Shown: in pieces, positions 1 to 64,000 of the stretch | Layout of the letters: every line of letters starts with the position of its first letter | Numbering within the stretch: the first letter of the stretch is position 1 | Notes under the pieces: generated by a model | Told to the model about the DNA's origin: nothing | What the model saw: only the letters and a program-made list of their open reading frames with translations | Database searches by the model: none | Position numbers and translations under genes: made by a program | Source of the DNA: Ophelia neglecta | Lineage: Eukaryota | Length of the DNA stretch: 64,000 bases | Reading direction: 5' to 3' | Assembly (NCBI GenBank): GCA_965285935.1 | Contig: OZ260663.1 | Coordinates: 84,382,001-84,446,000 of the forward strand

Positions 1-3000
1 ATTTACTAGCTGTGAGATGCACCAGGAAGCTGAGCAGGGTCCAGGCAGCTCCAACCCACCCCAGTCTTTGGAGGCCTCAAACCCACCCCAGTCTCTGGAG
101 GCGGCAGGCCTGATACCCATCTTAGACTCTACAGAGCTGGCCATCCTGTGATAAGTTTACTCACAATAACACATTGCTTATACTGAGAGACAAACTGTTT
201 TTTCTAGACACTTTAGTCCAGGAAATTCACAGCAGGATGTTTTTTGCCAGTGTGTTCATAATGTCTTTTTTTAGTCACAGAGTGTTATTTTATGTCTCTG
301 GTTTTCGTGACCAGGAAAAGATTAGACCGTGTTCTTATTTTGTAATAAAACTGCCCTCTGGGATATTGCCATCTGGGTTTTGTTTTGCTATAATATTATG
401 TGTCTGGTACTTGCCCGCTCTTCTTTCACTTCCCTGTCTTTGTTCATTGAGGATCAGATCTTCCCAGCCATGGGAAGGTTAGCAGATCGTCTTCTTATAG
501 CACTTCATACAAATCTCATCAACCAGCTTCCCAATCAATATTTTAATATAGAATATTGATAATTTTTTGAGAAATTTCTATCTGGGTGAGAAGTGGTTTG
601 GCATCATTAGTAAGTAGTATAAATGTGTCAGTCTAAGACAGGAGTGTACTGCAGTACTACTCATATTTCATGGCATAGTATTGGGCCAAAATGAGTTTCA
701 TAGGGACAGTTCTTGAAAACAATGTATAATATGCATGGAGTCAATGGAATCAATATGTCATATTCACCTGATTGTATAAGACACAGAGCAGTACAAATGT
801 CTTTGACTAACCCTCATGTTTATAGCCATCTTATACCTTGATTTATGTCATGTACATGTACAATGCATTTTATATTTATAAACTCAAAATGTTCCTGTGA
901 ATATTAAAACAAGGACATTTAATGTTTGACAGGTTGACAACAGTCGTATGTAAATAGATATCAATATGTCTTGTAGTTGCTCAGTTTTTTGTAGACAAAT
1001 CTTCTAGCTCTTTGGCTTGTCATGTAATAAAAACTGTAGATTTACCCTGTAATAGGAAAACAAGAAATGCTTTGTCCATAACACAAGTGTATATAGTGAT
1101 ACAGGCATTCAACTGTGAAGGTTTTAGTTATCTAGGAATTAACTTCTCCATCTCTATGGCAAAAACAAATAATACCCAGTTTACTTCTAGAGTTGTAGGT
1201 GTACCGAGGTATTAGATAGCCTTACCAGAATGGTAAACTCCCACCAGTAAAAAACCAGACGTGTTTGATGTGGACACTTGTGTCTTGAAGGGTTGGGTCA
1301 ACAAGACATGAAGTATCTGGGTGTTTTGTATGACATCCTGTTGTGCTGGGCTTGTGTAAACCTTGTTCCTCAATGATTTCTTGATAGTCTCACTCTAATA
1401 AATCATGCTTTGTTTCAGGGATGCTCTATCAGCGAGGCTATACAGTTAGTTTGGCTAGGTATATTTGCTAAGATTATTGTTTAGATATAATAGCTAGGCT
1501 GATGTAGGTATGTTTAAATCAGACTGCACTTAACCATTGTGTTAAAGATTAATAAACTCATTGCCTTCGCCACATCCTCGTCAGCTGTTAAAAGTAAACA
1601 TTCTTTTCTCAAGTTCACTTCCTAACTACTTGTCGAAGGTGATCTCATCGGCTTGGTCCCCCTATTGTTAAACTCTGAGTATAATCTCTACAAAAAGATA
1701 TATCCTGCTCAGGTACAAAGCTCGGTAGATAAATGTCCAGCACTTTCAAGGGGATGTAAATCTTTGTTCACCCCCCCCCCCCCCCAGGTGATGGGGACCT
1801 GACACATTGTTCTGTTGGTATCAGTGTACTGAGTGTGAGATGTGATACTAGAGTTGGCACGATCTTCAATGTCTCTTGTGAAGATCATTGTGTTGAGATC
1901 ATGGACGCCTGTTATGTTCAGCCCCCCTCAGGGGAGCTCATTGTTCAGCTAGTCCCCCCTCAATCCTCTAATGAAGTTTTTTATTGAAGGTCTGATGGGT
2001 GAATTCTGAAATCATTGTTTAAGGGGTCATTTGACACTCTACAGACTGTACTACATCAATATCACAGTCCCCCACCCTCTCTTGTCCTTCTCTTCTTGTG
2101 ATCATAGAATCTTTTAACTGGTAATTGTTTTCCCCAGAGGTCATATGGACATTTTTCTCATTGAACTTCCTATGAAGAAAGAATTTGGAGGCACATAGTT
2201 CTCATCCTAAAAGATAACCTTAAAAAATTCCTACTGTGGTGTGCAGTCTTAAGTTCTAGACTTATTGGCATCATTGGTCTGCAGTGGAAAGTTGCCAATA
2301 CCATAATGGCCTGTTAGCCATTGTGAACTGTCATTCTGGCCATTGAGGAAGAATGTGTTAAGTTAACCATTCATCACCAGCCAGATATATAGTATGTGAT
2401 TGAGATGGTCAGAATAATATTGCTGTCTGTCTGCCATGTCAGGAAAGGTGAGCTTTGTTGGCTTAACAGACTACCAAAAAACCCCAGAACAGTGGGTTCC
2501 CAGCACAGGGGGTTTTATTGGCTTCATTGCTACATTTTTTGATTGTGTGGGATTTCTTATGAAAGCAGCCGCTATTATTAAAATGAACAACTCTTTATGG
2601 GACTTTGTTCTCAGTCCACAAAGCAGGAGTGATTGTGACAATTACAACTGTCTTGTTATCACCTGGAAAAAGTTATCTCAGTGGTAAAATCTCACTTCTC
2701 AGTTGGTGAGACAGGGGAAGTAGAGAGCGAAGGCAGGTTGATTAGTGTTTTTTAGGCCCGTTCCTGATGTTTTCCGAAGTTCTGACACCTGGTGAATAAT
2801 TAACAACACAAGTAACAACAGGCGCCTCCTGTGTACTACAGGTTAACATGACAGGTACTCAAAGGCATTGGCTGGGGAAACAAACAAGGGAGGTGTGGTA
2901 TTAAAGGAGCCCCCTTCCTGGCCTGATTACAGCCTCACGTGTACTAGTACAAGGTACATGGTATGTCAGCCATCCAGCTTCTGACCACTCCTTACCTAAA

Positions 3001-3984
3001 TACACTCAAACATCTTGTCAGAGCTTCCTGACTGACTCCACTAAAAAACCAGGCAATAGACTTGGCTTCACACTACTCACCATGCTTTCATAGGCAACAA
3101 TGAACAAATTAATCGACCTAGCATACATTCTATTAATTTATGCCTGAGAGAGCCCAATCCATGTATGTACATGTTTAGATCTGTACTTGGAGTGGCTACT
3201 GTAGTGTGTATTATCTGTGCTGTATGTGTCTTTACTGATACAAGCTGTCATGGCTATCTGCATGATAAGTGTCCAAGGTGCTTGTACAAATGTAAATAAT
3301 TTGGTCTTAAACATGGCTATAAATCTTATATCCCCTTGTGGACTGACTGCGTACAACAGGCCTAAACACCCAGAAATAACCATTAGCCTGAAGGCGTCAG
3401 TGTTGATTATTACAAATTAGATCCTAGCCTGTTAATATTACAGGTGTCCTAGCCTGTTAATATTACAGGTGTGAAACACACAGCTGATTGGGATTATAAT
3501 AGGTTTATTAGAGAGACATTAGAACGGCCGTTTAATCCTTCATATTGCTGACTGGAGACTAAATTTCCACCTGTTTGGTTCAGCAAGGTCTGATGTGTGT
3601 GCCCTTGGCTCTTGTCCATGGCTGAGGCTTGTTTAATACACATGGTCATGTACAGGAGGAAGGCTGCTTTCTCTGCTTAATCAAGTGAATCAGACACGGG
3701 CACCTGACGTGGTCAGGTAGAGAGAGACCACAGAGGGCCAGTAACAACACCGGCACCCGGCACACCCGGCACACTCGTGCACAAGGAACTAGTAAATCTA
3801 CCAGCTCTCTGGGTAGTAAATCTACCAACAGGCAGCAGACGTGAGGAGGCTAAGGAGTGGGAGAGGAGAGTTCTCTGGTCATGTACATCTGTCTGTCTGT
3901 CTGTGTGTGAGGCAGGCTATGATACCAGCACACACAGCAGATGTCAGCTCCCCAGCTCATGTGCCCAGGCCGAAGATTAGTCAC

Positions 3985-4155
3985 TGAGTCATAGTCTCGC
4001 ACACCAAGTTTGCACTCGGCACTGGCCGCCACTCACTCGAGAGAGATCGGCACATTGAGTTTAGTTGTGTGTAGCCGGGTTGTGCATGGGACAGAGCTGG
4101 GGTGAGAAGGAACAAAGATGGGAAGTGATTGGCTATAAATCATTGGCAATTGGCT
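3985..4155 (+). promoter_or_regulatory. Possible internal promoter upstream of the 4378 exon
   Basis: TGAGTCA (AP-1-like) at 3985-3991, and a GGAAGT / ATTGG / TATAAA (4134-4139) / ATTGG cluster about 240 nt before the ATG; motif matches only. Confidence 0.3.
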
Positions 4156-4377
4156 ATCTGTGTCCATACCTGTAGCCAGGCTGGCCTGTAACCTCACTGG
4201 GATTATATATACTTACTATAATGCTATATTTACTGGCAGTACACAGTCTATCGGGAGTATACACATAGGATACCAGGTATCAACATGGCTTATTGCTAGT
4301 GGGAGTACCTCATCGTGTACCCAGAAGGCATTCTCAGATCACTAGATCAGTAGATCAGCACATAGGAATAACTCATC

Positions 4378-4698
4378 ATGTTTTGTGGCTGTGGTAAAAA
4401 GAAGAAAAAAGACAAGAACAAAGATGATTATTACAAGAGGTACTCGCCCCCCTCCTCTACGGAGAAGTTAGTGGGTGCCCCAATGACCCCTCCTCCCCGA
4501 CCGAGGGAGGGGGAATCTCCACCGACCGACACCGCAGAGCAAGGCTCTCAGCTACAAAACAGTACAGGGAGCCTTTACGATGAGGCCGCCATCCCCCTCG
4601 TGGATGATCTCAAGGATAGTCCTAGTGCTGCTCAAAAGTCAGAAAAAAGTGATACCGAACTGGAAAAAAGTGAAATAAAAACTCAGAGTAGCAGCCAG
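4378..4698 (+). CDS. MACF1/DST: Candidate alternative first coding exon (107 aa, [11 protein letters not shown]...SSSQ), CH1-less isoform
   Basis: In-frame TAA at 4369-4371, A at -3 of the ATG, protein-like composition, donor CAG|GTAATG in phase 0 matching the phase-0 CH2 exon at 13411. Confidence 0.75.
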
Positions 4699-7600
4699 GT
4701 AATGTGTTTTTGTTTGAAGTCAGTGGCTCACGCCATTAGTAAGGGTGAGCTTTAGGACAGGTGTGTTCTGAGAAATAGGCCCATAGAAATGGTATAGGCT
4801 GTACGCAGCAGGCCAGAATTAACACAGAGTGCTTAACAGTGTGTGTTTATTATGTCAAGGGAAGCAAGTCCTCTGTGAATATTAACTAATGTATTATGAT
4901 GGCTATAGAACTTACCTGACACCTGGCCTGAAACTGATATCTCATTGTCTGACAGGCCGAGTCAGTCTCCTAACAGAATAATACCTCTAGGAAAGTAACA
5001 TGTAGCTTGATTTAATGTCAATATCCCAAGCCAAAGCTCTGCCATCTTCTCTAAAATTCACCTGATACAACTTAATATAATATAGTGATAGCTTTTTCTG
5101 GTTGGAATTTATGCTGAATGTAAAGTACAAATAGGAATTGAGTGTGTCAAGGTACATTACATGTGTTCAGACAATGTGAGGTGATTTGTCAACATTTGAC
5201 TAAAGGTTTCTTGACCCCAGACTGGTCGGTACAGGTCAGTATGAGATGTAAACATGATAGAACCATTGCCATAGTCTGGAGTCGTGTTCATTGTCACATT
5301 GCCCGTTGGTTGTGGACCCCGCCTTGTCTAGTACAACTGGCCCCTTGGCACACCCCAGAACAGAACCCACCTTTACAGCACTGTTTACACTGCATGCTGT
5401 GTTTGCAGTTTACACCTGGGCCAAATAGAATTTACAATCAATATTATTCCAACTAAATATGCTGTCTATTATTACCTGGGAAGCAGAAAGGAGTCCTGTG
5501 TGTTCTTCTCCACCGGGGTAGAATCTCTTGTTTGTTATCCTGGTGAGGTGAAAACCCGACCATCTCCAGAATACCTAGCATATAACAGGATGTGAACAGG
5601 GAGAGTTTGAGTCCCACAGGGCATGGCCCTTTTCATTTGAACATACCATATAACACTCATTGAATGGATCTACAATTATTCATTCTAGTATTGAAATATT
5701 GTGTTTAGATTGATCCTAGTTTTATGACAGATTGAAGTAGAAGACTGTAGACTTCTAGTACACAGTAATAGATGTACACAGTCTGTCATGTTCCTTAGAA
5801 AGGTCTGTATACATTCACCAAGTTGTCAGAACGGGAGAGGTTGAGCTTCAGTCATTAACAACATATCAGTGCCACTTAAATACACATTGGAATCAGGAGG
5901 TTGTACGGTTGTGAAAACACAATTTATTTTCATTAAATTATGATTATTTTCATTAATGATGAAGCCTGATTGGTAGCTACCAGTTGTTTAGTCCTTTGTG
6001 TTTATTAGAGGCACACTTCTGTCTTTGCTGGAGCTCTGAGCCTGTATCTTTATACCAGTGTTATAATCAGTTCATCCAGTCCCCTCCTCCCGGGGTGATC
6101 TGGTCCCCTATGTCTGGTAGTCACTAGGCCAGTAGAATCATTCTCAGTGGTACTCACCACCTCTATGTTGTCACTTTGTAACTTTAGACAAGGTAGAGGA
6201 GGTCACCAATCATATTAGATATGACCAAGAGACAAGCCATGACAAGGAGGGTCCACTTCAAGGGGCTCGGAATCATATTATGAGAACATGGGTACTTTTT
6301 AACAGATGGACCACATGAGTGTAAGTGGAGAGCACCACTGACACTGGTTGTATTAAACCCAGATCACATCTTCAAGGTCTGTCTCCACCGGAGTATGACT
6401 ACTGGGCTCTACATCCCTGGCTCCTACATCCCTGGCTCGTGATCCCCACCTCTTGTGATTAACAGTCTGTAATAGGTTTAATTTTGTTTAACTATATAGA
6501 ACACACTGTCATTGCCATGAGACTCCAAGGTATATTGGGCAATGATATATGTCCTCTTGAATAAGTGAGTCAAGCTCTTACGGAACCTGTTTTATGAGTA
6601 GATGAGCATGCAGGATGTGCTTATATTGATAATTTAATATTTTCTGGTGGCTAGTTTAGAAGCGTACCGTGAAGTCCTGAACTGTGATGGCTGTGTGCCT
6701 CTGACTAGATGCTGTCTACAGGTCAGCTGGCCTTATCACACACAGACTCCGAGACACACACACATGGCATGTGTTAGTACAGAACACCATGCCAGCTGTC
6801 AACACGGTCCACATCACAGGCAAATTACTAGGGAATCCCCCAACAAAGACAGGGATCACCCCAGGAAGGTCAAGGTCGGGATACCCCTCCTGGCTAGATG
6901 CACTGTAAACAGGAAAAGTTTCAACGATGATATGTAATTTGTTCAAATTACTAAAAAAAACATGGCTAATTTCACTGTAGTCAATATTGGGATTCATGAG
7001 TGTTTTATCGACAATGCTTATTTTAAGAAGTTTTTTTTTGCATTTCTTGCGAGGTTCTTTTATTAGAATGTACGTTCTCGACTTATTGATGGTGGCAAAG
7101 CTTTTATAGCAAACAGCCCTTGCCTTTGAAGATGTAGAGCAGCTGTAGGTACCCTGATCAGATGAGTGACATAGCAGGGATTTGCCCCGTGGTCACAGCC
7201 AGATGATGTGGGTGGGGTAGATTAACATCAGTAGACACTGCCAGCAGGCATATTAATCATAATGTCCCCCATAAAGTCCCCCATAATGTCCCGGGGAGCC
7301 TGCTCAAGGCCTGTTGGGATCATCTGTCATTTTAGTCTCATTGGACTCTATGGATTATCACCTCCCATCTACATTGAGTAGGTGTGTGGTATTTCTCACC
7401 TGGACAACACTGCTAAAAAGAGTACCGTAATTCCTCTTATTATTCATACACTCTATTTATTCAAACACTCCAGTTTCCTATAGTTTTACTTTTTTATACC
7501 TCCAATTATTAGTACACCTACATGATAACCTATGTTAGAGACTATGCGAAACTAGTAATAAATATAGTAATAAGTTTGTTTTTGCCCCTTATTATTCATA

Positions 7601-10600
7601 ATGCTGGACATTTAAATAAGTTCAGGCATCTGAAATATTTGAGTAATAACAGTAATTATAGATGTAGAAATAGAATCGCATTTCTGATTTCTTTGTTATT
7701 GTGGCTGCTGGAATTGTTTGTACAATGATATTTGAGAATCTTTAGGAGCACGGGAAGGCACTGACCAATCCTTGGTATGTCATTAGGTCAGAGGTCAGGG
7801 AAGACACTGGTAATAGATACATCCATGTCATTCATGTCCAGCTGAGAGCAGAATCTCTGCTACATGAAACAGGTCAGCTGGGATCACATGAAGGAAATAA
7901 AAATGTGGAGAACTATGACAGCTTAAAGTTGATTAAGAGATTAGCTGTAGTGTTTAGTGTGGTCTTAAGAGGTTAGGTTATGGTGTGTGATGATGTGATG
8001 TATGGTTTCTCTTGTTGACCTCGCTGGCTGTGGGTGACCACTGCTAGGTGAGTTCCTTGTCCTGCTCCCGGGTGTTAGAGTGTTGGTCAGCATAAACTTG
8101 GTAAATTACCAGCATGCCTTCCCTGTCAGCTCCTAGTGGCTGTCAGGGCTGACATCTCACTGGCAAGGTAGGAGCCAACAGCTCACTAGGAGGCCAACAG
8201 TCTGAAGCCAACAAACTGAGCAGGGAGCCAATACCATTCTGTGGCTCCCGGGGCGCTCACATCTGGCAGATTCCTTCAGAGAAATATCCAGCATGACTAT
8301 CATCCTATCATAATGGGCCCAAGTCAGGGGAATTATAGTGAAATATAGACAGGTTGTTCACAAGGCACATCATTATAGTAGGTTTTCCTGCTGGTATCCC
8401 TAGTAACTTGGTGGGAGGGAGGTGTGTGGGATTTGACTAGATACATGTAAATCTACTATTAGCCTAGATTACGGAAAGCAATGATAGTAGTATGTATGTT
8501 AGTGAGACACATGTAATAAATAGTTTATCTTCAGATACATACATGTATAATATATAGTTACTGTTACTGTAGCCATTTAAGGAAACCTGGCTGATACCCT
8601 GAGTTAATATTTATATTAAGTATCATTAACCCTTAAGTAAATTGTGTCATCAGGTTTAACTGTTAAGTCAGCTGTCATTAACCCTTGTGTCATCAGGTTT
8701 ACCTGTCAGTCAGCCGTTATTAACCCTTATATCATCTGGTGTATCTGTAGGGCGGCCAAGAAAGTATTGCTTTGTCTTATTGTTCGAGTCAACAACACAA
8801 AGAGTGTGAGTTGTTGACCAATCATGATGATCATGTACAAGGGTGTATATCATTTGTAGGATTCATGTTGGTGTTGATCTCATGCCAGGGATATATATAT
8901 ATATATATATGGGGGGGGGGGGGGGAGGGGATGGCTTGGGAGTTTATTTTAGAATTTCAGTGATATTTTCATCCCCCCTTTGAGTGGTAACATTCAGCCT
9001 TGTTTGAAGCTCTGTAGGCGTTTCATGCCCAGTCCTGACCCCTTTCTATATGTTATGGACAGGTGTAGCTGGCATGTTGTCAGCCCTAGGCTTCTGTCTG
9101 ATATCTAGTGTTTACCCTATAGACATGCCCTCCACGGGGCCAGCTCTGGGGCTAGGTGTAGGCTGTTACATTGGAGGCCCTCCTAATCTGAACTTGTAAT
9201 CCTAATGGCTGATTTATAGTATAATAGTATGGTGTAAAATGAATGAGGAATGATGTTATTAGATTGATAGTACAGGTAATCACACCTCTGACATGCAGTG
9301 TGTAGTTTACCTCCCAGTCACACCAATTGACAGCCCAATTGCTGGAGATGAAATAAAAATACCTCAGATGTTCGCTGAGTCAACAAGAATCTCTCACTTA
9401 AAAAAGGGGAAATGTTAATGTACTCCAGTCAGAAGGCTGATCATTGTGTTTGTGGTCTTCAAAGAGCATGCTCAGGATATTGGCACTTAGGGCCTTGTCA
9501 ACTTCTTTGTTCTTACCTATTGGGCCTGGCTCCTTTGCAGTGTATTTTGTAGTTTTGTGCTCTTCGTGGCTGATAGATTTTTCTCTTACCGTCAAACCTG
9601 AAAAGTATGGCTAAACATAACGTTCAGTTATTTCCTACAACTGTGGTTCCTCCTGGTTGTTAGTTTTTGAGGAGCAGACCCTGCTAGCTTGGCCCTGCCT
9701 GCTAGCTTGGCCCTGCTAGCTTGGCCCTGCCTGCTAGCTTGGCCCTGCCTGCTAGCTTGGCCCTGCCTGCTAGCTTGGCCCTGCCTGCTAGCTTGGCCCT
9801 GCTAGCTTGGCCCTGCTAGCTTGGCCCTGCTAGCTTGGCCCTGCTAGCTTGGCCCTGCTAGCTTGGCCCTGCTAGCTTGGCCCTGCTAGCTTGGCCCTGC
9901 TAGCTTGGCCATGCTAGCTTGGCCATGCTAGCTTGGCCATGCTAGCTTGGCCATGCTAGCTGGTTAATAGGCTATATGAGCAGTTATATACAACAGCATG
10001 GTCTCATAATCCATCGTCATCATCATCATCATCATCGCCATCATCCTGACTGCTAGCCGGGGTCAGCCAATCACTAGCTAACACCAGGGTATTGACCATT
10101 AGCCTGTTAGTACCAGACCTGTACTGTAGGCTAACCAATCACACCGAGTATATAAGCTAACCTGCCAATATGGCCAAGCTAGCATGGCCAAGCTAGCATG
10201 GCCAAGCTAGCATGGCCAAGCTAGCATGGCCAAGCTAGCATGGCCAAGCTAGCATGGCCATATTGGCAGGTTAGCTTATATACTCGGTGTGATTGGTTAG
10301 CCTACAGTACAGGTCTGGTACTAACAGGCTAATGGTCAATACCCTGGTGTTAGCTAGTGATTGGCTGACCCCGGCTAGCAGTCAGGATGATGGCGATGAT
10401 GATGATGATGATGACGATGGATTATGAGACCATGCTGTTGTATATAACTGCTCATATAGCCTATTAACCAGCTGGTGCCTGTAAGATATAGTGGTAAATT
10501 CACAACCATGAAACTGACCAAGGCATCGGTCAGTTTAGCACCTGGGGAAACCAGTCCAGTTTTATTACCAGCCTGTTCAGTGGCCACTGCCAGATATCAT

Positions 10601-13600
10601 GGCTCACATTTTTATCCAGATCTTATCAGCTGTACTGCAATGCAAACTGATGAAATCATCAGAAATGAAGCCAGGCCCTAGCTAAATGAATTGACTCCTC
10701 TCTCCTGTAAATCATTCACTCCCTCAGAGTTAGTTTAAGTTTGTACCTGCAGGTCTTCTCATGTGATATATCATTAGAAATAAGTTCATAGCTCTTATCT
10801 TTTTGTTGTTTTGTTCTGCTCTAAGCCGTTGACTGTTTTACTTATTTTTTCCATATTTCTCTCTTTGACTTGTTTTCTATGGTTGACCTGTTATCCGAGT
10901 TATTCAGGTAATTTGGTCTAAGACTAAGTTTGTGAGTTATCAAGGAATGCATTGTGTTACCAGGTTGTCAGGTACACTAGTGACTGGATTAAAACTGAGA
11001 TTGGCTAGTGATATGTTTTGAATCTTGATACTTCCTAGCACACAAATAACGCTGTCTTGCCTGTTTATTTATTCTCTCAAACGCTGAGTGAGTCCTCACA
11101 ACATCAGGATCAGGCCGTATATCATGCTTTTCAGAAGTGAGGAAACGGAGCTGGCTTATTTGCCACAAGATAAATCCTCCCCTACTCCTGAGAATGTTTA
11201 TGATTTGCCTCTTTGTAATAAGTCAGCTTGGACTAGAAGAAACTAGATTTTGTATTTTTAACCATTAGCTGTATACCGAGCCTGCCTGGCTGTAATACCT
11301 GCATGTAGCCTGTGGCTTGTCTGATCAAAAACATAACTGTTACTGTAATAATGGAGGCTCCCTGCATAATAAGGTTATACTGGATTATGCCGAGCTGGTG
11401 AATAAAAAAACCCTATGTGAATATTTGTGTGACTGACAATTATAAATATAAGCCCCCAAGTTAAATAACAAATTGAATTTTCAGACATCACAGAGCATTA
11501 ATATTATCCAGACTTCAAGGTTTGAGGGATCCTTTTAGATCCCAATATATCTTCGTTGTGTGGAAAGAGTGACTATGTCATATTTAGATAACTTGAGCAG
11601 GCTGTTGATTACGGAGCCCAACAACGCAATTGGCCTGGATTTATTATTGAATAAATTATATGTAGGTTTCAACCTGCAAAGCATATTTAAGTAGCTTTAA
11701 AACCCACATCAAATGTTATTGTTACCTAGATGTACCAGCTGGCTACTTAGAAAACATATATTGATGTACACGTTGATATATATTGATAGACATACCGATA
11801 TGAGGTTGCCTGGAGAATTTTCCTCTCCATGAGTTTAGTACCTAACATTGATGTAGGTATGTGTACATAGTTATGTAGCTCTGTTGGATGACTCAAACGC
11901 AACAATGTTGATGGTGTCTTAAAAAAAACTCTAGTTGATCATAATGTATTGATTTGCATATTTTATACAGTCTGCTAGCCTTACGGCAACAGTGGATGTA
12001 GGTAGGAAACAGGTGGGTCAGGTCACCTACTGAATTAAGAGGGGAGATTAGAGGGGTCAAGACTCCCTTTCATTTAGAAGTGGGGTGGCAGAGGGGTCAG
12101 CTATGACCTCTCCCCTTTCCCTTCTTCAAGGCTTTTGCCATGAGAGACCCCTGATTCACACACTCCCCAGGTAACACCTCTTATCTCGATTGCTAGGCCC
12201 CCACCCCCTGCAAGACTGCACCTAGTCACCTTGCCAATCTTTTATTGGGTGTCAGTTGTCTCTGAAGTCATGTACCTATTGTTCCAATGCACTTTTTTTT
12301 ATGTATTTGTAAAGTTAATAAGGACTAAATTTATTGATTTACAGCTACAGGTGGTGATCAGTGTACACAAACCTTGAATTTGTTACTGGTCAACCATCAT
12401 TTTGATACATTTGTCATTATGTATATCTTCTTAAACTAAACAGTTCCCAATTTATGCGTCATACATTTTCAGTGTGGTCTGTTATACAGTTTCAGTGTGG
12501 TCTGGCCCTGTGTATAACCCATTTAAATACATCTCTATCAGTGGGTGTCAAGATTCTATATGGTCTCTTGACCGGGCTGACCAGCCACTTTCTCTCAGAT
12601 ATTTATGGCATAATTGTACAACAAACGTCTGAAGAACCCTTCATGTGGTATGATAGCCGGTCTCATTGTTTTGGCTAGGTCATCAAACCTAGTCCTGGCC
12701 GCTAGAGAATCTCTGTTATGTCCTACAGGGGGAACTTAGGTCCAAATAGAAAATGGTCACAATCTGTAAATGTGCCAATTTACATATATGAGAGATAGTA
12801 TATTTATTTTTAGTTATATGATTCATCTTGTTAGACTATTTGTTTTAAGCCTTTAGTGTTTAGTCTCAGTGGGATGTGTGTTGTTTGGTGTACACCTAGA
12901 TCCGTCAATTAGAGAAGGTGAGCTGTGTGTTTCCTGTGAGATCCCTGGCCAGGCTGGCAGTCTTAACACTCGGATGATTAGTCTTCTCAGTCAGCTGATA
13001 TTACTGATATCATATCTATACACCCATTTCTCCTATTGAGATAGAATAATCCAGCCGGGCAATTACGTCTACAATTGTGATAATGTGTGGATTGTTGTTG
13101 AAGGCTGGAAAAACAAAAGCAGGAGATTAATTATCTGGCACAAAAATATATTTTGACCTTTTATTGTCCTGGATAGTGGCCACCTCATGTTCAAATAGTG
13201 ATATTTCCTAGTCAAATTTATAAAATATGCCATGAAGACAAATATTTTTTCTAATTGATGAACATGTTCCGTGATAATGATAAATTTGACAAGACCTTGC
13301 TCAAGAGTCCTCATTTATCAGCCAGGCTGTGAGAATTAAGTATAAAAAAGATCCTACAATTCACTCTTGAGTCCTTGTTGTTTTAAAGTGGTGTTTTTCT
13401 GTTGTTTCAGATATCGGACGTTGTGGTAGCAGGCCAGTCGGACCACCTCTCTGCCAAGGAAGCCCTCCTGTTATGGTGTCGTCGGACCATCGACGGCTAC
13501 CCGGGCATACACATCAAGGACTTCACCAAGTCGTGGAGGGATGGCAAGGCTTTCCTGGCAATCTTACACAGACATAGGTAGCAACACACTAGCAATCATT

Positions 13601-16600
13601 TTCTTTTTGTGTTTTTTATATAAACTTGTTATAAGATATCACAATCAATACCTGTGTTGATATGTAGGCTTGAGTTAATGACCTGTTTTTTACCTGTTTT
13701 CGCTTTTTTTCTAATTTATTAAGCTCAAAGTGAACCAAACAAACAAACACATATTGGTAGGATACTTCCTGTGATAACCAGTAAATAATCTTCTTGCCCA
13801 GGCTGTAAATTGAGTTGGTAAAGTGGGGATGAAATAACCTTTGGTAGGATATTGTACTTGTAAGTTACTGCCTGATCCTGACCTATAAGTAATCGAGGGG
13901 GGGCGGTCTAGTCTGTGGGGTTCATTTTGTAATTGACAGAAACTGCTGCCTTGTCTGGCAGAATTGACACTTAAACCAAAAATAAATATGTGGTTTTTAT
14001 AGATGCCAAAAAAACATATCACAGGTGATTTATTTGATTAAATCACTGTCAGGTTTTGTGGCCCCTCTGATATGACCTGTGTCTCCTCTGAATGGCCTTG
14101 GGGGTTCACTGTCAAACCCTGGGGTTCCTCTCGCAGGCGTTGGAGGTTTTCTGTCAACCCTGGGGCTCTTCTGTCGGGTCTTGGGGGTTCACTGTCTAGC
14201 CCTGTGGCTCCTCTGTCAGGCTTAGGGGGTTCTCGGTCAAACACTGGCACTCTTTGGCAGGTCATAGGGGTGCACTGTCAAGGCCTGTGGTTCTTTTGTC
14301 AGGAATTTGGGGTTCTCTTCAAACCCTGTGGCTTCTCTGTCACCCCTTGGGGTTTGCCGTCAACCCTGGGGTTCCTCTGTCAGGCCTTTTGGGTTCACTG
14401 TCAAGCCCTGGTGCTCCTCTGTTAGTTAAAATTGGTCCAGCTTTGTAATACCGAAAACTCTCACTCAATTTGATTTCTATTGAGCAAATTTCTAGGCTGT
14501 TTGATCATATCTAGTTGTATTCCTTTAGTGACAGGAGAAGTAAAACTACCCTTTTCGATTGTGAAGCATTGCGTCATGGCAATGGCACCCGTCCAATAAC
14601 GTCCAATAACGTCCAATAACGTCCAATAACGTCCAATAACATTGGATGTAGTGTGTACTTGTATCAGGCTTAGTTAAGGTTAAACCAGTTATATACACAG
14701 ATCAGTAATGTAATAATCTGGGGCTTATTTATACCTCAGATGATTATACCTCATGATGTTTGACTTCTCACTAGAAAGTAAACTACTCTGCTAAAATTAG
14801 ACGCAGAAGTCAAAATCAAAGCATGCTATGAATGCCTCAGCAAAATTTAAAGACTAAATGTACCTGAAACTGTAGGGTAGATTTTTATAATGACCACTTG
14901 AAAAGGTTTGAAAGTTTGCCACATACGATCACATCCTGAAACTAATTGGCTGTGTCTAGCAATGAAAGCTTAAAAAGGTATATTTCAGTGGTAAATTGGT
15001 AAATGAATAAACTGCCCAGTAATATTCATTATTTGGCACCGACGTTGTGTAATTCAATGGCAATTGTCATGGTCTGGCCAGATACTGGAGTTTTGTGCTC
15101 AAGTTAAGTCTATTATGGCAAGTAAAATGAAAATGAGAGAAAAAGCACATAATTTATTATACATTAAACATATATATGTAAATTGGCATGTAATCATTCC
15201 CTTCTGACAGTTAACAGTGAGTGAGAACTCTCTCTCTCCTGTCAATTCTGTCCAATTCACATCTAAGTCAACCTTTTGAAATAAGAATCCCAAAACTTCA
15301 TAACAGCTATTTATTGAAGGATTGGAAGTGAAAATTGAAGGATTACATTTTCTGTAGAAGAAGTTGGTGTTTTTCTCCACCACTGTTAAAGTAAACAACA
15401 TGTGCACATACATACTAGGTAATTGATATAACACTTGATTGAGTAAGTGAATTAGGGTGCCAGAATCTTAAAGTATAAGTCTGAATTTATATCAACTGTT
15501 CCTAGTCCTGTACCTCTGTTATTGATGTGCCACTCACATCATACAGGTACATGTGTCTACTACATTCTTGACAAAGTTAATTATTCGGTTATTGACTAGT
15601 CGGGTGTTTCCACTCCATTGATTGCCCGTGTCTTGTGTTCCAGGCCAGATCTTGTAGACTTCAGGAGAGTAAAGAGGCAGTCAGCCAGAGAAAACCTGGA
15701 AATGGCCTTCAGTATAGCAGAGAGAGAATTTGGGGTCACGAGGTTGCTTGACCCAGAAGGTAAAGTGGATTAGAATTTATTTGCAACAATCACTCCTTTT
15801 GACCTCTTAGTTTGAACAAATGTAAAGAAAAACAGGCTTTCTGATGAAAATAATGAATACTTGACATAATATCTAGTGCCAGCTGTTGCTTATCTCCCCT
15901 ATTTGGGGAGAAAAAGTGTATTTATATATTTTGGGTCAAAAATTACAAAAAATAATCTATATGTTTAGTGTAAGGAGCAGTGTAGTGCCCCTGTGATGTG
16001 AGAGAGGGACTTTAGTTGTTTACATAAGAAAGCCTAGATCTATCTGCTGCATACTTTGTCCAAGAATTTGTCTGGCAGGGAGACTGTTCTCTGCAGACTT
16101 TTTGCCATTGTGTACCAGCCACTAATCTGGCTGTACTCCAAACAGTCTAGGTATGATCAGGTGATGAATAGGTTTATCTTACTATGACAGGAACCAGTGT
16201 AAATTACTGGCAAGGGTAGATTTAAGGGGGGAGGTCAGGGGGGTCAGAACCCAGGTGCCAAGAAAAGAGGGGTCAGCTCATGGGAGGTGTGTGGGTGGAT
16301 GGGAGGAGTCAGACCCTCACCATGGGAGTAACACCCACTTTTTCTAAGGGGAGGGACACTAAAAGAGCAGTCCTGAGCCCAAGACTATTAAATGACCTGC
16401 CCTCCCCTCAAACCCTAACTTGTTACTGTGAGCTGACCAACATTTCTAATTACTGGAGCCTCTGAGGACACATTTCAGACAAGGGTCAACCCATATAGCC
16501 AGTACAGTGGTCCCTGCAATGAAGGGACCCTCCAATGAAGGGACTCCCTCCAACCACATGACATTTTTTAATGCCCATGTCTTATCTTTCCTATGTTAAT

Positions 16601-19600
16601 GTCCCTCTGATGAAGGGACTCCTGCTATTTAGGGACACTTTTGCTTGCATGAAGAGATGTCCCTACAACACAGGGGCCACTGTAAAGTGTATCAGACATC
16701 TATCTACTACTGGTCACTAGCTCATCATGTAGTTAACCAGGTATGACCGCTATGATGACCGCCATGATGACCGCTATGATGACCGTCAGGGCTGCCCGCC
16801 TCTGTACTGTAATGTATTACAATGAAAATCACTTGTGAGATAATGGGTCTTGTCACTACAAAATGAAAAATGGGCCAGGTCAATTGGGATCCTGTGTTTT
16901 TGTGACTCTATGGGTAGTTACCAACTGAGTATTGTTATAAACTTACCTGGGACGTGATCACACCTGGCTTATAATACATGTACTTTGTTTTTTTTTGTAT
17001 ATGAACATGTGATTCTTGTCAGGTAAACCAGCTATCAGACCCACACAATGTTATGAGAAGGTGCCCAGAAGACAAGCGTTCTTTCGTTTGTATTTAATAA
17101 CAACAGTGGCAGAGGAAATTCTAGGAAAATGATTAGCAGCAGAATTTGAAAATGCATATAAAATGATTATTATTACCAGTCTTATAGGATATATTAAATA
17201 CTTGTTGGGTATTATACATCATTATAATGTGACCCCCCATGGTACAAAATTTTTTGAGGATGAAGAACCAAAAACTGGTCCTTTTCTTAAATTTTGCAAT
17301 AGAAATGTTTCCTTGAACAAAATATTGGGACAGGGCAAACACATTTGCCTTATTGCTTTTGATAAAAGAAAATTCTTGAAGCCAAAATACATTACTGAAT
17401 AGCACACTGACTGTGTACATTTTGTTTACATATGGTACATACATAATAACTGAGCATAAGGTATGATCAATAAATCATTGATATTAATTCTAGTTTTATA
17501 GCTAAAACCAATTTAAAACCTATTTTATAGGGCTAGTAAAATATCAATGGTATCATCTGGGTGAAATCATGTGACTAGTTAGCCTATTAGTGATCACATA
17601 TGTGTTAACATTGATATGTAAGAGATAAGTTGTTAAATGTCAGACAGGCTTGTTTCAAGCTACACAGGTTGCTATGAGGCACGGCTATGTCAGCTTTTTA
17701 AAGTCTTCTCAATCATTGTACACAATATGGCTTGATGGTTGCTTGAAAAGTGCAACCGCTTTGAAAAAAAATTACAGTTCTTGCGCTTCATTGGGGGGAT
17801 AATGGTATGTAGGATTTGGCTCAGAATCAAAATCTGCCATTAAAATGATAACCGTCGATATCGGAGCTGTGGCCAAGGCTGAAGACTGGAGGTGGCATCA
17901 GCTTGAATGTTAAATAAAACTCCTGGCTAGAAAACAACCAATCAATGAATGTGTGCACGCATTATCTCACTGCTGGGTCCCAACTGCGAGCATGGCCATT
18001 TAAACTAGGAAATCCAATAGCAGTGTTGTCAGCTAATCAAGTATGCGTTCTTTCAAAAGAACAGTTACATTTTTCATTGGTCACAGGTGTTGTCTATTAT
18101 TATATATATATTATATTATATACATCTAGGAGTAGGTCAATATTAGGATGATGCCTTTTCTGAGAAGGCAAACCCTCCTTTTTAAGTATTTTATTGGAGC
18201 TGTTAAAATAAATCAAGTTCTTTCAACACAGAAGAACTAACCTGTCTTATTGTTATATACATGTACCAGGGTATGATAGATATATAAACAAGGACATGTA
18301 AGCGTGTGGAAACATTGACAAGTTTGACTTCCGTTTTTAAGTAGTATCTTATCAGAAGGGACATACAGTGAAACCTGGAAATTAGAGACAAGCAAGGGAC
18401 TGTGTTAAAGTGCCCTGTTTTCTAAGGTGCCCCTATTTTCAAGGTTATTTTACATATAAAACAATATGTTGGTTCCTAATGTAGCTGTCCCTAATTATCC
18501 AGTGGCCCTAATTTCCAGGTGTCCTTTAGACCAGGTTTCACTGTACCTGTTTGTGTCTTAAATCCAGACCATACAAACCTTTAGATGAGAGTTAGATAGA
18601 ATGCCCATCACCACCTCAGGCTGTATCTCAGGTGTACAAGGTTAACATGTACATTTCTGTCCAAATAAACCAGTAAATATCAGAATGCTGCCGATGATTC
18701 TGACCAGATGATCTGGCCATGCCAATGGCCTGCAGTGTGCCAGGACCCTGTGCTAGCCCTAGGGCTACACAACACACATGATGTGTGGGTCTTAATAGTC
18801 ATGCAGCTTTTATTCATTTCTTTTTACCACTTTGCTGGTATAAATCCCCCTCCCCCCCCCCCCCCCCCCCCTACTCCACCTGGCATTCAGTGCCTCAGTC
18901 AACACTTGGTGTAGAAAGAGAACAAAACACCTGTCCTATTTGGCCCCTGACAATACACTAGCATATGTTATATATTGTACTCAATAAATAACCCCTCCCC
19001 CTCCAGCCCGCCACAGCCCTCCTCAGCCCCACATACCATGTATTACATTGTCCTGTACTGTATTAGAGCCATACCACACCCCCAAGGTAGATTATTCACC
19101 TGTACATGTACCCAGCTGATGTCTCTCTACCTTCAGGCTACAAGGCTATAGATCATAACTGGCTCATACTACAGTCTGCCTGAAAATATGAAAAAAATGC
19201 CTAGGTGGTGAGCTAGAAAATGTGTACATTTTAGAAGTCTAATATTCAATATAAAGCATAATATTGTGATCATAGTTGTAAACCTGTTGATGGGACATGT
19301 TAAAAGGCTTCATATAAACATTAAATTATGGTTGACAATAGATTGTATGGGGAACTGAAACCTTAACTTTTAAAAGATAAGAATCTTCTTAATAAACTGT
19401 GTCCCTCCTGGCAATATAAATAAAAATAAATAATGTTCCCCAAGGTACTGGGAAATATTATTTTACACCTTGTCTGGCGTTAGGTGTTGGACATATTTGG
19501 TTGCCATGGCAACAGAACCTGTTTAATTTTGTAGATAACTCAATTAATGTACAACGGTTGGTTTTGAAGGGGGGACATTTACTGGGTTACCTGTCTAGTT

Positions 19601-22600
19601 GGAACTCAAGAACCCACCTTTTACTTATCAGGTTTTAACAAGGTTTTCCAATTAATGATTTTTGTCCGTTTGTCCTCCCCTGATATGTGAAAGGTGTCAT
19701 CAGATGTGTGCTACTTAAATACCAACATCAGACCCAAATAACCTCTCTCCCCACGTTGATCAAAAACCCTGCCTTAAAAGACACCTTGGAATTAAAGACA
19801 CCTTGAAATTAACAACATCATCACTGGGTCAAAAAAACCATACAACTGAACCTAGAAAGTATTTACGCATCTAAAGTAAGGCCTTTTGTGCTCCGTGCTC
19901 CTGTACTGTTTATTCGTGTCCTATTAAAATGAGAGCTGGCTCCTTCTTTGACTAGGCTCTGTAGTGTCTGGGGGGAGGGGGGGGGGAGGCTTATATGTGT
20001 TTATTTTGGTATTCTATATATATTCCTGTGTTTGATATTGTTCTATATGTGGGTGAGATAGATTGAGATAAGATCCCACTACTTCCTCAGCCTAGTTACT
20101 CTAGTTTTTATTTGAGTATTTTTTATTGAGTATTTGATATTTATTTTGTTATTTTTAATGTTACAGATGTGGATGTGGCAGAGCCAGACGAGAGGTCACT
20201 TATCACATACGTGTCTTCCCTGTACGACGTGTTCCCGGAAGTCCCCACCGTGGAACAGTCTCTCAGGGACAACGTAAGTCTTCTCATACTACTACCCTGC
20301 CACTATCATTCCTACTGGTACAGATGTCCATTAATTTCACTATTGAGTTATTAGCTTGGTAGCAGAATCTTTGTTTTGAACCATGATCCTTTCAGCATGG
20401 GCTATCAGCCTGAGAGATGAGACAGGTATATATTGGAGGTGTATGACTCAGCCATTACACCTGTGTTATGAGATAGGCTAGGTGACTAGGTGTCAGGTAG
20501 ACAGCTCTGGGGCCAATAGGCTAACCTCTGATTGACAGGTATGGGCTGTGGATCTATAACCTCTGTGTCAGCGTCTAGATTGTATCTAGACAACAAAACA
20601 CATCGCTCAGGACTTTGGTTTTGAATACTTCTCATCACTCTTGTTCCAGCACACAATCACGCTGCCGTTATTCAGTTGTCATGTGAGAGGTTCATCCAAA
20701 TGGCAATTCTCTAAAGAAAGTAAATTCCAGTCTATCATAGAATAGAAGTACTTTGATAATTATACCCTGGACTTGATGAAAACATACAACTTTAACTCTG
20801 TTGACAGTACTACATTAAATTTATGAAAAATTGATAAGGAGATTCATTTCATGCATGCTGCACACGATGTAATGTGGCAGACAGCTAGTTACAATCAAAA
20901 GAACGAGGAATAAGAACCCATGTGGACAGGGGAGATGTCTTCACCAGCTTTGGGTTGTTACTATGATTATGCAAAACATTTGCCCTCAGGCCCTGGGAAA
21001 TATCAATGGGAAAAACACAAATATGTACATGATCATTGAATCATAGTTTTATGAACTAATTTATCATTATGTATAAGCCTCATCAAATATTGACACACCC
21101 AAGGACATTCTTCAGACACTTCCATGTTCAATATGATAGTTTATAAGTAGTTGTGTAAAACAGTCTTGGACTGGAGGAAAACACTACTTCCGAGTAACTA
21201 ATATTGCAAAGCAGTCGATTATGAGATGAAAACGTATGGAAAAACATAGAAAATTAATGATTTGGCCTTAAGAACATTAATAGTAGTTGAGTCTGAGTCC
21301 AGGCTAAGCTAGTAATGTCTATGATTCTGTCCTGGTTGTGTTGATCCCACCCATATCAGTCTGTCAGTGCCTTGAGTAGTTTACTCAGTCAGTTGAAATA
21401 TGACTGTTCCATATAGAAATTGGAAACTGTCTGAAGTAAAATTTGACAGACAAGTTTGAGCTGTTGTCATGGTTACCCAGGATAACCTACCATCCCACAG
21501 TAGTTCAACTCCAACCAAATCTTAGTTTATTATCAGATATTATGATGTTCCAGCGTTTATAATTCTCCTATTAAAACACTTTTGATTAAGAATTATTACT
21601 GATATTTGTTTTCAGGAGCGTCAGATAAAGTGGCAAGACTACAGGGAGCTGTCTGGCTCCCTTCTCAGCTGGCTCCGCGACGCCACCGCCATGATGTTAG
21701 ACAGAAACTTCCCTACTACACTCATAGAAATGAAGGTAGGCCACTGAGCAGTGACTGAGCAGTGACTGAGCAGTCACTGAACAGTGACTGAGCAGTCACT
21801 GAGCAGTCACTGAGCAGTCACTGCTGAGCAGTCACTGAGCAGTCACTGAGCAGTCACTGAGCAATAACAAACAATAACAAACAATAACAAACAGTAACCA
21901 CACTTACAGCCTGTATCAGTAAATTAGGGTATGAAATTCCCTTCTTTGGCCATTGTCAATAAAAATAAAATAAAAAATTAATTTTTTTTTATTGTCGAAT
22001 AATGGGGAAAAATTGTCTTCTACCGTAGCATTGTTAAAAAACTGTTTAGAATTTTGTTTATTAATTCTTAATTGTGCTTCATAGCCCTTGTACAAGCTGT
22101 GGCCTACTTGGGATATGCCTTATCATGTTTGGTAATTTTCCTCCCTGATTTCTTTCCAGTCCTTGTTAGCAGAGTTCAACCGTTTTCGAATAGAAGATGT
22201 CCCACCCAGGCTGGCTGATAAACAAAGATTAAAGCATCTATTTGATGAACTAAAGGTAGGAATTAAAACTCAACATTACAATTATGGTCAAAAACATACT
22301 TATAATCAAAGAAGAATCCCTAAAAACACTGATGGTTTGTGGCTGTCAAAGATTCAAGAATTTTTGTTGCAATCCCAGTACTACAGGTCGATGCTTTTGA
22401 AGTAGTGAATTCCTGGTGAGATACAGAGTTGCTAGTTACCTGTACTGCTAGCGGCTAGTAGTATTAATTATCTAGGTTGCCCTTCATCATGTAAATCTGT
22501 AAAACTATGTGTCAGAATTAACATGATTCATTGACATTGCTGGAAGTAACAGAGATAACCTCAGGCAGTTATGAATATTAATTAATAATATTTTTATTCT

Positions 22601-25600
22601 TGATTCATAGCTGAACTACCAGAGCATATGATGTTGTCAGCAGTTAAAATAACAGTTTCATAATATTGTCAATCATTAGAATGAGAGTTCCATAATACTT
22701 TCAACAGTTAAAATAACAGTTTCATAAAATTTTCAACTTTAAAATAACAGTTTCATAAAATTCTCAACTTTGACAAATACAGTTTCATGATACTGTCAAC
22801 TGTTAAAAAAGCAGATTTATAATACTGTCAACTGTTGAAAGAACATTGTCATAATGCTCCCACATTCAACATTCATAGGCCTAGTGGTCTAAAGGTCTAA
22901 AGATACAAGGTAGATTCTATTTTGCAAAATGACATTTACATTTACTGCGCAGTTAAATGTGTGATGTTTTACATCATTGGAAAATAAAAAACAGCAGTAA
23001 TTTAATGTATGATGTTTTACTGAGTTTTAAAAACACCAGCAGTAATTAAATATATGTTTTGCATAGTGTGAAACAAAAACCGACTCGTCAGACAGTATAC
23101 ATTAATTACGCAGTAAATGTATGCTGTAGATATTTTAGCTGTAGGCTAGTTGTTAGGGTATATCTGTCTATCTGTACTCTGATGTAGATGGTAGACCATG
23201 GCAGCTGTTGAGCTAATGTCCTGATTTACAGCCATTTATCAAATAAATAACCCAGCCTTAGGAAGAACCAGTCGCCAGCTTTGGTGGGGTTCACCGGGAG
23301 TCTTTGATTTACATGTTATTTGCCATCACTTGTACCTTTATTTCTGGTAGATTGTGGCTTTCTTGCCAAGTCCTGTTAGTTATATCTGGGCAGTAGATAG
23401 TGCTGGCTGCATATCATGTCCACACCGAGACTCATAGCTGAGATACAGCGGCTTGATGAGATTTTAGATTATTAATAACATGCAAAGAATGGTATATTAC
23501 TTTCATCTTATGATGAACTATCATAATCTGACATATTAGGGAAATATCAGTCTGAGTTTTGTTTAATTTAGATGTTATTAAGTGTTCTGTTGGTGGTGTG
23601 TGCTGGCCTAGAGACCAAGCCTCAAGCTAGTAATAACATTAGTAGATATTAAACTTATATCCACTGCCAAAAAAAACAGATGTGAAATTAGGGTGAAACC
23701 CAATGTCTGAATCATCAGAAACAGCTAAGCAAGCAGTCGGCAGTGTTCTGTCAATAATAAGCTCACATATTGCTGGGTGCTGTTTGAAGGGCTTGTAAAA
23801 TGTGGTTTTCGAGATTTTTTCACGGTCAGCTATGTCCATGTATATGTTATATTAACGGGAGCCAGTGTGAATGTATGCTACTGACTGTACAAAGTAGCTT
23901 GTATTAGTATCTGAGCGGTACCAAAGGAGCAGTACCTGGGTATCTCTGGTTAGGTACCTCAATGCTAAGAATCTCTTTTCGAAGAACAAGGACATTAGTC
24001 TATTTCGATTGCATATTTTCAAAACAAAGGGATGGTATTGAGGGAGGTTCCACTGCTGTGTAAAATTCCAAGCCTCAGTTGTCGGTTGCTTCAGGCACAT
24101 GGGGAAAAGCAATGCCAGTTCTGTGAATAATGTGTGCCGGTTCAGCTTATGTAGGATTTGTTTGTGTCTACAAAACAGTGTAATGCCATACTTAGTGTGT
24201 TCAGAGAATTGACATTTGCTGCAGCAAATTGTGCTGTATTTTCGATCATTTCACAGTGGATTACATGAGAAATGTGAGCTTTAGCCAGCTGTAGTTGGTT
24301 TCTCTTATCACCGTCTGTCTGGATGAGGTACACCTTACAACAAGTCAGTGGTGCAATCCACCTTAAACAATGAAGGTCTCCTCCAACATTCACTCTGTAT
24401 GTACTCAGCATGTTAGTGTTACACGGTGGTGTACATTATGTGAACAATGGAGTTATACAGTGCTAGCCCCCACTATGCTGAATATCAGAAGTGTCTCAAA
24501 CTTCACCTATTAAATCCTGAAATGCTGGCCAGAGACAATGGTGTTGCCGGTGATGTAGTTGAGTAGTGTTGAGGGTATTAAAGCTAAGATGGAGGACTCG
24601 GAGTGGTGTTACAATGCCGACTGGCTCCAGTTGCCCGTTCTGTTTGGGATCCTATTGGTCCATCTTGGCAGTTTCTGGGTGGCTTGCCGCTTCCATTACC
24701 AGCGGAAATTCCAGGTTGGTTGATTTCATCCTCAAATGTCAATATTTAAGTTATTTATTGCCCCACCGTGGCTACCACTGTGAGTACATGGCAGGCAGGT
24801 GTGATTGAGTGTTTGAACTGACAGCGGTACCTCCGGTGTGTACTGCAGGAAAAACTTAAAATGATCCCTGCTTTGAAGTCAGAAAGAGAAGTTAAACAAT
24901 ATTATGAAACTTATACTTACATTTGCCCCCTCCCCCTCCCCCCCCCGTGCCCTCCATATTTACATGTATTTGTTTCTCTCTCCCCCCTCCCCCTACCTAG
25001 TAAATGAGTATCCCCCCCACCCCCTCGCTTTTTGCCCTACCTTAACTTGTATATTTGTGTCCTCCTTTTCTCCCTTCTCTCCTACATGTACATTACTATA
25101 TTGTAATATTTAGTAAATGTTTGTGACCCTCTCCCAGTCTCCTCTTTACTTTAACATGTACATGTAAATGTCACTGCTGACTTCCCCATCAGAGTTGTCA
25201 CAGAGCTGTGGGTGTACAGTATGTACTATGTATGTTGTCATATCCATCAGACCTAGCCATTCAGTCGACAGCCCCCACTTACTCCCGGCTCACTCCATGT
25301 GTCATGTATCTACACCAACTTTACACTCTGTGCCAAAAAACTCACCATCATCAGACTAAAAATCAAATCAGCTGGTCTAGTCTGAAAAACATACCAGCCC
25401 AGCAAGCAGACGTCACTGTATGTGTCTGTGTATGTTTACTGGAGGGTTCCACAAGGGGCCTTTGTCCGAGGAGACAGGTTCATGTCTATTTGATACTATT
25501 TACTTCCACCATATTGTTAGTGCGGCCTCCCAGCACAGACTCCCACACAAGGTCAGGTGTTTCCACGTCCCTGATTGGGGGTCTTTTTTGGTATTCAACA

Positions 25601-28600
25601 TTTACTATTATGTGTATAGCATACCTCATCACAGAAAATATTTCCGGCCAACTTGAATGAAGCCCTTATTCCTTGATCACTTTTGTCAGCCATCTTGTGT
25701 TGAGGAGTTGAGTTTTAACCCAGAGAAGCAGGATTGTTGTTTGATTGCTGTATTAATTAAACCAGTTAATACCTCCAGAACCAAAGGCTTGTGATTGTCA
25801 CAATTGGTAATTAGATGTTAAGTACCTGGTATAATGTAAGAGGCTGACTTGTGGCTGTTCCTCGTCCTGTCTTCATAGGATATGATGTACATGAAAATGC
25901 TGGCTCTGCTTCAACCATTAAAGTGATTACCTACAATGACCATCATTATTGGATGGAGTAAGTGTAGTTTGGTTGTTATATTTTCATTTTTGTTTCCCAG
26001 AATTTGCACGCCGATGTTGGTCAGTTTGACCTGGACCCCGAGCTTCACATGGACAATATCAACCGACTGTGGGACCGCTTCACCCTCACCCAGCAAGAGA
26101 AAGATATGGCCGTCAATGCAGAAGTGTCAAGGTCAGTAGTATATATAACAACTTATAATAATTCATATTTTAAATTGTTTGTATTTCACTTTGGGGGAGG
26201 TGGCGGGCACTGCCATTTAGATCCATACAAATTATGTGCCGCTAGAAAGGGTCATGTTTGGGGAAATTTTCCCTAGATAAGTGTCTGGTTCCCCGGGAAG
26301 TCCTTAGGTGAGGGTCCCTTTTTCTGGATTGTTGGCAGTGACATTAACATGTATTGATATTTGGACATTTTGGCCATCTCCAGGCAATGGAAAATTGCCA
26401 AAAGGTTTTTTTTTTTTATGCAGTTGTTAAGATCTGTTTGTTTTTGTAGTGCCCCTCAGTGTCAAAGAGTCCAAAACAGCCTCTACCCCTAGTAATATCT
26501 ACATTGTCACTTCAGAAATATATATGCCATAAAAAATTTCACTTTTTAAGGGTAGGGTTTGAGACCTCTGGTGGCAGACCCCAATTCAATTTTAGGTTCA
26601 GTAACCCCCCCCCCCCCCCCCCACCTGGATATTGCCCATTGATTAATTATTAATCATTGATTTGTGGGAATCTTTGCCTGAAAATTCAGTTTGAAAGTAT
26701 ATTTGGATGTTGCAGTAAATTATATGAATATATGCTCAAGGTACATATTAATTAATTCTATTAATGCAGCTTGGCTTTAGAATGAAGAAAGCAATGTGGG
26801 TTTTGTGTTTATAGGTTAGAAAGACTGCAGCGACTGGCTGAGAAGGTACATCGGGACTGTCGCTCATGTGAGGACCATCTCGATGATATCGACCGCAGGA
26901 TCATAGAGGTAACACGTAACAATCAGTCACCGATCCTTAATGAGATCTCTACTCTACAAACTGGTACTCCAGACTTATAGTATAGAGATTACCAGACCTT
27001 TTAAATTGAGTTAAAATTAAAGGGCAAGCCCCATCCTTTTTAGCACCTGTAATCTATTAACTAGATACAAAAGAAGTTGTATTCAATGTTTTGTTAAAAG
27101 AAATGTGCTTGAGAAGATGACTGGTATGTCCAAAATAAAACCGAAAAAAAAAAAAAAATGTTTGAAAATGATATCATCCAGAGAGTGTGACCAGATGTCA
27201 AACATTCATGCTTATAAACTGACATGTACATGTACTTATTGTTTTGGTTCCCAGGATGAACAGAGAGTAGACAAGATGCACCCATTCGAGGCGAAGCGTA
27301 GCTGCGAAGCCATCGCCCACGCCCTTAAAGTAGTGGAGGACAATCTGCGTAATATGTTCTCCGACGTACAGGCTCTCAAAGACGGGAGATATCATCAATC
27401 TGAACAGATGTACAGAAGGTAGGCTCACAAACCTCAAACTCTGATTAAGAGTTAAAGTCAGATGACTTCCAATCCAGAAATAGGAGATATTTTCTCTCTC
27501 TTAAAAAACACAGGCCTTTCTGCAGGTTAGCAAAGGCATCTGCTAACAAGATTGTATATGAGGCAAAAATGATGTGCCTTCAGTTGTCCCTTTGGAATTA
27601 CTGAATACTCCATTTTCTATTACCTACCCCCAATTGTAGTTAGAGTTGTCTGTTGGCGGTTTGGACAGAATATGTTTGAAGGGAGATTATAAATTTCCCA
27701 ATTGGAACTGAATTTCTCCTCCTATTTTTATTCCTCAGTTGATGTCCAGAATTATGGTGGCCCAAGCTTTTAGTTAAAATAAACATAATTATTTGATTAA
27801 TCATTTATTAGTGAGGATAAGTATTGGAAAAAGTTGACAGTCTACAACATATATAAAAAGAGTGGATGAATAAGTGACAGTCTGATTTAGTTTCAGTCTA
27901 TGAGAAAAGTGGTTGATTTAGTTTCAGTCTATGAGAAAAGTGGTTGATTTAGTTTCAGTCTATGAGAAAAGTGGTTGATTTAGTTTCAGTCTATGAGAAA
28001 AGTTGTTGATTTAGTTTCAGTCTGAGAAAGTGGTTCATTTAGTTTCAGTCCACCCTACAATGCTCTGTTCATCTTTAGCTATCTATGCCCGTGGTAATCT
28101 CAAGATGATGTGATGGGGTATCAGATCAAGCTAGGGTCACTAGAGGTGAGCTGATGCAATCTAAACACACAACATGTCAATGCATGTGATCATCAAATCC
28201 TAGCCTTTAAAAAAAAATATTAAGGGTGTATTGAGAACTAGCACTCATTTACGAGTGGTTCTGCTTAGTATTATTTCTGAGGATTGTCCGTCCAAAGTTT
28301 AATGAATTTTTTTGGTGTAACTGTTTAGTTTCAATGCAGTAGATTGTTGTTATCCCAAGCACAGGTTGTAATCAGCACACATTTCTGTAAATTAGCCCTT
28401 CAAATGGTACTCACAAACCCTTGTTTTCTGAGGCTGACTTGATAGGAAAAACTCCAAACACCATTTTATGGAATGTACATGCATGATGGTACAATTGAGA
28501 TATTTTCTTTGAAGTAATTTCCCCACTTCTCAAGACTGATTAATTTGCAAGGTTCCTGTACTTTTATGTTGCTGGATGTAGTCCAACAATTGACTTAACA

Positions 28601-31600
28601 ATAAGCTGTCTTAGTCCAAAAACATACAACCTACAGCCTTTTCTAGTACACCTAAAGTTTTGTGTTTGCCCACGTGATGCAGATGACTTAATTTTAAAGC
28701 CTGGGGACTTTGATTTGTAGTTCATTCAGTGTCTGTGCCAGTGTTAAAGACAGTTGTCTTGAAGTGCTGTTCTCTGTGTCTGTGTCATTGTACATTTTAT
28801 ATGTTTGGATATATTGTTGCTGTCTGTGGTCATGCAGGATGCACAAACATGGGATATGTATCTGATAGATCTGTTCCCTTTCCCGTATGTTATTTATCTC
28901 TTCCTCTTCGGTGCATAAAGTTGAACCCAGAGTCATGTTTTTGTAAACATTTACCCGCTAGTACTGTCATTTGTGTAGATGTTTTTGTACACATTTACTG
29001 GCTAGTACTGTCATTTGTGTACACTTCAGTTTTGACTGGATATAGTTTAGTACACTTTCAGATATTTATTTGATGCAAAAACATGCCACTATATCTAAAT
29101 GATAATAATATATGTATATGTACATCTTCTCTATATACTTTGTGTTGATACATGTTGCTATATAAATGTGTCGCTTTTTATTTTCAATATATTTAATGCA
29201 AGTAAACTTGAATGATCATGAATTCAAACATGTATATGTTTTGCTATTTTAAAAAATTGTATTTATTAAAATTCCTAATTTTTATATGAATCAAATTTTA
29301 ATTACTGCTTTTAATGTGGTTAGTTTGATAAATAAGCTTGTTTTTCAGAGTATACCGTCTGCAGCAGCGTTGGGCCAGTTTGAACTCTAGCGTAGAGAAT
29401 GACCTGGCCCCGCGCCTCAGCTCGCGGACCTTCATGCAGGAAGGCACCCACACCCTCACCACCACCACAGACATCACGGAAACCCGCCTCCTTCAGAACA
29501 ATGCTGCCTTTCGACATGCGCAGGACGTCTTCGAATGGATACAGAACAAACAGGTTAGTAAACAAACAATACAATGTCAAGACTAAAGTGTTTACTTTCT
29601 CACATTTTAATTTTACAAATAACAATAGTGTCCAAACTGAAACTTTGGAAAAAAAAAAAGCCAAGCAAGTAACTATTTGTTGAAAGTAAATATATAACAT
29701 CTTGTTACATGTATAATTTGTAAAATTTAATATCTTTCATAAAGTATGGTTATGATTGAATATTCCTTTAACCCTTTTCATGCAAGGTACTAGCTGCATC
29801 CAACTAATATATCACTAGTAGGCACTATTTCCTGGGAAGAAAAATGTTCAGTCATGTAGTGTTGTTTATGTACATATATGCCCTGAATAAAGGTCCCCGG
29901 AGGTCTGTTCCGTCATGTTCACTAGGTGGCGCATCATGTATGACGCCGACCCACCTGACAATACTGGTAGTGTTAAAATTCAAAATGGTGATAAGTGGAA
30001 AGTGGAAAGCAGACCGTGAATGTAATAAGTTAACATACTGATATATCGAAGTGGACAGTGACTTTTTGCCGGAAAAAAATTGAAGTAACAGGATTATAAC
30101 AATTCAGAATTGTGAAAGCAGAACTTTGAAACTAACAGCCGAGATGATTATGTTAGATGCACCAATGTTCCAGGCAGTAAAATTTTAAGAACTAAAAAAT
30201 TTATAGTTTACAGCGATTATCGGCTTACAATTCCATAACACATTTGTTGTTGTAAACAGCCGAATTTATTAACCATACTTTCTCACAGATATCGCTAATC
30301 TCGCGCGATTATGATACAACTTGGTGGCCGTGCCTAGCAGTTGTACATGGCGAATAGGCTTTGTTGCCTAGTAGTTAAATTATCTCCGGGGTCCCCTATT
30401 GGTAACCTGGAAAATATTTATTCACTCAGCAGGGGTGTGGGTAGGATATGTACATATTGTTTAATCATCCTGATTTATAAGAGCCCTTTCCCTTAGTAAT
30501 AGTAAGCAAATCTGGCTATTTAGCATAACAGATTCATACATGTGTTTTCTTTACAAGTGTGATAGGTAATGTTTCAGTATTTCAGTTATGGTAAGGTATT
30601 TTATATTGGATTAATTGTTGATTGATACAGATTGAAGTAGAGAACACTGGTTATGGCAATGACCTGGACTCGACCCGGGATGCTCTCGAGTTCCACCGAC
30701 ACGTCCATGGCGAGATTGTGGACTTTAAGAAGGAGGTGGACCGTTGTGCTGGTGACCGACGTGCCTTCAGCGGAGAGGAGCTCCGGCTGTTTAACCAGCA
30801 CCTCTCCAGGGTGGAACTCGCCTACTCCCAGCTGGCTGTGAGTACTACAACTACTACTCCCGTGGCAGACAATGATGCCCTTGCTTGTAGCACTGTTAAT
30901 AGTACAATAAAGGGTTGCATTCTTCAGTGAACAAATTCATATGTTTATAAAAAAAAGGGACAGACTGTTCTTAAGGCGCTTTGAATGATTTTGCACCATT
31001 TATATACTTACAATATTCTTGTCACAAGTGCCCATGCCTCAATAAGCCCCAGCCTCCATTTTTTTCTGGCCAAATCTCCCAATTTGACCCTTTTCACTAG
31101 ATTTTTGGGGATTTTAAACTTGAAAATACCTACTATGTATTCAAGTGTCCTTGGTGCTTATTACAGAGAATATGGTAGGCAAATTTCTTTGTTTGGAGTC
31201 AGTGACTCCAGCTTTCAGTTGTGTGGGTCTATGGTGTTTTGGTTTGTAATCTCACAATCTGAGATGTTTAAAGTTGAACAGCAGGCTAGAGTTTCAGGCA
31301 AAATAGTAAACATACGAGTATTTGGTAGATAGTCATTCCACAAAAGTGTTGATAGAGCTTCATTACAGTGAATGGCAAGTGAATGGTGTAAGTGGCTAAA
31401 GGTTAACAGAATGATGTAAAATCAGGTTATAATGGGACAAAAATGGCTGGCCCCTGTTGTTCTTAAATAAAAGATAAAATACATGTGTATGCTTGCTGTT
31501 CACAAAATGGGAGTGGAGAACATTTCACTGTTACACTATCTATGTAGAAATCAAAACAAGCTGCAGTTGAAAAATCAAACGTGTAGTATGATGTCAACAG

Positions 31601-34600
31601 TAAGATTATGTATAACTACACTCCTTGTTGGTCTGGCTGGGTGTAACTACAGAATCTATAGATTTCTGTAGCAAATCATAAGAAAGCGGAAAGCCCCTTG
31701 CTCCACTAATTCATTGGGCCCTCAGCCATTAGTCATGCAGTAATTTCCCCAAATGTCTATTTGAATGGTGATATGAGAGTTTTTCCTTGTTAATTTTGTT
31801 AACGTTGTACATTTCAGTCGGGTTCCACCCGCCGTCTTCAAGCCCTGGAGTCTCTCCTCGTCTTTATGGAGAGAGGCACTCAGGAATTGATCTGGCTCAA
31901 CGAGAAGGAAGAAACCGAAATCTCCCGAGACTGGAGCTCTAAAGGACTGGCCATTCAGGAGATCGAGGAATACTACGAGGTGAGAGACTGACAGGACTCC
32001 GTGTTCTCATCCTATCAATATCATTGTTAGAAAGGGCTGCTCAGAAGTATTGGGCAAGGGATTTGGAGCTAAATTAAAGGCACCCAAAGTCCACCCCACC
32101 CCACTCCTTCCCAGTTCCATGACAGAATAATCAACCATTACCTAAATTTTTAGGTACACCTCCTCCTTTTAACCCAAAGTCAGTATATTTAAAGGATCTG
32201 ATATGGTAAACTTTAACCTCCTGAAAGTTAAAGAAAATCGTCAGCACCCCTTGACATATTAAGTTCTGAAAAGAGGGATACATTAACTTCTTCAGTAGGG
32301 AATCTACTGAGGGAAACAATTCCAAATGGACCTTTCTGTAAACACCACCTTTTTCTTACTCAGTATTTTCTGGTCAGTCCTAACTACCTTATATATTGTG
32401 ACATGTTACTGTGCACTGTACCCGTGTATAATTAAACCATATTTCATATGCATCATATTTCTGCCTCATCTCTAACACTGAAGTAGTACAGTCATCAGAC
32501 ACTAATGTTCATATCACCGTTCTCCAGTTAATGTAGCCCAGGGCCACTTTTAGAAATCACCAACTCATGTAGATTTGCAGGCCTAGACTGCATAGTTTTA
32601 GATACAGCTATCAGAAGAAGCAGAATATTAGCTGTACTTTGTCATGGCTTATTTGTTGTGCATTGTGAAAAAATAGTTCCGTTTTCAAATTTGCACCCTA
32701 CCTAGTATTGTTCAGTTTGTTAAAATGAATAAACACTGATTTCATTTCTCAAATTCTTTGTAATCTTTTGTGACTTCAATGCTTTTTGAATACTCCAAAA
32801 GAAGGATTGTTGCCTGTATATATGAGTATTGTCCTTTTTCATGTACTATAATCATGAATAATTCGAGTATGAAATAAAAATTAATTACATGTTACTCTAC
32901 TCAGTTGGAGGCAGGCAACCCTCCAATAACTATATCAAATGCAGTGAGAAGTTTTAGTTAAGAGTGTGCAGCATGTCAGTACCTGTATTAATATGAAGGT
33001 ATATGGATATTCGTTTCCAGCGCGGCTATCCCCGATCTAAGGTTTGATAATTATCATGCATGTCATGTGACCGTCTGTTGAATTTCAGTTTGGAGATTTT
33101 CCTGTTAAGCATTTGTATTGTTGTACCAGTTGTCCCAAAGCCTCCCCCCCCCAAATATTATTTGCTGACCCCCCCCCCCCCCCCCTGGTTTGTAGATGTA
33201 TGGCCATAATTGCTGTTTTTACCCAAGTGTTATGATAGTCATACACCACCTTGTCAGTAGTGATTGGGTTTTATTAGATTGTACGTATGATAATCAGACA
33301 GCTAATAGGGCCGGTTATTGCAGTTAATCTGGTGATATGATGTCAAAAGTGTGTTTCATCACTGCATGCCTGTTTGTGCTGTTCATCAACGACGTCTGTA
33401 AGGAAGGTGTGACAAGCATTCTCAGCACAAACCTTGTACCTTAACTGAGAAATTTGGACATGTTGGCTGCCGCACAATGTGCATGTATAGGTACATCTTG
33501 CGTTCAGAATGCATGTCTTACATTCCCTAATAACAGAAGCAGTCATTCTGTACCCTGCAATCACTAAGACCATATGGCTAGCACTAGCCATCATCAGCTA
33601 TGGTACAAACCACAGTCATTCTGTACCATGTAATCACTTAGACCATATGGCTTGCACCAGCCATCATCAGCTATGGTACAAACCACAGTCATTCTGTACC
33701 ATGTAATCACTTAGACCATATGGCTTGCACCAGCCATCATCAGCTATGGTACAAACCACAGCCATTCTGTACCATGTAATCACTTAGACCATATGGCTTG
33801 CACCAGCCATCATCAGCTATGGTACAAACCACAGCCATTCTGTACCATGTAATCACTTAGACCATATGGCTTGCACCAGCCATCATCAGCTATGGTACAA
33901 ACCACAGTCATTCTGTACCATGTAATCACTTAGACCATATGGCTTGCACCAGCCATCATCAGCTATGGTACAAACCACAGCCATTCTGTACCATGTAATC
34001 ACTTAGACCATATGGCTAGCACCAGCCATCATCAGCTATGGTACAAACCACAGCCATTCTGTACCATGTCATCACTTAGACCAGATGGCTAGCACCAGCC
34101 ATCATCAGCTATGGTACAAACCACAGCCATTCTGTACCATGTCACCACTTAGACCAGATGGCTAGCACCAGCCATCATCAGCGGTCATACAAACTGGATA
34201 GTACAAGCCTAATTGAAATTAAGCAACACAAAAAACATACAAAGTTGAGGAGTAATGTTTGGACCACACACACCAGAGTAGAAGCTCTTCCAAAGGCAAA
34301 CCAAATTGTAAACAATATTTTGGGGCATTTTGTTGTGTATTGGGTGAATATTCTTTGTAAATTTTATATCAGTTTCTCTGATTGCTAATCCACTTTCATA
34401 ATTAAGAACTTGATTATCGATTAATCTTTTGTTATTATCGATGATCGACCAATCACTACGTGTCAAAATGATAATGCCTGGAGCACATTTGAGCTTTGTC
34501 GGCCATTTATTTGCATGATCTTTAACCTACTATTGTTATTTAAAAACTGTTAGCTAATTTGTAGTCTCATCTCATAAGATCTATGTAATAGTGCCATGTA

Positions 34601-37600
34601 GATGTATTTTTACATTTATATGGAAATTAGTCTTTTGTTGCATTATACAGTAATAATAAGACTTGTTTTTTCCTCGGTAGCTCTTGCTAAGCATGTCAAT
34701 GGTAATGCACGTCGTTATTAAGACGGTAGATTATGTATATCGGAGGATGTTGTTTTCCCTTGCTTGGTTTACATGTTCGCTTGTTGTAGCGGTAGTTATT
34801 TTACCAGACAGGTCCACTAGATTCCTGTAGATCTATTTGAGTTATATGTTATAACATTGCATGATTGACGTTGAGTTATGTAGTTAACTTAGCACCTTTT
34901 TAATGTTTAGGATTGACAGAGACAGGACAGATAGCTTATTATAAATGTCTTTCGCTTTGTGCATAAATAAATTCACTATTTGTCTCACCATAACATAAAT
35001 CACACATACCCCTGGTAATTATCATGATCACCCTTTCCCATTGCAAATTTGGTGCTTTTGAACTTGCAGCTCTCAAATTATTGATACCATTAATGTTGTG
35101 AGATGTATTTATGTTTTGGTTGTGTTGGCACAGAGTTTGATGGGTGAGTTGGAGCAGAGAGAGACCCAGTTTGCCAGTGTTCAGGACAGGGGCGAGGCCC
35201 TGGTGATGGACCGACATCCGGCGGCGAAGACCATCGAGGCGTACATGAACGCCATGCAGACCCAGTGGTCCTGGCTGCTACAGCTCAGCATGTGTCTAGA
35301 GACACACCTGAAACATGCCACCCAGTACTACCAGGTCAGTTTACTACTTCAGGTCTCCAGGCTCCTTCTCCTCCCCATACTACTTCAGGGCTCTCCAAAC
35401 CACAAGTAAACAGTAGATCTCCTATTGCCGACCATTATACTGTTTAATTTTTAAAACCATGCGCAAAACATTCTTTTAGTAATAAGTCAAACATAATTTA
35501 TGTTTCAACAAGACCTTGTAGTGTATTGTTTTGTCTCGAAATACTTTGCAATCATTTAAGCATAAATTTCTTCAAATTGATGACTAGTTGAGTTTACATG
35601 AGTTATGCTAACAGTAGTTTAGGCTTTAAGATCTGTTCCATGATACATACAAGCATTTTCTAAAATTTACACATTCAAATATGATTTAGGAATTGATTGT
35701 CAATTATTACATATTAGAATGTGATTTAGGATTTGATTGTCGTTTATGTGTTGATTTCTATGCTACAGTTTTACAACCAAGCCCATGAAGTGGAGCAGTG
35801 GATTCAGAAACAGGCCCAGTTACTAGACTCCTACTACAACAGATCTGAGATCAGCCCCGACGAGGGAGAGAAACTACTCAGGGAAATCTCTGTAAGTTAC
35901 ATGTACTACTCTCATCAGGGAGACCAACTTCTCAGGCTAAGTTACGTGTACTACTCTCATCAGCGGAACACTACTCAGGGAAATAAATCTGTTAGTTACA
36001 AGTACTACTCTCAACAGGTAGAGAACTACTTGGGGAAATATCAGTGAGTTCCATATACTACTCTCATCTGGGAGAGAAACTAAGAAAATTCTCTGTAAAC
36101 TATGTAAACTACTCTCATCACCAGTATACATTTATCTCATTATTTATGGAACCATAGTTTAGTTTTCACCATGCTCAAATGGTTATGAAAAATGATACAA
36201 TCACATGTGTATCAGAAAGTCACAAAATGAAACTTTATCAACACAGCTGATCCCAGCATTGAGCCCAAAATTTTAAGTCATACATATAATTAATTTATAT
36301 AGAGAGCAAGAGTCTTGTGAACATAACAAACAGCTCTTTACTTTTGGAGCTGTATCTACAGTGACTGTATATATATATATATTTAACAGTATTTGATTAT
36401 TGTTTCAGGAGATGTGTGATAGGCTGGGAGAGTATGAGGGTATGGTCCAGACATTGAAGGGCAAGTCATCTGAGACAGTACCCCTCAAACAGAGAAACCA
36501 GAGACACTTTAGAGAGGTCAAACTCCAGGCCCTCTGCTCCTATAAACAACTCAATGTTAGTTAAATCACTCAATCCACACACTGTTTTATTATCCTTGAG
36601 AAACTGTGCCATCTGTCCCAAATACTCTTAAATGTAGAGTATCTTAATTCTGACCACTATAAACTTACCTTCAATGCCTATCACAATATTTTGCTATAGT
36701 ATCTATTTGCTAATTGCTGTTATCACAGTCTGCTAACAATAAACATATTCTCTGTGTTTTTCGTAGTATTATGCTAGGCTTAATATTTATTTTAAACGTA
36801 GTGTGTGTGGCAGAGGGTTATTTATTACTGTGTCATCACTGTTGGTGTGTTTCAGATGAGTATTTCAAAAGGAGAGGTGTGTGTACTGATCGACAATAGC
36901 CAGAAAGTCAAGTGGCGAGTGAAAAATTCGACGGGTCAGGAAGGACTTGTCCCCGCTGTGTGCTTCCTGATTCCCCCACCCAACAAAGATGCCATAGAAT
37001 TCGCAGATCAGTGAGTCGTGTTAATTGAGATTTGATACTTCAACTGATGAAGCTCAGAATTTTAGCTTCTTAGTGAATATCCCAGGAAAGTTGGCAATAT
37101 AAGTATTTCCCCTTGTTTGGTAACAGCAGGATGCCATTAGTTTCAGTTCTATATTGTGTCTAAAACAAAGTTATTGCAAAAAACATTATTTAATATTTTC
37201 TTCTCTTATCAGCGTAAGGTATCCCATGATATTCGTTCTGTGAATGTCATATTAAAATAACGTATTTTATGAAGCCCCACATTTAGCAAGCTGTTAGCAA
37301 ACTTTTGTTTGAAGTACATATTATGACTCTGTTACTGTAGGTTACATCGGGATTTGGAGAGAATAAAATCCCTGTGGCGTGAACGCCAGCGCCAGCTCAA
37401 GCACCAAATGATCTTTGCCACGATCCGTGTGATAAAGTCGTGGGATGTGTCCACATTCCAAGCCCTGGGACCCGCCCAGAGGGAGTCCATACTGCGTGCT
37501 GTGAACGAAGACGCAGAGAAGCTCATGTCAGAGTATGGCCCTCGCGACCCGGCCGCCAGACAACTAAGGGATGAGATGAACAAGTGTAACCAGGTAAATA

Positions 37601-40600
37601 AACTCAATCTATAACAAGTATAACCAGGAAGGCAGACTCAATCTATTATATTATTCCTTTATATAGTACTTTTTCGGTCTAAGACCCTTGATACACCTTG
37701 ATGAATTCATTGTACAATAACTGGGGCAGTGCAAAAAATCAACTTGAAAATGATTTCAAAACAAGGCAGATGTTATGCTTATCATTGCTCTCTTTCCTTT
37801 AATAATAGATGCACGAGGAATAAGTAGTATAGTATTTTTAGTGAATGCTGTTCTAATGCAATTTGCCAATAGTGCCCACTTGGGTACTAAATCTGGAGAA
37901 GTATGAATGTAAGTAGCATATTGATTGTGAGATGGGTTGTCTTTGATAGTAACTTACAATTCATTCTATGTAGATATTTGCTGAGCTATCAGCCCTAGTT
38001 GCCCAGGAGGCTATGAGACCCAGTCCTAGTATGGACCTGGTAGAACAGCTGGAGAGACTGGGTATAGACCTGTCTGATCTGGAGAGGCTCCTCACTGCCA
38101 GACTACAGGAGTCCCTGCCACAGAACCCCCAGGAGGTCCACAGAACTAGGAACACTCACAAGGTAAAACACACATCTCACATGTTACCAGCAAACATACT
38201 AAAAACAAGACCTCAGATACTACTCCCAAACATACTTAAACAAGACCTCAGATACTACTCTCAAACATACTTAAACAAGACCTCAGATACTACTCTCAAA
38301 CATACTTAACACAAGGTAAAACACACTTGTCTTATAGTACACTGAAACATACTACAAGGTAAAACACGCTCATGTCAGGTACTACATTCAAACATACTCG
38401 TTTTATGTGAATTTAGTTGTAGATTGGATTTGCATTTTTTGGGGTTTAGCAACACATAAGCACCATGTAGGCCATTTAGTGTCTTTAATGTAGGTATATT
38501 TCATGTTAGTATCAGAACTGTGTTTATTTGTGTTAACGTGTAGCAATGGTACCAGTGATATGTTGTTGAGCTTTATTGTGTCAAAACATTCTAGGCATAT
38601 GGAGACATTTGCTCTGATTAAAAAGCATAAGTAAAGGTTCATGAAAAGTTACTGAGTCAATAAATAGATATAAAGGGTTTTTGAAAGCCTAAAATTTTAA
38701 AAATCACTTATGTATTCGAGATCTACTACATTTTAAAGTAGTTGTTGAACATTGGTTTGTATAAATAAATACTCAATTGCTCAACTGATTCCATTACTTG
38801 AGTAAAAAATATCACTAGTATATTTGACAGGCTTTCATTGTCTATTGCATGGTTTCTAGTAAGCTGTTTGTTTTCAGGACTTTGAGAGACAGTTACAGAG
38901 CCATGAATCTGAGGTGGAGCATGTCCAGTCTCAGTACCAGTCTATCTCCCCCACTCGACGCACCCCACAGCTCGAGTCCAAGTTCAACATGGCCGTGGAG
39001 AAATGGGAGCAGCTCTGGTCTCTCTCAAAGGTCTACGTAGACAGGTAGGTCCTGCATCTAAGTGCTAATAGTAACAGGGAATAGCCGAGAAAGTATCCCA
39101 ATATTCAGTGAAACCTGCCGTAAAGACAGCCTCTATAAGTTAAGGGCCCCATGATTTTGAATTCTTATTTTATGAAGGTGTATTGTTGTTGTATTGTAAC
39201 CCTGGCACTCCCTGTTGGTTTTCAGGTTAAAGTCTGTAGATATCCTTGTGAGTGGTCTAGAGGAGCTCAATTCTGTAATCAGTGAACAGGAGCAATCCTT
39301 GGCCATGCACACCACCCTGAGTGACCGGGGTGAGCAGCTGGCCTCCAGTCAGAGACAGCTGGCCAGCCTCCAGTCAACCGTGTCCTCCTACCAGCCCCGC
39401 CTGGAGCAGCTACACGGCGACGTGATGGCCGTCAAACAGGCTGTGGCTCGCAGTCGGGCAGGCAGCTCACGGGCACATCCCGATGTACAGAGGCTGGAGA
39501 AAGAGGCGGATGATCTGGTGTCACGCTGGGAACATCTTAACATACAAGTCAATGACAGGTAGGCCATCGTAACATACAAGTAAATGACAGGTAGGCCATC
39601 TTAACATACAAGTCAATGACAGGTAGGCCATCTAAACATACAAGTCAATGACAGGTAGGCCATCTAAACATACAAGTCAATGACAGGTAGGCCATCGTAA
39701 CCTACTAGTCAATGACAGGTAGGCCATCATAACCTACAAGTCAATGACAGGTAGGCTCTCTTAACATGAAATAAAATGACAATTAAAAGTGACTATTAGA
39801 CTTGATCAACACACCCATAATTGGCATGTAGGGCATAGCTGCTTTCTTGGAAATAGAAAAATAAGGACACTACCATTGGCCAATATTGCTTGTTAAATGA
39901 ACGACTTTATTACGTTTTCATTGTATCAAGTGTTTTTTATGCCTCCGCCCGAAGGGGGCCGGAGGCATTATGTAGTCGGGTTGTCCGTCCGTCCGTCCGA
40001 CCGACCGACCGACCGTCCGACCGACCGACCGAAGCAACTTTAAGCAACTATAAACGGCTATAACTCCTCAGGGCTTTGAGAAATTCACTTGTGGCTTCAT
40101 GGAAGTTTGTTATGGCTAGTAGAGGATGATTTCATATTGTTTTCGGACCAATCGGAAAAACAAGATGGCCGCTACGATTCATCGGGTAAGGTTTGTATGT
40201 CGGACGAAATCTCTTGAACGGATGAAGGGATTTTTCTGAAACTTCATGGAAGTCTTCTTTTAGACATTGCGGTGTGCTGAAAAGGTTTTGGGCAAGATCG
40301 GAAAAACAAGATGGCCGCCGAGGGCAATAATTTAGAAATGCATTAACATGGAATCTTTTGGAAGCTTAACGGTGTGAAATAGGTGCATAATATGTATTGA
40401 ACACTAATAGGAAATCATATACAAGGAATCCAGTGGTGTCTTTGAATTTCACCTTGGGTTTATTTTTCAAGGTCAAATCTTAATGCTGAGAGATAGGCAT
40501 ATAAAATGTTTTGAGTACTAATAGGAAATCATACACAAGGAATCCAGTGGTGTCCTTGAATTTCACCTTTGGTTTATTTTTGTTCATATTGTTTTTGGAC

Positions 40601-43600
40601 CGATCGGAAAAACAAGATGGCCGCCACGATTCATCGGGTAAGGTTTGTATGTCGGACGAAATCTCTCGAACGGATGAAGGGATTTTTCCGAAACTTCATG
40701 GAAGTCATCAATGGAGCACTGCGGTGTGCTGAAAAGGTTTTGGGCGAGATCGGAAAAACAAGATGGCCGCCGAGGGCAATAATTTAGAAATGCATTATCA
40801 TGAGATCTTTTGGAAGCTTAACGGTGTGAGATCGGTGCATAATATGTATTGAACACTAATAGGAAATCATGTACAAGGAATCCAGTGGTATCTATGAATT
40901 TCACCTTGGGTTTATTTTTCAAGGTCAAATCTTAACAGTGAGAGATAGGCATATTAAATGTTTTAAACACTAATAGGAAATCATACACAAGGAATCCAGT
41001 GCTGTACTTGAATTTCACCTTGGGTTTATTTTTGTTCATATTGTTTTCGGACCAATCGGAAAACAAGATGGCCGCCACGATTCATCAGGTAAGGGTTGTA
41101 TGTCACGCAAAATCTCTTGAACAGATGCAGGGATTATTCCAAAAGTTCATGGAGGTTATCAATGGGACATTGTGGTGTGCTGAAAAGGTTTTGGGCAAGA
41201 TCGGAAAAACAAGATGGCCGCCAAGGGCAATAATTTAGAAATGAATTAACATGGGATCTTTTAGAAACTTAACGGTGTGAGATAGGCGCATAATATGTAT
41301 TGAACACTAATAGGAAATCATATACAAGGAATCTTGAATTTCACCTTGGGTTTATTTTTCAAGGTCAAATCTTAACGGGGAGGGATAGGCATATAAAATG
41401 TTTTAAACACTAATAGGAAATCATAGACAAGGAATCTAGTGTTGTCCTTGAATTTCACCTTGGGTTTATTTTTGTTCATGTTGTTTTTGGACCGCTCGGA
41501 AAAACAAGATGGCCGCTACGATTCATCAGGAAAGGTTTGTATGTCGCGCGAAATCTATCGAACGGATGAAGGGATTCTTCCGAAACTACATGGAAGTCAT
41601 CTATTGGACATTGCGGTGTGCTGAAAAGGTTTTGGGCGAGATCGGAAAAACAAGATGGCCGCCGAGTGCAATAATTTTGAAATGCATTAACATGGAATCT
41701 TTTGGAAGCTTAACGGTGTAAGATAGGCGCATAATATGTATTGAACACTAATGGGAAATCATATACAAGGAATCCAGTGGTGTCGTTGCATTTCACCTTG
41801 GGTTTATTTTTCAAGGTCGAATCTTAAAGCTGAGAGATAGGCATATAAAATGCTTTGAATACTAATAGGAAATCATACACAAGGAATCCAGTGGTGTCCT
41901 TGAATTTCACCTTCAGCTTATTTTTGTTCATATTGTTTTCGGACCAGTCGGAAAAACAAGATGGCCGCCACGATTCATCAAGTAATGTTTGTATGTTGCG
42001 CGAAGTCTCTAAAGTCTTTTCAGCACTACATCTGCTTCTGACCAATTTTTCCCTAAACCTTTCATCCGCTAATAAACATCTTGGCGGAGGCATCCAGGCG
42101 ACGCCGCTAGGCGTCGCTTGACTGTTCAAGTCGACTTCGATCCACATCGACTACTATCTAGTTTAATGAATTAAGTCGTAATTATATCTACAAACCTAAA
42201 ATATATAGAGATGTTTCTGACTAGTCTTTGTGTTACATTTCATGTTGAGTAATTTTGCTTTCAGGATACGTAATGCTGACATGGCCTCGAGTCTGCTGAG
42301 GGCCTACCATAACGGTATGTCAGAGGAGGGCCCCTGGGTCCAGGAGATGACCCACAGAGTCAAGCAGCTGCCCCCAGTGCCACGCTCAGCTGAGCAGGCC
42401 AGGTCCTCAGTCGACGGCCAGTGGAGACTCTACCAGGAGATCAAGGCAAGAAAGTTCCAGATTGAGGAAGTCAACAGGAACGGAGGGAAATTCATCAAAG
42501 AAACAAGGGTAAGTCAGCGACTCGAGCCTGGCCCAGTTTGGTGTGCTTTCTGCTCTGTTCATTTGGTAGCTTGACACAGTCAAAACACCAACGTGAACTA
42601 CTCACAGCATTTGTCCTGCAATAAAAGCTTTGCCTCATTCATTGCCAGTTTCAGCCTAACACCAGCGAGTGGGTGCTGATCAAACTTCACGTCGTCTGTG
42701 ATCAGTTTTCACATTGCATCTCGCTTGCTTGACGCTTGACATGATTTGATTTCAGTGTATACAATCTAATAACTGACTTTCTTCCAGCTTGTAGTCTTCA
42801 TTTTGTTTCATTTGGTAGCATTCAATGTGGAATGTCCTTGTGTTTATAAATGTACATGCTTTCCTGGTTCTCTTTATTTGTATTTATACTGACTCTTCCG
42901 AGGTGATTTACTACTTACTTTTGGTAGATTTTCATTTAGGTCCTTTTGGACCTGTGTGATTACATTTTTTTCCAGTAGCTATAGATTATTGTACATGTAG
43001 TCAGATGAGGCTTATGATATGTAAACTATGTAAGTATTTGCTGTATACTTGTTGTTGGTTTGTTGTGGGGTGTAGTGGATGTCTTGAGTGCAGTTTAGTG
43101 TAGGCTAGTGCAGTTTGCTGTAGATAACAGTGTTTACACAATGTACAGAGCTGTGCAGTGCAATAACTTAATAATTCCCAGACACATGAATGTATCACAC
43201 CTTTCCAATGCTTGCCATTCGGTCTTTGAAATATATAATTGGATAAAATGAGCAATTTGGGTTAGTAGGGGAAAAAGTTCCATTATTAGCTTTGGTTTGG
43301 GGAGTCTCGTGAACTTGATATGTCAAACAGTTTCATCTACAATTTGCAGTAGCTATTATAAGTATGTCATTAGGTAATGTAATTGGGTTGTAAACTTTTC
43401 CTCCATTTCTTATCTTTTCCGCCAGTTTTGGTACATTTAGAGTGCTCAGTGGTAACCATGCTGCATGATGAACACCTGTCTGTATAAACGTATAGCATGC
43501 ACATGTTGGTACAGATTGTGTACGACACTCACTATTATTAGTTTTTTTTCACTATGTGCATTTTGCCTAAAATAAAACCACTGGCTTTCCTTACCTGTGT

Positions 43601-46600
43601 GAATTGTGAATGTGTGTGTTATTTAACAATCTGTGTGTTTAAATAAAATTTAAATTTCATTGAAATAGATATTTGACAATGAGGGAAAAACAAATTCATC
43701 ATTTTATCCTTTATGACAATTAAATAAAAGCACCATTTGCAATTGTAATCATCAAGTCTTGGCAGTGGCATATTCCACATCAACTGTAACTTTTTACAGA
43801 TTAAATGATCCTGTTTCAGTTGCTCTTGAACTCAAAAACATAAGCTAGGTCATCACCTAAAAATTTTCATTATACATTTCAGATCTTTGAGAAACGGATG
43901 TCACAGTTTCTTGACAGTGTGGAGGAGTCCCAACCAAACATTCGACAGCAGCTGTCCAGAGTGACTCCCATGCCATCTGGTGGCGACTCGGTGACCTCCA
44001 ACCTAGACAGACTTAACAGACAATATATGGAGTTGCTAGCGGAAGTCAACTACAAGTTGAAGCAAGTCAAAGATCTGTATGAAAGTGAAGGATTTTACTT
44101 CCCAGTAAGTAAATCACTTTTATTATTAAAATTATGGTTGAATAATTGATTTATTAACCGTTATTATGCTGATTATGCAGCATTGACCATGTGTTGAGAA
44201 TGACTATCAAACTGATTTCTTAATTCTTTATGTTTCCATTTCAGTACAACTTGGATGGGACCATACCACGTATGAGAACATACCGTTCTGAGCTGCGTAT
44301 GCTAGAAGATGAAGACTTCGTCGGGATGGTTCCCACCAGCCAATGGTCAAGGGAAGCTTCTCCAGAGAAAGGCAGGACCTTTTCTTCATCAGTTGCCATG
44401 AGTCCATCTGCCATGGAGAGCACAGAGGAGAATGTGAGCCGTGTGGTACGTGTCACCCGGGCCTCCACACTCCAGCAGAGGGAGGAGGGCATTGAGGAGC
44501 AACATAGCAGGTCTCTGCCACGGGGAGAGCGCTACGCTCCCCAGACAGTTTCTGGTGTGGACCAGCATGCCTTCGCCACCAGGGCTGTGTCCAACATTAC
44601 CTCTATATCTGTTCACAGCCAAGGTCGGGAGCAGATGGTACCCATAGTGCCTATAGCCCCCCACGTGGAGCGTCACGTACAGACTGTGATCAACGTCGAG
44701 TCTGCCTCTCTTGTCCCCAAGGGGCAGGTTCGATACGTATCAGCTTGTGTACACCCTGAGACAGGCAAACAGCTGACCTTGGTGCAGGCCATTGAGGCCG
44801 GACTTCTTGATACCAGATCTGGCACATTCAGAGACCCTAGGACACGAAGAAACATTTCACTCTCAGAAGCTGTTCGCCTGGGCTTCCTCGATAAGGATAT
44901 GCTAAACGAACTTCAACAGAAATGTGGCCTACGCGATCCTCAAACAGGGCGTGAACTCTCCCTTCTAGAGGCAATCCAGAAAGGATATTATGACCCTGTC
45001 AGTGGAAAAGTCAAGGATCCGAGATCTGGAGCCTTACTATCAGTAGAAGAGGCCCTCTCAACTGGTCTCATATCTGCCCACGTCGCATCTAAACTCTCAT
45101 ATATTAGTGTAGCAATCAAGTCCACAAGCCATAACCGTGGATATTACGGCCTTCCAAACATGGAAGGGACAGAATTAGGACTAACCTTAGGTGATGCTCT
45201 TAACAAAGGACTTTATAACCCAAACACTGGCAAATTCATCGAGCCTGTGTCCAGGGAAGAATTGTCCCTGGCGGAAGCCATAGAGAGAAAGCTAATCAAC
45301 CCTAATTCAAGAGAAATTGTACATTCTGTAACTGGCGAAATTTTAACAATCAGTGAAGCCATCAGAAAAGGAATACTGAATTCAGAATCAGGTCAATACC
45401 TCGACCCCAGATCTCGCAAAGCCTTGACGCTGGACAAAGCCAAGGATAAACAGTTAATTGAGGCTCCACTCACATTACACAATGCCCTGAAGGAGGGTAT
45501 CATTGACAGAGAAGGAGAGTTCAAAGACCAGCAAACCGGGAGAAAACTAACATTATTTGAAGCCATTGAGAAAGGTTTGCTAGACACTGACTTCAAATGT
45601 ATCATTGACCCAAGGACTAATGAAGTGCTCTCCCTGCAGGAGGCCATAGCGAGAGGTTTGATCAACAGAGAAGGACTGTTTGTTGACCCTCTCTCAGGCA
45701 GCCAAATGTCTCTTCAGGAGGCGGTCAACCAAGGGTTAACACGGGTGCTCAGCCAGGAAATTACATTTGCAGATAGATTCGTGACAGATACAATCACCGG
45801 AGAGAAGTTAACTCTTAGCGAGTCCATTCAGAGAAGTTATATTGACCCCAACACTGGTTCATATATTGACAAGCGGACCGGCAGAGAGATGAGCATGGAA
45901 GCTGCTGTTAAGCAGGGTCTGGTTGACCCTGACCTGCTGAGGCAGTTCAATGCTGACTCAGGGCTTAGTGACATCATGGGTAACAGCCTCAGTGTAGCCG
46001 AGGCCCTGAAGCGTGGCCTGATAGACCCCAAATCGGGCCATGTTACTGACCCATCGTCTGGAAGAACCATGTCATTAGAAGATGCCATTGTTGCAGGCCT
46101 GCTTGAGTCAGACAGGGCCAAGTTCCTGATGACCCTCACTAGTCCTGTTGTGTCAAGTACAACAATTACCTCTGAGATTCGACCTTCTGCACCAACAGAT
46201 GGCAGACCCAATGCTTTGACTGTTGAAGAGGCTGTCCATCAAGGACTCATCAGCGAGGAAGCTGGTGTTTTCAGAGACCCAATTTCAGGTCAAACCATGT
46301 CCCTAGAACTTGCCATATCAAAGGGATATCTGCTTTTGACCAAAGATAGGTCACCTGCCATTGATGACCAGGATGGGGAGCCTACTGCTAAAGTAGCTCG
46401 TAGTCCTGACGCCACCCGAATTCCCGTGACAAAAGAATCAGAAGTGTCTGTGATATCTAGAAAGAGTCCCTTGAGAGATAGAGACTTGTCCATTGTAACC
46501 CCAGGAAGGAATGAAGAACACCAGGTGGAAGAAGACAGCGATGAGTACACCAAGGACATTGAAGGAGGCCAAGAGAAAGTCAGAGAACTGACCAGAAAGG

Positions 46601-49600
46601 AGTACCATGCCCGACAAACAGACACAGGCTTTGAGAGTGTCGCCATCCACGAAGCCAAACAGATGTCTCTGGCATCCACAAGATCAAGTGTGATGTCCGG
46701 GGAGCTTCCGTTACCTCTGTCATTGGTGGACGCCATTAAACATGGCCTTTTGAATCCTGAAACAGGTCTTGTGAAGGACCCACATTCTGGTGCTGATAGG
46801 ATATCCATCCAAGATGCTTTTGATGTGGGTATTCTTAATCCTAAGACAGCCATGTTCAAAGATCCCAGAACTAAACAGATGTATGGCCTACAGGATGCGA
46901 TTGAGAAGGGATTTTTAGATGCAACTTGTCACTACTTTGATAGAAAAACCAAAACCAAACTGAATCTCGACATTCTGATAAAGCAAGGAATTGTGACCAC
47001 TTCCCAGGTTCCTATACTCCCGGGGAGTGGAAGAATACCAGTGATCTCTGAAACCAGGAAAATTATGGTGAAAACAGTCATTGACCCAAGAACAGGAGAA
47101 GAAATAGACACGGATGAAGCTCGTAGACGTGGCATATTGGATACAGAAAGAGGGGTCTACATGAATTTTAGTACTGGCGAGGAGTTGTCATTACAAGAAG
47201 CCATAGCTCAAGGATTACTAGTGGCTGACTCCAGTCTGAAGGCAGCTGGAGACTTTTTCACCACCAAATCTATCAAAGAGTCAAAGAGCTATACAATCAC
47301 CGGTGCCGTGGACCCAGCCACTGGTAGAAAAGTGGAGGTAGGCTACGCCTTACAGAAAGGCATCATTGACCAAGCTAACGGAGAGTATGTGGGCCTGGAT
47401 GCCCATGGAAAAGAACTGAGACTGCCAATATCTGAGGCCATCAAGAAAAAGCTTGTTGTTGCAGAGTCAACCAGCTCTAAAACGAGTGTTGATTCTGGAC
47501 CCAGATATCTACAAGAGAAAAAGACATTTTCCATCAGTGGTGTTGTTGATCCTATTAAAGGCATTGAAATACCAGTATCAGAAGCCATAAAGAAGGGATA
47601 TCTAGACCAAGCCAAAGGCCAGTATGTGAATCCTATCAGTGGCGATACCATGCTCATCACAGAGGCTGTAAACAAAGGCCTTGTCATAGCCGAAGTGCGA
47701 AGTACTACTGCTGAATCTGACAAACCTCTGGAGAGTAGTATAGCAATGACCAAACAAACAATATACACCCTCAAGTCATTGATTCATCCTGTGACTGGAA
47801 AAGAAATCAGCGTGAATCAGGCAATTGAAGAAGGGATCCTCGACCAGTCGAAGGGAGAATATCGCAACCCACGCACGGGGAAGGTGCTAACCCTCAGTGA
47901 TGCTATTGACCAGGGTTTGGTGAAGGTAGAATTAGGAAGGAAAGTTACCAAAGAGGAGAGAGATGAAAAGGTGCCCAGTTTGGAGATTGATGATGAACTG
48001 GATGCCCTGGAAGAGATGGCCCATGAAGAAGTGTCCGAGGAGAGCAAGACCTTCCAGATTACTGGCGTCACTGATCCCGAGTCAGGGGACATGATACCAT
48101 TTCAAGATGCCATTGATCAGGGTCTCATCAATGAAACAGCAGGAATGTATGTTAACCATGTGACTGGAGAGAGAATTCCCATCCCTGAGGCCTTGAACAA
48201 AGGACTGATAGTTGGTCAGCTTGTTGCACATACAGCTGAACATGAACTGTTCAAGAGTGCACACATATGCAGTAGACTAGATGGAGATATAACTATCATT
48301 TCAGTCCATAATCCAATTACTGGACTTCATGTGCCAGTCTCGCAGGCTATGAGAATTGGATTATTGAGCAGGGATATGCAGACTTACTATAACCCAGAAA
48401 CAGACGAGAGAATCGATTTGGAAGAAGCAGTAAGAAGAGGACTGGTCAAAGTGAAAGAAGACATTGGTGCTAAACAATCAGTCTCAGAACTAGAAGAAGG
48501 AGAACATCCCCCAGAATTTTACAAGAGAAAAGGAAGGAGAAGAGCCATTATTGACTGGACCAATGGTGGAGTCCGAGACAGTGAGACAGGCCACAAGATG
48601 AGAATCGTTGATGCACTGAAACAAGGCCTCATTGACCAGACCACTGCCGATCTACTCAGCAAGAAGGCAGAGACTGTCCCATTCCATGGATTAGTCAATA
48701 AAGACAAAGAAGAAGTTGTGGTGACAAGAACCAAAGGGGGGAAAATGAGACCTGGGGCTGCTGGGTCAGCTGGCCAGGGTGAGACAGTAGAGCCAGATGA
48801 GCCGGAGAAGGTCAGTCTTACCATTGAGACAACTGACCTGATAGGGTTCCCTGTTAAATCTATCACCATTGTTGAAGAACCTATGGATGACAGCGCAGAC
48901 ATGTCAAGAGATGACAGGTCCCTGGCTGAGCCAGGTTTGTTGTCATTTGACAGTGCTGTCAAACTGGGACTTTACAATGTAGTGACTGGTGTATTCAGAG
49001 ATCCTGTCACCGGTTTCACCATGTCCCTTCAAGAAGCCATAGAGCAAGGCCTACTGGACGTCAATGACCCTGCCATCATTGACATTAAAAGTGGAAGATC
49101 ATATTCTCTTGCTATTGCAATGCAAGAAACTCTTGTATATAAGGAAAGTGGGAAAATCAATGAGAGCAAGATTAGAAGCTCAAAAGTTGCCTTGGATCCT
49201 CTTTTCACTGGCCAAGAAGCTAAGATGTCACCTCTGAACTTAGAAGATGCCATTCTGGTTGGATTGTTGGATCCCACCTCAGGTTCATTTATGGACCCAC
49301 AAACTGGCAAGACAATGACTCTGAAAGAAGCTGTTGATAAGCGTCTTTTGTGTGGAGATTCTGTTGTTGTCACCAATCCAAGTGACAGCAAAAAGTACAC
49401 TCTGGAAGAAGCATTCAGGGCAGGCATTATTGACAAAAAGACTGGACATGTCATCAAAGGAAACACTAAGTTAATGTCCCTGGCTGACGCTGTCCGTGCC
49501 AGCCTGGTGGAGAGTGTTTACAAACCAGATACAGGCATGTTCATTGACAAATTCTCTGGAGAAGAGGTGACACTTGTCAAGGCTATAAAGGATAGTTTGG

Positions 49601-52600
49601 TTGACCCAAACACTTCCATAGTTTATGAACCTAGATCAAGAAGAAGAATAACTGTTGCAGAAGCTATTGATAGGGGAATTCTAGATGAAGAAACTCTAGA
49701 ATATTTTGAACCAAGTACAAGACAGAGAATCATTCCTTCAGAGGCAGTGAAGCTTGGCCTCATAGCATTGGTAGGTGCTCCAGTAATTGCTGGAATGGGC
49801 ATCGCTTATGGGATCAGACAGGTGACTGAGACAGTCCTAGAAAGCACAGTAGGCAAGGATAAGAAGATGCTTATGAAAGAGACGATTCAGGAAAGATTTG
49901 GACCAGGAGGTGAGAGGGCCTTGCCTCCTTCCACAACACCAAAGGCCATCAGAGCGCCTAGCCCTGAGAAACGGTCAGCTACCACACCTTCTGACATAGA
50001 TGAATCCGAACCTAAAAGACGAGCAGCGGAGACCAAGACATCAGATACCACCACTGAGGTCACCCCGGTGTCCATAACAGTCGAAGATGGGGCAGTCAAA
50101 GCAACCACCAAACTTACAATGAAATCTGAATCCACTAAAGTCAGGGAAACTATTCATGAAACTGTTCCCCCTCAACCACCACCAAAACCAATTGAAAGAC
50201 CCAAACCAACAAGGCCTTCTCCAGCTACAACTGAATTTCACAGAGGACAGCAAGAAAAGTCAAAGATAGTTGAGGTGAGTGTGGAAGAAGTAGTTGACAG
50301 TGGTTACAGTAGACCTCCACTCAGGGAGGCAGAAATAACATTTGAAAGACCACCACCAGGAGCAGAGATTGAAATAACTATTGAAAAGCCACGGAAAATA
50401 GTAGAGAAGAAAAAGCCCATGGGAAAAATTGTCACCACAAGAACTGAAATCACAGAGGTCCAAAAAACAGTGACGAGATCCGAAGAAGGTGTTGAACACT
50501 GGGAACAAGGTTATATAGTGGACCAAAGGACGGGAGAAAAAATCAGCATCGAAGATGCATTAAAGAGAGAGCTAGTAGCAATCAACTGGGAGAGCGGGAT
50601 CATAACAGACAAGTATAGTGGAGACAGCCTGACTGGAGAGGCAGCATTCAAACGGGGTCTCATCGACTCACACATCCAAAGCCTGATTGATCTGAGAATG
50701 GAAAATGCCAGGAAAGTCAAGGGATTAATGACGCTGAATGAAGCTGTGACTAAAGGTGTCCTTGTAATACCTCTGGGCCGAGTGAAAAACCCTGAAACTG
50801 AAGAAATGATGACCATTGATGAAGCTATTGCTAGCGGCCTTCTCAACCCTGATTATTCAATTCTCATCGACCCTGCCACTGGGAAATCTCTCAAGGTAAC
50901 TGAGGCCATCAGAATGGGAATCCTTGATCCTCATAGTGGAAATGTCACCAATACAGCCACAGGAAAAGTCCTAACTCTTACTGAGGTCTGCCTTGAAGGT
51001 CTTATCCCTGAACATGGTTTGACCAGGCTTGGTTCTATGACACTTCATGATGCTATTGAAGAAGGTCTGGTCAACGTTCAAACTGGGGAGTTTACTGACC
51101 CACACACCGGAAAAGTGATGGACATCGAGAGAGCTATCCAACTTGGGTTCATTGAAACTACAGATAATGAATTATCAGTTTCTGTGACTGAGAGATCTGC
51201 ACAGAGACATGCTCCACGCTATGTGGTGCCCAGAAGGCAGCCAGCTATTCCCCTCGACCATGCTGTAGAAATGGGTCTGGTTGATACCGAAGAAGGTACC
51301 TATAGAATCGCTAGCAGCGGAGAAGTAGTGTCCTTGGCTGAAGCAATTGCCAGAGGCTTAATTTCAGCTCCAGCAAGACGGGAGCCAGGCATGGAAAACT
51401 TAGATGGCATAGACTTTGAAGATGCAATGAACAAGGGGTTGATAGATATTAAAAACAACACCTTCCAAGAACCAATAACTGGGGTGCTCATCCCCCTGGA
51501 CACTGCTATTAAAAAAGGCTATGTCATCATTCCTGAAGGAGGGGTGAAAGTACGAATCACTGAAGAGATGGAAGAATCACTTCATAGCAAAACATCCGGC
51601 TTAGTAGATACTAGCAGGCCTCTGACCTACCACGAGGCAGTCCAGAAAGGACTGGTGGACAAACAGGATGACAGCTTTACTGATCCCAGAACAGGAAAGA
51701 AAATGAGTGTAAAGGATGCTGCCAAACTAGGACTGCTGGCTGTAGTTGGGGCTCCCATTCTTGCAGGGAAAGCTATAATGGATGCTGTCAGAAGCAGAAG
51801 TGGAACTCCTGTAAGAACTACTGATACCAGAAAACCCTTAGCTGTGAGAGGCCCAACTGATGATGTCATTGAATTCACTAAGGTGACAGAGACTAGATCA
51901 CAAGTTGAAGGATCAGATTTAGGCATGCCCGTAGTGCAGGCACTGAATAGTGGTCTTCTTAATCCCCAAAACGGTGCTTTCCTCGATCGTGACTCAGGGA
52001 CTACCATGTCACTTGAGCAAGCATTGCTCCAAAGGTATATTGACCCGAGAACAGCTTCCTTACATGGTAAAAACCTAGTAGAGGCAATGGAGAATGGATG
52101 GATTGAAAGAAATGGTCACGTGAAAGATCCACATTCTGATCGTAAATATACACTCGAAGAGGCTATGAGAAGAGGCGTCATCCAGGAAATCAACGTCAAA
52201 GAAGAAGTGCGGGTGAAGATCACTAAACTTAAAGAGACTATCAAACTCAATGTTTATTCAGTGAGAGACACAGTGTCAAATGAAGAATTAGACTTGACAG
52301 AAGCCGTGGCCAGAAATCTGCTTGACACAGCCGAGGCCATCTATTATGATCACAAAGCAGGCTGTACCATCCCTATTGCTGAAGCCTATGACAAAGATCT
52401 TATCAAAGGGCAGATTATTGATGTGATCCGCTCCAAGGAGGAGATGATCACAGGAGCCAGCAGTGCCGCTGCAGGAGATGCCAGGCTGACCACAGTGATT
52501 GACCCTGAGACCCAGAAGCCTGTAAGTCTGGAGGTTGCTAGGGCTAAGGGAATCCTGGATGAACAGTCTGGACTCTACAGAGACCCCAGAACAGGTGAAA

Positions 52601-55600
52601 CCATGCCCCTTGGCGACGCTATTGAGGCAGGGCTGGTGATCACCAGTGAGACGGTGTCTGCTACCAGAACCGTGCATAAGGCGGAATTGGACAAAGATAA
52701 GAGCACAGCTGGTACTACACAAACTGTCAACATAACAGGGATCATTGATCCACGCACAGGGGAAGAATTGTCAGTTCTGGAAGGCATTGATGAAGGTCTC
52801 TTTGCACAGGGCACAGGTAATTACATAAATCCTGTGACTGGGGAGGTAATCCCTCTGGACAAGGCCATTGAGAGGGGTCTAGTGCTAGCAGACAAGCCCC
52901 ACAGCCAAGAACTGGTACCCGAGAAGAAGACGTACACGATAGGGGCAGTGAGAGATCCTAGAACAGGGGATATGTTATCACCCCACGAAGCAACAGAACT
53001 AGGTCTACTGAACATGGGTTCTGGTGTTTACATTAACCCTTTGACAGGAGAGTCGTTGTCGCTAGCAGAGGCCCTGAAAAAAGGCCTTATCCTGGCAGAA
53101 TCTCAGGATGATGAAGTTGAAACAGTCACCACAGTGTCAACCAAAACAAACCAAGAAAGACAAACCTTCAGCATTCAGTCAGTGTTTGACCCTGTAACTG
53201 GAGAAGAACTTCATCCCTCAGAAGCTGTGGAGAGGGGCATTCTTGATCTGAATAGAGGTGTCTATATTAACTCACAGACAGGGGAGGCCATCCCAATTCA
53301 TGTAGCCTTTGAAAAAGGACATGTTAAAGCTGCTGAGACTGATGCCACTGACCAAGCTCCCATTGCAGCAGCCACTGCTGTGCTTGAGACAAAATCCTAC
53401 ACCATCAAATCTGTCATTGATGCCAAGACAAGTGAGAAACTGTCGGTGAGTGAAGCTATAGCAAGAGGCATCCTGGACCAGGAGATGTGCAAGTACATCA
53501 ATCCCAGAACAGGAGAGGTACTGAGCATCAAAGAGGCCATAGACCGAGGGCTGATCATAGCTTCAGAAGGGGGTACCGGAATCTCGTCTACATCAGTGCA
53601 AAAAGAAACCAAATCATTCTCAATCAAATCAGTCATTGACCCCAAAACTGGAGAAGAAATACCAATAGCAGATGCAGTGAGACATCAGATTGTTGACAAA
53701 GTGAGGGGTGTATATTGGAACATGCTCACTGATGAGAAAATTCCCATCGAGGAGGCAATACAGCGTGGGCTTGTCATAGCCGAACCAGTTGAATCATCAG
53801 CCCAGAAAGAGGCTATAATTGAATTTGATAGACCAACAACTACTCTATATCAGTTGAAGTCAGTCAAAGATCCCAATACTGGAGAAACATTTAATCCTAC
53901 TGAAGCTGAACGACGAGGCCTGCTCAACAAAGTTCAAGGTATTTTCATGAACCCAATCACAGGAGATAAGATGTCAATCAAAGAAGCCATCAGACAGGGC
54001 TTTATCGAAGCCTCAGAGTTGCAAGAGACGGACTACGATGATCTGCCTGATGACGAGGCCATCTATGCCACAATGGAAGCTATCAGAGAACACCAGACCA
54101 TTAACATAAACACTGTAATAGACCCCAGGACAGGAGAGGAGATATCAGTCCTTGAAGCCACCCGACGAGGACTGCTGGATCCCAAAAAGGCTGAGTACAT
54201 CGACCCTGTCTCAGGCAAGAGATTGTCAATTCTTGAGGCCATAGAAGAGGGTATAGTAAAGGCTCATGTAAAAAGAACTGAAAGTACCCTGCTAACACAG
54301 ACACCTAAACTGGCTGAAACTTTCCACATGACAGGCGTGATTGACCCTGCTACCAACCGGGAAGTCAATGTAGATGAAGCTATCAAAAGAGGCCTGTTGG
54401 ACCTGAAAGAAGGGGTGTACATAGATCCAAGAACAGGGCAGAGACTTCAACTAAAGGATGCTGTAGACCAAGGAATGATTAAAACCATTGATCACCTACA
54501 ACCAGGCACTTCAGAAGAATTGGAGAATGTCCAATTCAAAACTGATACAAAAGGACAATTCATGGTGTCTGGCAAAGGCCAGACAACAGTCAAATACACA
54601 GAGGCTTTAAGGTCAGGTATAGTTGACCCAGTTAGTAACAAGTTTGTGAACCCACACAATGGAGAAATCATGACAATAGATGATGCCATACGGTCGGGAA
54701 TACTCATTGCAGATATACCCATCAGCCTTGAAAAAGAAGATAAGACAGAAATATCCACAAGCAGATCTGATACAAAAACCACCGTAGATGTGATGTCCAG
54801 GTCTCGAGAGAAGACCAAGAAGACTCCAAGCCCGGAAAAAGGACAAATGACCTTTGACCAGGCACTGGAGAGAGGATACATTGATCCAGTGAATCAAGAG
54901 TATGTTGACCCTAAGTCTGGGGCCAGAATGCCTTTAGACCAGGCAGTCAGGGTTGGCTTTCTGTATGCCAAGGACCTGGGACCTGACCTGTCCCTGGGTG
55001 AAGCTGTACTGAGAGGTTTTGTGGACCCTGATGCTGGTACTTTCACACACCCAGCTACTGGTAAAATTGTATCAGTAGATGAAGCCATCATTGCTGGTCT
55101 CCTCCAGCCCATGGAACCTGCAAGGCGTCTGACGCCAGAAGAAGAAGACAAGGCTATTCCATTTGCTGATGCCTTAAAGGAAGGCTTAATAGACACCACA
55201 TTGGGAACCTACAATGATCCGTATACAGGAAAGTCCATGCTGATACAAGAAGCCATTGATCGTGGATTGATTCAGCCGAGGCTGCCGTCCCCTGACAGGG
55301 CAGGAAGCCGTACACCTGGCCACAGCAGGGCCAGCACCATGGAGCGAGATACCAGCAGACATGGTACTGTCAACCAGGGAGCCGTGGTGGATATTAGAGA
55401 AGCTATCTCTGATCTGCAGTCTGTAGGAGATAAGCTGGCCACAGTGGGAACAGAGGAAATCAAAACTGTTAGAAAGGTGAGATAAACTGGTCCATGTATA
55501 GACTATGACCAAATGAAACCTCTGGATAAATATATCAAAATCTGTGTAGATCTTCAAATGGATCGTTTCAATAATTATTCCTCGTGTCTGGGAAGACAAA

Positions 55601-58600
55601 ATACATTTTAGAAAAAGCAAAGCATTTGTTAGCTTGACTTTGGCAACAACAGTTACAACGAAATTGAATAATAATATTTAAATATTTAGGTAAGAGAAGA
55701 AGAGTATGAGATCCATGGCCCTGCCAAGGAAGAACCCAGGGAGGAATTGGATGCTATAGAAGCTGCTCCCAGTACAAATGGAGACAATCAACAGATAGTT
55801 GTCTATGAAGAACCTGGCCAGAAGATCGTTCATCAGTCTATAAAAGAAGGAGGTGTAATTGAGACTGAGGTTACTGAGGTGTGTAAATCTGAGGATTATG
55901 TATATGTCTGAAAAATACAGGATTTCTAACAAACCCCAGTGTTATTGGAAAATGGGCATATCCTTTGCTCCCTTGCAATCCAGATATCTTAGTTTATAAA
56001 TGGTCTTAATGAATAAGGTACAAGTGATTTATTTGTATAATAGGTAAGGAAGATCATAAAGGAAGTACACCAATGGACTCCAGACAGTGACGCTGATGAT
56101 ACTCATACAGACGATACCAGCGAGTCTGGATTTGATGGCCCTGGTGGGCTAGGGCCCAGGTCCCCCAGGGAACCAAGGGACCCAAGAGACCCCAGGGACA
56201 GACCACCACCTGGTTCTAGAGACAGACATCCTGGAGACAGAGATCCAAGGCAGAGCAGAAGACCAGGGAGAGAAGGTCATCCTGATGACCAGCCCTACCC
56301 AGGGGATCAGGGAACACGTGATTTTGGCTACTCCTATCACAGTCAGTATAGCATATCGTGTCCACAGTACATGACTACGGTATTATAGAATAGACTTTTT
56401 TGCAAGGCATAATTTTAAGCACCATATCCCATAATACATGTACATGCACACATTTATCAGAGGGTACATTTATTGCCATCACATGTTTAATCACATTTTG
56501 GTTTTTCTTTACAGGTACTGAACAAACTGAACAAGTAGACATTCCTCTTGATACCAGCCAGCATCGACCAGCAGACCAACCAGACACTGGTATAAAATAT
56601 CCAAGTGACGACCAAAGAGAGACCACTAGAACAGTAAATGGGAGTGGGATCCCTCCAGCTGGTCAAAATGGCCAGCACCAGAATGGCAATGCTGTGGTAA
56701 CCCCATCTGGGCTAGTAATAAGTGAAGCACTGTCTTCCCGTGTCATCAAAACTGGCTTCTCTGTCACTGGAGATGGCCAAGTAGTCAACACCAGAACAGG
56801 CGCCATCATGAGTCTTCAGGAGGCTGCCAACCGCGGGATTCTGGACCTAGACAACCAGGAATTGGAAGGCATTCTCAGCGGCACAGATGTCTCTGGGTAC
56901 TCGGGAATCTCCTCACCAGTCTCCTCCATCTACGACAGGGTAAGTAGGCACAGTGATGGTAGTTACAGTTCAGGTTATGGTGAAGTAAGAATAACAGACA
57001 CAGATTCTGAGTCTAGTGGGTCTCAGTTGCCATGTTTAACAAGCATTGCATTACAGGAAGCAAAGTTACAGGTAGAAGAAGGCGAGGCACTGATCAAGGA
57101 CCCTAAAACCGGGCGTCTGATTTCCACCAAGGAGGCTTTAGAGAGAGGCCTGGTTACCAAATCAGGGCAGGTGCGTGACCCAAGCTCCGGTAAGGTGCTC
57201 ACTCTAGCAGAGGCTATCAAGGTTGGCCTCATCGTCAGCACTGAAGAAGACTCTAAGAGAGACAGCATCATCTCTGAACCAGACGAAGAGTCTGAACCAC
57301 TGACACGCCTCATCATAGAAGAACAAGGTGACGATTTACTGAAACCACCAGCCACAAAACCTAAGCCTATGCAAAGAAGCCTAAGCAGAGGTTCTGATAG
57401 GGAAGATTCACTTACCAGCAGCAGCAAAACTCCTGACTCGGCAGTATCTCTTATCGAGGCATTAGAATCTGGCTCCTATGACACTACCAAGGGCACATTC
57501 GAAGATGTCTTTACAGGCAAAGAAATGACTTTTAAAGAGGCCATTGATAAAGGCCTAATCAATACTGTCACTACCACTATAAAAATGAACCCTGCACAAG
57601 AACCAATTGCTCTCAGCGAAGCCATCAAACAGGGATATGTCGATCTGGACAATGGTCAAGTTATTGACCCTAAAACAGGCAGACGGATGTCCATCACCAC
57701 GGCGGCACAGACAGGCCTCATTACTGACACATCAGCAAGCCCTGCACTGGAAGATCTGACCAGAAGAGGACTGTATGATGTTAACACTGGCCTTATGGTA
57801 GACGAGACTACAGGAGAGAAGGTCTCTCTTCAGGAAGCCATTGAACGAGGCTTAGTGGACCGAACCTCAATCACCATTAAGAATCCAAACACTGGTGAGT
57901 CCATGTCTCTAACTGAAGGATTTGAGCGAGGCATAATGGATCCTGAAACAGGCACTGTTATAGACAGTAGGAGTGGTGAATCTGTAAGCTTTGCAGAAGC
58001 GGTCAAATTTGGACTTATGGCTACCATTGGAGCGCCAGTGGTAGGTGTAATGGCTCTTAAAGACAAAATTAAATCCATGTCTAATGAAGACAGAGAGTCA
58101 AAATCCCCAAGTGATGATAAACAGCCCGGTCTCAAGTCATCCATAGAGACAGGAGCCATAACAGCTCAAACAAGAGTGATCAATCCAAATACTGGTGAAA
58201 CTTTGCCAGTTCAGACAGCCATAGCTAAAGGGCTGATCAATGCAGACCTAGGAACATACAGAGACCCTCAAACTGGAATGGAAATCTCCTTAGAGGATGC
58301 TGCCACTCAGGGCATTTTTAAAGAAAAGGAGGGCCCTGTTTCTTTGAAGGATGCTCTCCAGTCAGGGATATATGACACTGATAAGAATCAATTCATTGAA
58401 CCCCTCACTGGGAGGGTGTTAACCCTGGAAGACTGCATCAAAAAAGGAATCATTGACCCTAATTCAAAATGTATACAAGACCCAGTGACAGGCGAAATTC
58501 TCACTGTGGAGCAGGCAATACTCAGAGACATTCTTAACCCCACTACCGGAGAGATCTACGACAATACATCAGGGGAAACCCTAACTCTAGGGGAATCTTT

Positions 58601-61600
58601 AGAAGTTGAATTCATCATTGAACCTCAAACAGATACTAAACAATCTGAACAGGATGGTGACAGATATGATGTAGAAGAGGAAAGTGTGATACCCAAAGAT
58701 GGCATTTCAGTTGTTGATGCGATCAAACAAGGAATATATGATCCAGGAACAAATACCATCTGCCACCCTGTGACTGGACATAAAATGACCATACAAGAAG
58801 CTCTGGACAGTGGTTTGTTAAACTCTTCAAAGTCCATGGTGAAAGATCCTGATTCTGGACAAAAAGTGCCTTTTGACGTTCTCATTGAAATGGGACTAGT
58901 TAAATTGGACACAGGTATAATAAGAGACAGCAAGGGTCGTGATATTCTACTGGAGGATGCCGTGAGAGATGGCTTCATGTATGAGAGTAAGCCACCTACT
59001 GGGCCAATGTCTCTTCTGCAGATATTTGAAGAGGGCTTATACAACCCAGAAACTGGTGACTTTCTAGATCCCATCGAAGATGAACTGATAACGCTTGGGG
59101 AGGCTGTAGACAGGGAAATGCTTAATGCAAACTCAGTAGTTGTGAATGACCCCAGAAGTGGAGAAGTCCTCAATCTGCGCGAGTCGCTTACTAGTGGTCT
59201 GATTGACCCTAAAACCAGCTTGGTGAAAGACACTAGTTCCAAAGAGCGAGTTCCATTAACGGAAGCTATGGAAAGAGGAATATTGGTCGCTCGACCCATG
59301 TCGATCGCGACAGCCATCGACATTGGCCTCTATAACGAATCAACGGGAAAATTTCTTGATCCAACCTGCCGAAGATTCTTTTCCGTCGAAGGTGCTATTG
59401 AGAGTGGTTTGCTGGACGCCACCTCCACTGTTGTTGACCCAGCCAGTGGAAAAGAAATGAATCTAGCGCTTGCCACTGCACGTGGTGTACTAGACGCAAA
59501 CCACGGAAATGTGATCAATGTACATACAGGTGAGATTATTGCTCTGAAGGAAGCCATCACTGCCAGTAGAATTGCACCGAAAGTTCAGGGAATGTCCATA
59601 GATGAAGCTACTGCTAGAGGTCTCTTTGACCCACAGAAAAATGTGTTCATTGAACCAAACACCAGCGAGGAGCTAAGTTTGGAAGAAGCTGTGACATCTG
59701 GAGTAATAGATCCTGAAACCTATATAATAGATCCACCGACGGGAGAGAAACTGACCATCACTGAAGCTATAAGTGAAGGATTTCTCGATGCAAAAACTGG
59801 TCTGATCACAAACAATGGGGAAAATTACAGCCTTCAGGATGCCACGTGTGACCAGCCTGTTGTCTTGAGTGAAGCTATAAAAAAGGGTTTGTACAGCCAA
59901 GATAGAAACACTATGATTGACCCTGACACGAAGGAGGAAATAACATTACAGGAGGCCCTATCTCGATGTGTAATTGACCCTAAATCTGTAATAGCCGACC
60001 CAGCGACTGGCCAAATGATCACTCTGGAAGAAAGCTCTGATCAGGGTATATTTGATGTGTCTTCGGGCCTTGTGGTCAATTCGCAGACAGGAGAGGCTGT
60101 GTCACTCAAAGAACTGGCACCAAATCAAGAGGAAGAAAAGAAACCAGCCAAGTCTGGTCCCATGCTGACTCTAGACCAGGCGGTCAAATCTGGTCTGTAT
60201 AATGCTGACACTGCCATGATTGTCAACCCAGTAACTAGACAGGAAATGAGCATTGAAGATGCACTGGAGGTGGGCATATTGGACCCAAGCTCAAGAATTC
60301 GAGATCCGCACAGTGGCCGAGCAATGACCCTAGAGGATGGGGTTGAGTGTGGAGTACTTGATACTAACCTTGGCATCATGATTGATACCAGCACTGGTAA
60401 ATCACTTGCTCTCACTGAGGCCCTCAGCAAAGGTCTGATTGTTTCCTCCACCAAGCCAGTAGCTCCACTCACCCTCTCAGACGCTATAGCTGAAGGACTT
60501 CTTCACCCAACAACTGGGAAAATCCATGACCCCACCACAGGCATAGATATTACTTTTGAACAAGCCTTAGATGGTGGTTTGATATCCACTGATGATCTGA
60601 AAGTGGCAGACCCCAAGACAGGTCAGCTGCTATCAATAGAAGATGCCGCAGCAACTGGTTTAGTAGATCTTGACAATGCTCGTATATACGATGCGCAAGC
60701 TAAAAGTATGATCAACTTTGGGGAAGCTATGCAAAAAGGTATACTGCTAGAGTTTGCCAAGCCACCGATGAGTCCTAAAGATGCTTTAGAACAGGGTATC
60801 ATAGACCCCTCAACTGGCAAAATTACTGATCCTGCCACAGGAAACCAGGTAGGAATTGTGGAAGCTGTTGTCAGCGGCATCATTGATCCTGATTCATTTA
60901 AAGTCATAGACCCATCGTCTGGTCAAATGATTTCTATGGAGAACGCCTTAAAGGAGGGCGTTCTTGATAGTGACTCAGGTGCTGTTATAGATCCTACAAC
61001 AGGTCAGTCTATAAGCATCCAGGAGGCACTGACCAAGGGGTACATAGTGGAGTCCAAGAAGCCGGGGAAGCAGTCGCTCCAAGCCGCCATCACGAGGGGA
61101 ATGTATGACGAAAAGACAGGTTCATTTAAACATCCCATTACAGGCCAAGATATAACTCTACTAGAAGCAATCCAAGCCGGATTCATTGATGCCAATTCTC
61201 CGATCTCACTTCCTGGCAAAGAGGAAACCAACATTACATTGGCAGAAGCTATCGAGGAGCAAATTGTAGACCCAATCAGTGGCACAGTAACAGATCATTC
61301 TGGTAAAACAGTGTCACTAGCTGCCACGCTCACCCCTAGACTTGTGTCTCAAGGCTTAACCATACAAGATGCATTACAAAAAGGACTGTACAATGCTGAT
61401 GAGGGAACATTCGTAGACCCCAAAAGTGGAAAGCAAATGAGTCTCATTGAAGCTATACACAGTGGTATTATTGATCCAAACCAAACTGTGCTGAAAGTAG
61501 AGGGCAGTGATGTAAGCCTGAATGAAGCCATACAAGAAGGCTATATTGACCCTCTGAGTGGAACAATGGAACATCCCAGCACTGGGGAAACGACGGCTCT

Positions 61601-63826
61601 GGCAGAAATGACATCCAAAGGAAGACCATTATCCTTGTACATCGACGAGGATGAGGAATTCCCCAGTAAGGGTCAAATGAGCCTACAGGAAGCAGCCAAA
61701 CAAGGACTAATAACTGTGGAAGGAACTATCACAGATCCTCGGACAGGGCAACAATTGTCACTGCTAGACGCTGTAAGGAGAGGCATTATTGATGCCCAAT
61801 CAACAAGTGTAAAAAGCCCTGACTCGGAGAAACAAATTACTCTAGAAGATGCAATCAGGCAAGGGGCTATTGACCCGATTAATGGTTCATTGCTGGACTC
61901 CAAAACAGGAAAAACTACGAGTATAGGTGCTGCTGTAGCCAGTGGACAAATCAAAGAGCACCTAAAAGGCATCAGTTTCCAGGAAGCCATTGACAGAAAG
62001 ATATTTGATCCCAAGACTGGGCAAGTGAAGAATCCTAATACTGGCGATGTGGTATCATTAGAAGAAGCAATTAATCAGAATCTCATTGATGCTTCAAAGT
62101 CTCTCATAAGGGAACCAGACAGTGGTAAAATTCATACCTTGGACGATGCTATATTCTCTGGTGTATTTAATGTTAAAACCGGCCAGGTTAAAGATTCCGA
62201 AACAAACACCACCATTTCAACAACAGACGCACTTGGCAAGGATCTCATAGTAGAAGCGAGCAAACCTGGTTTAAGTTTAAAGGAAGTCACTGAAGGTGAT
62301 TTGTTTGATGCCAATACTGGAAAAATCATAGAACCAGCCACTGGGCAGAAAATATCAATGCATGAAGCTATAAGAGTTGGAATTCTAAACCCTGCAAAGA
62401 CATTTGTGACTGACCCATCGACTGGGGAAAATATGACCCTAGAAGATGCAATAAAGAAGGGAATAATAGACCCCAAATCTGGAACAATGAAAGACAGCAA
62501 AACAGGAAAATCAGTGCCAATAGCGAAGGCAATTGAAAAGGGCTTTGTTATGGAGCCTGACAACAAACCACAAATGAGGATGCAGCAAGCGATTAAGAAA
62601 GGACTTTTTAACGAAGACACCGGAAAGATTCAAGATCCAACAACCGGTGTAATCATGTCAGTGAAAGGCGCTATTGATGCTGGAATTATAGACAAGTCTT
62701 CCATCAAAGTTAAACATCCTGAAACGTCCAAGTTACTGAACTTTGACGAGGCTGTGGACCAAGGTGTCCTTGACCCAGCTACAGGAGATGTCATCAGTCC
62801 AGAAGGTGAAACTCTGACATTGAAAGAAGCAATTCAGTCAGGGCTGGCTCTGACAACCCGCGGTGATCAGGGACTAAGTCTTCAGGAGGCTGTCCAGCAG
62901 GGATTATATAGCCCGGATACAGGCAAGATTACCCACCCAACCACAGGAGAGGAAATGACTGTGCAGGAGGCATTGGAAACAGGACTGATAAGCTCTGAAA
63001 AAAGTAAAATGAGAGATGTGCACAGTGGTAGTGTCATAAGTATTGATGAAGCTATAAACAGTGGCCTCTTAGATGTGGAAAATGGAGCTGTCGAGGATCC
63101 TTTCTCTGGTAAATCCCTGAGTCTCGGGGAAGCCATGGTAAAAAACCTACTGGTAGAAGTAAAGGAGCCAGGTATGAGTGTTGCTGAGGCCATCGAGAAA
63201 GGACAGTTTGACCCCAACAGTGGAACCATCACTGATCCAAACACTGGGAGAGAACTATCATTGGGTGAAGCCATTGATGCAGATCTAATTGACCCAGAAA
63301 AGACCCAGATATTGGACCCTGCTTCTGGCCAAGAGATGACCCTAGATAGAGCCATAGATGCTGGCCTTGTGGATGAGAAGTCAGGAATGGTGCTTGATCC
63401 AGAGTCAGGTAGACAAATTAACTTTGAACAAGCCCTAGAAACTGGACTTGTGACTGACTCTATAGTACCACCAATGTTAAGTCTACAGGAAGCAGTGGAC
63501 CAGGGTTTGATTGACCCCAAAACAGGCACTGTCACCAATCCCATCACAGGTAGGATTTTGCCTTTGTTTGTTCAAATATTGAAACATAGTGATAGATAAA
63601 GAATAAGGTTGTTTTTGATTTTCATCTATTTATTATTGCAATTTTATTTATCTCTCTGCAATTGCATATTATCCAAATAAATAATGTAATGAATCCAAAT
63701 CAAATTATGTTTTAGGTGAAAAATTACCATTTGATGAAGCAGTGAACAGCGGGGTAATCGACCCAGAGAAAAGTAAAATCACTTTCCCGAGTACTGGCAA
63801 GACTATGTCAATGACAGATGCAATAG
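4378..63826 (+). CDS. MACF1/DST: Spectraplakin (MACF1/dystonin/Short stop family), multi-exon, 3'-incomplete; CH2 + plakin domain + very long plectin-repeat region
   Basis: 27 exons with GT-AG boundaries and mutually consistent phases. The CH2 motif ([11 protein letters not shown]...[22 protein letters not shown]...[26 protein letters not shown]), plakin motifs ([42 protein letters not shown]), the plakin SH3 ([13 protein letters not shown]) and many DP.TG..lsl.eAi..Gli plectin repeats are all recognisable. Confidence 0.95.
9679..9960. repeat. 14/18-bp minisatellite (CCCTGCTAGCTTGG and variants)
   Basis: Directly visible tandem array; 18-bp units grade into 14-bp CCC units and then CCA units. 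Confidence 0.95.
9958..10473. repeat. Perfect inverted repeat: arms 9958-10176 and 10255-10473 (219 bp), 78-bp minisatellite spacer
   Basis: The arms read as exact reverse complements, including the (CAT)n/(ATG)n tract. Confidence 0.95.
13411..13577 (+). CDS. MACF1/DST: Exon: CH2 domain part 1 ([25 protein letters not shown]...ILHRHR)
   Basis: tttcag| acceptor, AG|gtagca donor, phase 0-2; not in the ORF track. Confidence 0.95.
14043..14420. repeat. Degenerate ~21-bp minisatellite (GGGGTTCACTGTCAAACCCT-like)
   Basis: Recurring ggttc.ctgtca motif; explains the overlapping ORFs here. Confidence 0.8.
14591..14640. repeat. 10-bp tandem repeat (GTCCAATAAC)x5
   Basis: Directly visible. Confidence 0.95.
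15644..15759 (+). CDS. MACF1/DST: Exon: CH2 part 2 ([38 protein letters not shown])
   Basis: ttccag| acceptor, G|gtaaag donor, phase 2-1. Confidence 0.95.
16505..16682. mobile_element. MITE, Tc1/mariner-type, 178 bp
   Basis: TA|CAGTGGTCCCTG...CAGGGGCCACTG|TA: 11/12-bp TIR, TA target-site duplication. Confidence 0.75.
18366..18543. mobile_element. MITE, Tc1/mariner-type, 178 bp
   Basis: TA|CAGTGAAACCTGG...CCAGGTTTCACTG|TA: perfect 13-bp TIR, TA target-site duplication. Confidence 0.8.
20167..20273 (+). CDS. MACF1/DST: Exon: end of CH2 ([24 protein letters not shown]...RDN)
   Basis: ttacag| acceptor, |gtaagt donor, phase 1-0. Confidence 0.95.
21616..21735 (+). CDS. MACF1/DST: Exon: start of plakin domain ([22 protein letters not shown]...[10 protein letters not shown])
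   Basis: tttcag| acceptor, AAG|gtaggc donor, phase 0-0. Confidence 0.93.
21743..21897. repeat. 11-bp tandem repeat (ACTGAGCAGTS) followed by (AATAACAAAC)n, directly after a splice donor
   Basis: Directly visible. Confidence 0.9.
22160..22255 (+). CDS. MACF1/DST: Exon: plakin domain ([32 protein letters not shown])
   Basis: ttccag| acceptor, AAG|gtagga donor, phase 0-0. Confidence 0.93.
22635..22855. repeat. Degenerate ~32-bp minisatellite (TGTCAACAGTTAAAATAACAGTTTCATAATAT-like)
   Basis: Recurring aaaataacagtttcataa. Confidence 0.8.
24589..24714 (+). CDS. Candidate internal alternative first exon encoding a 42-aa transmembrane leader ([42 protein letters not shown])
   Basis: Strong Kozak context (AAGATGG), upstream in-frame TAG, 126 nt, donor CAG|GTTGGT in phase 0 matching the exon at 26001. 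Confidence 0.55.
26001..26131 (+). CDS. MACF1/DST: Exon: plakin domain ([27 protein letters not shown]...)
   Basis: tcccag| acceptor, AG|gtcagt donor, phase 0-2. Confidence 0.93.
26815..26908 (+). CDS. MACF1/DST: Exon: plakin domain ([32 protein letters not shown])
   Basis: ttatag| acceptor, GAG|gtaaca donor, phase 2-0. Confidence 0.93.
27255..27418 (+). CDS. MACF1/DST: Exon: plakin domain ([14 protein letters not shown]...[20 protein letters not shown])
   Basis: tcccag| acceptor, AG|gtaggc donor, phase 0-2. Confidence 0.93.
27884..28050. repeat. 31-bp minisatellite (GATTTAGTTTCAGTCTATGAGAAAAGTGGTT), about 5.5 copies
   Basis: Directly visible. Confidence 0.95.
29349..29553 (+). CDS. MACF1/DST: Exon: plakin domain (VYRLQQRW...FEWIQNKQ)
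   Basis: tttcag| acceptor, CAG|gttagt donor, phase 2-0. Confidence 0.92.
30631..30837 (+). CDS. MACF1/DST: Exon: plakin domain ([14 protein letters not shown]...ELAYSQLA)
   Basis: atacag| acceptor, |gtgagt donor, phase 0-0. Confidence 0.92.
31818..31979 (+). CDS. MACF1/DST: Exon: plakin domain ([13 protein letters not shown]...[19 protein letters not shown]...EEYYE)
   Basis: tttcag| acceptor, GAG|gtgaga donor, phase 0-0; hallmark plakin motif. Confidence 0.95.
33540..34190. repeat. 73-bp minisatellite, about 9 copies
   Basis: Unit starts at 33540, 33613, 33686 and onward; near-identical copies. Confidence 0.95.
35134..35334 (+). CDS. MACF1/DST: Exon: plakin domain ([10 protein letters not shown]...[24 protein letters not shown]...YYQ)
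   Basis: gcacag| acceptor, CAG|gtcagt donor, phase 0-0. Confidence 0.95.
35769..35891 (+). CDS. MACF1/DST: Exon: plakin domain ([15 protein letters not shown]...LLREIS)
   Basis: ctacag| acceptor, |gtaagt donor, phase 0-0. Confidence 0.92.
35864..36120 (+). repeat. Degenerate ~45-54-bp tandem repeat spanning an exon end and its donor, about 5 copies
   Basis: Recurring gggagagaaactactcaggg...gtaagttac...tactactctcatca. Confidence 0.8.
36409..36555 (+). CDS. MACF1/DST: Exon: lead into SH3 (EMCDRLGEY...VPLKQRN...ALCSYKQLN)
   Basis: tttcag| acceptor, |gttagt donor, phase 0-0. Confidence 0.93.
36856..37010 (+). CDS. MACF1/DST: Exon: plakin SH3 domain ([22 protein letters not shown]...[15 protein letters not shown])
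   Basis: tttcag| acceptor, |gtgagt donor, phase 0-2. Confidence 0.95.
37341..37593 (+). CDS. MACF1/DST: Exon: plakin domain ([12 protein letters not shown]...IKSWD...MNKCNQ)
   Basis: ctgtag| acceptor, CAG|gtaaat donor, phase 2-0. Confidence 0.93.
37974..38162 (+). CDS. MACF1/DST: Exon: plakin domain ([12 protein letters not shown]...RTRNTHK)
   Basis: atgtag| acceptor, AAG|gtaaaa donor, phase 0-0. Confidence 0.9.
38151..38400 (+). repeat. 35-bp tandem repeat plus re-copied donor (CAAG|GTAAAACAC) downstream of an exon
   Basis: aaacatacttaaacaagacctcagatactactctc about x3; donor copies with GT at 38316 and 38359. Confidence 0.8.
38878..39044 (+). CDS. MACF1/DST: Exon: plakin domain ([10 protein letters not shown]...[15 protein letters not shown])
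   Basis: tttcag| acceptor, AG|gtaggt donor, phase 0-2. Confidence 0.92.
39226..39558 (+). CDS. MACF1/DST: Exon: plakin domain (LKSVDILV...[27 protein letters not shown])
   Basis: tttcag| acceptor, AG|gtaggc donor, phase 2-2. Confidence 0.92.
39533..39765 (+). repeat. 32-bp minisatellite (CATCTTAACATACAAGTCAATGACAGGTAGGC)x7 containing the exon end and donor
   Basis: GT at 39559, 39591, 39623, 39655, 39687, 39719 and 39751. Confidence 0.95.
39933..42164 (+). mobile_element. Non-autonomous Helentron/Helitron-type element (HINE/DINE-1-like) with internal ~452-bp tandem repeats
   Basis: T-run then 5' subTIR ATGCCTCCGCC (39939-39949) with a nearby inverted partner, (GTCC/GACC)n microsatellite 39983-40031, about 4 copies of a ~452-bp unit, 3' subTIR GGCGGAGGCAT (42083-42093), GC stem-loop 42098-42117, end CTAGTTT. 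Confidence 0.85.
42265..42508 (+). CDS. MACF1/DST: Exon: plakin domain ([11 protein letters not shown]...GGKFIKETR)
   Basis: tttcag| acceptor, AGG|gtaagt donor, phase 2-0. Confidence 0.92.
43883..44104 (+). CDS. MACF1/DST: Exon: end of plakin domain ([10 protein letters not shown]...LNRQYMELL...GFYFP)
   Basis: tttcag| acceptor, |gtaagt donor, phase 0-0. Confidence 0.92.
44245..55476 (+). CDS. MACF1/DST: Giant exon 1 (11,232 nt, 3,744 codons): plectin/plakin-repeat array with linkers
   Basis: Lies within ORF 44230-55485; tttcag| acceptor, AAG|gtgaga donor, phase 0-0; dozens of DP.TG..lsl.eAi..Gli repeats. Confidence 0.95.
55690..55878 (+). CDS. MACF1/DST: Linker exon ([15 protein letters not shown]...IETEVTE)
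   Basis: atttag| acceptor, open acidic frame, GAG|gtgtgt donor, phase 0-0; an alternative donor after 55869 is possible. Confidence 0.8.
56044..56341 (+). CDS. MACF1/DST: Linker exon ([11 protein letters not shown]...[13 protein letters not shown]...GYSYH), R/D/P-rich
   Basis: taatag| acceptor, open frame; A|gtcagt gives the phase 1 needed by the next exon (3' end less certain). Confidence 0.75.
56515..63549 (+). CDS. MACF1/DST: Giant exon 2 (7,035 nt): Ser-rich linker followed by a dense plectin-repeat array
   Basis: Lies within ORF 56400-63599; tttacag| acceptor, G|gtagga donor, phase 1-1. Confidence 0.95.
63716..63826 (+). CDS. MACF1/DST: Exon: about one plectin repeat ([37 protein letters not shown])
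   Basis: ttttag| acceptor, G|gtaggc donor, 111 nt, phase 1-1; continues the repeat register. Confidence 0.9.
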
Positions 63827-64000
63827 GTAGGCTCTTTTATTTTGGTTTAGGCCTGTTTAGCAGCGTTTGAGTCGGGAGGGGGATACATAGCTTTGATAAC
63901 CCATGTGAATTTATTGGGATAAAATTACTTCAAAAGTAGTTGTTGGTTCCGTGTGTATTTGCACATCCACAGACATTATTCAGTCCAATTTTCAACCTTG

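Follow-up and report, generated by a model that had tools for sequence, protein, structure and literature searches.

The intron between the CH1 and CH2 exons of the Ophelia neglecta spectraplakin gene contains an open reading frame that is almost certainly a real coding first exon and that is very probably joined to the first CH2 exon, which would give an isoform lacking CH1. The predicted product begins with a tag of two closely spaced cysteines and a run of lysines that likely acts as a palmitoylated membrane anchor. The feature itself is real and conserved; the class of isoform to which it belongs (CH2-only) is already known, and the tag is new within that class. Positions given without a contig name refer to the window, the whole 64,000-nucleotide stretch of DNA that was analysed (G000:C5:84382001-84446000). 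The exon, its surroundings, and its predicted splice partner comprise the following features.

4128..4153, + strand: possible promoter elements (TATAAA at 4134 and three ATTGG, i.e., inverted CCAAT, boxes), a weak hint
4369..4371, + strand: in-frame stop TAA 5' of the ATG, with no AG between the TAA and the ATG
4378..4698, + strand: coding portion (107 codons) of the candidate alternative first exon; the encoded leader is disordered
4378..4410, + strand: N-terminal tag (Met-Phe-Cys3-Gly-Cys5-Gly and five Lys), a predicted S-palmitoylation/polybasic membrane anchor
4426..4608, + strand: short motifs shared with the homologue P0171 (DYY, SPPS, APMTPPP, and SLYDxAxIPxxDD) in the disordered part
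4699..4704, + strand: phase-0 splice donor GTAATG (junction CAG/GTAATG at 4698/4699)
13411..13577, + strand: first CH2 exon and predicted splice partner, opening with ISDVVV behind a phase-0 TTTCAG acceptor (Pfam CH, E = 2.8e-10)

Position of the exon in the spectraplakin gene

The description of the exon in the original prediction was borne out: the frame starts at the ATG at 4378-4380, follows an in-frame TAA, encodes a disordered leader, and ends with a Gln codon at a phase-0 donor. Disorder-promoting residues account for 75% of the leader composition, and the net charge is +6 in residues 1 to 15 and -7 in the remainder. The exon is single copy across the genome and is therefore not a repeat. 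Pfam assigned no family to the leader, to P0171, to the ORF at -17638 (C5:84364362), to the ORF at 24589, or to P0188 and P0189. A 4th-order coding-potential model was overfitted, giving negative scores for true exons, and was dropped. Upstream of 4378, the ATGs at positions 4221 and 4285 would each open a short upstream ORF; the ATTGG background within the CH1/CH2 intron is 1.3 per kb.

Four CH1 exons, a search for which beyond the window had been proposed as a check, were located within the 200 kb that precede it (C5 84330618, 84354210, 84354608, and 84357098-84357190, at distances of 51.4, 27.8, 27.4, and 24.9 kb from its start). The one nearest the window ends with ILHFQ at a phase-0 donor. 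The candidate exon lies inside the 38.2-kb intron separating this last CH1 exon from the CH2 exon at 13411, whose acceptor fits in phase both the last CH1 donor and the candidate's donor at 4698. A six-frame motif scan of window positions 1 to 30000 produced no noteworthy match to CH1, and 4699-13410 contains no other recognisable gene; the earlier statements that this interval holds no CH1 exon and that the next recognisable exon opens with ISDVVV thus proved correct. With its coding start within the CH1/CH2 intron and in phase with CH2, the gene has the layout of type-3, or C-type, isoforms.

The CH and plakin exons are those of a spectraplakin. CH2 exons lie at 13411, 15644, and 20166, and a tandem CH1-CH2 actin-binding domain is present. 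A plakin domain with SH3 follows the CH domains, as judged by collinear tblastn matches to P0007, P0015, and P0003 across 21616-44316. PF02187 (GAS2) exons that may belong to this gene occur at C5:84511424 and 84513192, on its strand and 65 to 67 kb beyond the window end. In a 16-row tree, the gene falls with Helobdella and two further rows (support, 100/99) and separately from the molluscs, nemertean, and arthropods included, so we regard it as an annelid-clade spectraplakin. Elsewhere in the locus, a possible micro-exon near C5:84353150 matches the Octopus HWRF insert. Two very long open frames (44224-55482 and 56394-63596; 3753 and 2401 codons between stops) resemble giant plakin-repeat exons, and a dispersed, tandem-like intron repeat occupies approximately 40100-42150, with near-identical frames at 40135-40365, 40587-40817, and 41479-41709 and neighbouring positions.

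The CH1/CH2 intron contains three ATG frames of at least 100 codons that end at a phase-0 donor, versus 0.045 on average across 200 block shuffles; there were none on the minus strand of the intron and none on either strand of three other stretches of the gene. Two further candidate CH1-less first exons, both upstream of the window, were absent from the original prediction. These and the other candidate starts in the gene are as follows.

L002:2362-2928 (G000:C5:84364362-84364928), + strand: second candidate CH1-less first exon, single copy, 189 codons ending at a strong phase-0 donor (GTAAGC), product Ser rich and containing both acidic and basic patches
L066:766-1104 (G000:C5:84371765-84372103), + strand: third candidate CH1-less first exon, single copy, 113 codons ending at a phase-0 donor (GTAATA), product with several Cys and less evident disorder
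24589..24714, + strand: candidate first exon ending at a phase-0 donor (GTTGGT) and encoding a hydrophobic segment (Kyte-Doolittle mean of 2.04 over 19 residues)
G000:C5:84319525: candidate phase-1 first exon for CH1-containing isoforms, 39 codons, resembling LQLDPADRAVLRIA-type starts of molluscs and insects
G000:C5:84329389: candidate phase-1 first exon for CH1-containing isoforms, 20 codons, identified by an ORF and donor only

The exon at 24589 is a candidate transmembrane, D-type start. Spliced to the phase-0 exon at 26001, it would give a product that has neither CH domain and lacks the first plakin exons.

Conservation of the leader and distribution of the tag

A phmmer search with the leader among 1.84 billion representatives (E ≤ 0.001) returned four hits. 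One of these, P0171 (an ENA product from a 19-kb contig), is a homologue, with an E value of 2e-8 and 45% identity over 92 aligned columns. P0171 begins MFCGCGRKKKKK and shares the start pattern MFCGCG[KR]KKKK with the candidate. At the matching exon end it reads SQ and then V, and the hydrophobic share of its residues rises from 17% before this point to 44% after it; beyond SQ, P0171 looks as intron read-through past the equivalent donor would look, and there is no conservation of the read-through. The candidate exon is the sole match of P0171 in this genome. Since P0171 keeps the start, the internal motifs, and the exon end, we conclude that the exon is under coding constraint. The other three hits were spurious: P0170 and P0172 consist of tandem repeats, and P0173 is an unrelated protein whose match is confined to residues 44 to 90 of the query. 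The vertebrate a3 leader was absent among the hits from these 1.84 billion representatives. Within the disordered part, the stretch SLYD[ED]AxIP[LF]xDD at 4555-4608 is kept in P0171 and is possibly a phosphotyrosine or protein-binding site.

Variation was assessed in runs X1 to X3, which are genomic runs from one study with even intron coverage; X1 is possibly the source of the assembly. Seven variants fall within the exon, on two haplotypes (runs) that differ from the reference, and none is an indel or a stop. The two variants in codons 1 to 40 are both silent, while the remaining five of the seven lie in the tail and are all missense. This pattern would suit a head under constraint followed by a loose spacer, though as evidence it is weak. 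Just past the donor, X2 carries a 2-base loss at 4723 that frameshifts the read-through frame. In X3, window positions 3770-4406 contain one variant (at 4041) in ~640 bases, compared with 1 to 2.5% elsewhere in the intron, which may reflect promoter constraint or haplotype structure.

A degenerate DNA version of the start pattern has a single match in 762 Mb, the candidate itself (0.11 expected; no match for the reversed control). In JGI metagenome contigs, the pattern was found at 44 loci, 4 of which (L036, L042, L053, and L029) have Met-Phe or Met-Leu starts. L036, L042, and L053 lie on gene-poor contigs, begin M[FL]CGCGRKKKK, and reach a phase-0 donor after 61, 21, and 179 codons, respectively. 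The 0.9 to 1.9 kb of DNA downstream of them contains no spectraplakin exon, none of their surroundings has a homologous leader adjoining a CH2 exon, and by BLASTP they have in common with the candidate the first 6 to 7 residues only. These three, which have little in common beyond the tag, may thus either represent orthologous leaders or belong to other genes that carry this tag. L029, whose first ten residues are identical, was set aside as a 14-codon ORF without a donor on a gene-dense contig. A further 27 of the 44 loci (within L022-L063) are small ORFs that begin MGCGCG followed by Lys or Arg, mostly on gene-dense contigs; among three such contigs that were checked, one was giant-virus-like and two were large-phage-like. 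The motif thus also arises outside animals and is not confined to acylated animal proteins, which calls for caution in interpreting the tag. Among individual loci, L027/L030, an Erv1/Alr protein next to a primase-helicase of the C962R type, is giant-virus-like, and L035 and L051 resemble phage.

Other searches for relatives were negative. When the leader was compared with longer proteins (189 to 2000 aa) by word index, a weak method, 0 of 699 candidates scored, and a related-locus search using the two-row leader alignment confirmed 0 of 581 pattern matches. Cluster look-ups yielded no named relative for any leader and no lophotrochozoan CH1-less isoform.

The tag as a predicted membrane anchor and competing readings

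Cys is present at positions 3 and 5 and Phe or Leu at position 2 in all five leaders (Phe2 in the candidate, P0171, L036, and L042; Leu2 in L053). As originally noted, the Gly2 of dystonin-a3-type myristoylation is absent, residue 2 of the candidate being Phe. Proteins with Met-Phe or Met-Leu starts retain the Met, which is acetylated by NatC, and this helps some non-myristoylated Arf-like GTPases bind membranes. The candidate has two Cys in its first five residues and a hydrophobic residue 2, as in PSD-95- and GAP-43-type starts. According to excerpts of one account, PSD-95 is palmitoylated at Cys3 and Cys5 and needs five consecutive hydrophobic residues, and GAP-43 requires a hydrophobic residue 2 (PMC2156213); for Gs and Gq, polybasic clusters have been proposed to compensate for the absent myristate, in passages of another (PMC8003949). 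PSD-95, GAP-43, and the Gq/Gs alpha subunits likewise combine Cys at the extreme N terminus, a hydrophobic residue 2, nearby basic residues, and no myristate, a likeness that is one of analogy, not homology. The earlier proposal of a palmitoylation/polybasic signal is thus plausible with respect to Cys3, Cys5, and the Lys run, whereas the hydrophobic run of PSD-95 is broken by Gly4 and Gly6, with a polybasic run in its place.

The lysines lend themselves to another reading, in which the exon is a real CH1-less first exon whose tag is not a lipid anchor: the Lys run would be an NLS, or CGCG would bind a metal or a partner protein. KKKKK matches the classical monopartite NLS pattern, CGCG-basic starts are also found on phage-like contigs, whose hosts (as suggested by Pfam neighbours) would have no DHHC enzymes, and the PSD-95 hydrophobic-run rule does not hold here. 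However, the fixation of Cys3, Cys5, and Phe/Leu2 in 5/5 leaders exceeds what an NLS needs, a protein of several thousand residues would be an unlikely nuclear cargo, and the equivalent dystonin isoform is described, in the passages cited below, as having a putative acylation leader. We consider this reading unlikely. The occurrence of L036, L042, and L053 on gene-poor contigs unlinked to any spectraplakin exon would suit a nested transcript, of which this would be the first exon, or a stand-alone short ORF, neither joined to CH2. Against this, strand and phase 0 agree with the CH2 acceptor, the interval up to 13410 has no other recognisable gene, the read-through past the donor is unconserved and is frameshifted by the loss at 4723 in one haplotype, and starts in the CH1/CH2 intron have precedent in the family, as far as excerpts of the literature describe them; such a transcript is improbable.

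Two readings that question the extent or the reality of the exon are more doubtful still. Only its 3' part might be used, as an internal cassette between CH1 and CH2 with a phase-0 acceptor before 4465 or 4468, where a pyrimidine-rich tract and phase-0 AGs occur; P0005 and P0022 (Octopus and Bombus) do have short inserts at the CH1/CH2 junction. Yet the best-conserved part of the leader (codons 1 to 28) is upstream of both AGs, and both have a purine at -3, in contrast to the CAG acceptors of the CH2 and last CH1 exons, which makes the cassette highly improbable. We give the least credence to a chance ORF or a dead exon: missense variants in the tail would be compatible with it, but a homologue with an equal start and end at an E value of 2e-8, the shuffle expectation of 0.045, and the presence of the exon in single copy all argue otherwise.

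Position, phase, upstream stop, and the conserved homologue P0171 together support the original proposal of an alternative, CH1-less spectraplakin start. On balance, we favor the complete scheme in which an exon with its own start is spliced in phase 0 to 13411 and yields a CH1-less isoform that is held at the plasma membrane by predicted palmitoylation of Cys3 and Cys5. Transcription would start from a promoter inside the CH1/CH2 intron, and the donor at 4698 would be spliced in phase 0 to the CH2 acceptor. Loss of CH1 would strip the protein of most F-actin binding, as is known for Shot-PC and type-3 isoforms. At the membrane, the basic patch would first contact acidic inner-leaflet lipids, and a DHHC enzyme would then acylate both cysteines, with the acidic, disordered spacer keeping CH2-plakin-rod-GAR away from the bilayer. 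The outcome would be microtubules tied to the cortex without actin, and the isoform would most likely function to tether the microtubule-binding end to the membrane independently of actin.

Comparison with known CH1-less spectraplakins

The finding is an isoform detail within a well-known family rather than a new system. Excerpts of the literature describe starts with CH1 plus CH2, with CH2 only, and with no CH for all spectraplakins (10.1101/122010) and report that CH2-only isoforms bind actin weakly (PMC3352950; PMC4914211), with negligible actin binding by Shot-PC (PMC9320987). The role of CH1-less spectraplakins is poorly understood, to judge from such passages: informative motifs are reportedly missing from the lead sequences of Drosophila Shot (PMC9320987), and the dystonin-a3 anchor is still putative. 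In this setting, a short, conserved annelid tag offers a clean, testable case for exchange of CH1 for a membrane anchor as a recurring design, and the 11-residue tag could be used as a graftable targeting sequence. We found no literature account of annelid or mollusc spectraplakin leaders in a search that covered few subscription journals. Among 152 long spectraplakin and plectin proteins (the search for long members covered 3080 to 5000 aa and 120 of 1329 matches), a set made up mostly of vertebrate plectin with few lophotrochozoan members, none begins with the tag.

The A/B/C/D promoter layout of Shot is mirrored in the Ophelia gene. In the Drosophila C-type and RefSeq insect CH1-less isoforms (P0020, P0146, P0147, and P0152), the leader is likewise joined directly to ISD at the start of CH2; however, none of these four leaders has an N-terminal Cys cluster or the Cys/basic tag, and candidate C-type starts in the Ophelia gene number up to three. 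The transmembrane leader of dystonin precedes the full actin-binding domain, whereas the 24589 candidate lies downstream of both CH domains. Since these insect C-type leaders lack the tag motif, convergence is likelier than descent, and of the original prediction's wording, "conserved or convergent," it is the latter that fits. We suggest, tentatively, that a lipid-anchored spectraplakin arose independently in annelids, and perhaps also in other invertebrates, in which a myristate-free M[FL]CGCG-polybasic tag takes the place of CH1 and would link microtubules to the membrane without actin, convergent on dystonin-a3, and that, counting the two further CH1-less starts and the transmembrane start, a single gene may have six N termini with which to choose among actin, lipid, and transmembrane anchoring.

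The closest known systems are vertebrate. Mouse and human dystonin (BPAG1) a3/b3 likewise use an alternative start before a single CH and carry an N-terminal lipid-anchor motif: partial accounts give dystonin-a3 a putative myristoylation motif that aids plasma-membrane location (PMC3279385; PMC6975176; PMC3352950), with a second-hand mention of potential palmitoylation sites. MACF1a3 (ACF7-3) is also CH2-only from an alternative start, and the review passages that describe it mention no acylation (PMC4914211). The precedent originally cited for acylated leaders therefore stands for CH1-less isoforms family-wide and, as a putative motif, for dystonin-a3, whereas these sources describe none for MACF1a3 or Shot. 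By description of the a3 leader, which is the basis of this comparison, dystonin-a3 is putatively myristoylated, and the candidate, with Phe2 and hence no Gly2 myristoylation, would work like dystonin-a3 but outside its myristoylated class, a likeness more readily attributed to convergence than to descent.

What the first reader, a model, noticed from the sequence alone, without database searches (positions are those of the whole stretch)
24589..24714. Hidden alternative first exon encoding a transmembrane anchor: candidate ABD-less, membrane-tethered giant spectraplakin
Seen: in the intron between two plakin-domain exons there is an ATG in strong Kozak context (AAGATGG), with an in-frame stop 11 codons upstream. 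It opens 42 codons and ends at CAG|GTTGGT in phase 0, the phase the next exon (26001) requires. The peptide has an acidic N-terminus (MEDSE), a ~19-residue hydrophobic stretch ([19 protein letters not shown]) and a basic C-flank (RFHYQRK). Established: this charge asymmetry fits an N-out/C-cytosolic signal anchor (positive-inside rule). Vertebrate plakins use alternative first exons for membrane targeting (dystonin-a2 transmembrane leader, plectin 1b mitochondrial anchor), but those isoforms keep the actin-binding domain. Inference: this would be an isoform lacking both CH domains and part of the first spectrin repeat, anchoring the plakin/plectin-repeat array directly to a membrane. It is too short for the ORF track and easy for automated annotation to miss.
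Basis: partly seen in the sequence, partly recalled or inferred. Interest (0 to 1): 0.8.

Follow-up and report, generated by a model that had tools for sequence, protein, structure and literature searches.

The report
Probable hidden membrane-anchor first exon
A 42-codon open frame inside an intron of a worm cytoskeletal-linker (plakin/spectraplakin) gene uses codons like the gene's real exons and has a look-alike in the same intron of a second species, so it is probably a real alternative first exon adding a membrane anchor, but no RNA data exist to prove it is used.

Summary
There is an ATG at 24589 in AAGATGG context, an in-frame stop 11 codons upstream, 42 codons, and a CAG|GTTGGT donor in phase 0, the phase exon 26001 needs.

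The structure alone is weak evidence: about 0.15 such candidates are expected per 44 kb of random sequence.

GC at codon positions 1, 2 and 3 is 0.55/0.33/0.74. The gene's small exons show 0.60/0.34/0.62, and the intron GC is 0.39. Its synonymous-codon score equals that of real exons. Random hydrophobic stop-free frames reach it in 0.03% (flank composition) to 1% (ORF's own composition) of cases.

A second species has an ATG-started, hydrophobic, even more clearly coding-like frame in the same intron and phase. Sequence similarity to it is unproven. Two other species have short introns without it. A third has only a non-coding-like ORF.

No RNA runs exist for this organism, and the closest relative's intron was unreachable.

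Verdict: about 0.6 that it is a real alternative first exon giving an isoform without the actin-binding domain, and about 0.27 that it is chance. The hydrophobic segment is only marginal as a membrane span.

The scan earlier noted a different membrane-anchor exon in a spectraplakin gene on another piece of this genome (s1-739825).

The parts
24589..24714 (+). Candidate alternative first coding exon: 42 codons with an acidic start, a hydrophobic stretch at codons 15-33 and a basic flank
   Evidence: Sequence and translation. Kyte-Doolittle 2.04. GC1,2,3 of 0.55/0.33/0.74 and synonymous-codon score 0.27, like real exons. Single copy in the genome.
24556..24558 (+). In-frame TAG that closes the frame upstream of the ATG
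24715..24720 (+). Splice-donor-like GTTGGT after CAG, in phase 0
   Evidence: It scores 4.8 bits on a matrix of 19 donors of this gene. Real donors average 3.6 bits leave-one-out, and 1.1% of 2994 decoy GTs score as well.
22139..22255 (+). Constitutive plakin-domain exon (first spectrin repeat) that the proposed isoform would skip, together with all CH-domain exons upstream
   Evidence: tblastn with the Tubulanus protein P0021, residues 335-373. It ends AAG|GTAGGA.
26001..26134 (+). Common exon that would accept the leader. It has a good polypyrimidine tract and cccag acceptor, phase 0.
   Evidence: Orthologues were found in four other species.
24508..24514 (+). TATA-like TATTAAA about 80 nt upstream of the ATG. 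It is a possible core-promoter element but common in AT-rich DNA.
   Evidence: Inference only.

Best explanation
The stretch 24589-24714 is a genuine protein-coding exon. It is most simply an alternative first exon driven by an internal promoter in the intron between plakin-domain exons 22139-22255 and 26001-26134.

Its transcript would splice 24714->26001 in phase 0. The resulting isoform would lack both calponin-homology domains and the first two helices of the first spectrin repeat. It would begin with a 42-residue leader: a short acidic end, a moderately hydrophobic segment of about 19-21 residues, and a basic flank. That leader would act as an N-terminal signal-anchor. It would hold the plakin domain and the giant plectin-repeat exons on the cytosolic face of a membrane, either the ER/nuclear envelope or, as for plectin 1b, the outer mitochondrial membrane.

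Shown: the open frame, start context, donor, phase, exon-like codon usage, and a coding-like counterpart in one other species.

Inferred: transcription, splicing, membrane insertion, topology, and the target membrane.
For: 1. **Structure.** Searches confirm the frame, start context, donor and phase. The candidate is the only hit under strict criteria in 232 kb of strand from related loci.

2. **Codon usage.** GC3 is 0.74, above all 50 sense and 52 of 53 antisense intronic ORFs.
   - The synonymous-codon log-odds, trained on 19 small exons of this gene, is 0.27. Real exons give 0.19 +/- 0.16 leave-one-out.
   - One of 90 intronic ORFs reaches the candidate's score, as do 0.12% of 826 stop-free windows.
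   - None of 72 real intronic hydrophobic windows reaches it. Random hydrophobic stop-free frames reach it in 0.96% of cases with the ORF's own composition and 0.03% with flank composition.
   - The other two frames of the stretch score negative.

3. **The scan is specific.** Of 28 sense-strand regions scoring at least 0.2, 21 are known exons. One of the 7 others, 38001-38171, turned out to be a real exon missing from my list.

4. **Second species.** In the ERZ25767047 species (reverse complement of L012), positions 1898-2107 hold a comparable frame in the intron before the orthologue of exon 26001.
   - It has ACCATGG context, a stop 6 codons upstream, 70 codons ending in a hydrophobic stretch, and a phase-0 GT.
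   - Its GC1,2,3 is 0.74/0.37/0.86, against 0.62/0.31/0.83 for that species' exons and 0.42 for its introns.
   - None of 3153 own-composition simulations reaches its score.
   - Its alignment score to the candidate is 33, above all 70 control hydrophobic intronic ORFs.

5. **No repeat or known element.** Neither ORF is a tandem repeat. No RNA family or Pfam domain explains the site.
Against: - No RNA run of this organism is available. The three runs that hold the stretch are DNA-like contigs of one sample and show no 24714->26001 joint.
- No homologue turned up in the word search. Among 1.84 billion representative proteins, the only hits were translated tandem repeats.
- A whole-genome search with the second species' ORF does not find the candidate. 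Shuffle-based similarity gives only p = 0.08.
- The orthologous intron is 283 bp in Tubulanus and about 1 kb in the P0007 species, with no leader in either.
- The ORF in the L006 species is not coding-like.
- The second species' donor scores poorly on this species' matrix.
- CpG observed/expected at the site is 0.28-0.38, the gene-body average.
- Ten ATGs lie in the 300 nt upstream, two of them in equally good context.
- The hydrophobic segment is marginal, about +2 kcal/mol on the Hessa scale.
- The one variant in the frame, 24595 G>C, changes D to H.
- The isoform would start with an orphan third helix of a spectrin repeat.
- I tried several codon measures. The first, trained on the giant exons, gave only 10.5%.
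Confidence: 0.6

Rival explanations
1. It is a chance open frame in a T-rich intron, with no function. T-rich sense-strand introns throw up many hydrophobic ORFs. One of them happens to have a good ATG context, a donor-like GT in the right phase, and high GC at third positions.
For: - About 0.15 structural look-alikes are expected per 44 kb.
- There are 52 hydrophobic ATG ORFs (about 30 independent) on the sense strand.
- There is no RNA, no promoter signal, and many upstream ATGs.
- No homologue was found.
- The feature is absent from two relatives, and the ORF in a third is not coding-like.
- The criteria and the best codon test were chosen after seeing the candidate.
Against: - It holds at about 1% even under the most conservative null.
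- The joint chance with the structural features is of the order of 0.001 per window.
- A coding-like counterpart in the same intron of another species would be a second coincidence.
Confidence: 0.27
2. It is real coding sequence used differently. One option is an in-frame cassette exon: the AG at 24587-24588 or at 24572-24573 would give a 126- or 141-nt exon between two phase-0 exons. The others are a small nested gene or a decaying former exon.
For: - The codon usage says coding but not how the exon is joined.
- Both AGs keep the frame.
- 126 and 141 are multiples of three.
Against: - The 35 nt before either AG are G/A-rich with no polypyrimidine tract, unlike the acceptor of exon 26001.
- A hydrophobic 42-residue insert in the loop between helices B and C of a spectrin repeat is structurally awkward.
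- The ATG directly follows a closed frame, as in first exons.
- A stand-alone product would be only 44 residues, with no homologue.
Confidence: 0.08
3. The exon is real and first, but the leader is not an ER-type N-out/C-in anchor. It could be a mitochondrial outer-membrane signal-anchor like plectin 1b, or only a peripheral, amphipathic or cleaved targeting peptide.
For: - The hydrophobicity is moderate: about +2 kcal/mol, with H, G, S and P inside the segment.
- Basic residues lie just after the segment. By my own knowledge, this is the signature of outer-membrane signal-anchors.
- Plectin 1b is inserted in the outer mitochondrial membrane through its first-exon sequence (PMC2426950).
Against: - The N-terminal flank is acidic (four acidic residues in the first 11), unlike Tom20-type anchors.
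- No predictor for targeting was available here.
Confidence: 0.05

Closest known systems
Dystonin/BPAG1 isoform a2 (N-terminal transmembrane leader from an alternative first exon)
   Same: Both are spectraplakin genes in which an alternative first exon would supply a hydrophobic membrane-anchoring N-terminus (PMC3352950, PMC3279385, PMC3308695).
   Different: The a2 leader lies upstream of the actin-binding domain, and the isoform keeps that domain. Here the exon lies downstream of both CH domains, inside the first spectrin repeat. No sequence similarity was tested or claimed.
Plectin isoform 1b (outer mitochondrial membrane anchor encoded by exon 1b)
   Same: Both have a short first-exon-encoded N-terminal targeting and anchoring signal on a plakin with plectin repeats (PMC2426950). 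Both combine moderate hydrophobicity with a basic flank.
   Different: Plectin 1b splices into exon 2 and keeps the actin-binding domain. The target membrane is unknown here.
BPAG1e and MACF1c (isoforms without the actin-binding domain)
   Same: These isoforms start after the CH domains from an internal first exon (PMC3352950). By my recollection of the human sequence, BPAG1e joins the common sequence one exon further downstream than this candidate would.
   Different: Their unique N-termini are soluble, not hydrophobic. BPAG1e starts at a spectrin-repeat boundary. This candidate would start in the loop before the third helix.
Earlier scan finding s1-739825 (giant membrane-anchor exon in a spectraplakin gene on another piece of this genome)
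   Same: Same genome and the same idea: an intronic exon predicted to give a membrane-anchored spectraplakin isoform, kept in a second species, with no RNA confirmation.
   Different: It is a different locus and a 5.9-kb exon joined to the spectrin rod. The plakin-domain exon 27252-27419 of my gene has no second copy in the genome.

Membership tests
Alternative first coding exon of a spectraplakin/plakin gene | ATG-started frame closed upstream, with no usable acceptor in front | tested here: met
   A stop lies 11 codons upstream. The upstream 35 nt are G/A-rich with no polypyrimidine tract.
Alternative first coding exon of a spectraplakin/plakin gene | Splice donor of normal strength, in the phase of the next common exon | tested here: met
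   The donor scores 4.8 bits against a real-donor mean of 3.6, within the top 1.1% of GTs. Phase is 0 on both sides.
Alternative first coding exon of a spectraplakin/plakin gene | Codon usage of coding sequence of the same gene | tested here: met
Alternative first coding exon of a spectraplakin/plakin gene | Transcripts that start upstream and join the exon to the common exon | not testable with these tools
   No RNA run exists for the organism. The three holders are DNA-like contigs without the joint.
Alternative first coding exon of a spectraplakin/plakin gene | Promoter signature upstream | tested here: inconclusive
   There is no CpG-rich island: CpG observed/expected is 0.28-0.38 against a mean of 0.33. 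The presumed first exon at 4378 reaches only 0.5. A TATA-like motif lies at 24508, but there are 10 upstream ATGs.
Alternative first coding exon of a spectraplakin/plakin gene | Conservation at the same intron position in relatives | tested here: inconclusive
   One of four species has a coding-like counterpart. Similarity to it is weak. Two species have short introns without it.
N-terminal signal-anchor (transmembrane) leader | Hydrophobic segment of about 19 or more residues | tested here: met
   The Kyte-Doolittle 19-residue mean is 2.04.
N-terminal signal-anchor (transmembrane) leader | Predicted insertion free energy near or below zero | tested here: inconclusive
That is marginal. No dedicated predictor was available.
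N-terminal signal-anchor (transmembrane) leader | Charge asymmetry fitting the positive-inside rule | tested here: met
   There are four acidic residues before the segment, and R, R and K after it. The topology itself is inferred.
Isoform without the actin-binding domain (BPAG1e/MACF1c type) | Start downstream of both CH domains | tested here: met
   CH-domain exons lie at 13393-20273 and the first spectrin-repeat exons at 21616-22255, all upstream of the candidate. This holds only if the exon is used.

The most novel reading that the evidence does not exclude
At least two worm lineages keep an internal promoter and a hydrophobic first exon in the same plakin-domain intron. The product would be a membrane-integral plakin with no actin-binding domain. 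It would tie the intermediate-filament-binding plectin-repeat array directly to an organelle or plasma membrane. Together with s1-739825, this would mean repeated use of membrane-anchor first exons in invertebrate spectraplakins.
Probability: 0.45. Interest if true: 0.6.

Novelty: new variant of a known kind. Interest (0 to 1): 0.45.

Why it matters
Spectraplakins and plakins get much of their functional range from alternative first exons that send the same giant linker to different places. Known membrane-anchoring leaders (BPAG1a2, plectin 1b) keep the actin-binding domain. Known forms without that domain (BPAG1e, MACF1c) are soluble adaptors.

A leader that anchors the plakin domain and about 6000 residues of plectin repeats directly in a membrane would be a new combination. 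It would show that membrane tethering of these linkers is older and more varied than the vertebrate cases suggest.

The case also shows that a 126-nt exon invisible to ORF tracks can be picked out by synonymous-codon usage trained on neighbouring exons. The same scan recovered a real exon that my list had missed.

Tried and rejected
**RNA evidence**
- The look-up of sequencing runs on 24200-24900 found only three DNA-like runs of one sample.
- Laying those runs on 22000-27500 showed even coverage across introns and no joint at 24714.

**Homology searches**
- The word search with the 54-residue ORF found nothing.
- phmmer of the 42 residues against 1.84 billion representatives returned five hits, and the three I inspected (P0125, P0128, P0129) were translated tandem repeats.
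- The own-genome DNA and protein searches showed a single copy. A weak hit on C8 has no plakin exons around it and is chance.
- Pfam and Rfam gave nothing. A mir-6130 match at 30 bits against a threshold of 117 is chance.

**Relatives I could not reach**
- The closest relative's contig (L004, about 70% identical) ends at the orthologue of exon 30622. A second look-up found no other contig.
- P0004 and P0121 had no DNA on hand. P0122's contig is 689 bases.
- The genome search does not take ENA loci as handles.

**Tests that gave nothing decisive**
- The idea that three species share a homologous leader: pairwise scores against shuffles gave p = 0.08, 0.2 and 0.2.
- Enrichment of relaxed hits in the target intron is not significant: 2 seen against about 0.5 expected.
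- The L006 ORF has a perfect donor, and both of its polymorphisms are synonymous. It is still not coding-like.
- Haplotype differences carry no signal: 1 in the ORF, 0 in the 150 nt downstream, 5 plus indels upstream.
- There is no paralogous plakin domain to compare.
- The first codon test, trained on the giant exons (GC3 0.43), was weak at 10.5%. The small exons have a different GC3 of 0.62.

Exons were searched one by one by reference.
Full report
**What is there**

The window is part of one plakin/spectraplakin gene on the + strand of contig C5 of a 762-Mb worm genome. The best named relative of its giant repeat exon is a Tubulanus polymorphus protein, which suggests a nemertean.

Mapping the Tubulanus protein P0021 onto the window gives this exon order:
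- CH-domain exons at 13393-20273.
- First spectrin-repeat exons at 21616-21738 and 22139-22255.
- Then 26001-26134, 26807-26908, 27252-27419, and further exons downstream.
- Two giant plectin-repeat exons from 44230.

Every stated detail is correct:
- ATG at 24589 in AAGATGG context.
- TAG 11 codons upstream.
- 42 codons, ending CAG|GTTGGT.
- Phase 0 on both sides.

The peptide has four acidic residues in its first 11, a 19-residue stretch with Kyte-Doolittle mean 2.04, and then R, R and K.

**Is the structure more than chance?**

Not on its own. The sense strand of the first 44 kb holds 140 ATGs followed by at least 25 open codons and a phase-0 GT. Of these, 23 have a hydrophobic stretch. About 30 independent hydrophobic ATG ORFs exist in all.

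The donor is better than it looks. On a matrix built from 19 donors of this gene it scores 4.8 bits. Real donors average 3.6 bits leave-one-out, and only 1.1% of 2994 GTs do as well. This gene also uses GTTAGT and GTCAGT donors.

With strict criteria the candidate is the only hit in 232 kb of strand from six related loci. Those criteria were set after seeing it.

**No expression data**

The one run search, aimed at 24200-24900, found three runs of one sample, none on record as RNA. Laid on 22000-27500 they cover introns and exons evenly, so they are DNA. They show no joint at 24714.

The only variant inside the frame, 24595 G>C, changes D to H.

The site has no CpG-rich island: CpG observed/expected is 0.28-0.38 against a gene-body mean of 0.33. 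The 300 nt upstream hold 10 ATGs where 5.5 are expected, two of them in ACAATGG context. A transcript would therefore have to start within about 35 nt of the ATG or carry short upstream frames.

**Codon usage changed my reading**

The gene's small exons have GC at codon positions 1, 2 and 3 of 0.60/0.34/0.62. The intron GC is 0.39. The candidate shows 0.55/0.33/0.74. Its GC3 exceeds all 50 sense and 52 of 53 antisense intronic ORFs of the same length.

I then built a synonymous-codon log-odds score, which is independent of amino-acid composition, trained on 19 small exons:

| Set | Score or share reaching the candidate |
|---|---|
| Candidate | 0.27 bits per codon |
| Real exons, leave-one-out | 0.19 +/- 0.16 |
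| Sense-strand intronic ORFs | -0.17 +/- 0.18 |
| Intronic ORFs, both strands | 1 of 90 reaches the candidate |
| Stop-free 42-codon windows | 0.12% of 826 reach the candidate |
| Real intronic hydrophobic stop-free windows | 0 of 72 reach the candidate |
| Random hydrophobic stop-free frames, ORF's own dinucleotide composition | 0.96% reach the candidate |
| Same, flank composition | 0.03% |
| Same, whole-intron composition | none |

The last four rows control for the hydrophobic selection and the local GC. The other two frames of the stretch score negative on a three-periodic model.

An unbiased sense-strand scan at 0.2 or above flags 28 regions, and 21 of them are known exons. Of the 7 others:
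- One is the candidate.
- One, 38001-38171, matches P0021 residues 1010-1062. It is a real exon that I had missed, which validates the scan.
- The remaining five are low-complexity or lie in a CpG-rich stretch.

A caveat: I tried five related measures. The first, trained on the giant exons whose GC3 is only 0.43, gave 10.5%. A fair overall p is about 0.01.

**Relatives**

I fetched the intron that precedes the orthologue of exon 26001 in four species.

| Species (locus) | Intron length | What it holds |
|---|---|---|
| Tubulanus (L005) | 283 bp | No frame |
| P0007 species (L018) | About 1 kb (5052-6063) | No leader; nothing coding-like |
| GCA_022702835.1 species (L006/L007) | Over 5.3 kb | 81-codon hydrophobic ORF with ATG\|GTAAGT in phase 0 and a polybasic tail; its two polymorphisms are synonymous, but codon usage is background-like on a small training set |
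| ERZ25767047 species (L012, reverse complement) | Over 5.3 kb | Frame at 1898-2107, described below |

The frame in the ERZ25767047 species has these properties:
- ACCATGG context, a stop six codons upstream, and only two ATGs in the 300 nt before it.
- 70 codons ending in a hydrophobic stretch, with a phase-0 GT where GC drops from 0.66 to 0.32.
- GC1,2,3 of 0.74/0.37/0.86, against 0.62/0.31/0.83 for that species' exons and 0.42 for its introns.
- It is one of only two unexplained coding-like regions in 14.5 kb of intron. The scan there also recovered two real exons missing from my list.
- None of 3153 own-composition simulations reaches its score.
- It is not a tandem repeat.

Its weaknesses:
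- The donor scores poorly on the window species' matrix.
- Homology to the candidate is unproven. The alignment score of 33 exceeds all 70 control hydrophobic ORFs. Against shuffles, however, p is only 0.08.
- A whole-genome search with this frame does not find the candidate.

The closest relative, about 70% identical in the repeat exon, would be decisive. Its contig stops at the orthologue of exon 30622, and no other contig was found.

**Weighing**

I take a prior of 1-3% for a hydrophobic alternative first exon in this part of such a gene. The factors I applied:
- About 10 from the structure.
- At least 10-30 from the codon usage.
- A few-fold from the coding-like counterpart in the same intron and phase of another species.
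- A discount of three- to five-fold for the missing promoter signs, the upstream ATGs, the patchy distribution and the post-hoc choice of tests.

This gives roughly 0.5-0.7 that the stretch is a real coding exon.

A first exon is the simplest use. The frame is closed just upstream, and the two in-frame AGs (at 24572-24573 and 24587-24588) have no polypyrimidine tract.

**How it would work**

Transcription from an internal promoter and splicing 24714->26001 would give a protein without either CH domain and without helices A and B of the first spectrin repeat. It would start with the 42-residue leader. The charge asymmetry fits an N-out/C-in signal-anchor.

The segment contains H, G, S and P and sums to about +2 kcal/mol on the Hessa scale (values from memory). 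It is therefore a marginal span. Moderate hydrophobicity followed by basic residues is also the signature of outer mitochondrial membrane anchors such as plectin 1b (PMC2426950). All of this is inference.

**Comparison with what is known**

BPAG1a2 has an N-terminal transmembrane domain and BPAG1a3 a myristoylation motif. BPAG1e and MACF1c lack the actin-binding domain (PMC3352950, PMC3279385, PMC3308695).

The candidate would combine the two themes, and that combination is not in the papers I read. By my recollection of the human sequence, BPAG1e's own first exon joins one exon further downstream than this one would. The region is therefore a known site of internal starts.

I file it as a new variant of a known kind, conditional on expression. 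The scan earlier reported another membrane-anchor exon in a spectraplakin gene on a different piece of this genome (s1-739825). I did not test that finding. The plakin-domain exon 27252-27419 has no second copy in this genome.

**Limits**

All 12 contig look-ups, 3 word searches, the one big protein search, the one run search, the one read-laying run and all 40 scripts are used.

Exons were handled one by one by reference.

Noticed in passing
window 39800-42000: This stretch has CpG observed/expected of 1.0-1.2 inside a gene body that averages 0.33. It lies just upstream of the giant plectin-repeat exon. It could be an unmethylated island or an internal promoter. Two weak coding-like patches, 40596-40724 and 41476-41607, lie in it.
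   Followed up: no
window 38001-38171: This is a real exon missing from my tblastn exon list. The codon-usage scan found it, and it matches Tubulanus P0021 residues 1010-1062.
   Followed up: yes
window 26416-26599: DNA contig depth is 250-500 here against about 20 elsewhere, with many loose ends and joints. It is a high-copy repeat in the intron after exon 26001.
   Followed up: no
window 33594-34002: Six head-to-tail copies of a 73-bp unit appear as six nearly identical 38-codon ORFs on the - strand.
   Followed up: no
L012 reverse complement 1898-2107 (L012:18092-18301, - strand): This is an ATG-started, 70-codon frame ending in a hydrophobic stretch, with very strong exon-like codon usage. 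It lies in the intron before the exon-26001 orthologue of the ERZ25767047 species. A second GC-rich patch at 1221-1385 is open in two frames and not exon-like.
   Followed up: partly
L006:4454-4696 and L007:4211-4453: This is an 81-codon ORF with a strongly hydrophobic stretch, a polybasic K/S tail and a consensus ATG|GTAAGT donor in phase 0, in the same intron of another species. The two differences between the two assemblies are both synonymous (TTG>CTA). Codon usage is background-like on a small training set.
   Followed up: partly
L006:5377-5790: In this species the counterparts of exons 26001, 26807 and 27252 are one continuous open frame (protein P0123). Two introns present in the window are absent there.
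   Followed up: no
window 2-148: This is an open frame with exon-like codon usage and a direct duplication of a nine-residue motif (SNPPQSLEA twice) at the very start of the window. It could be an exon of the same gene or a repeat.
   Followed up: no
window small exons versus 44230-63599: The small CH/plakin exons have GC3 of 0.62, but the giant plectin-repeat exon 44230-55485 has only 0.43. Codon usage differs strongly within one gene, which weakens coding tests trained on the wrong part.
   Followed up: partly
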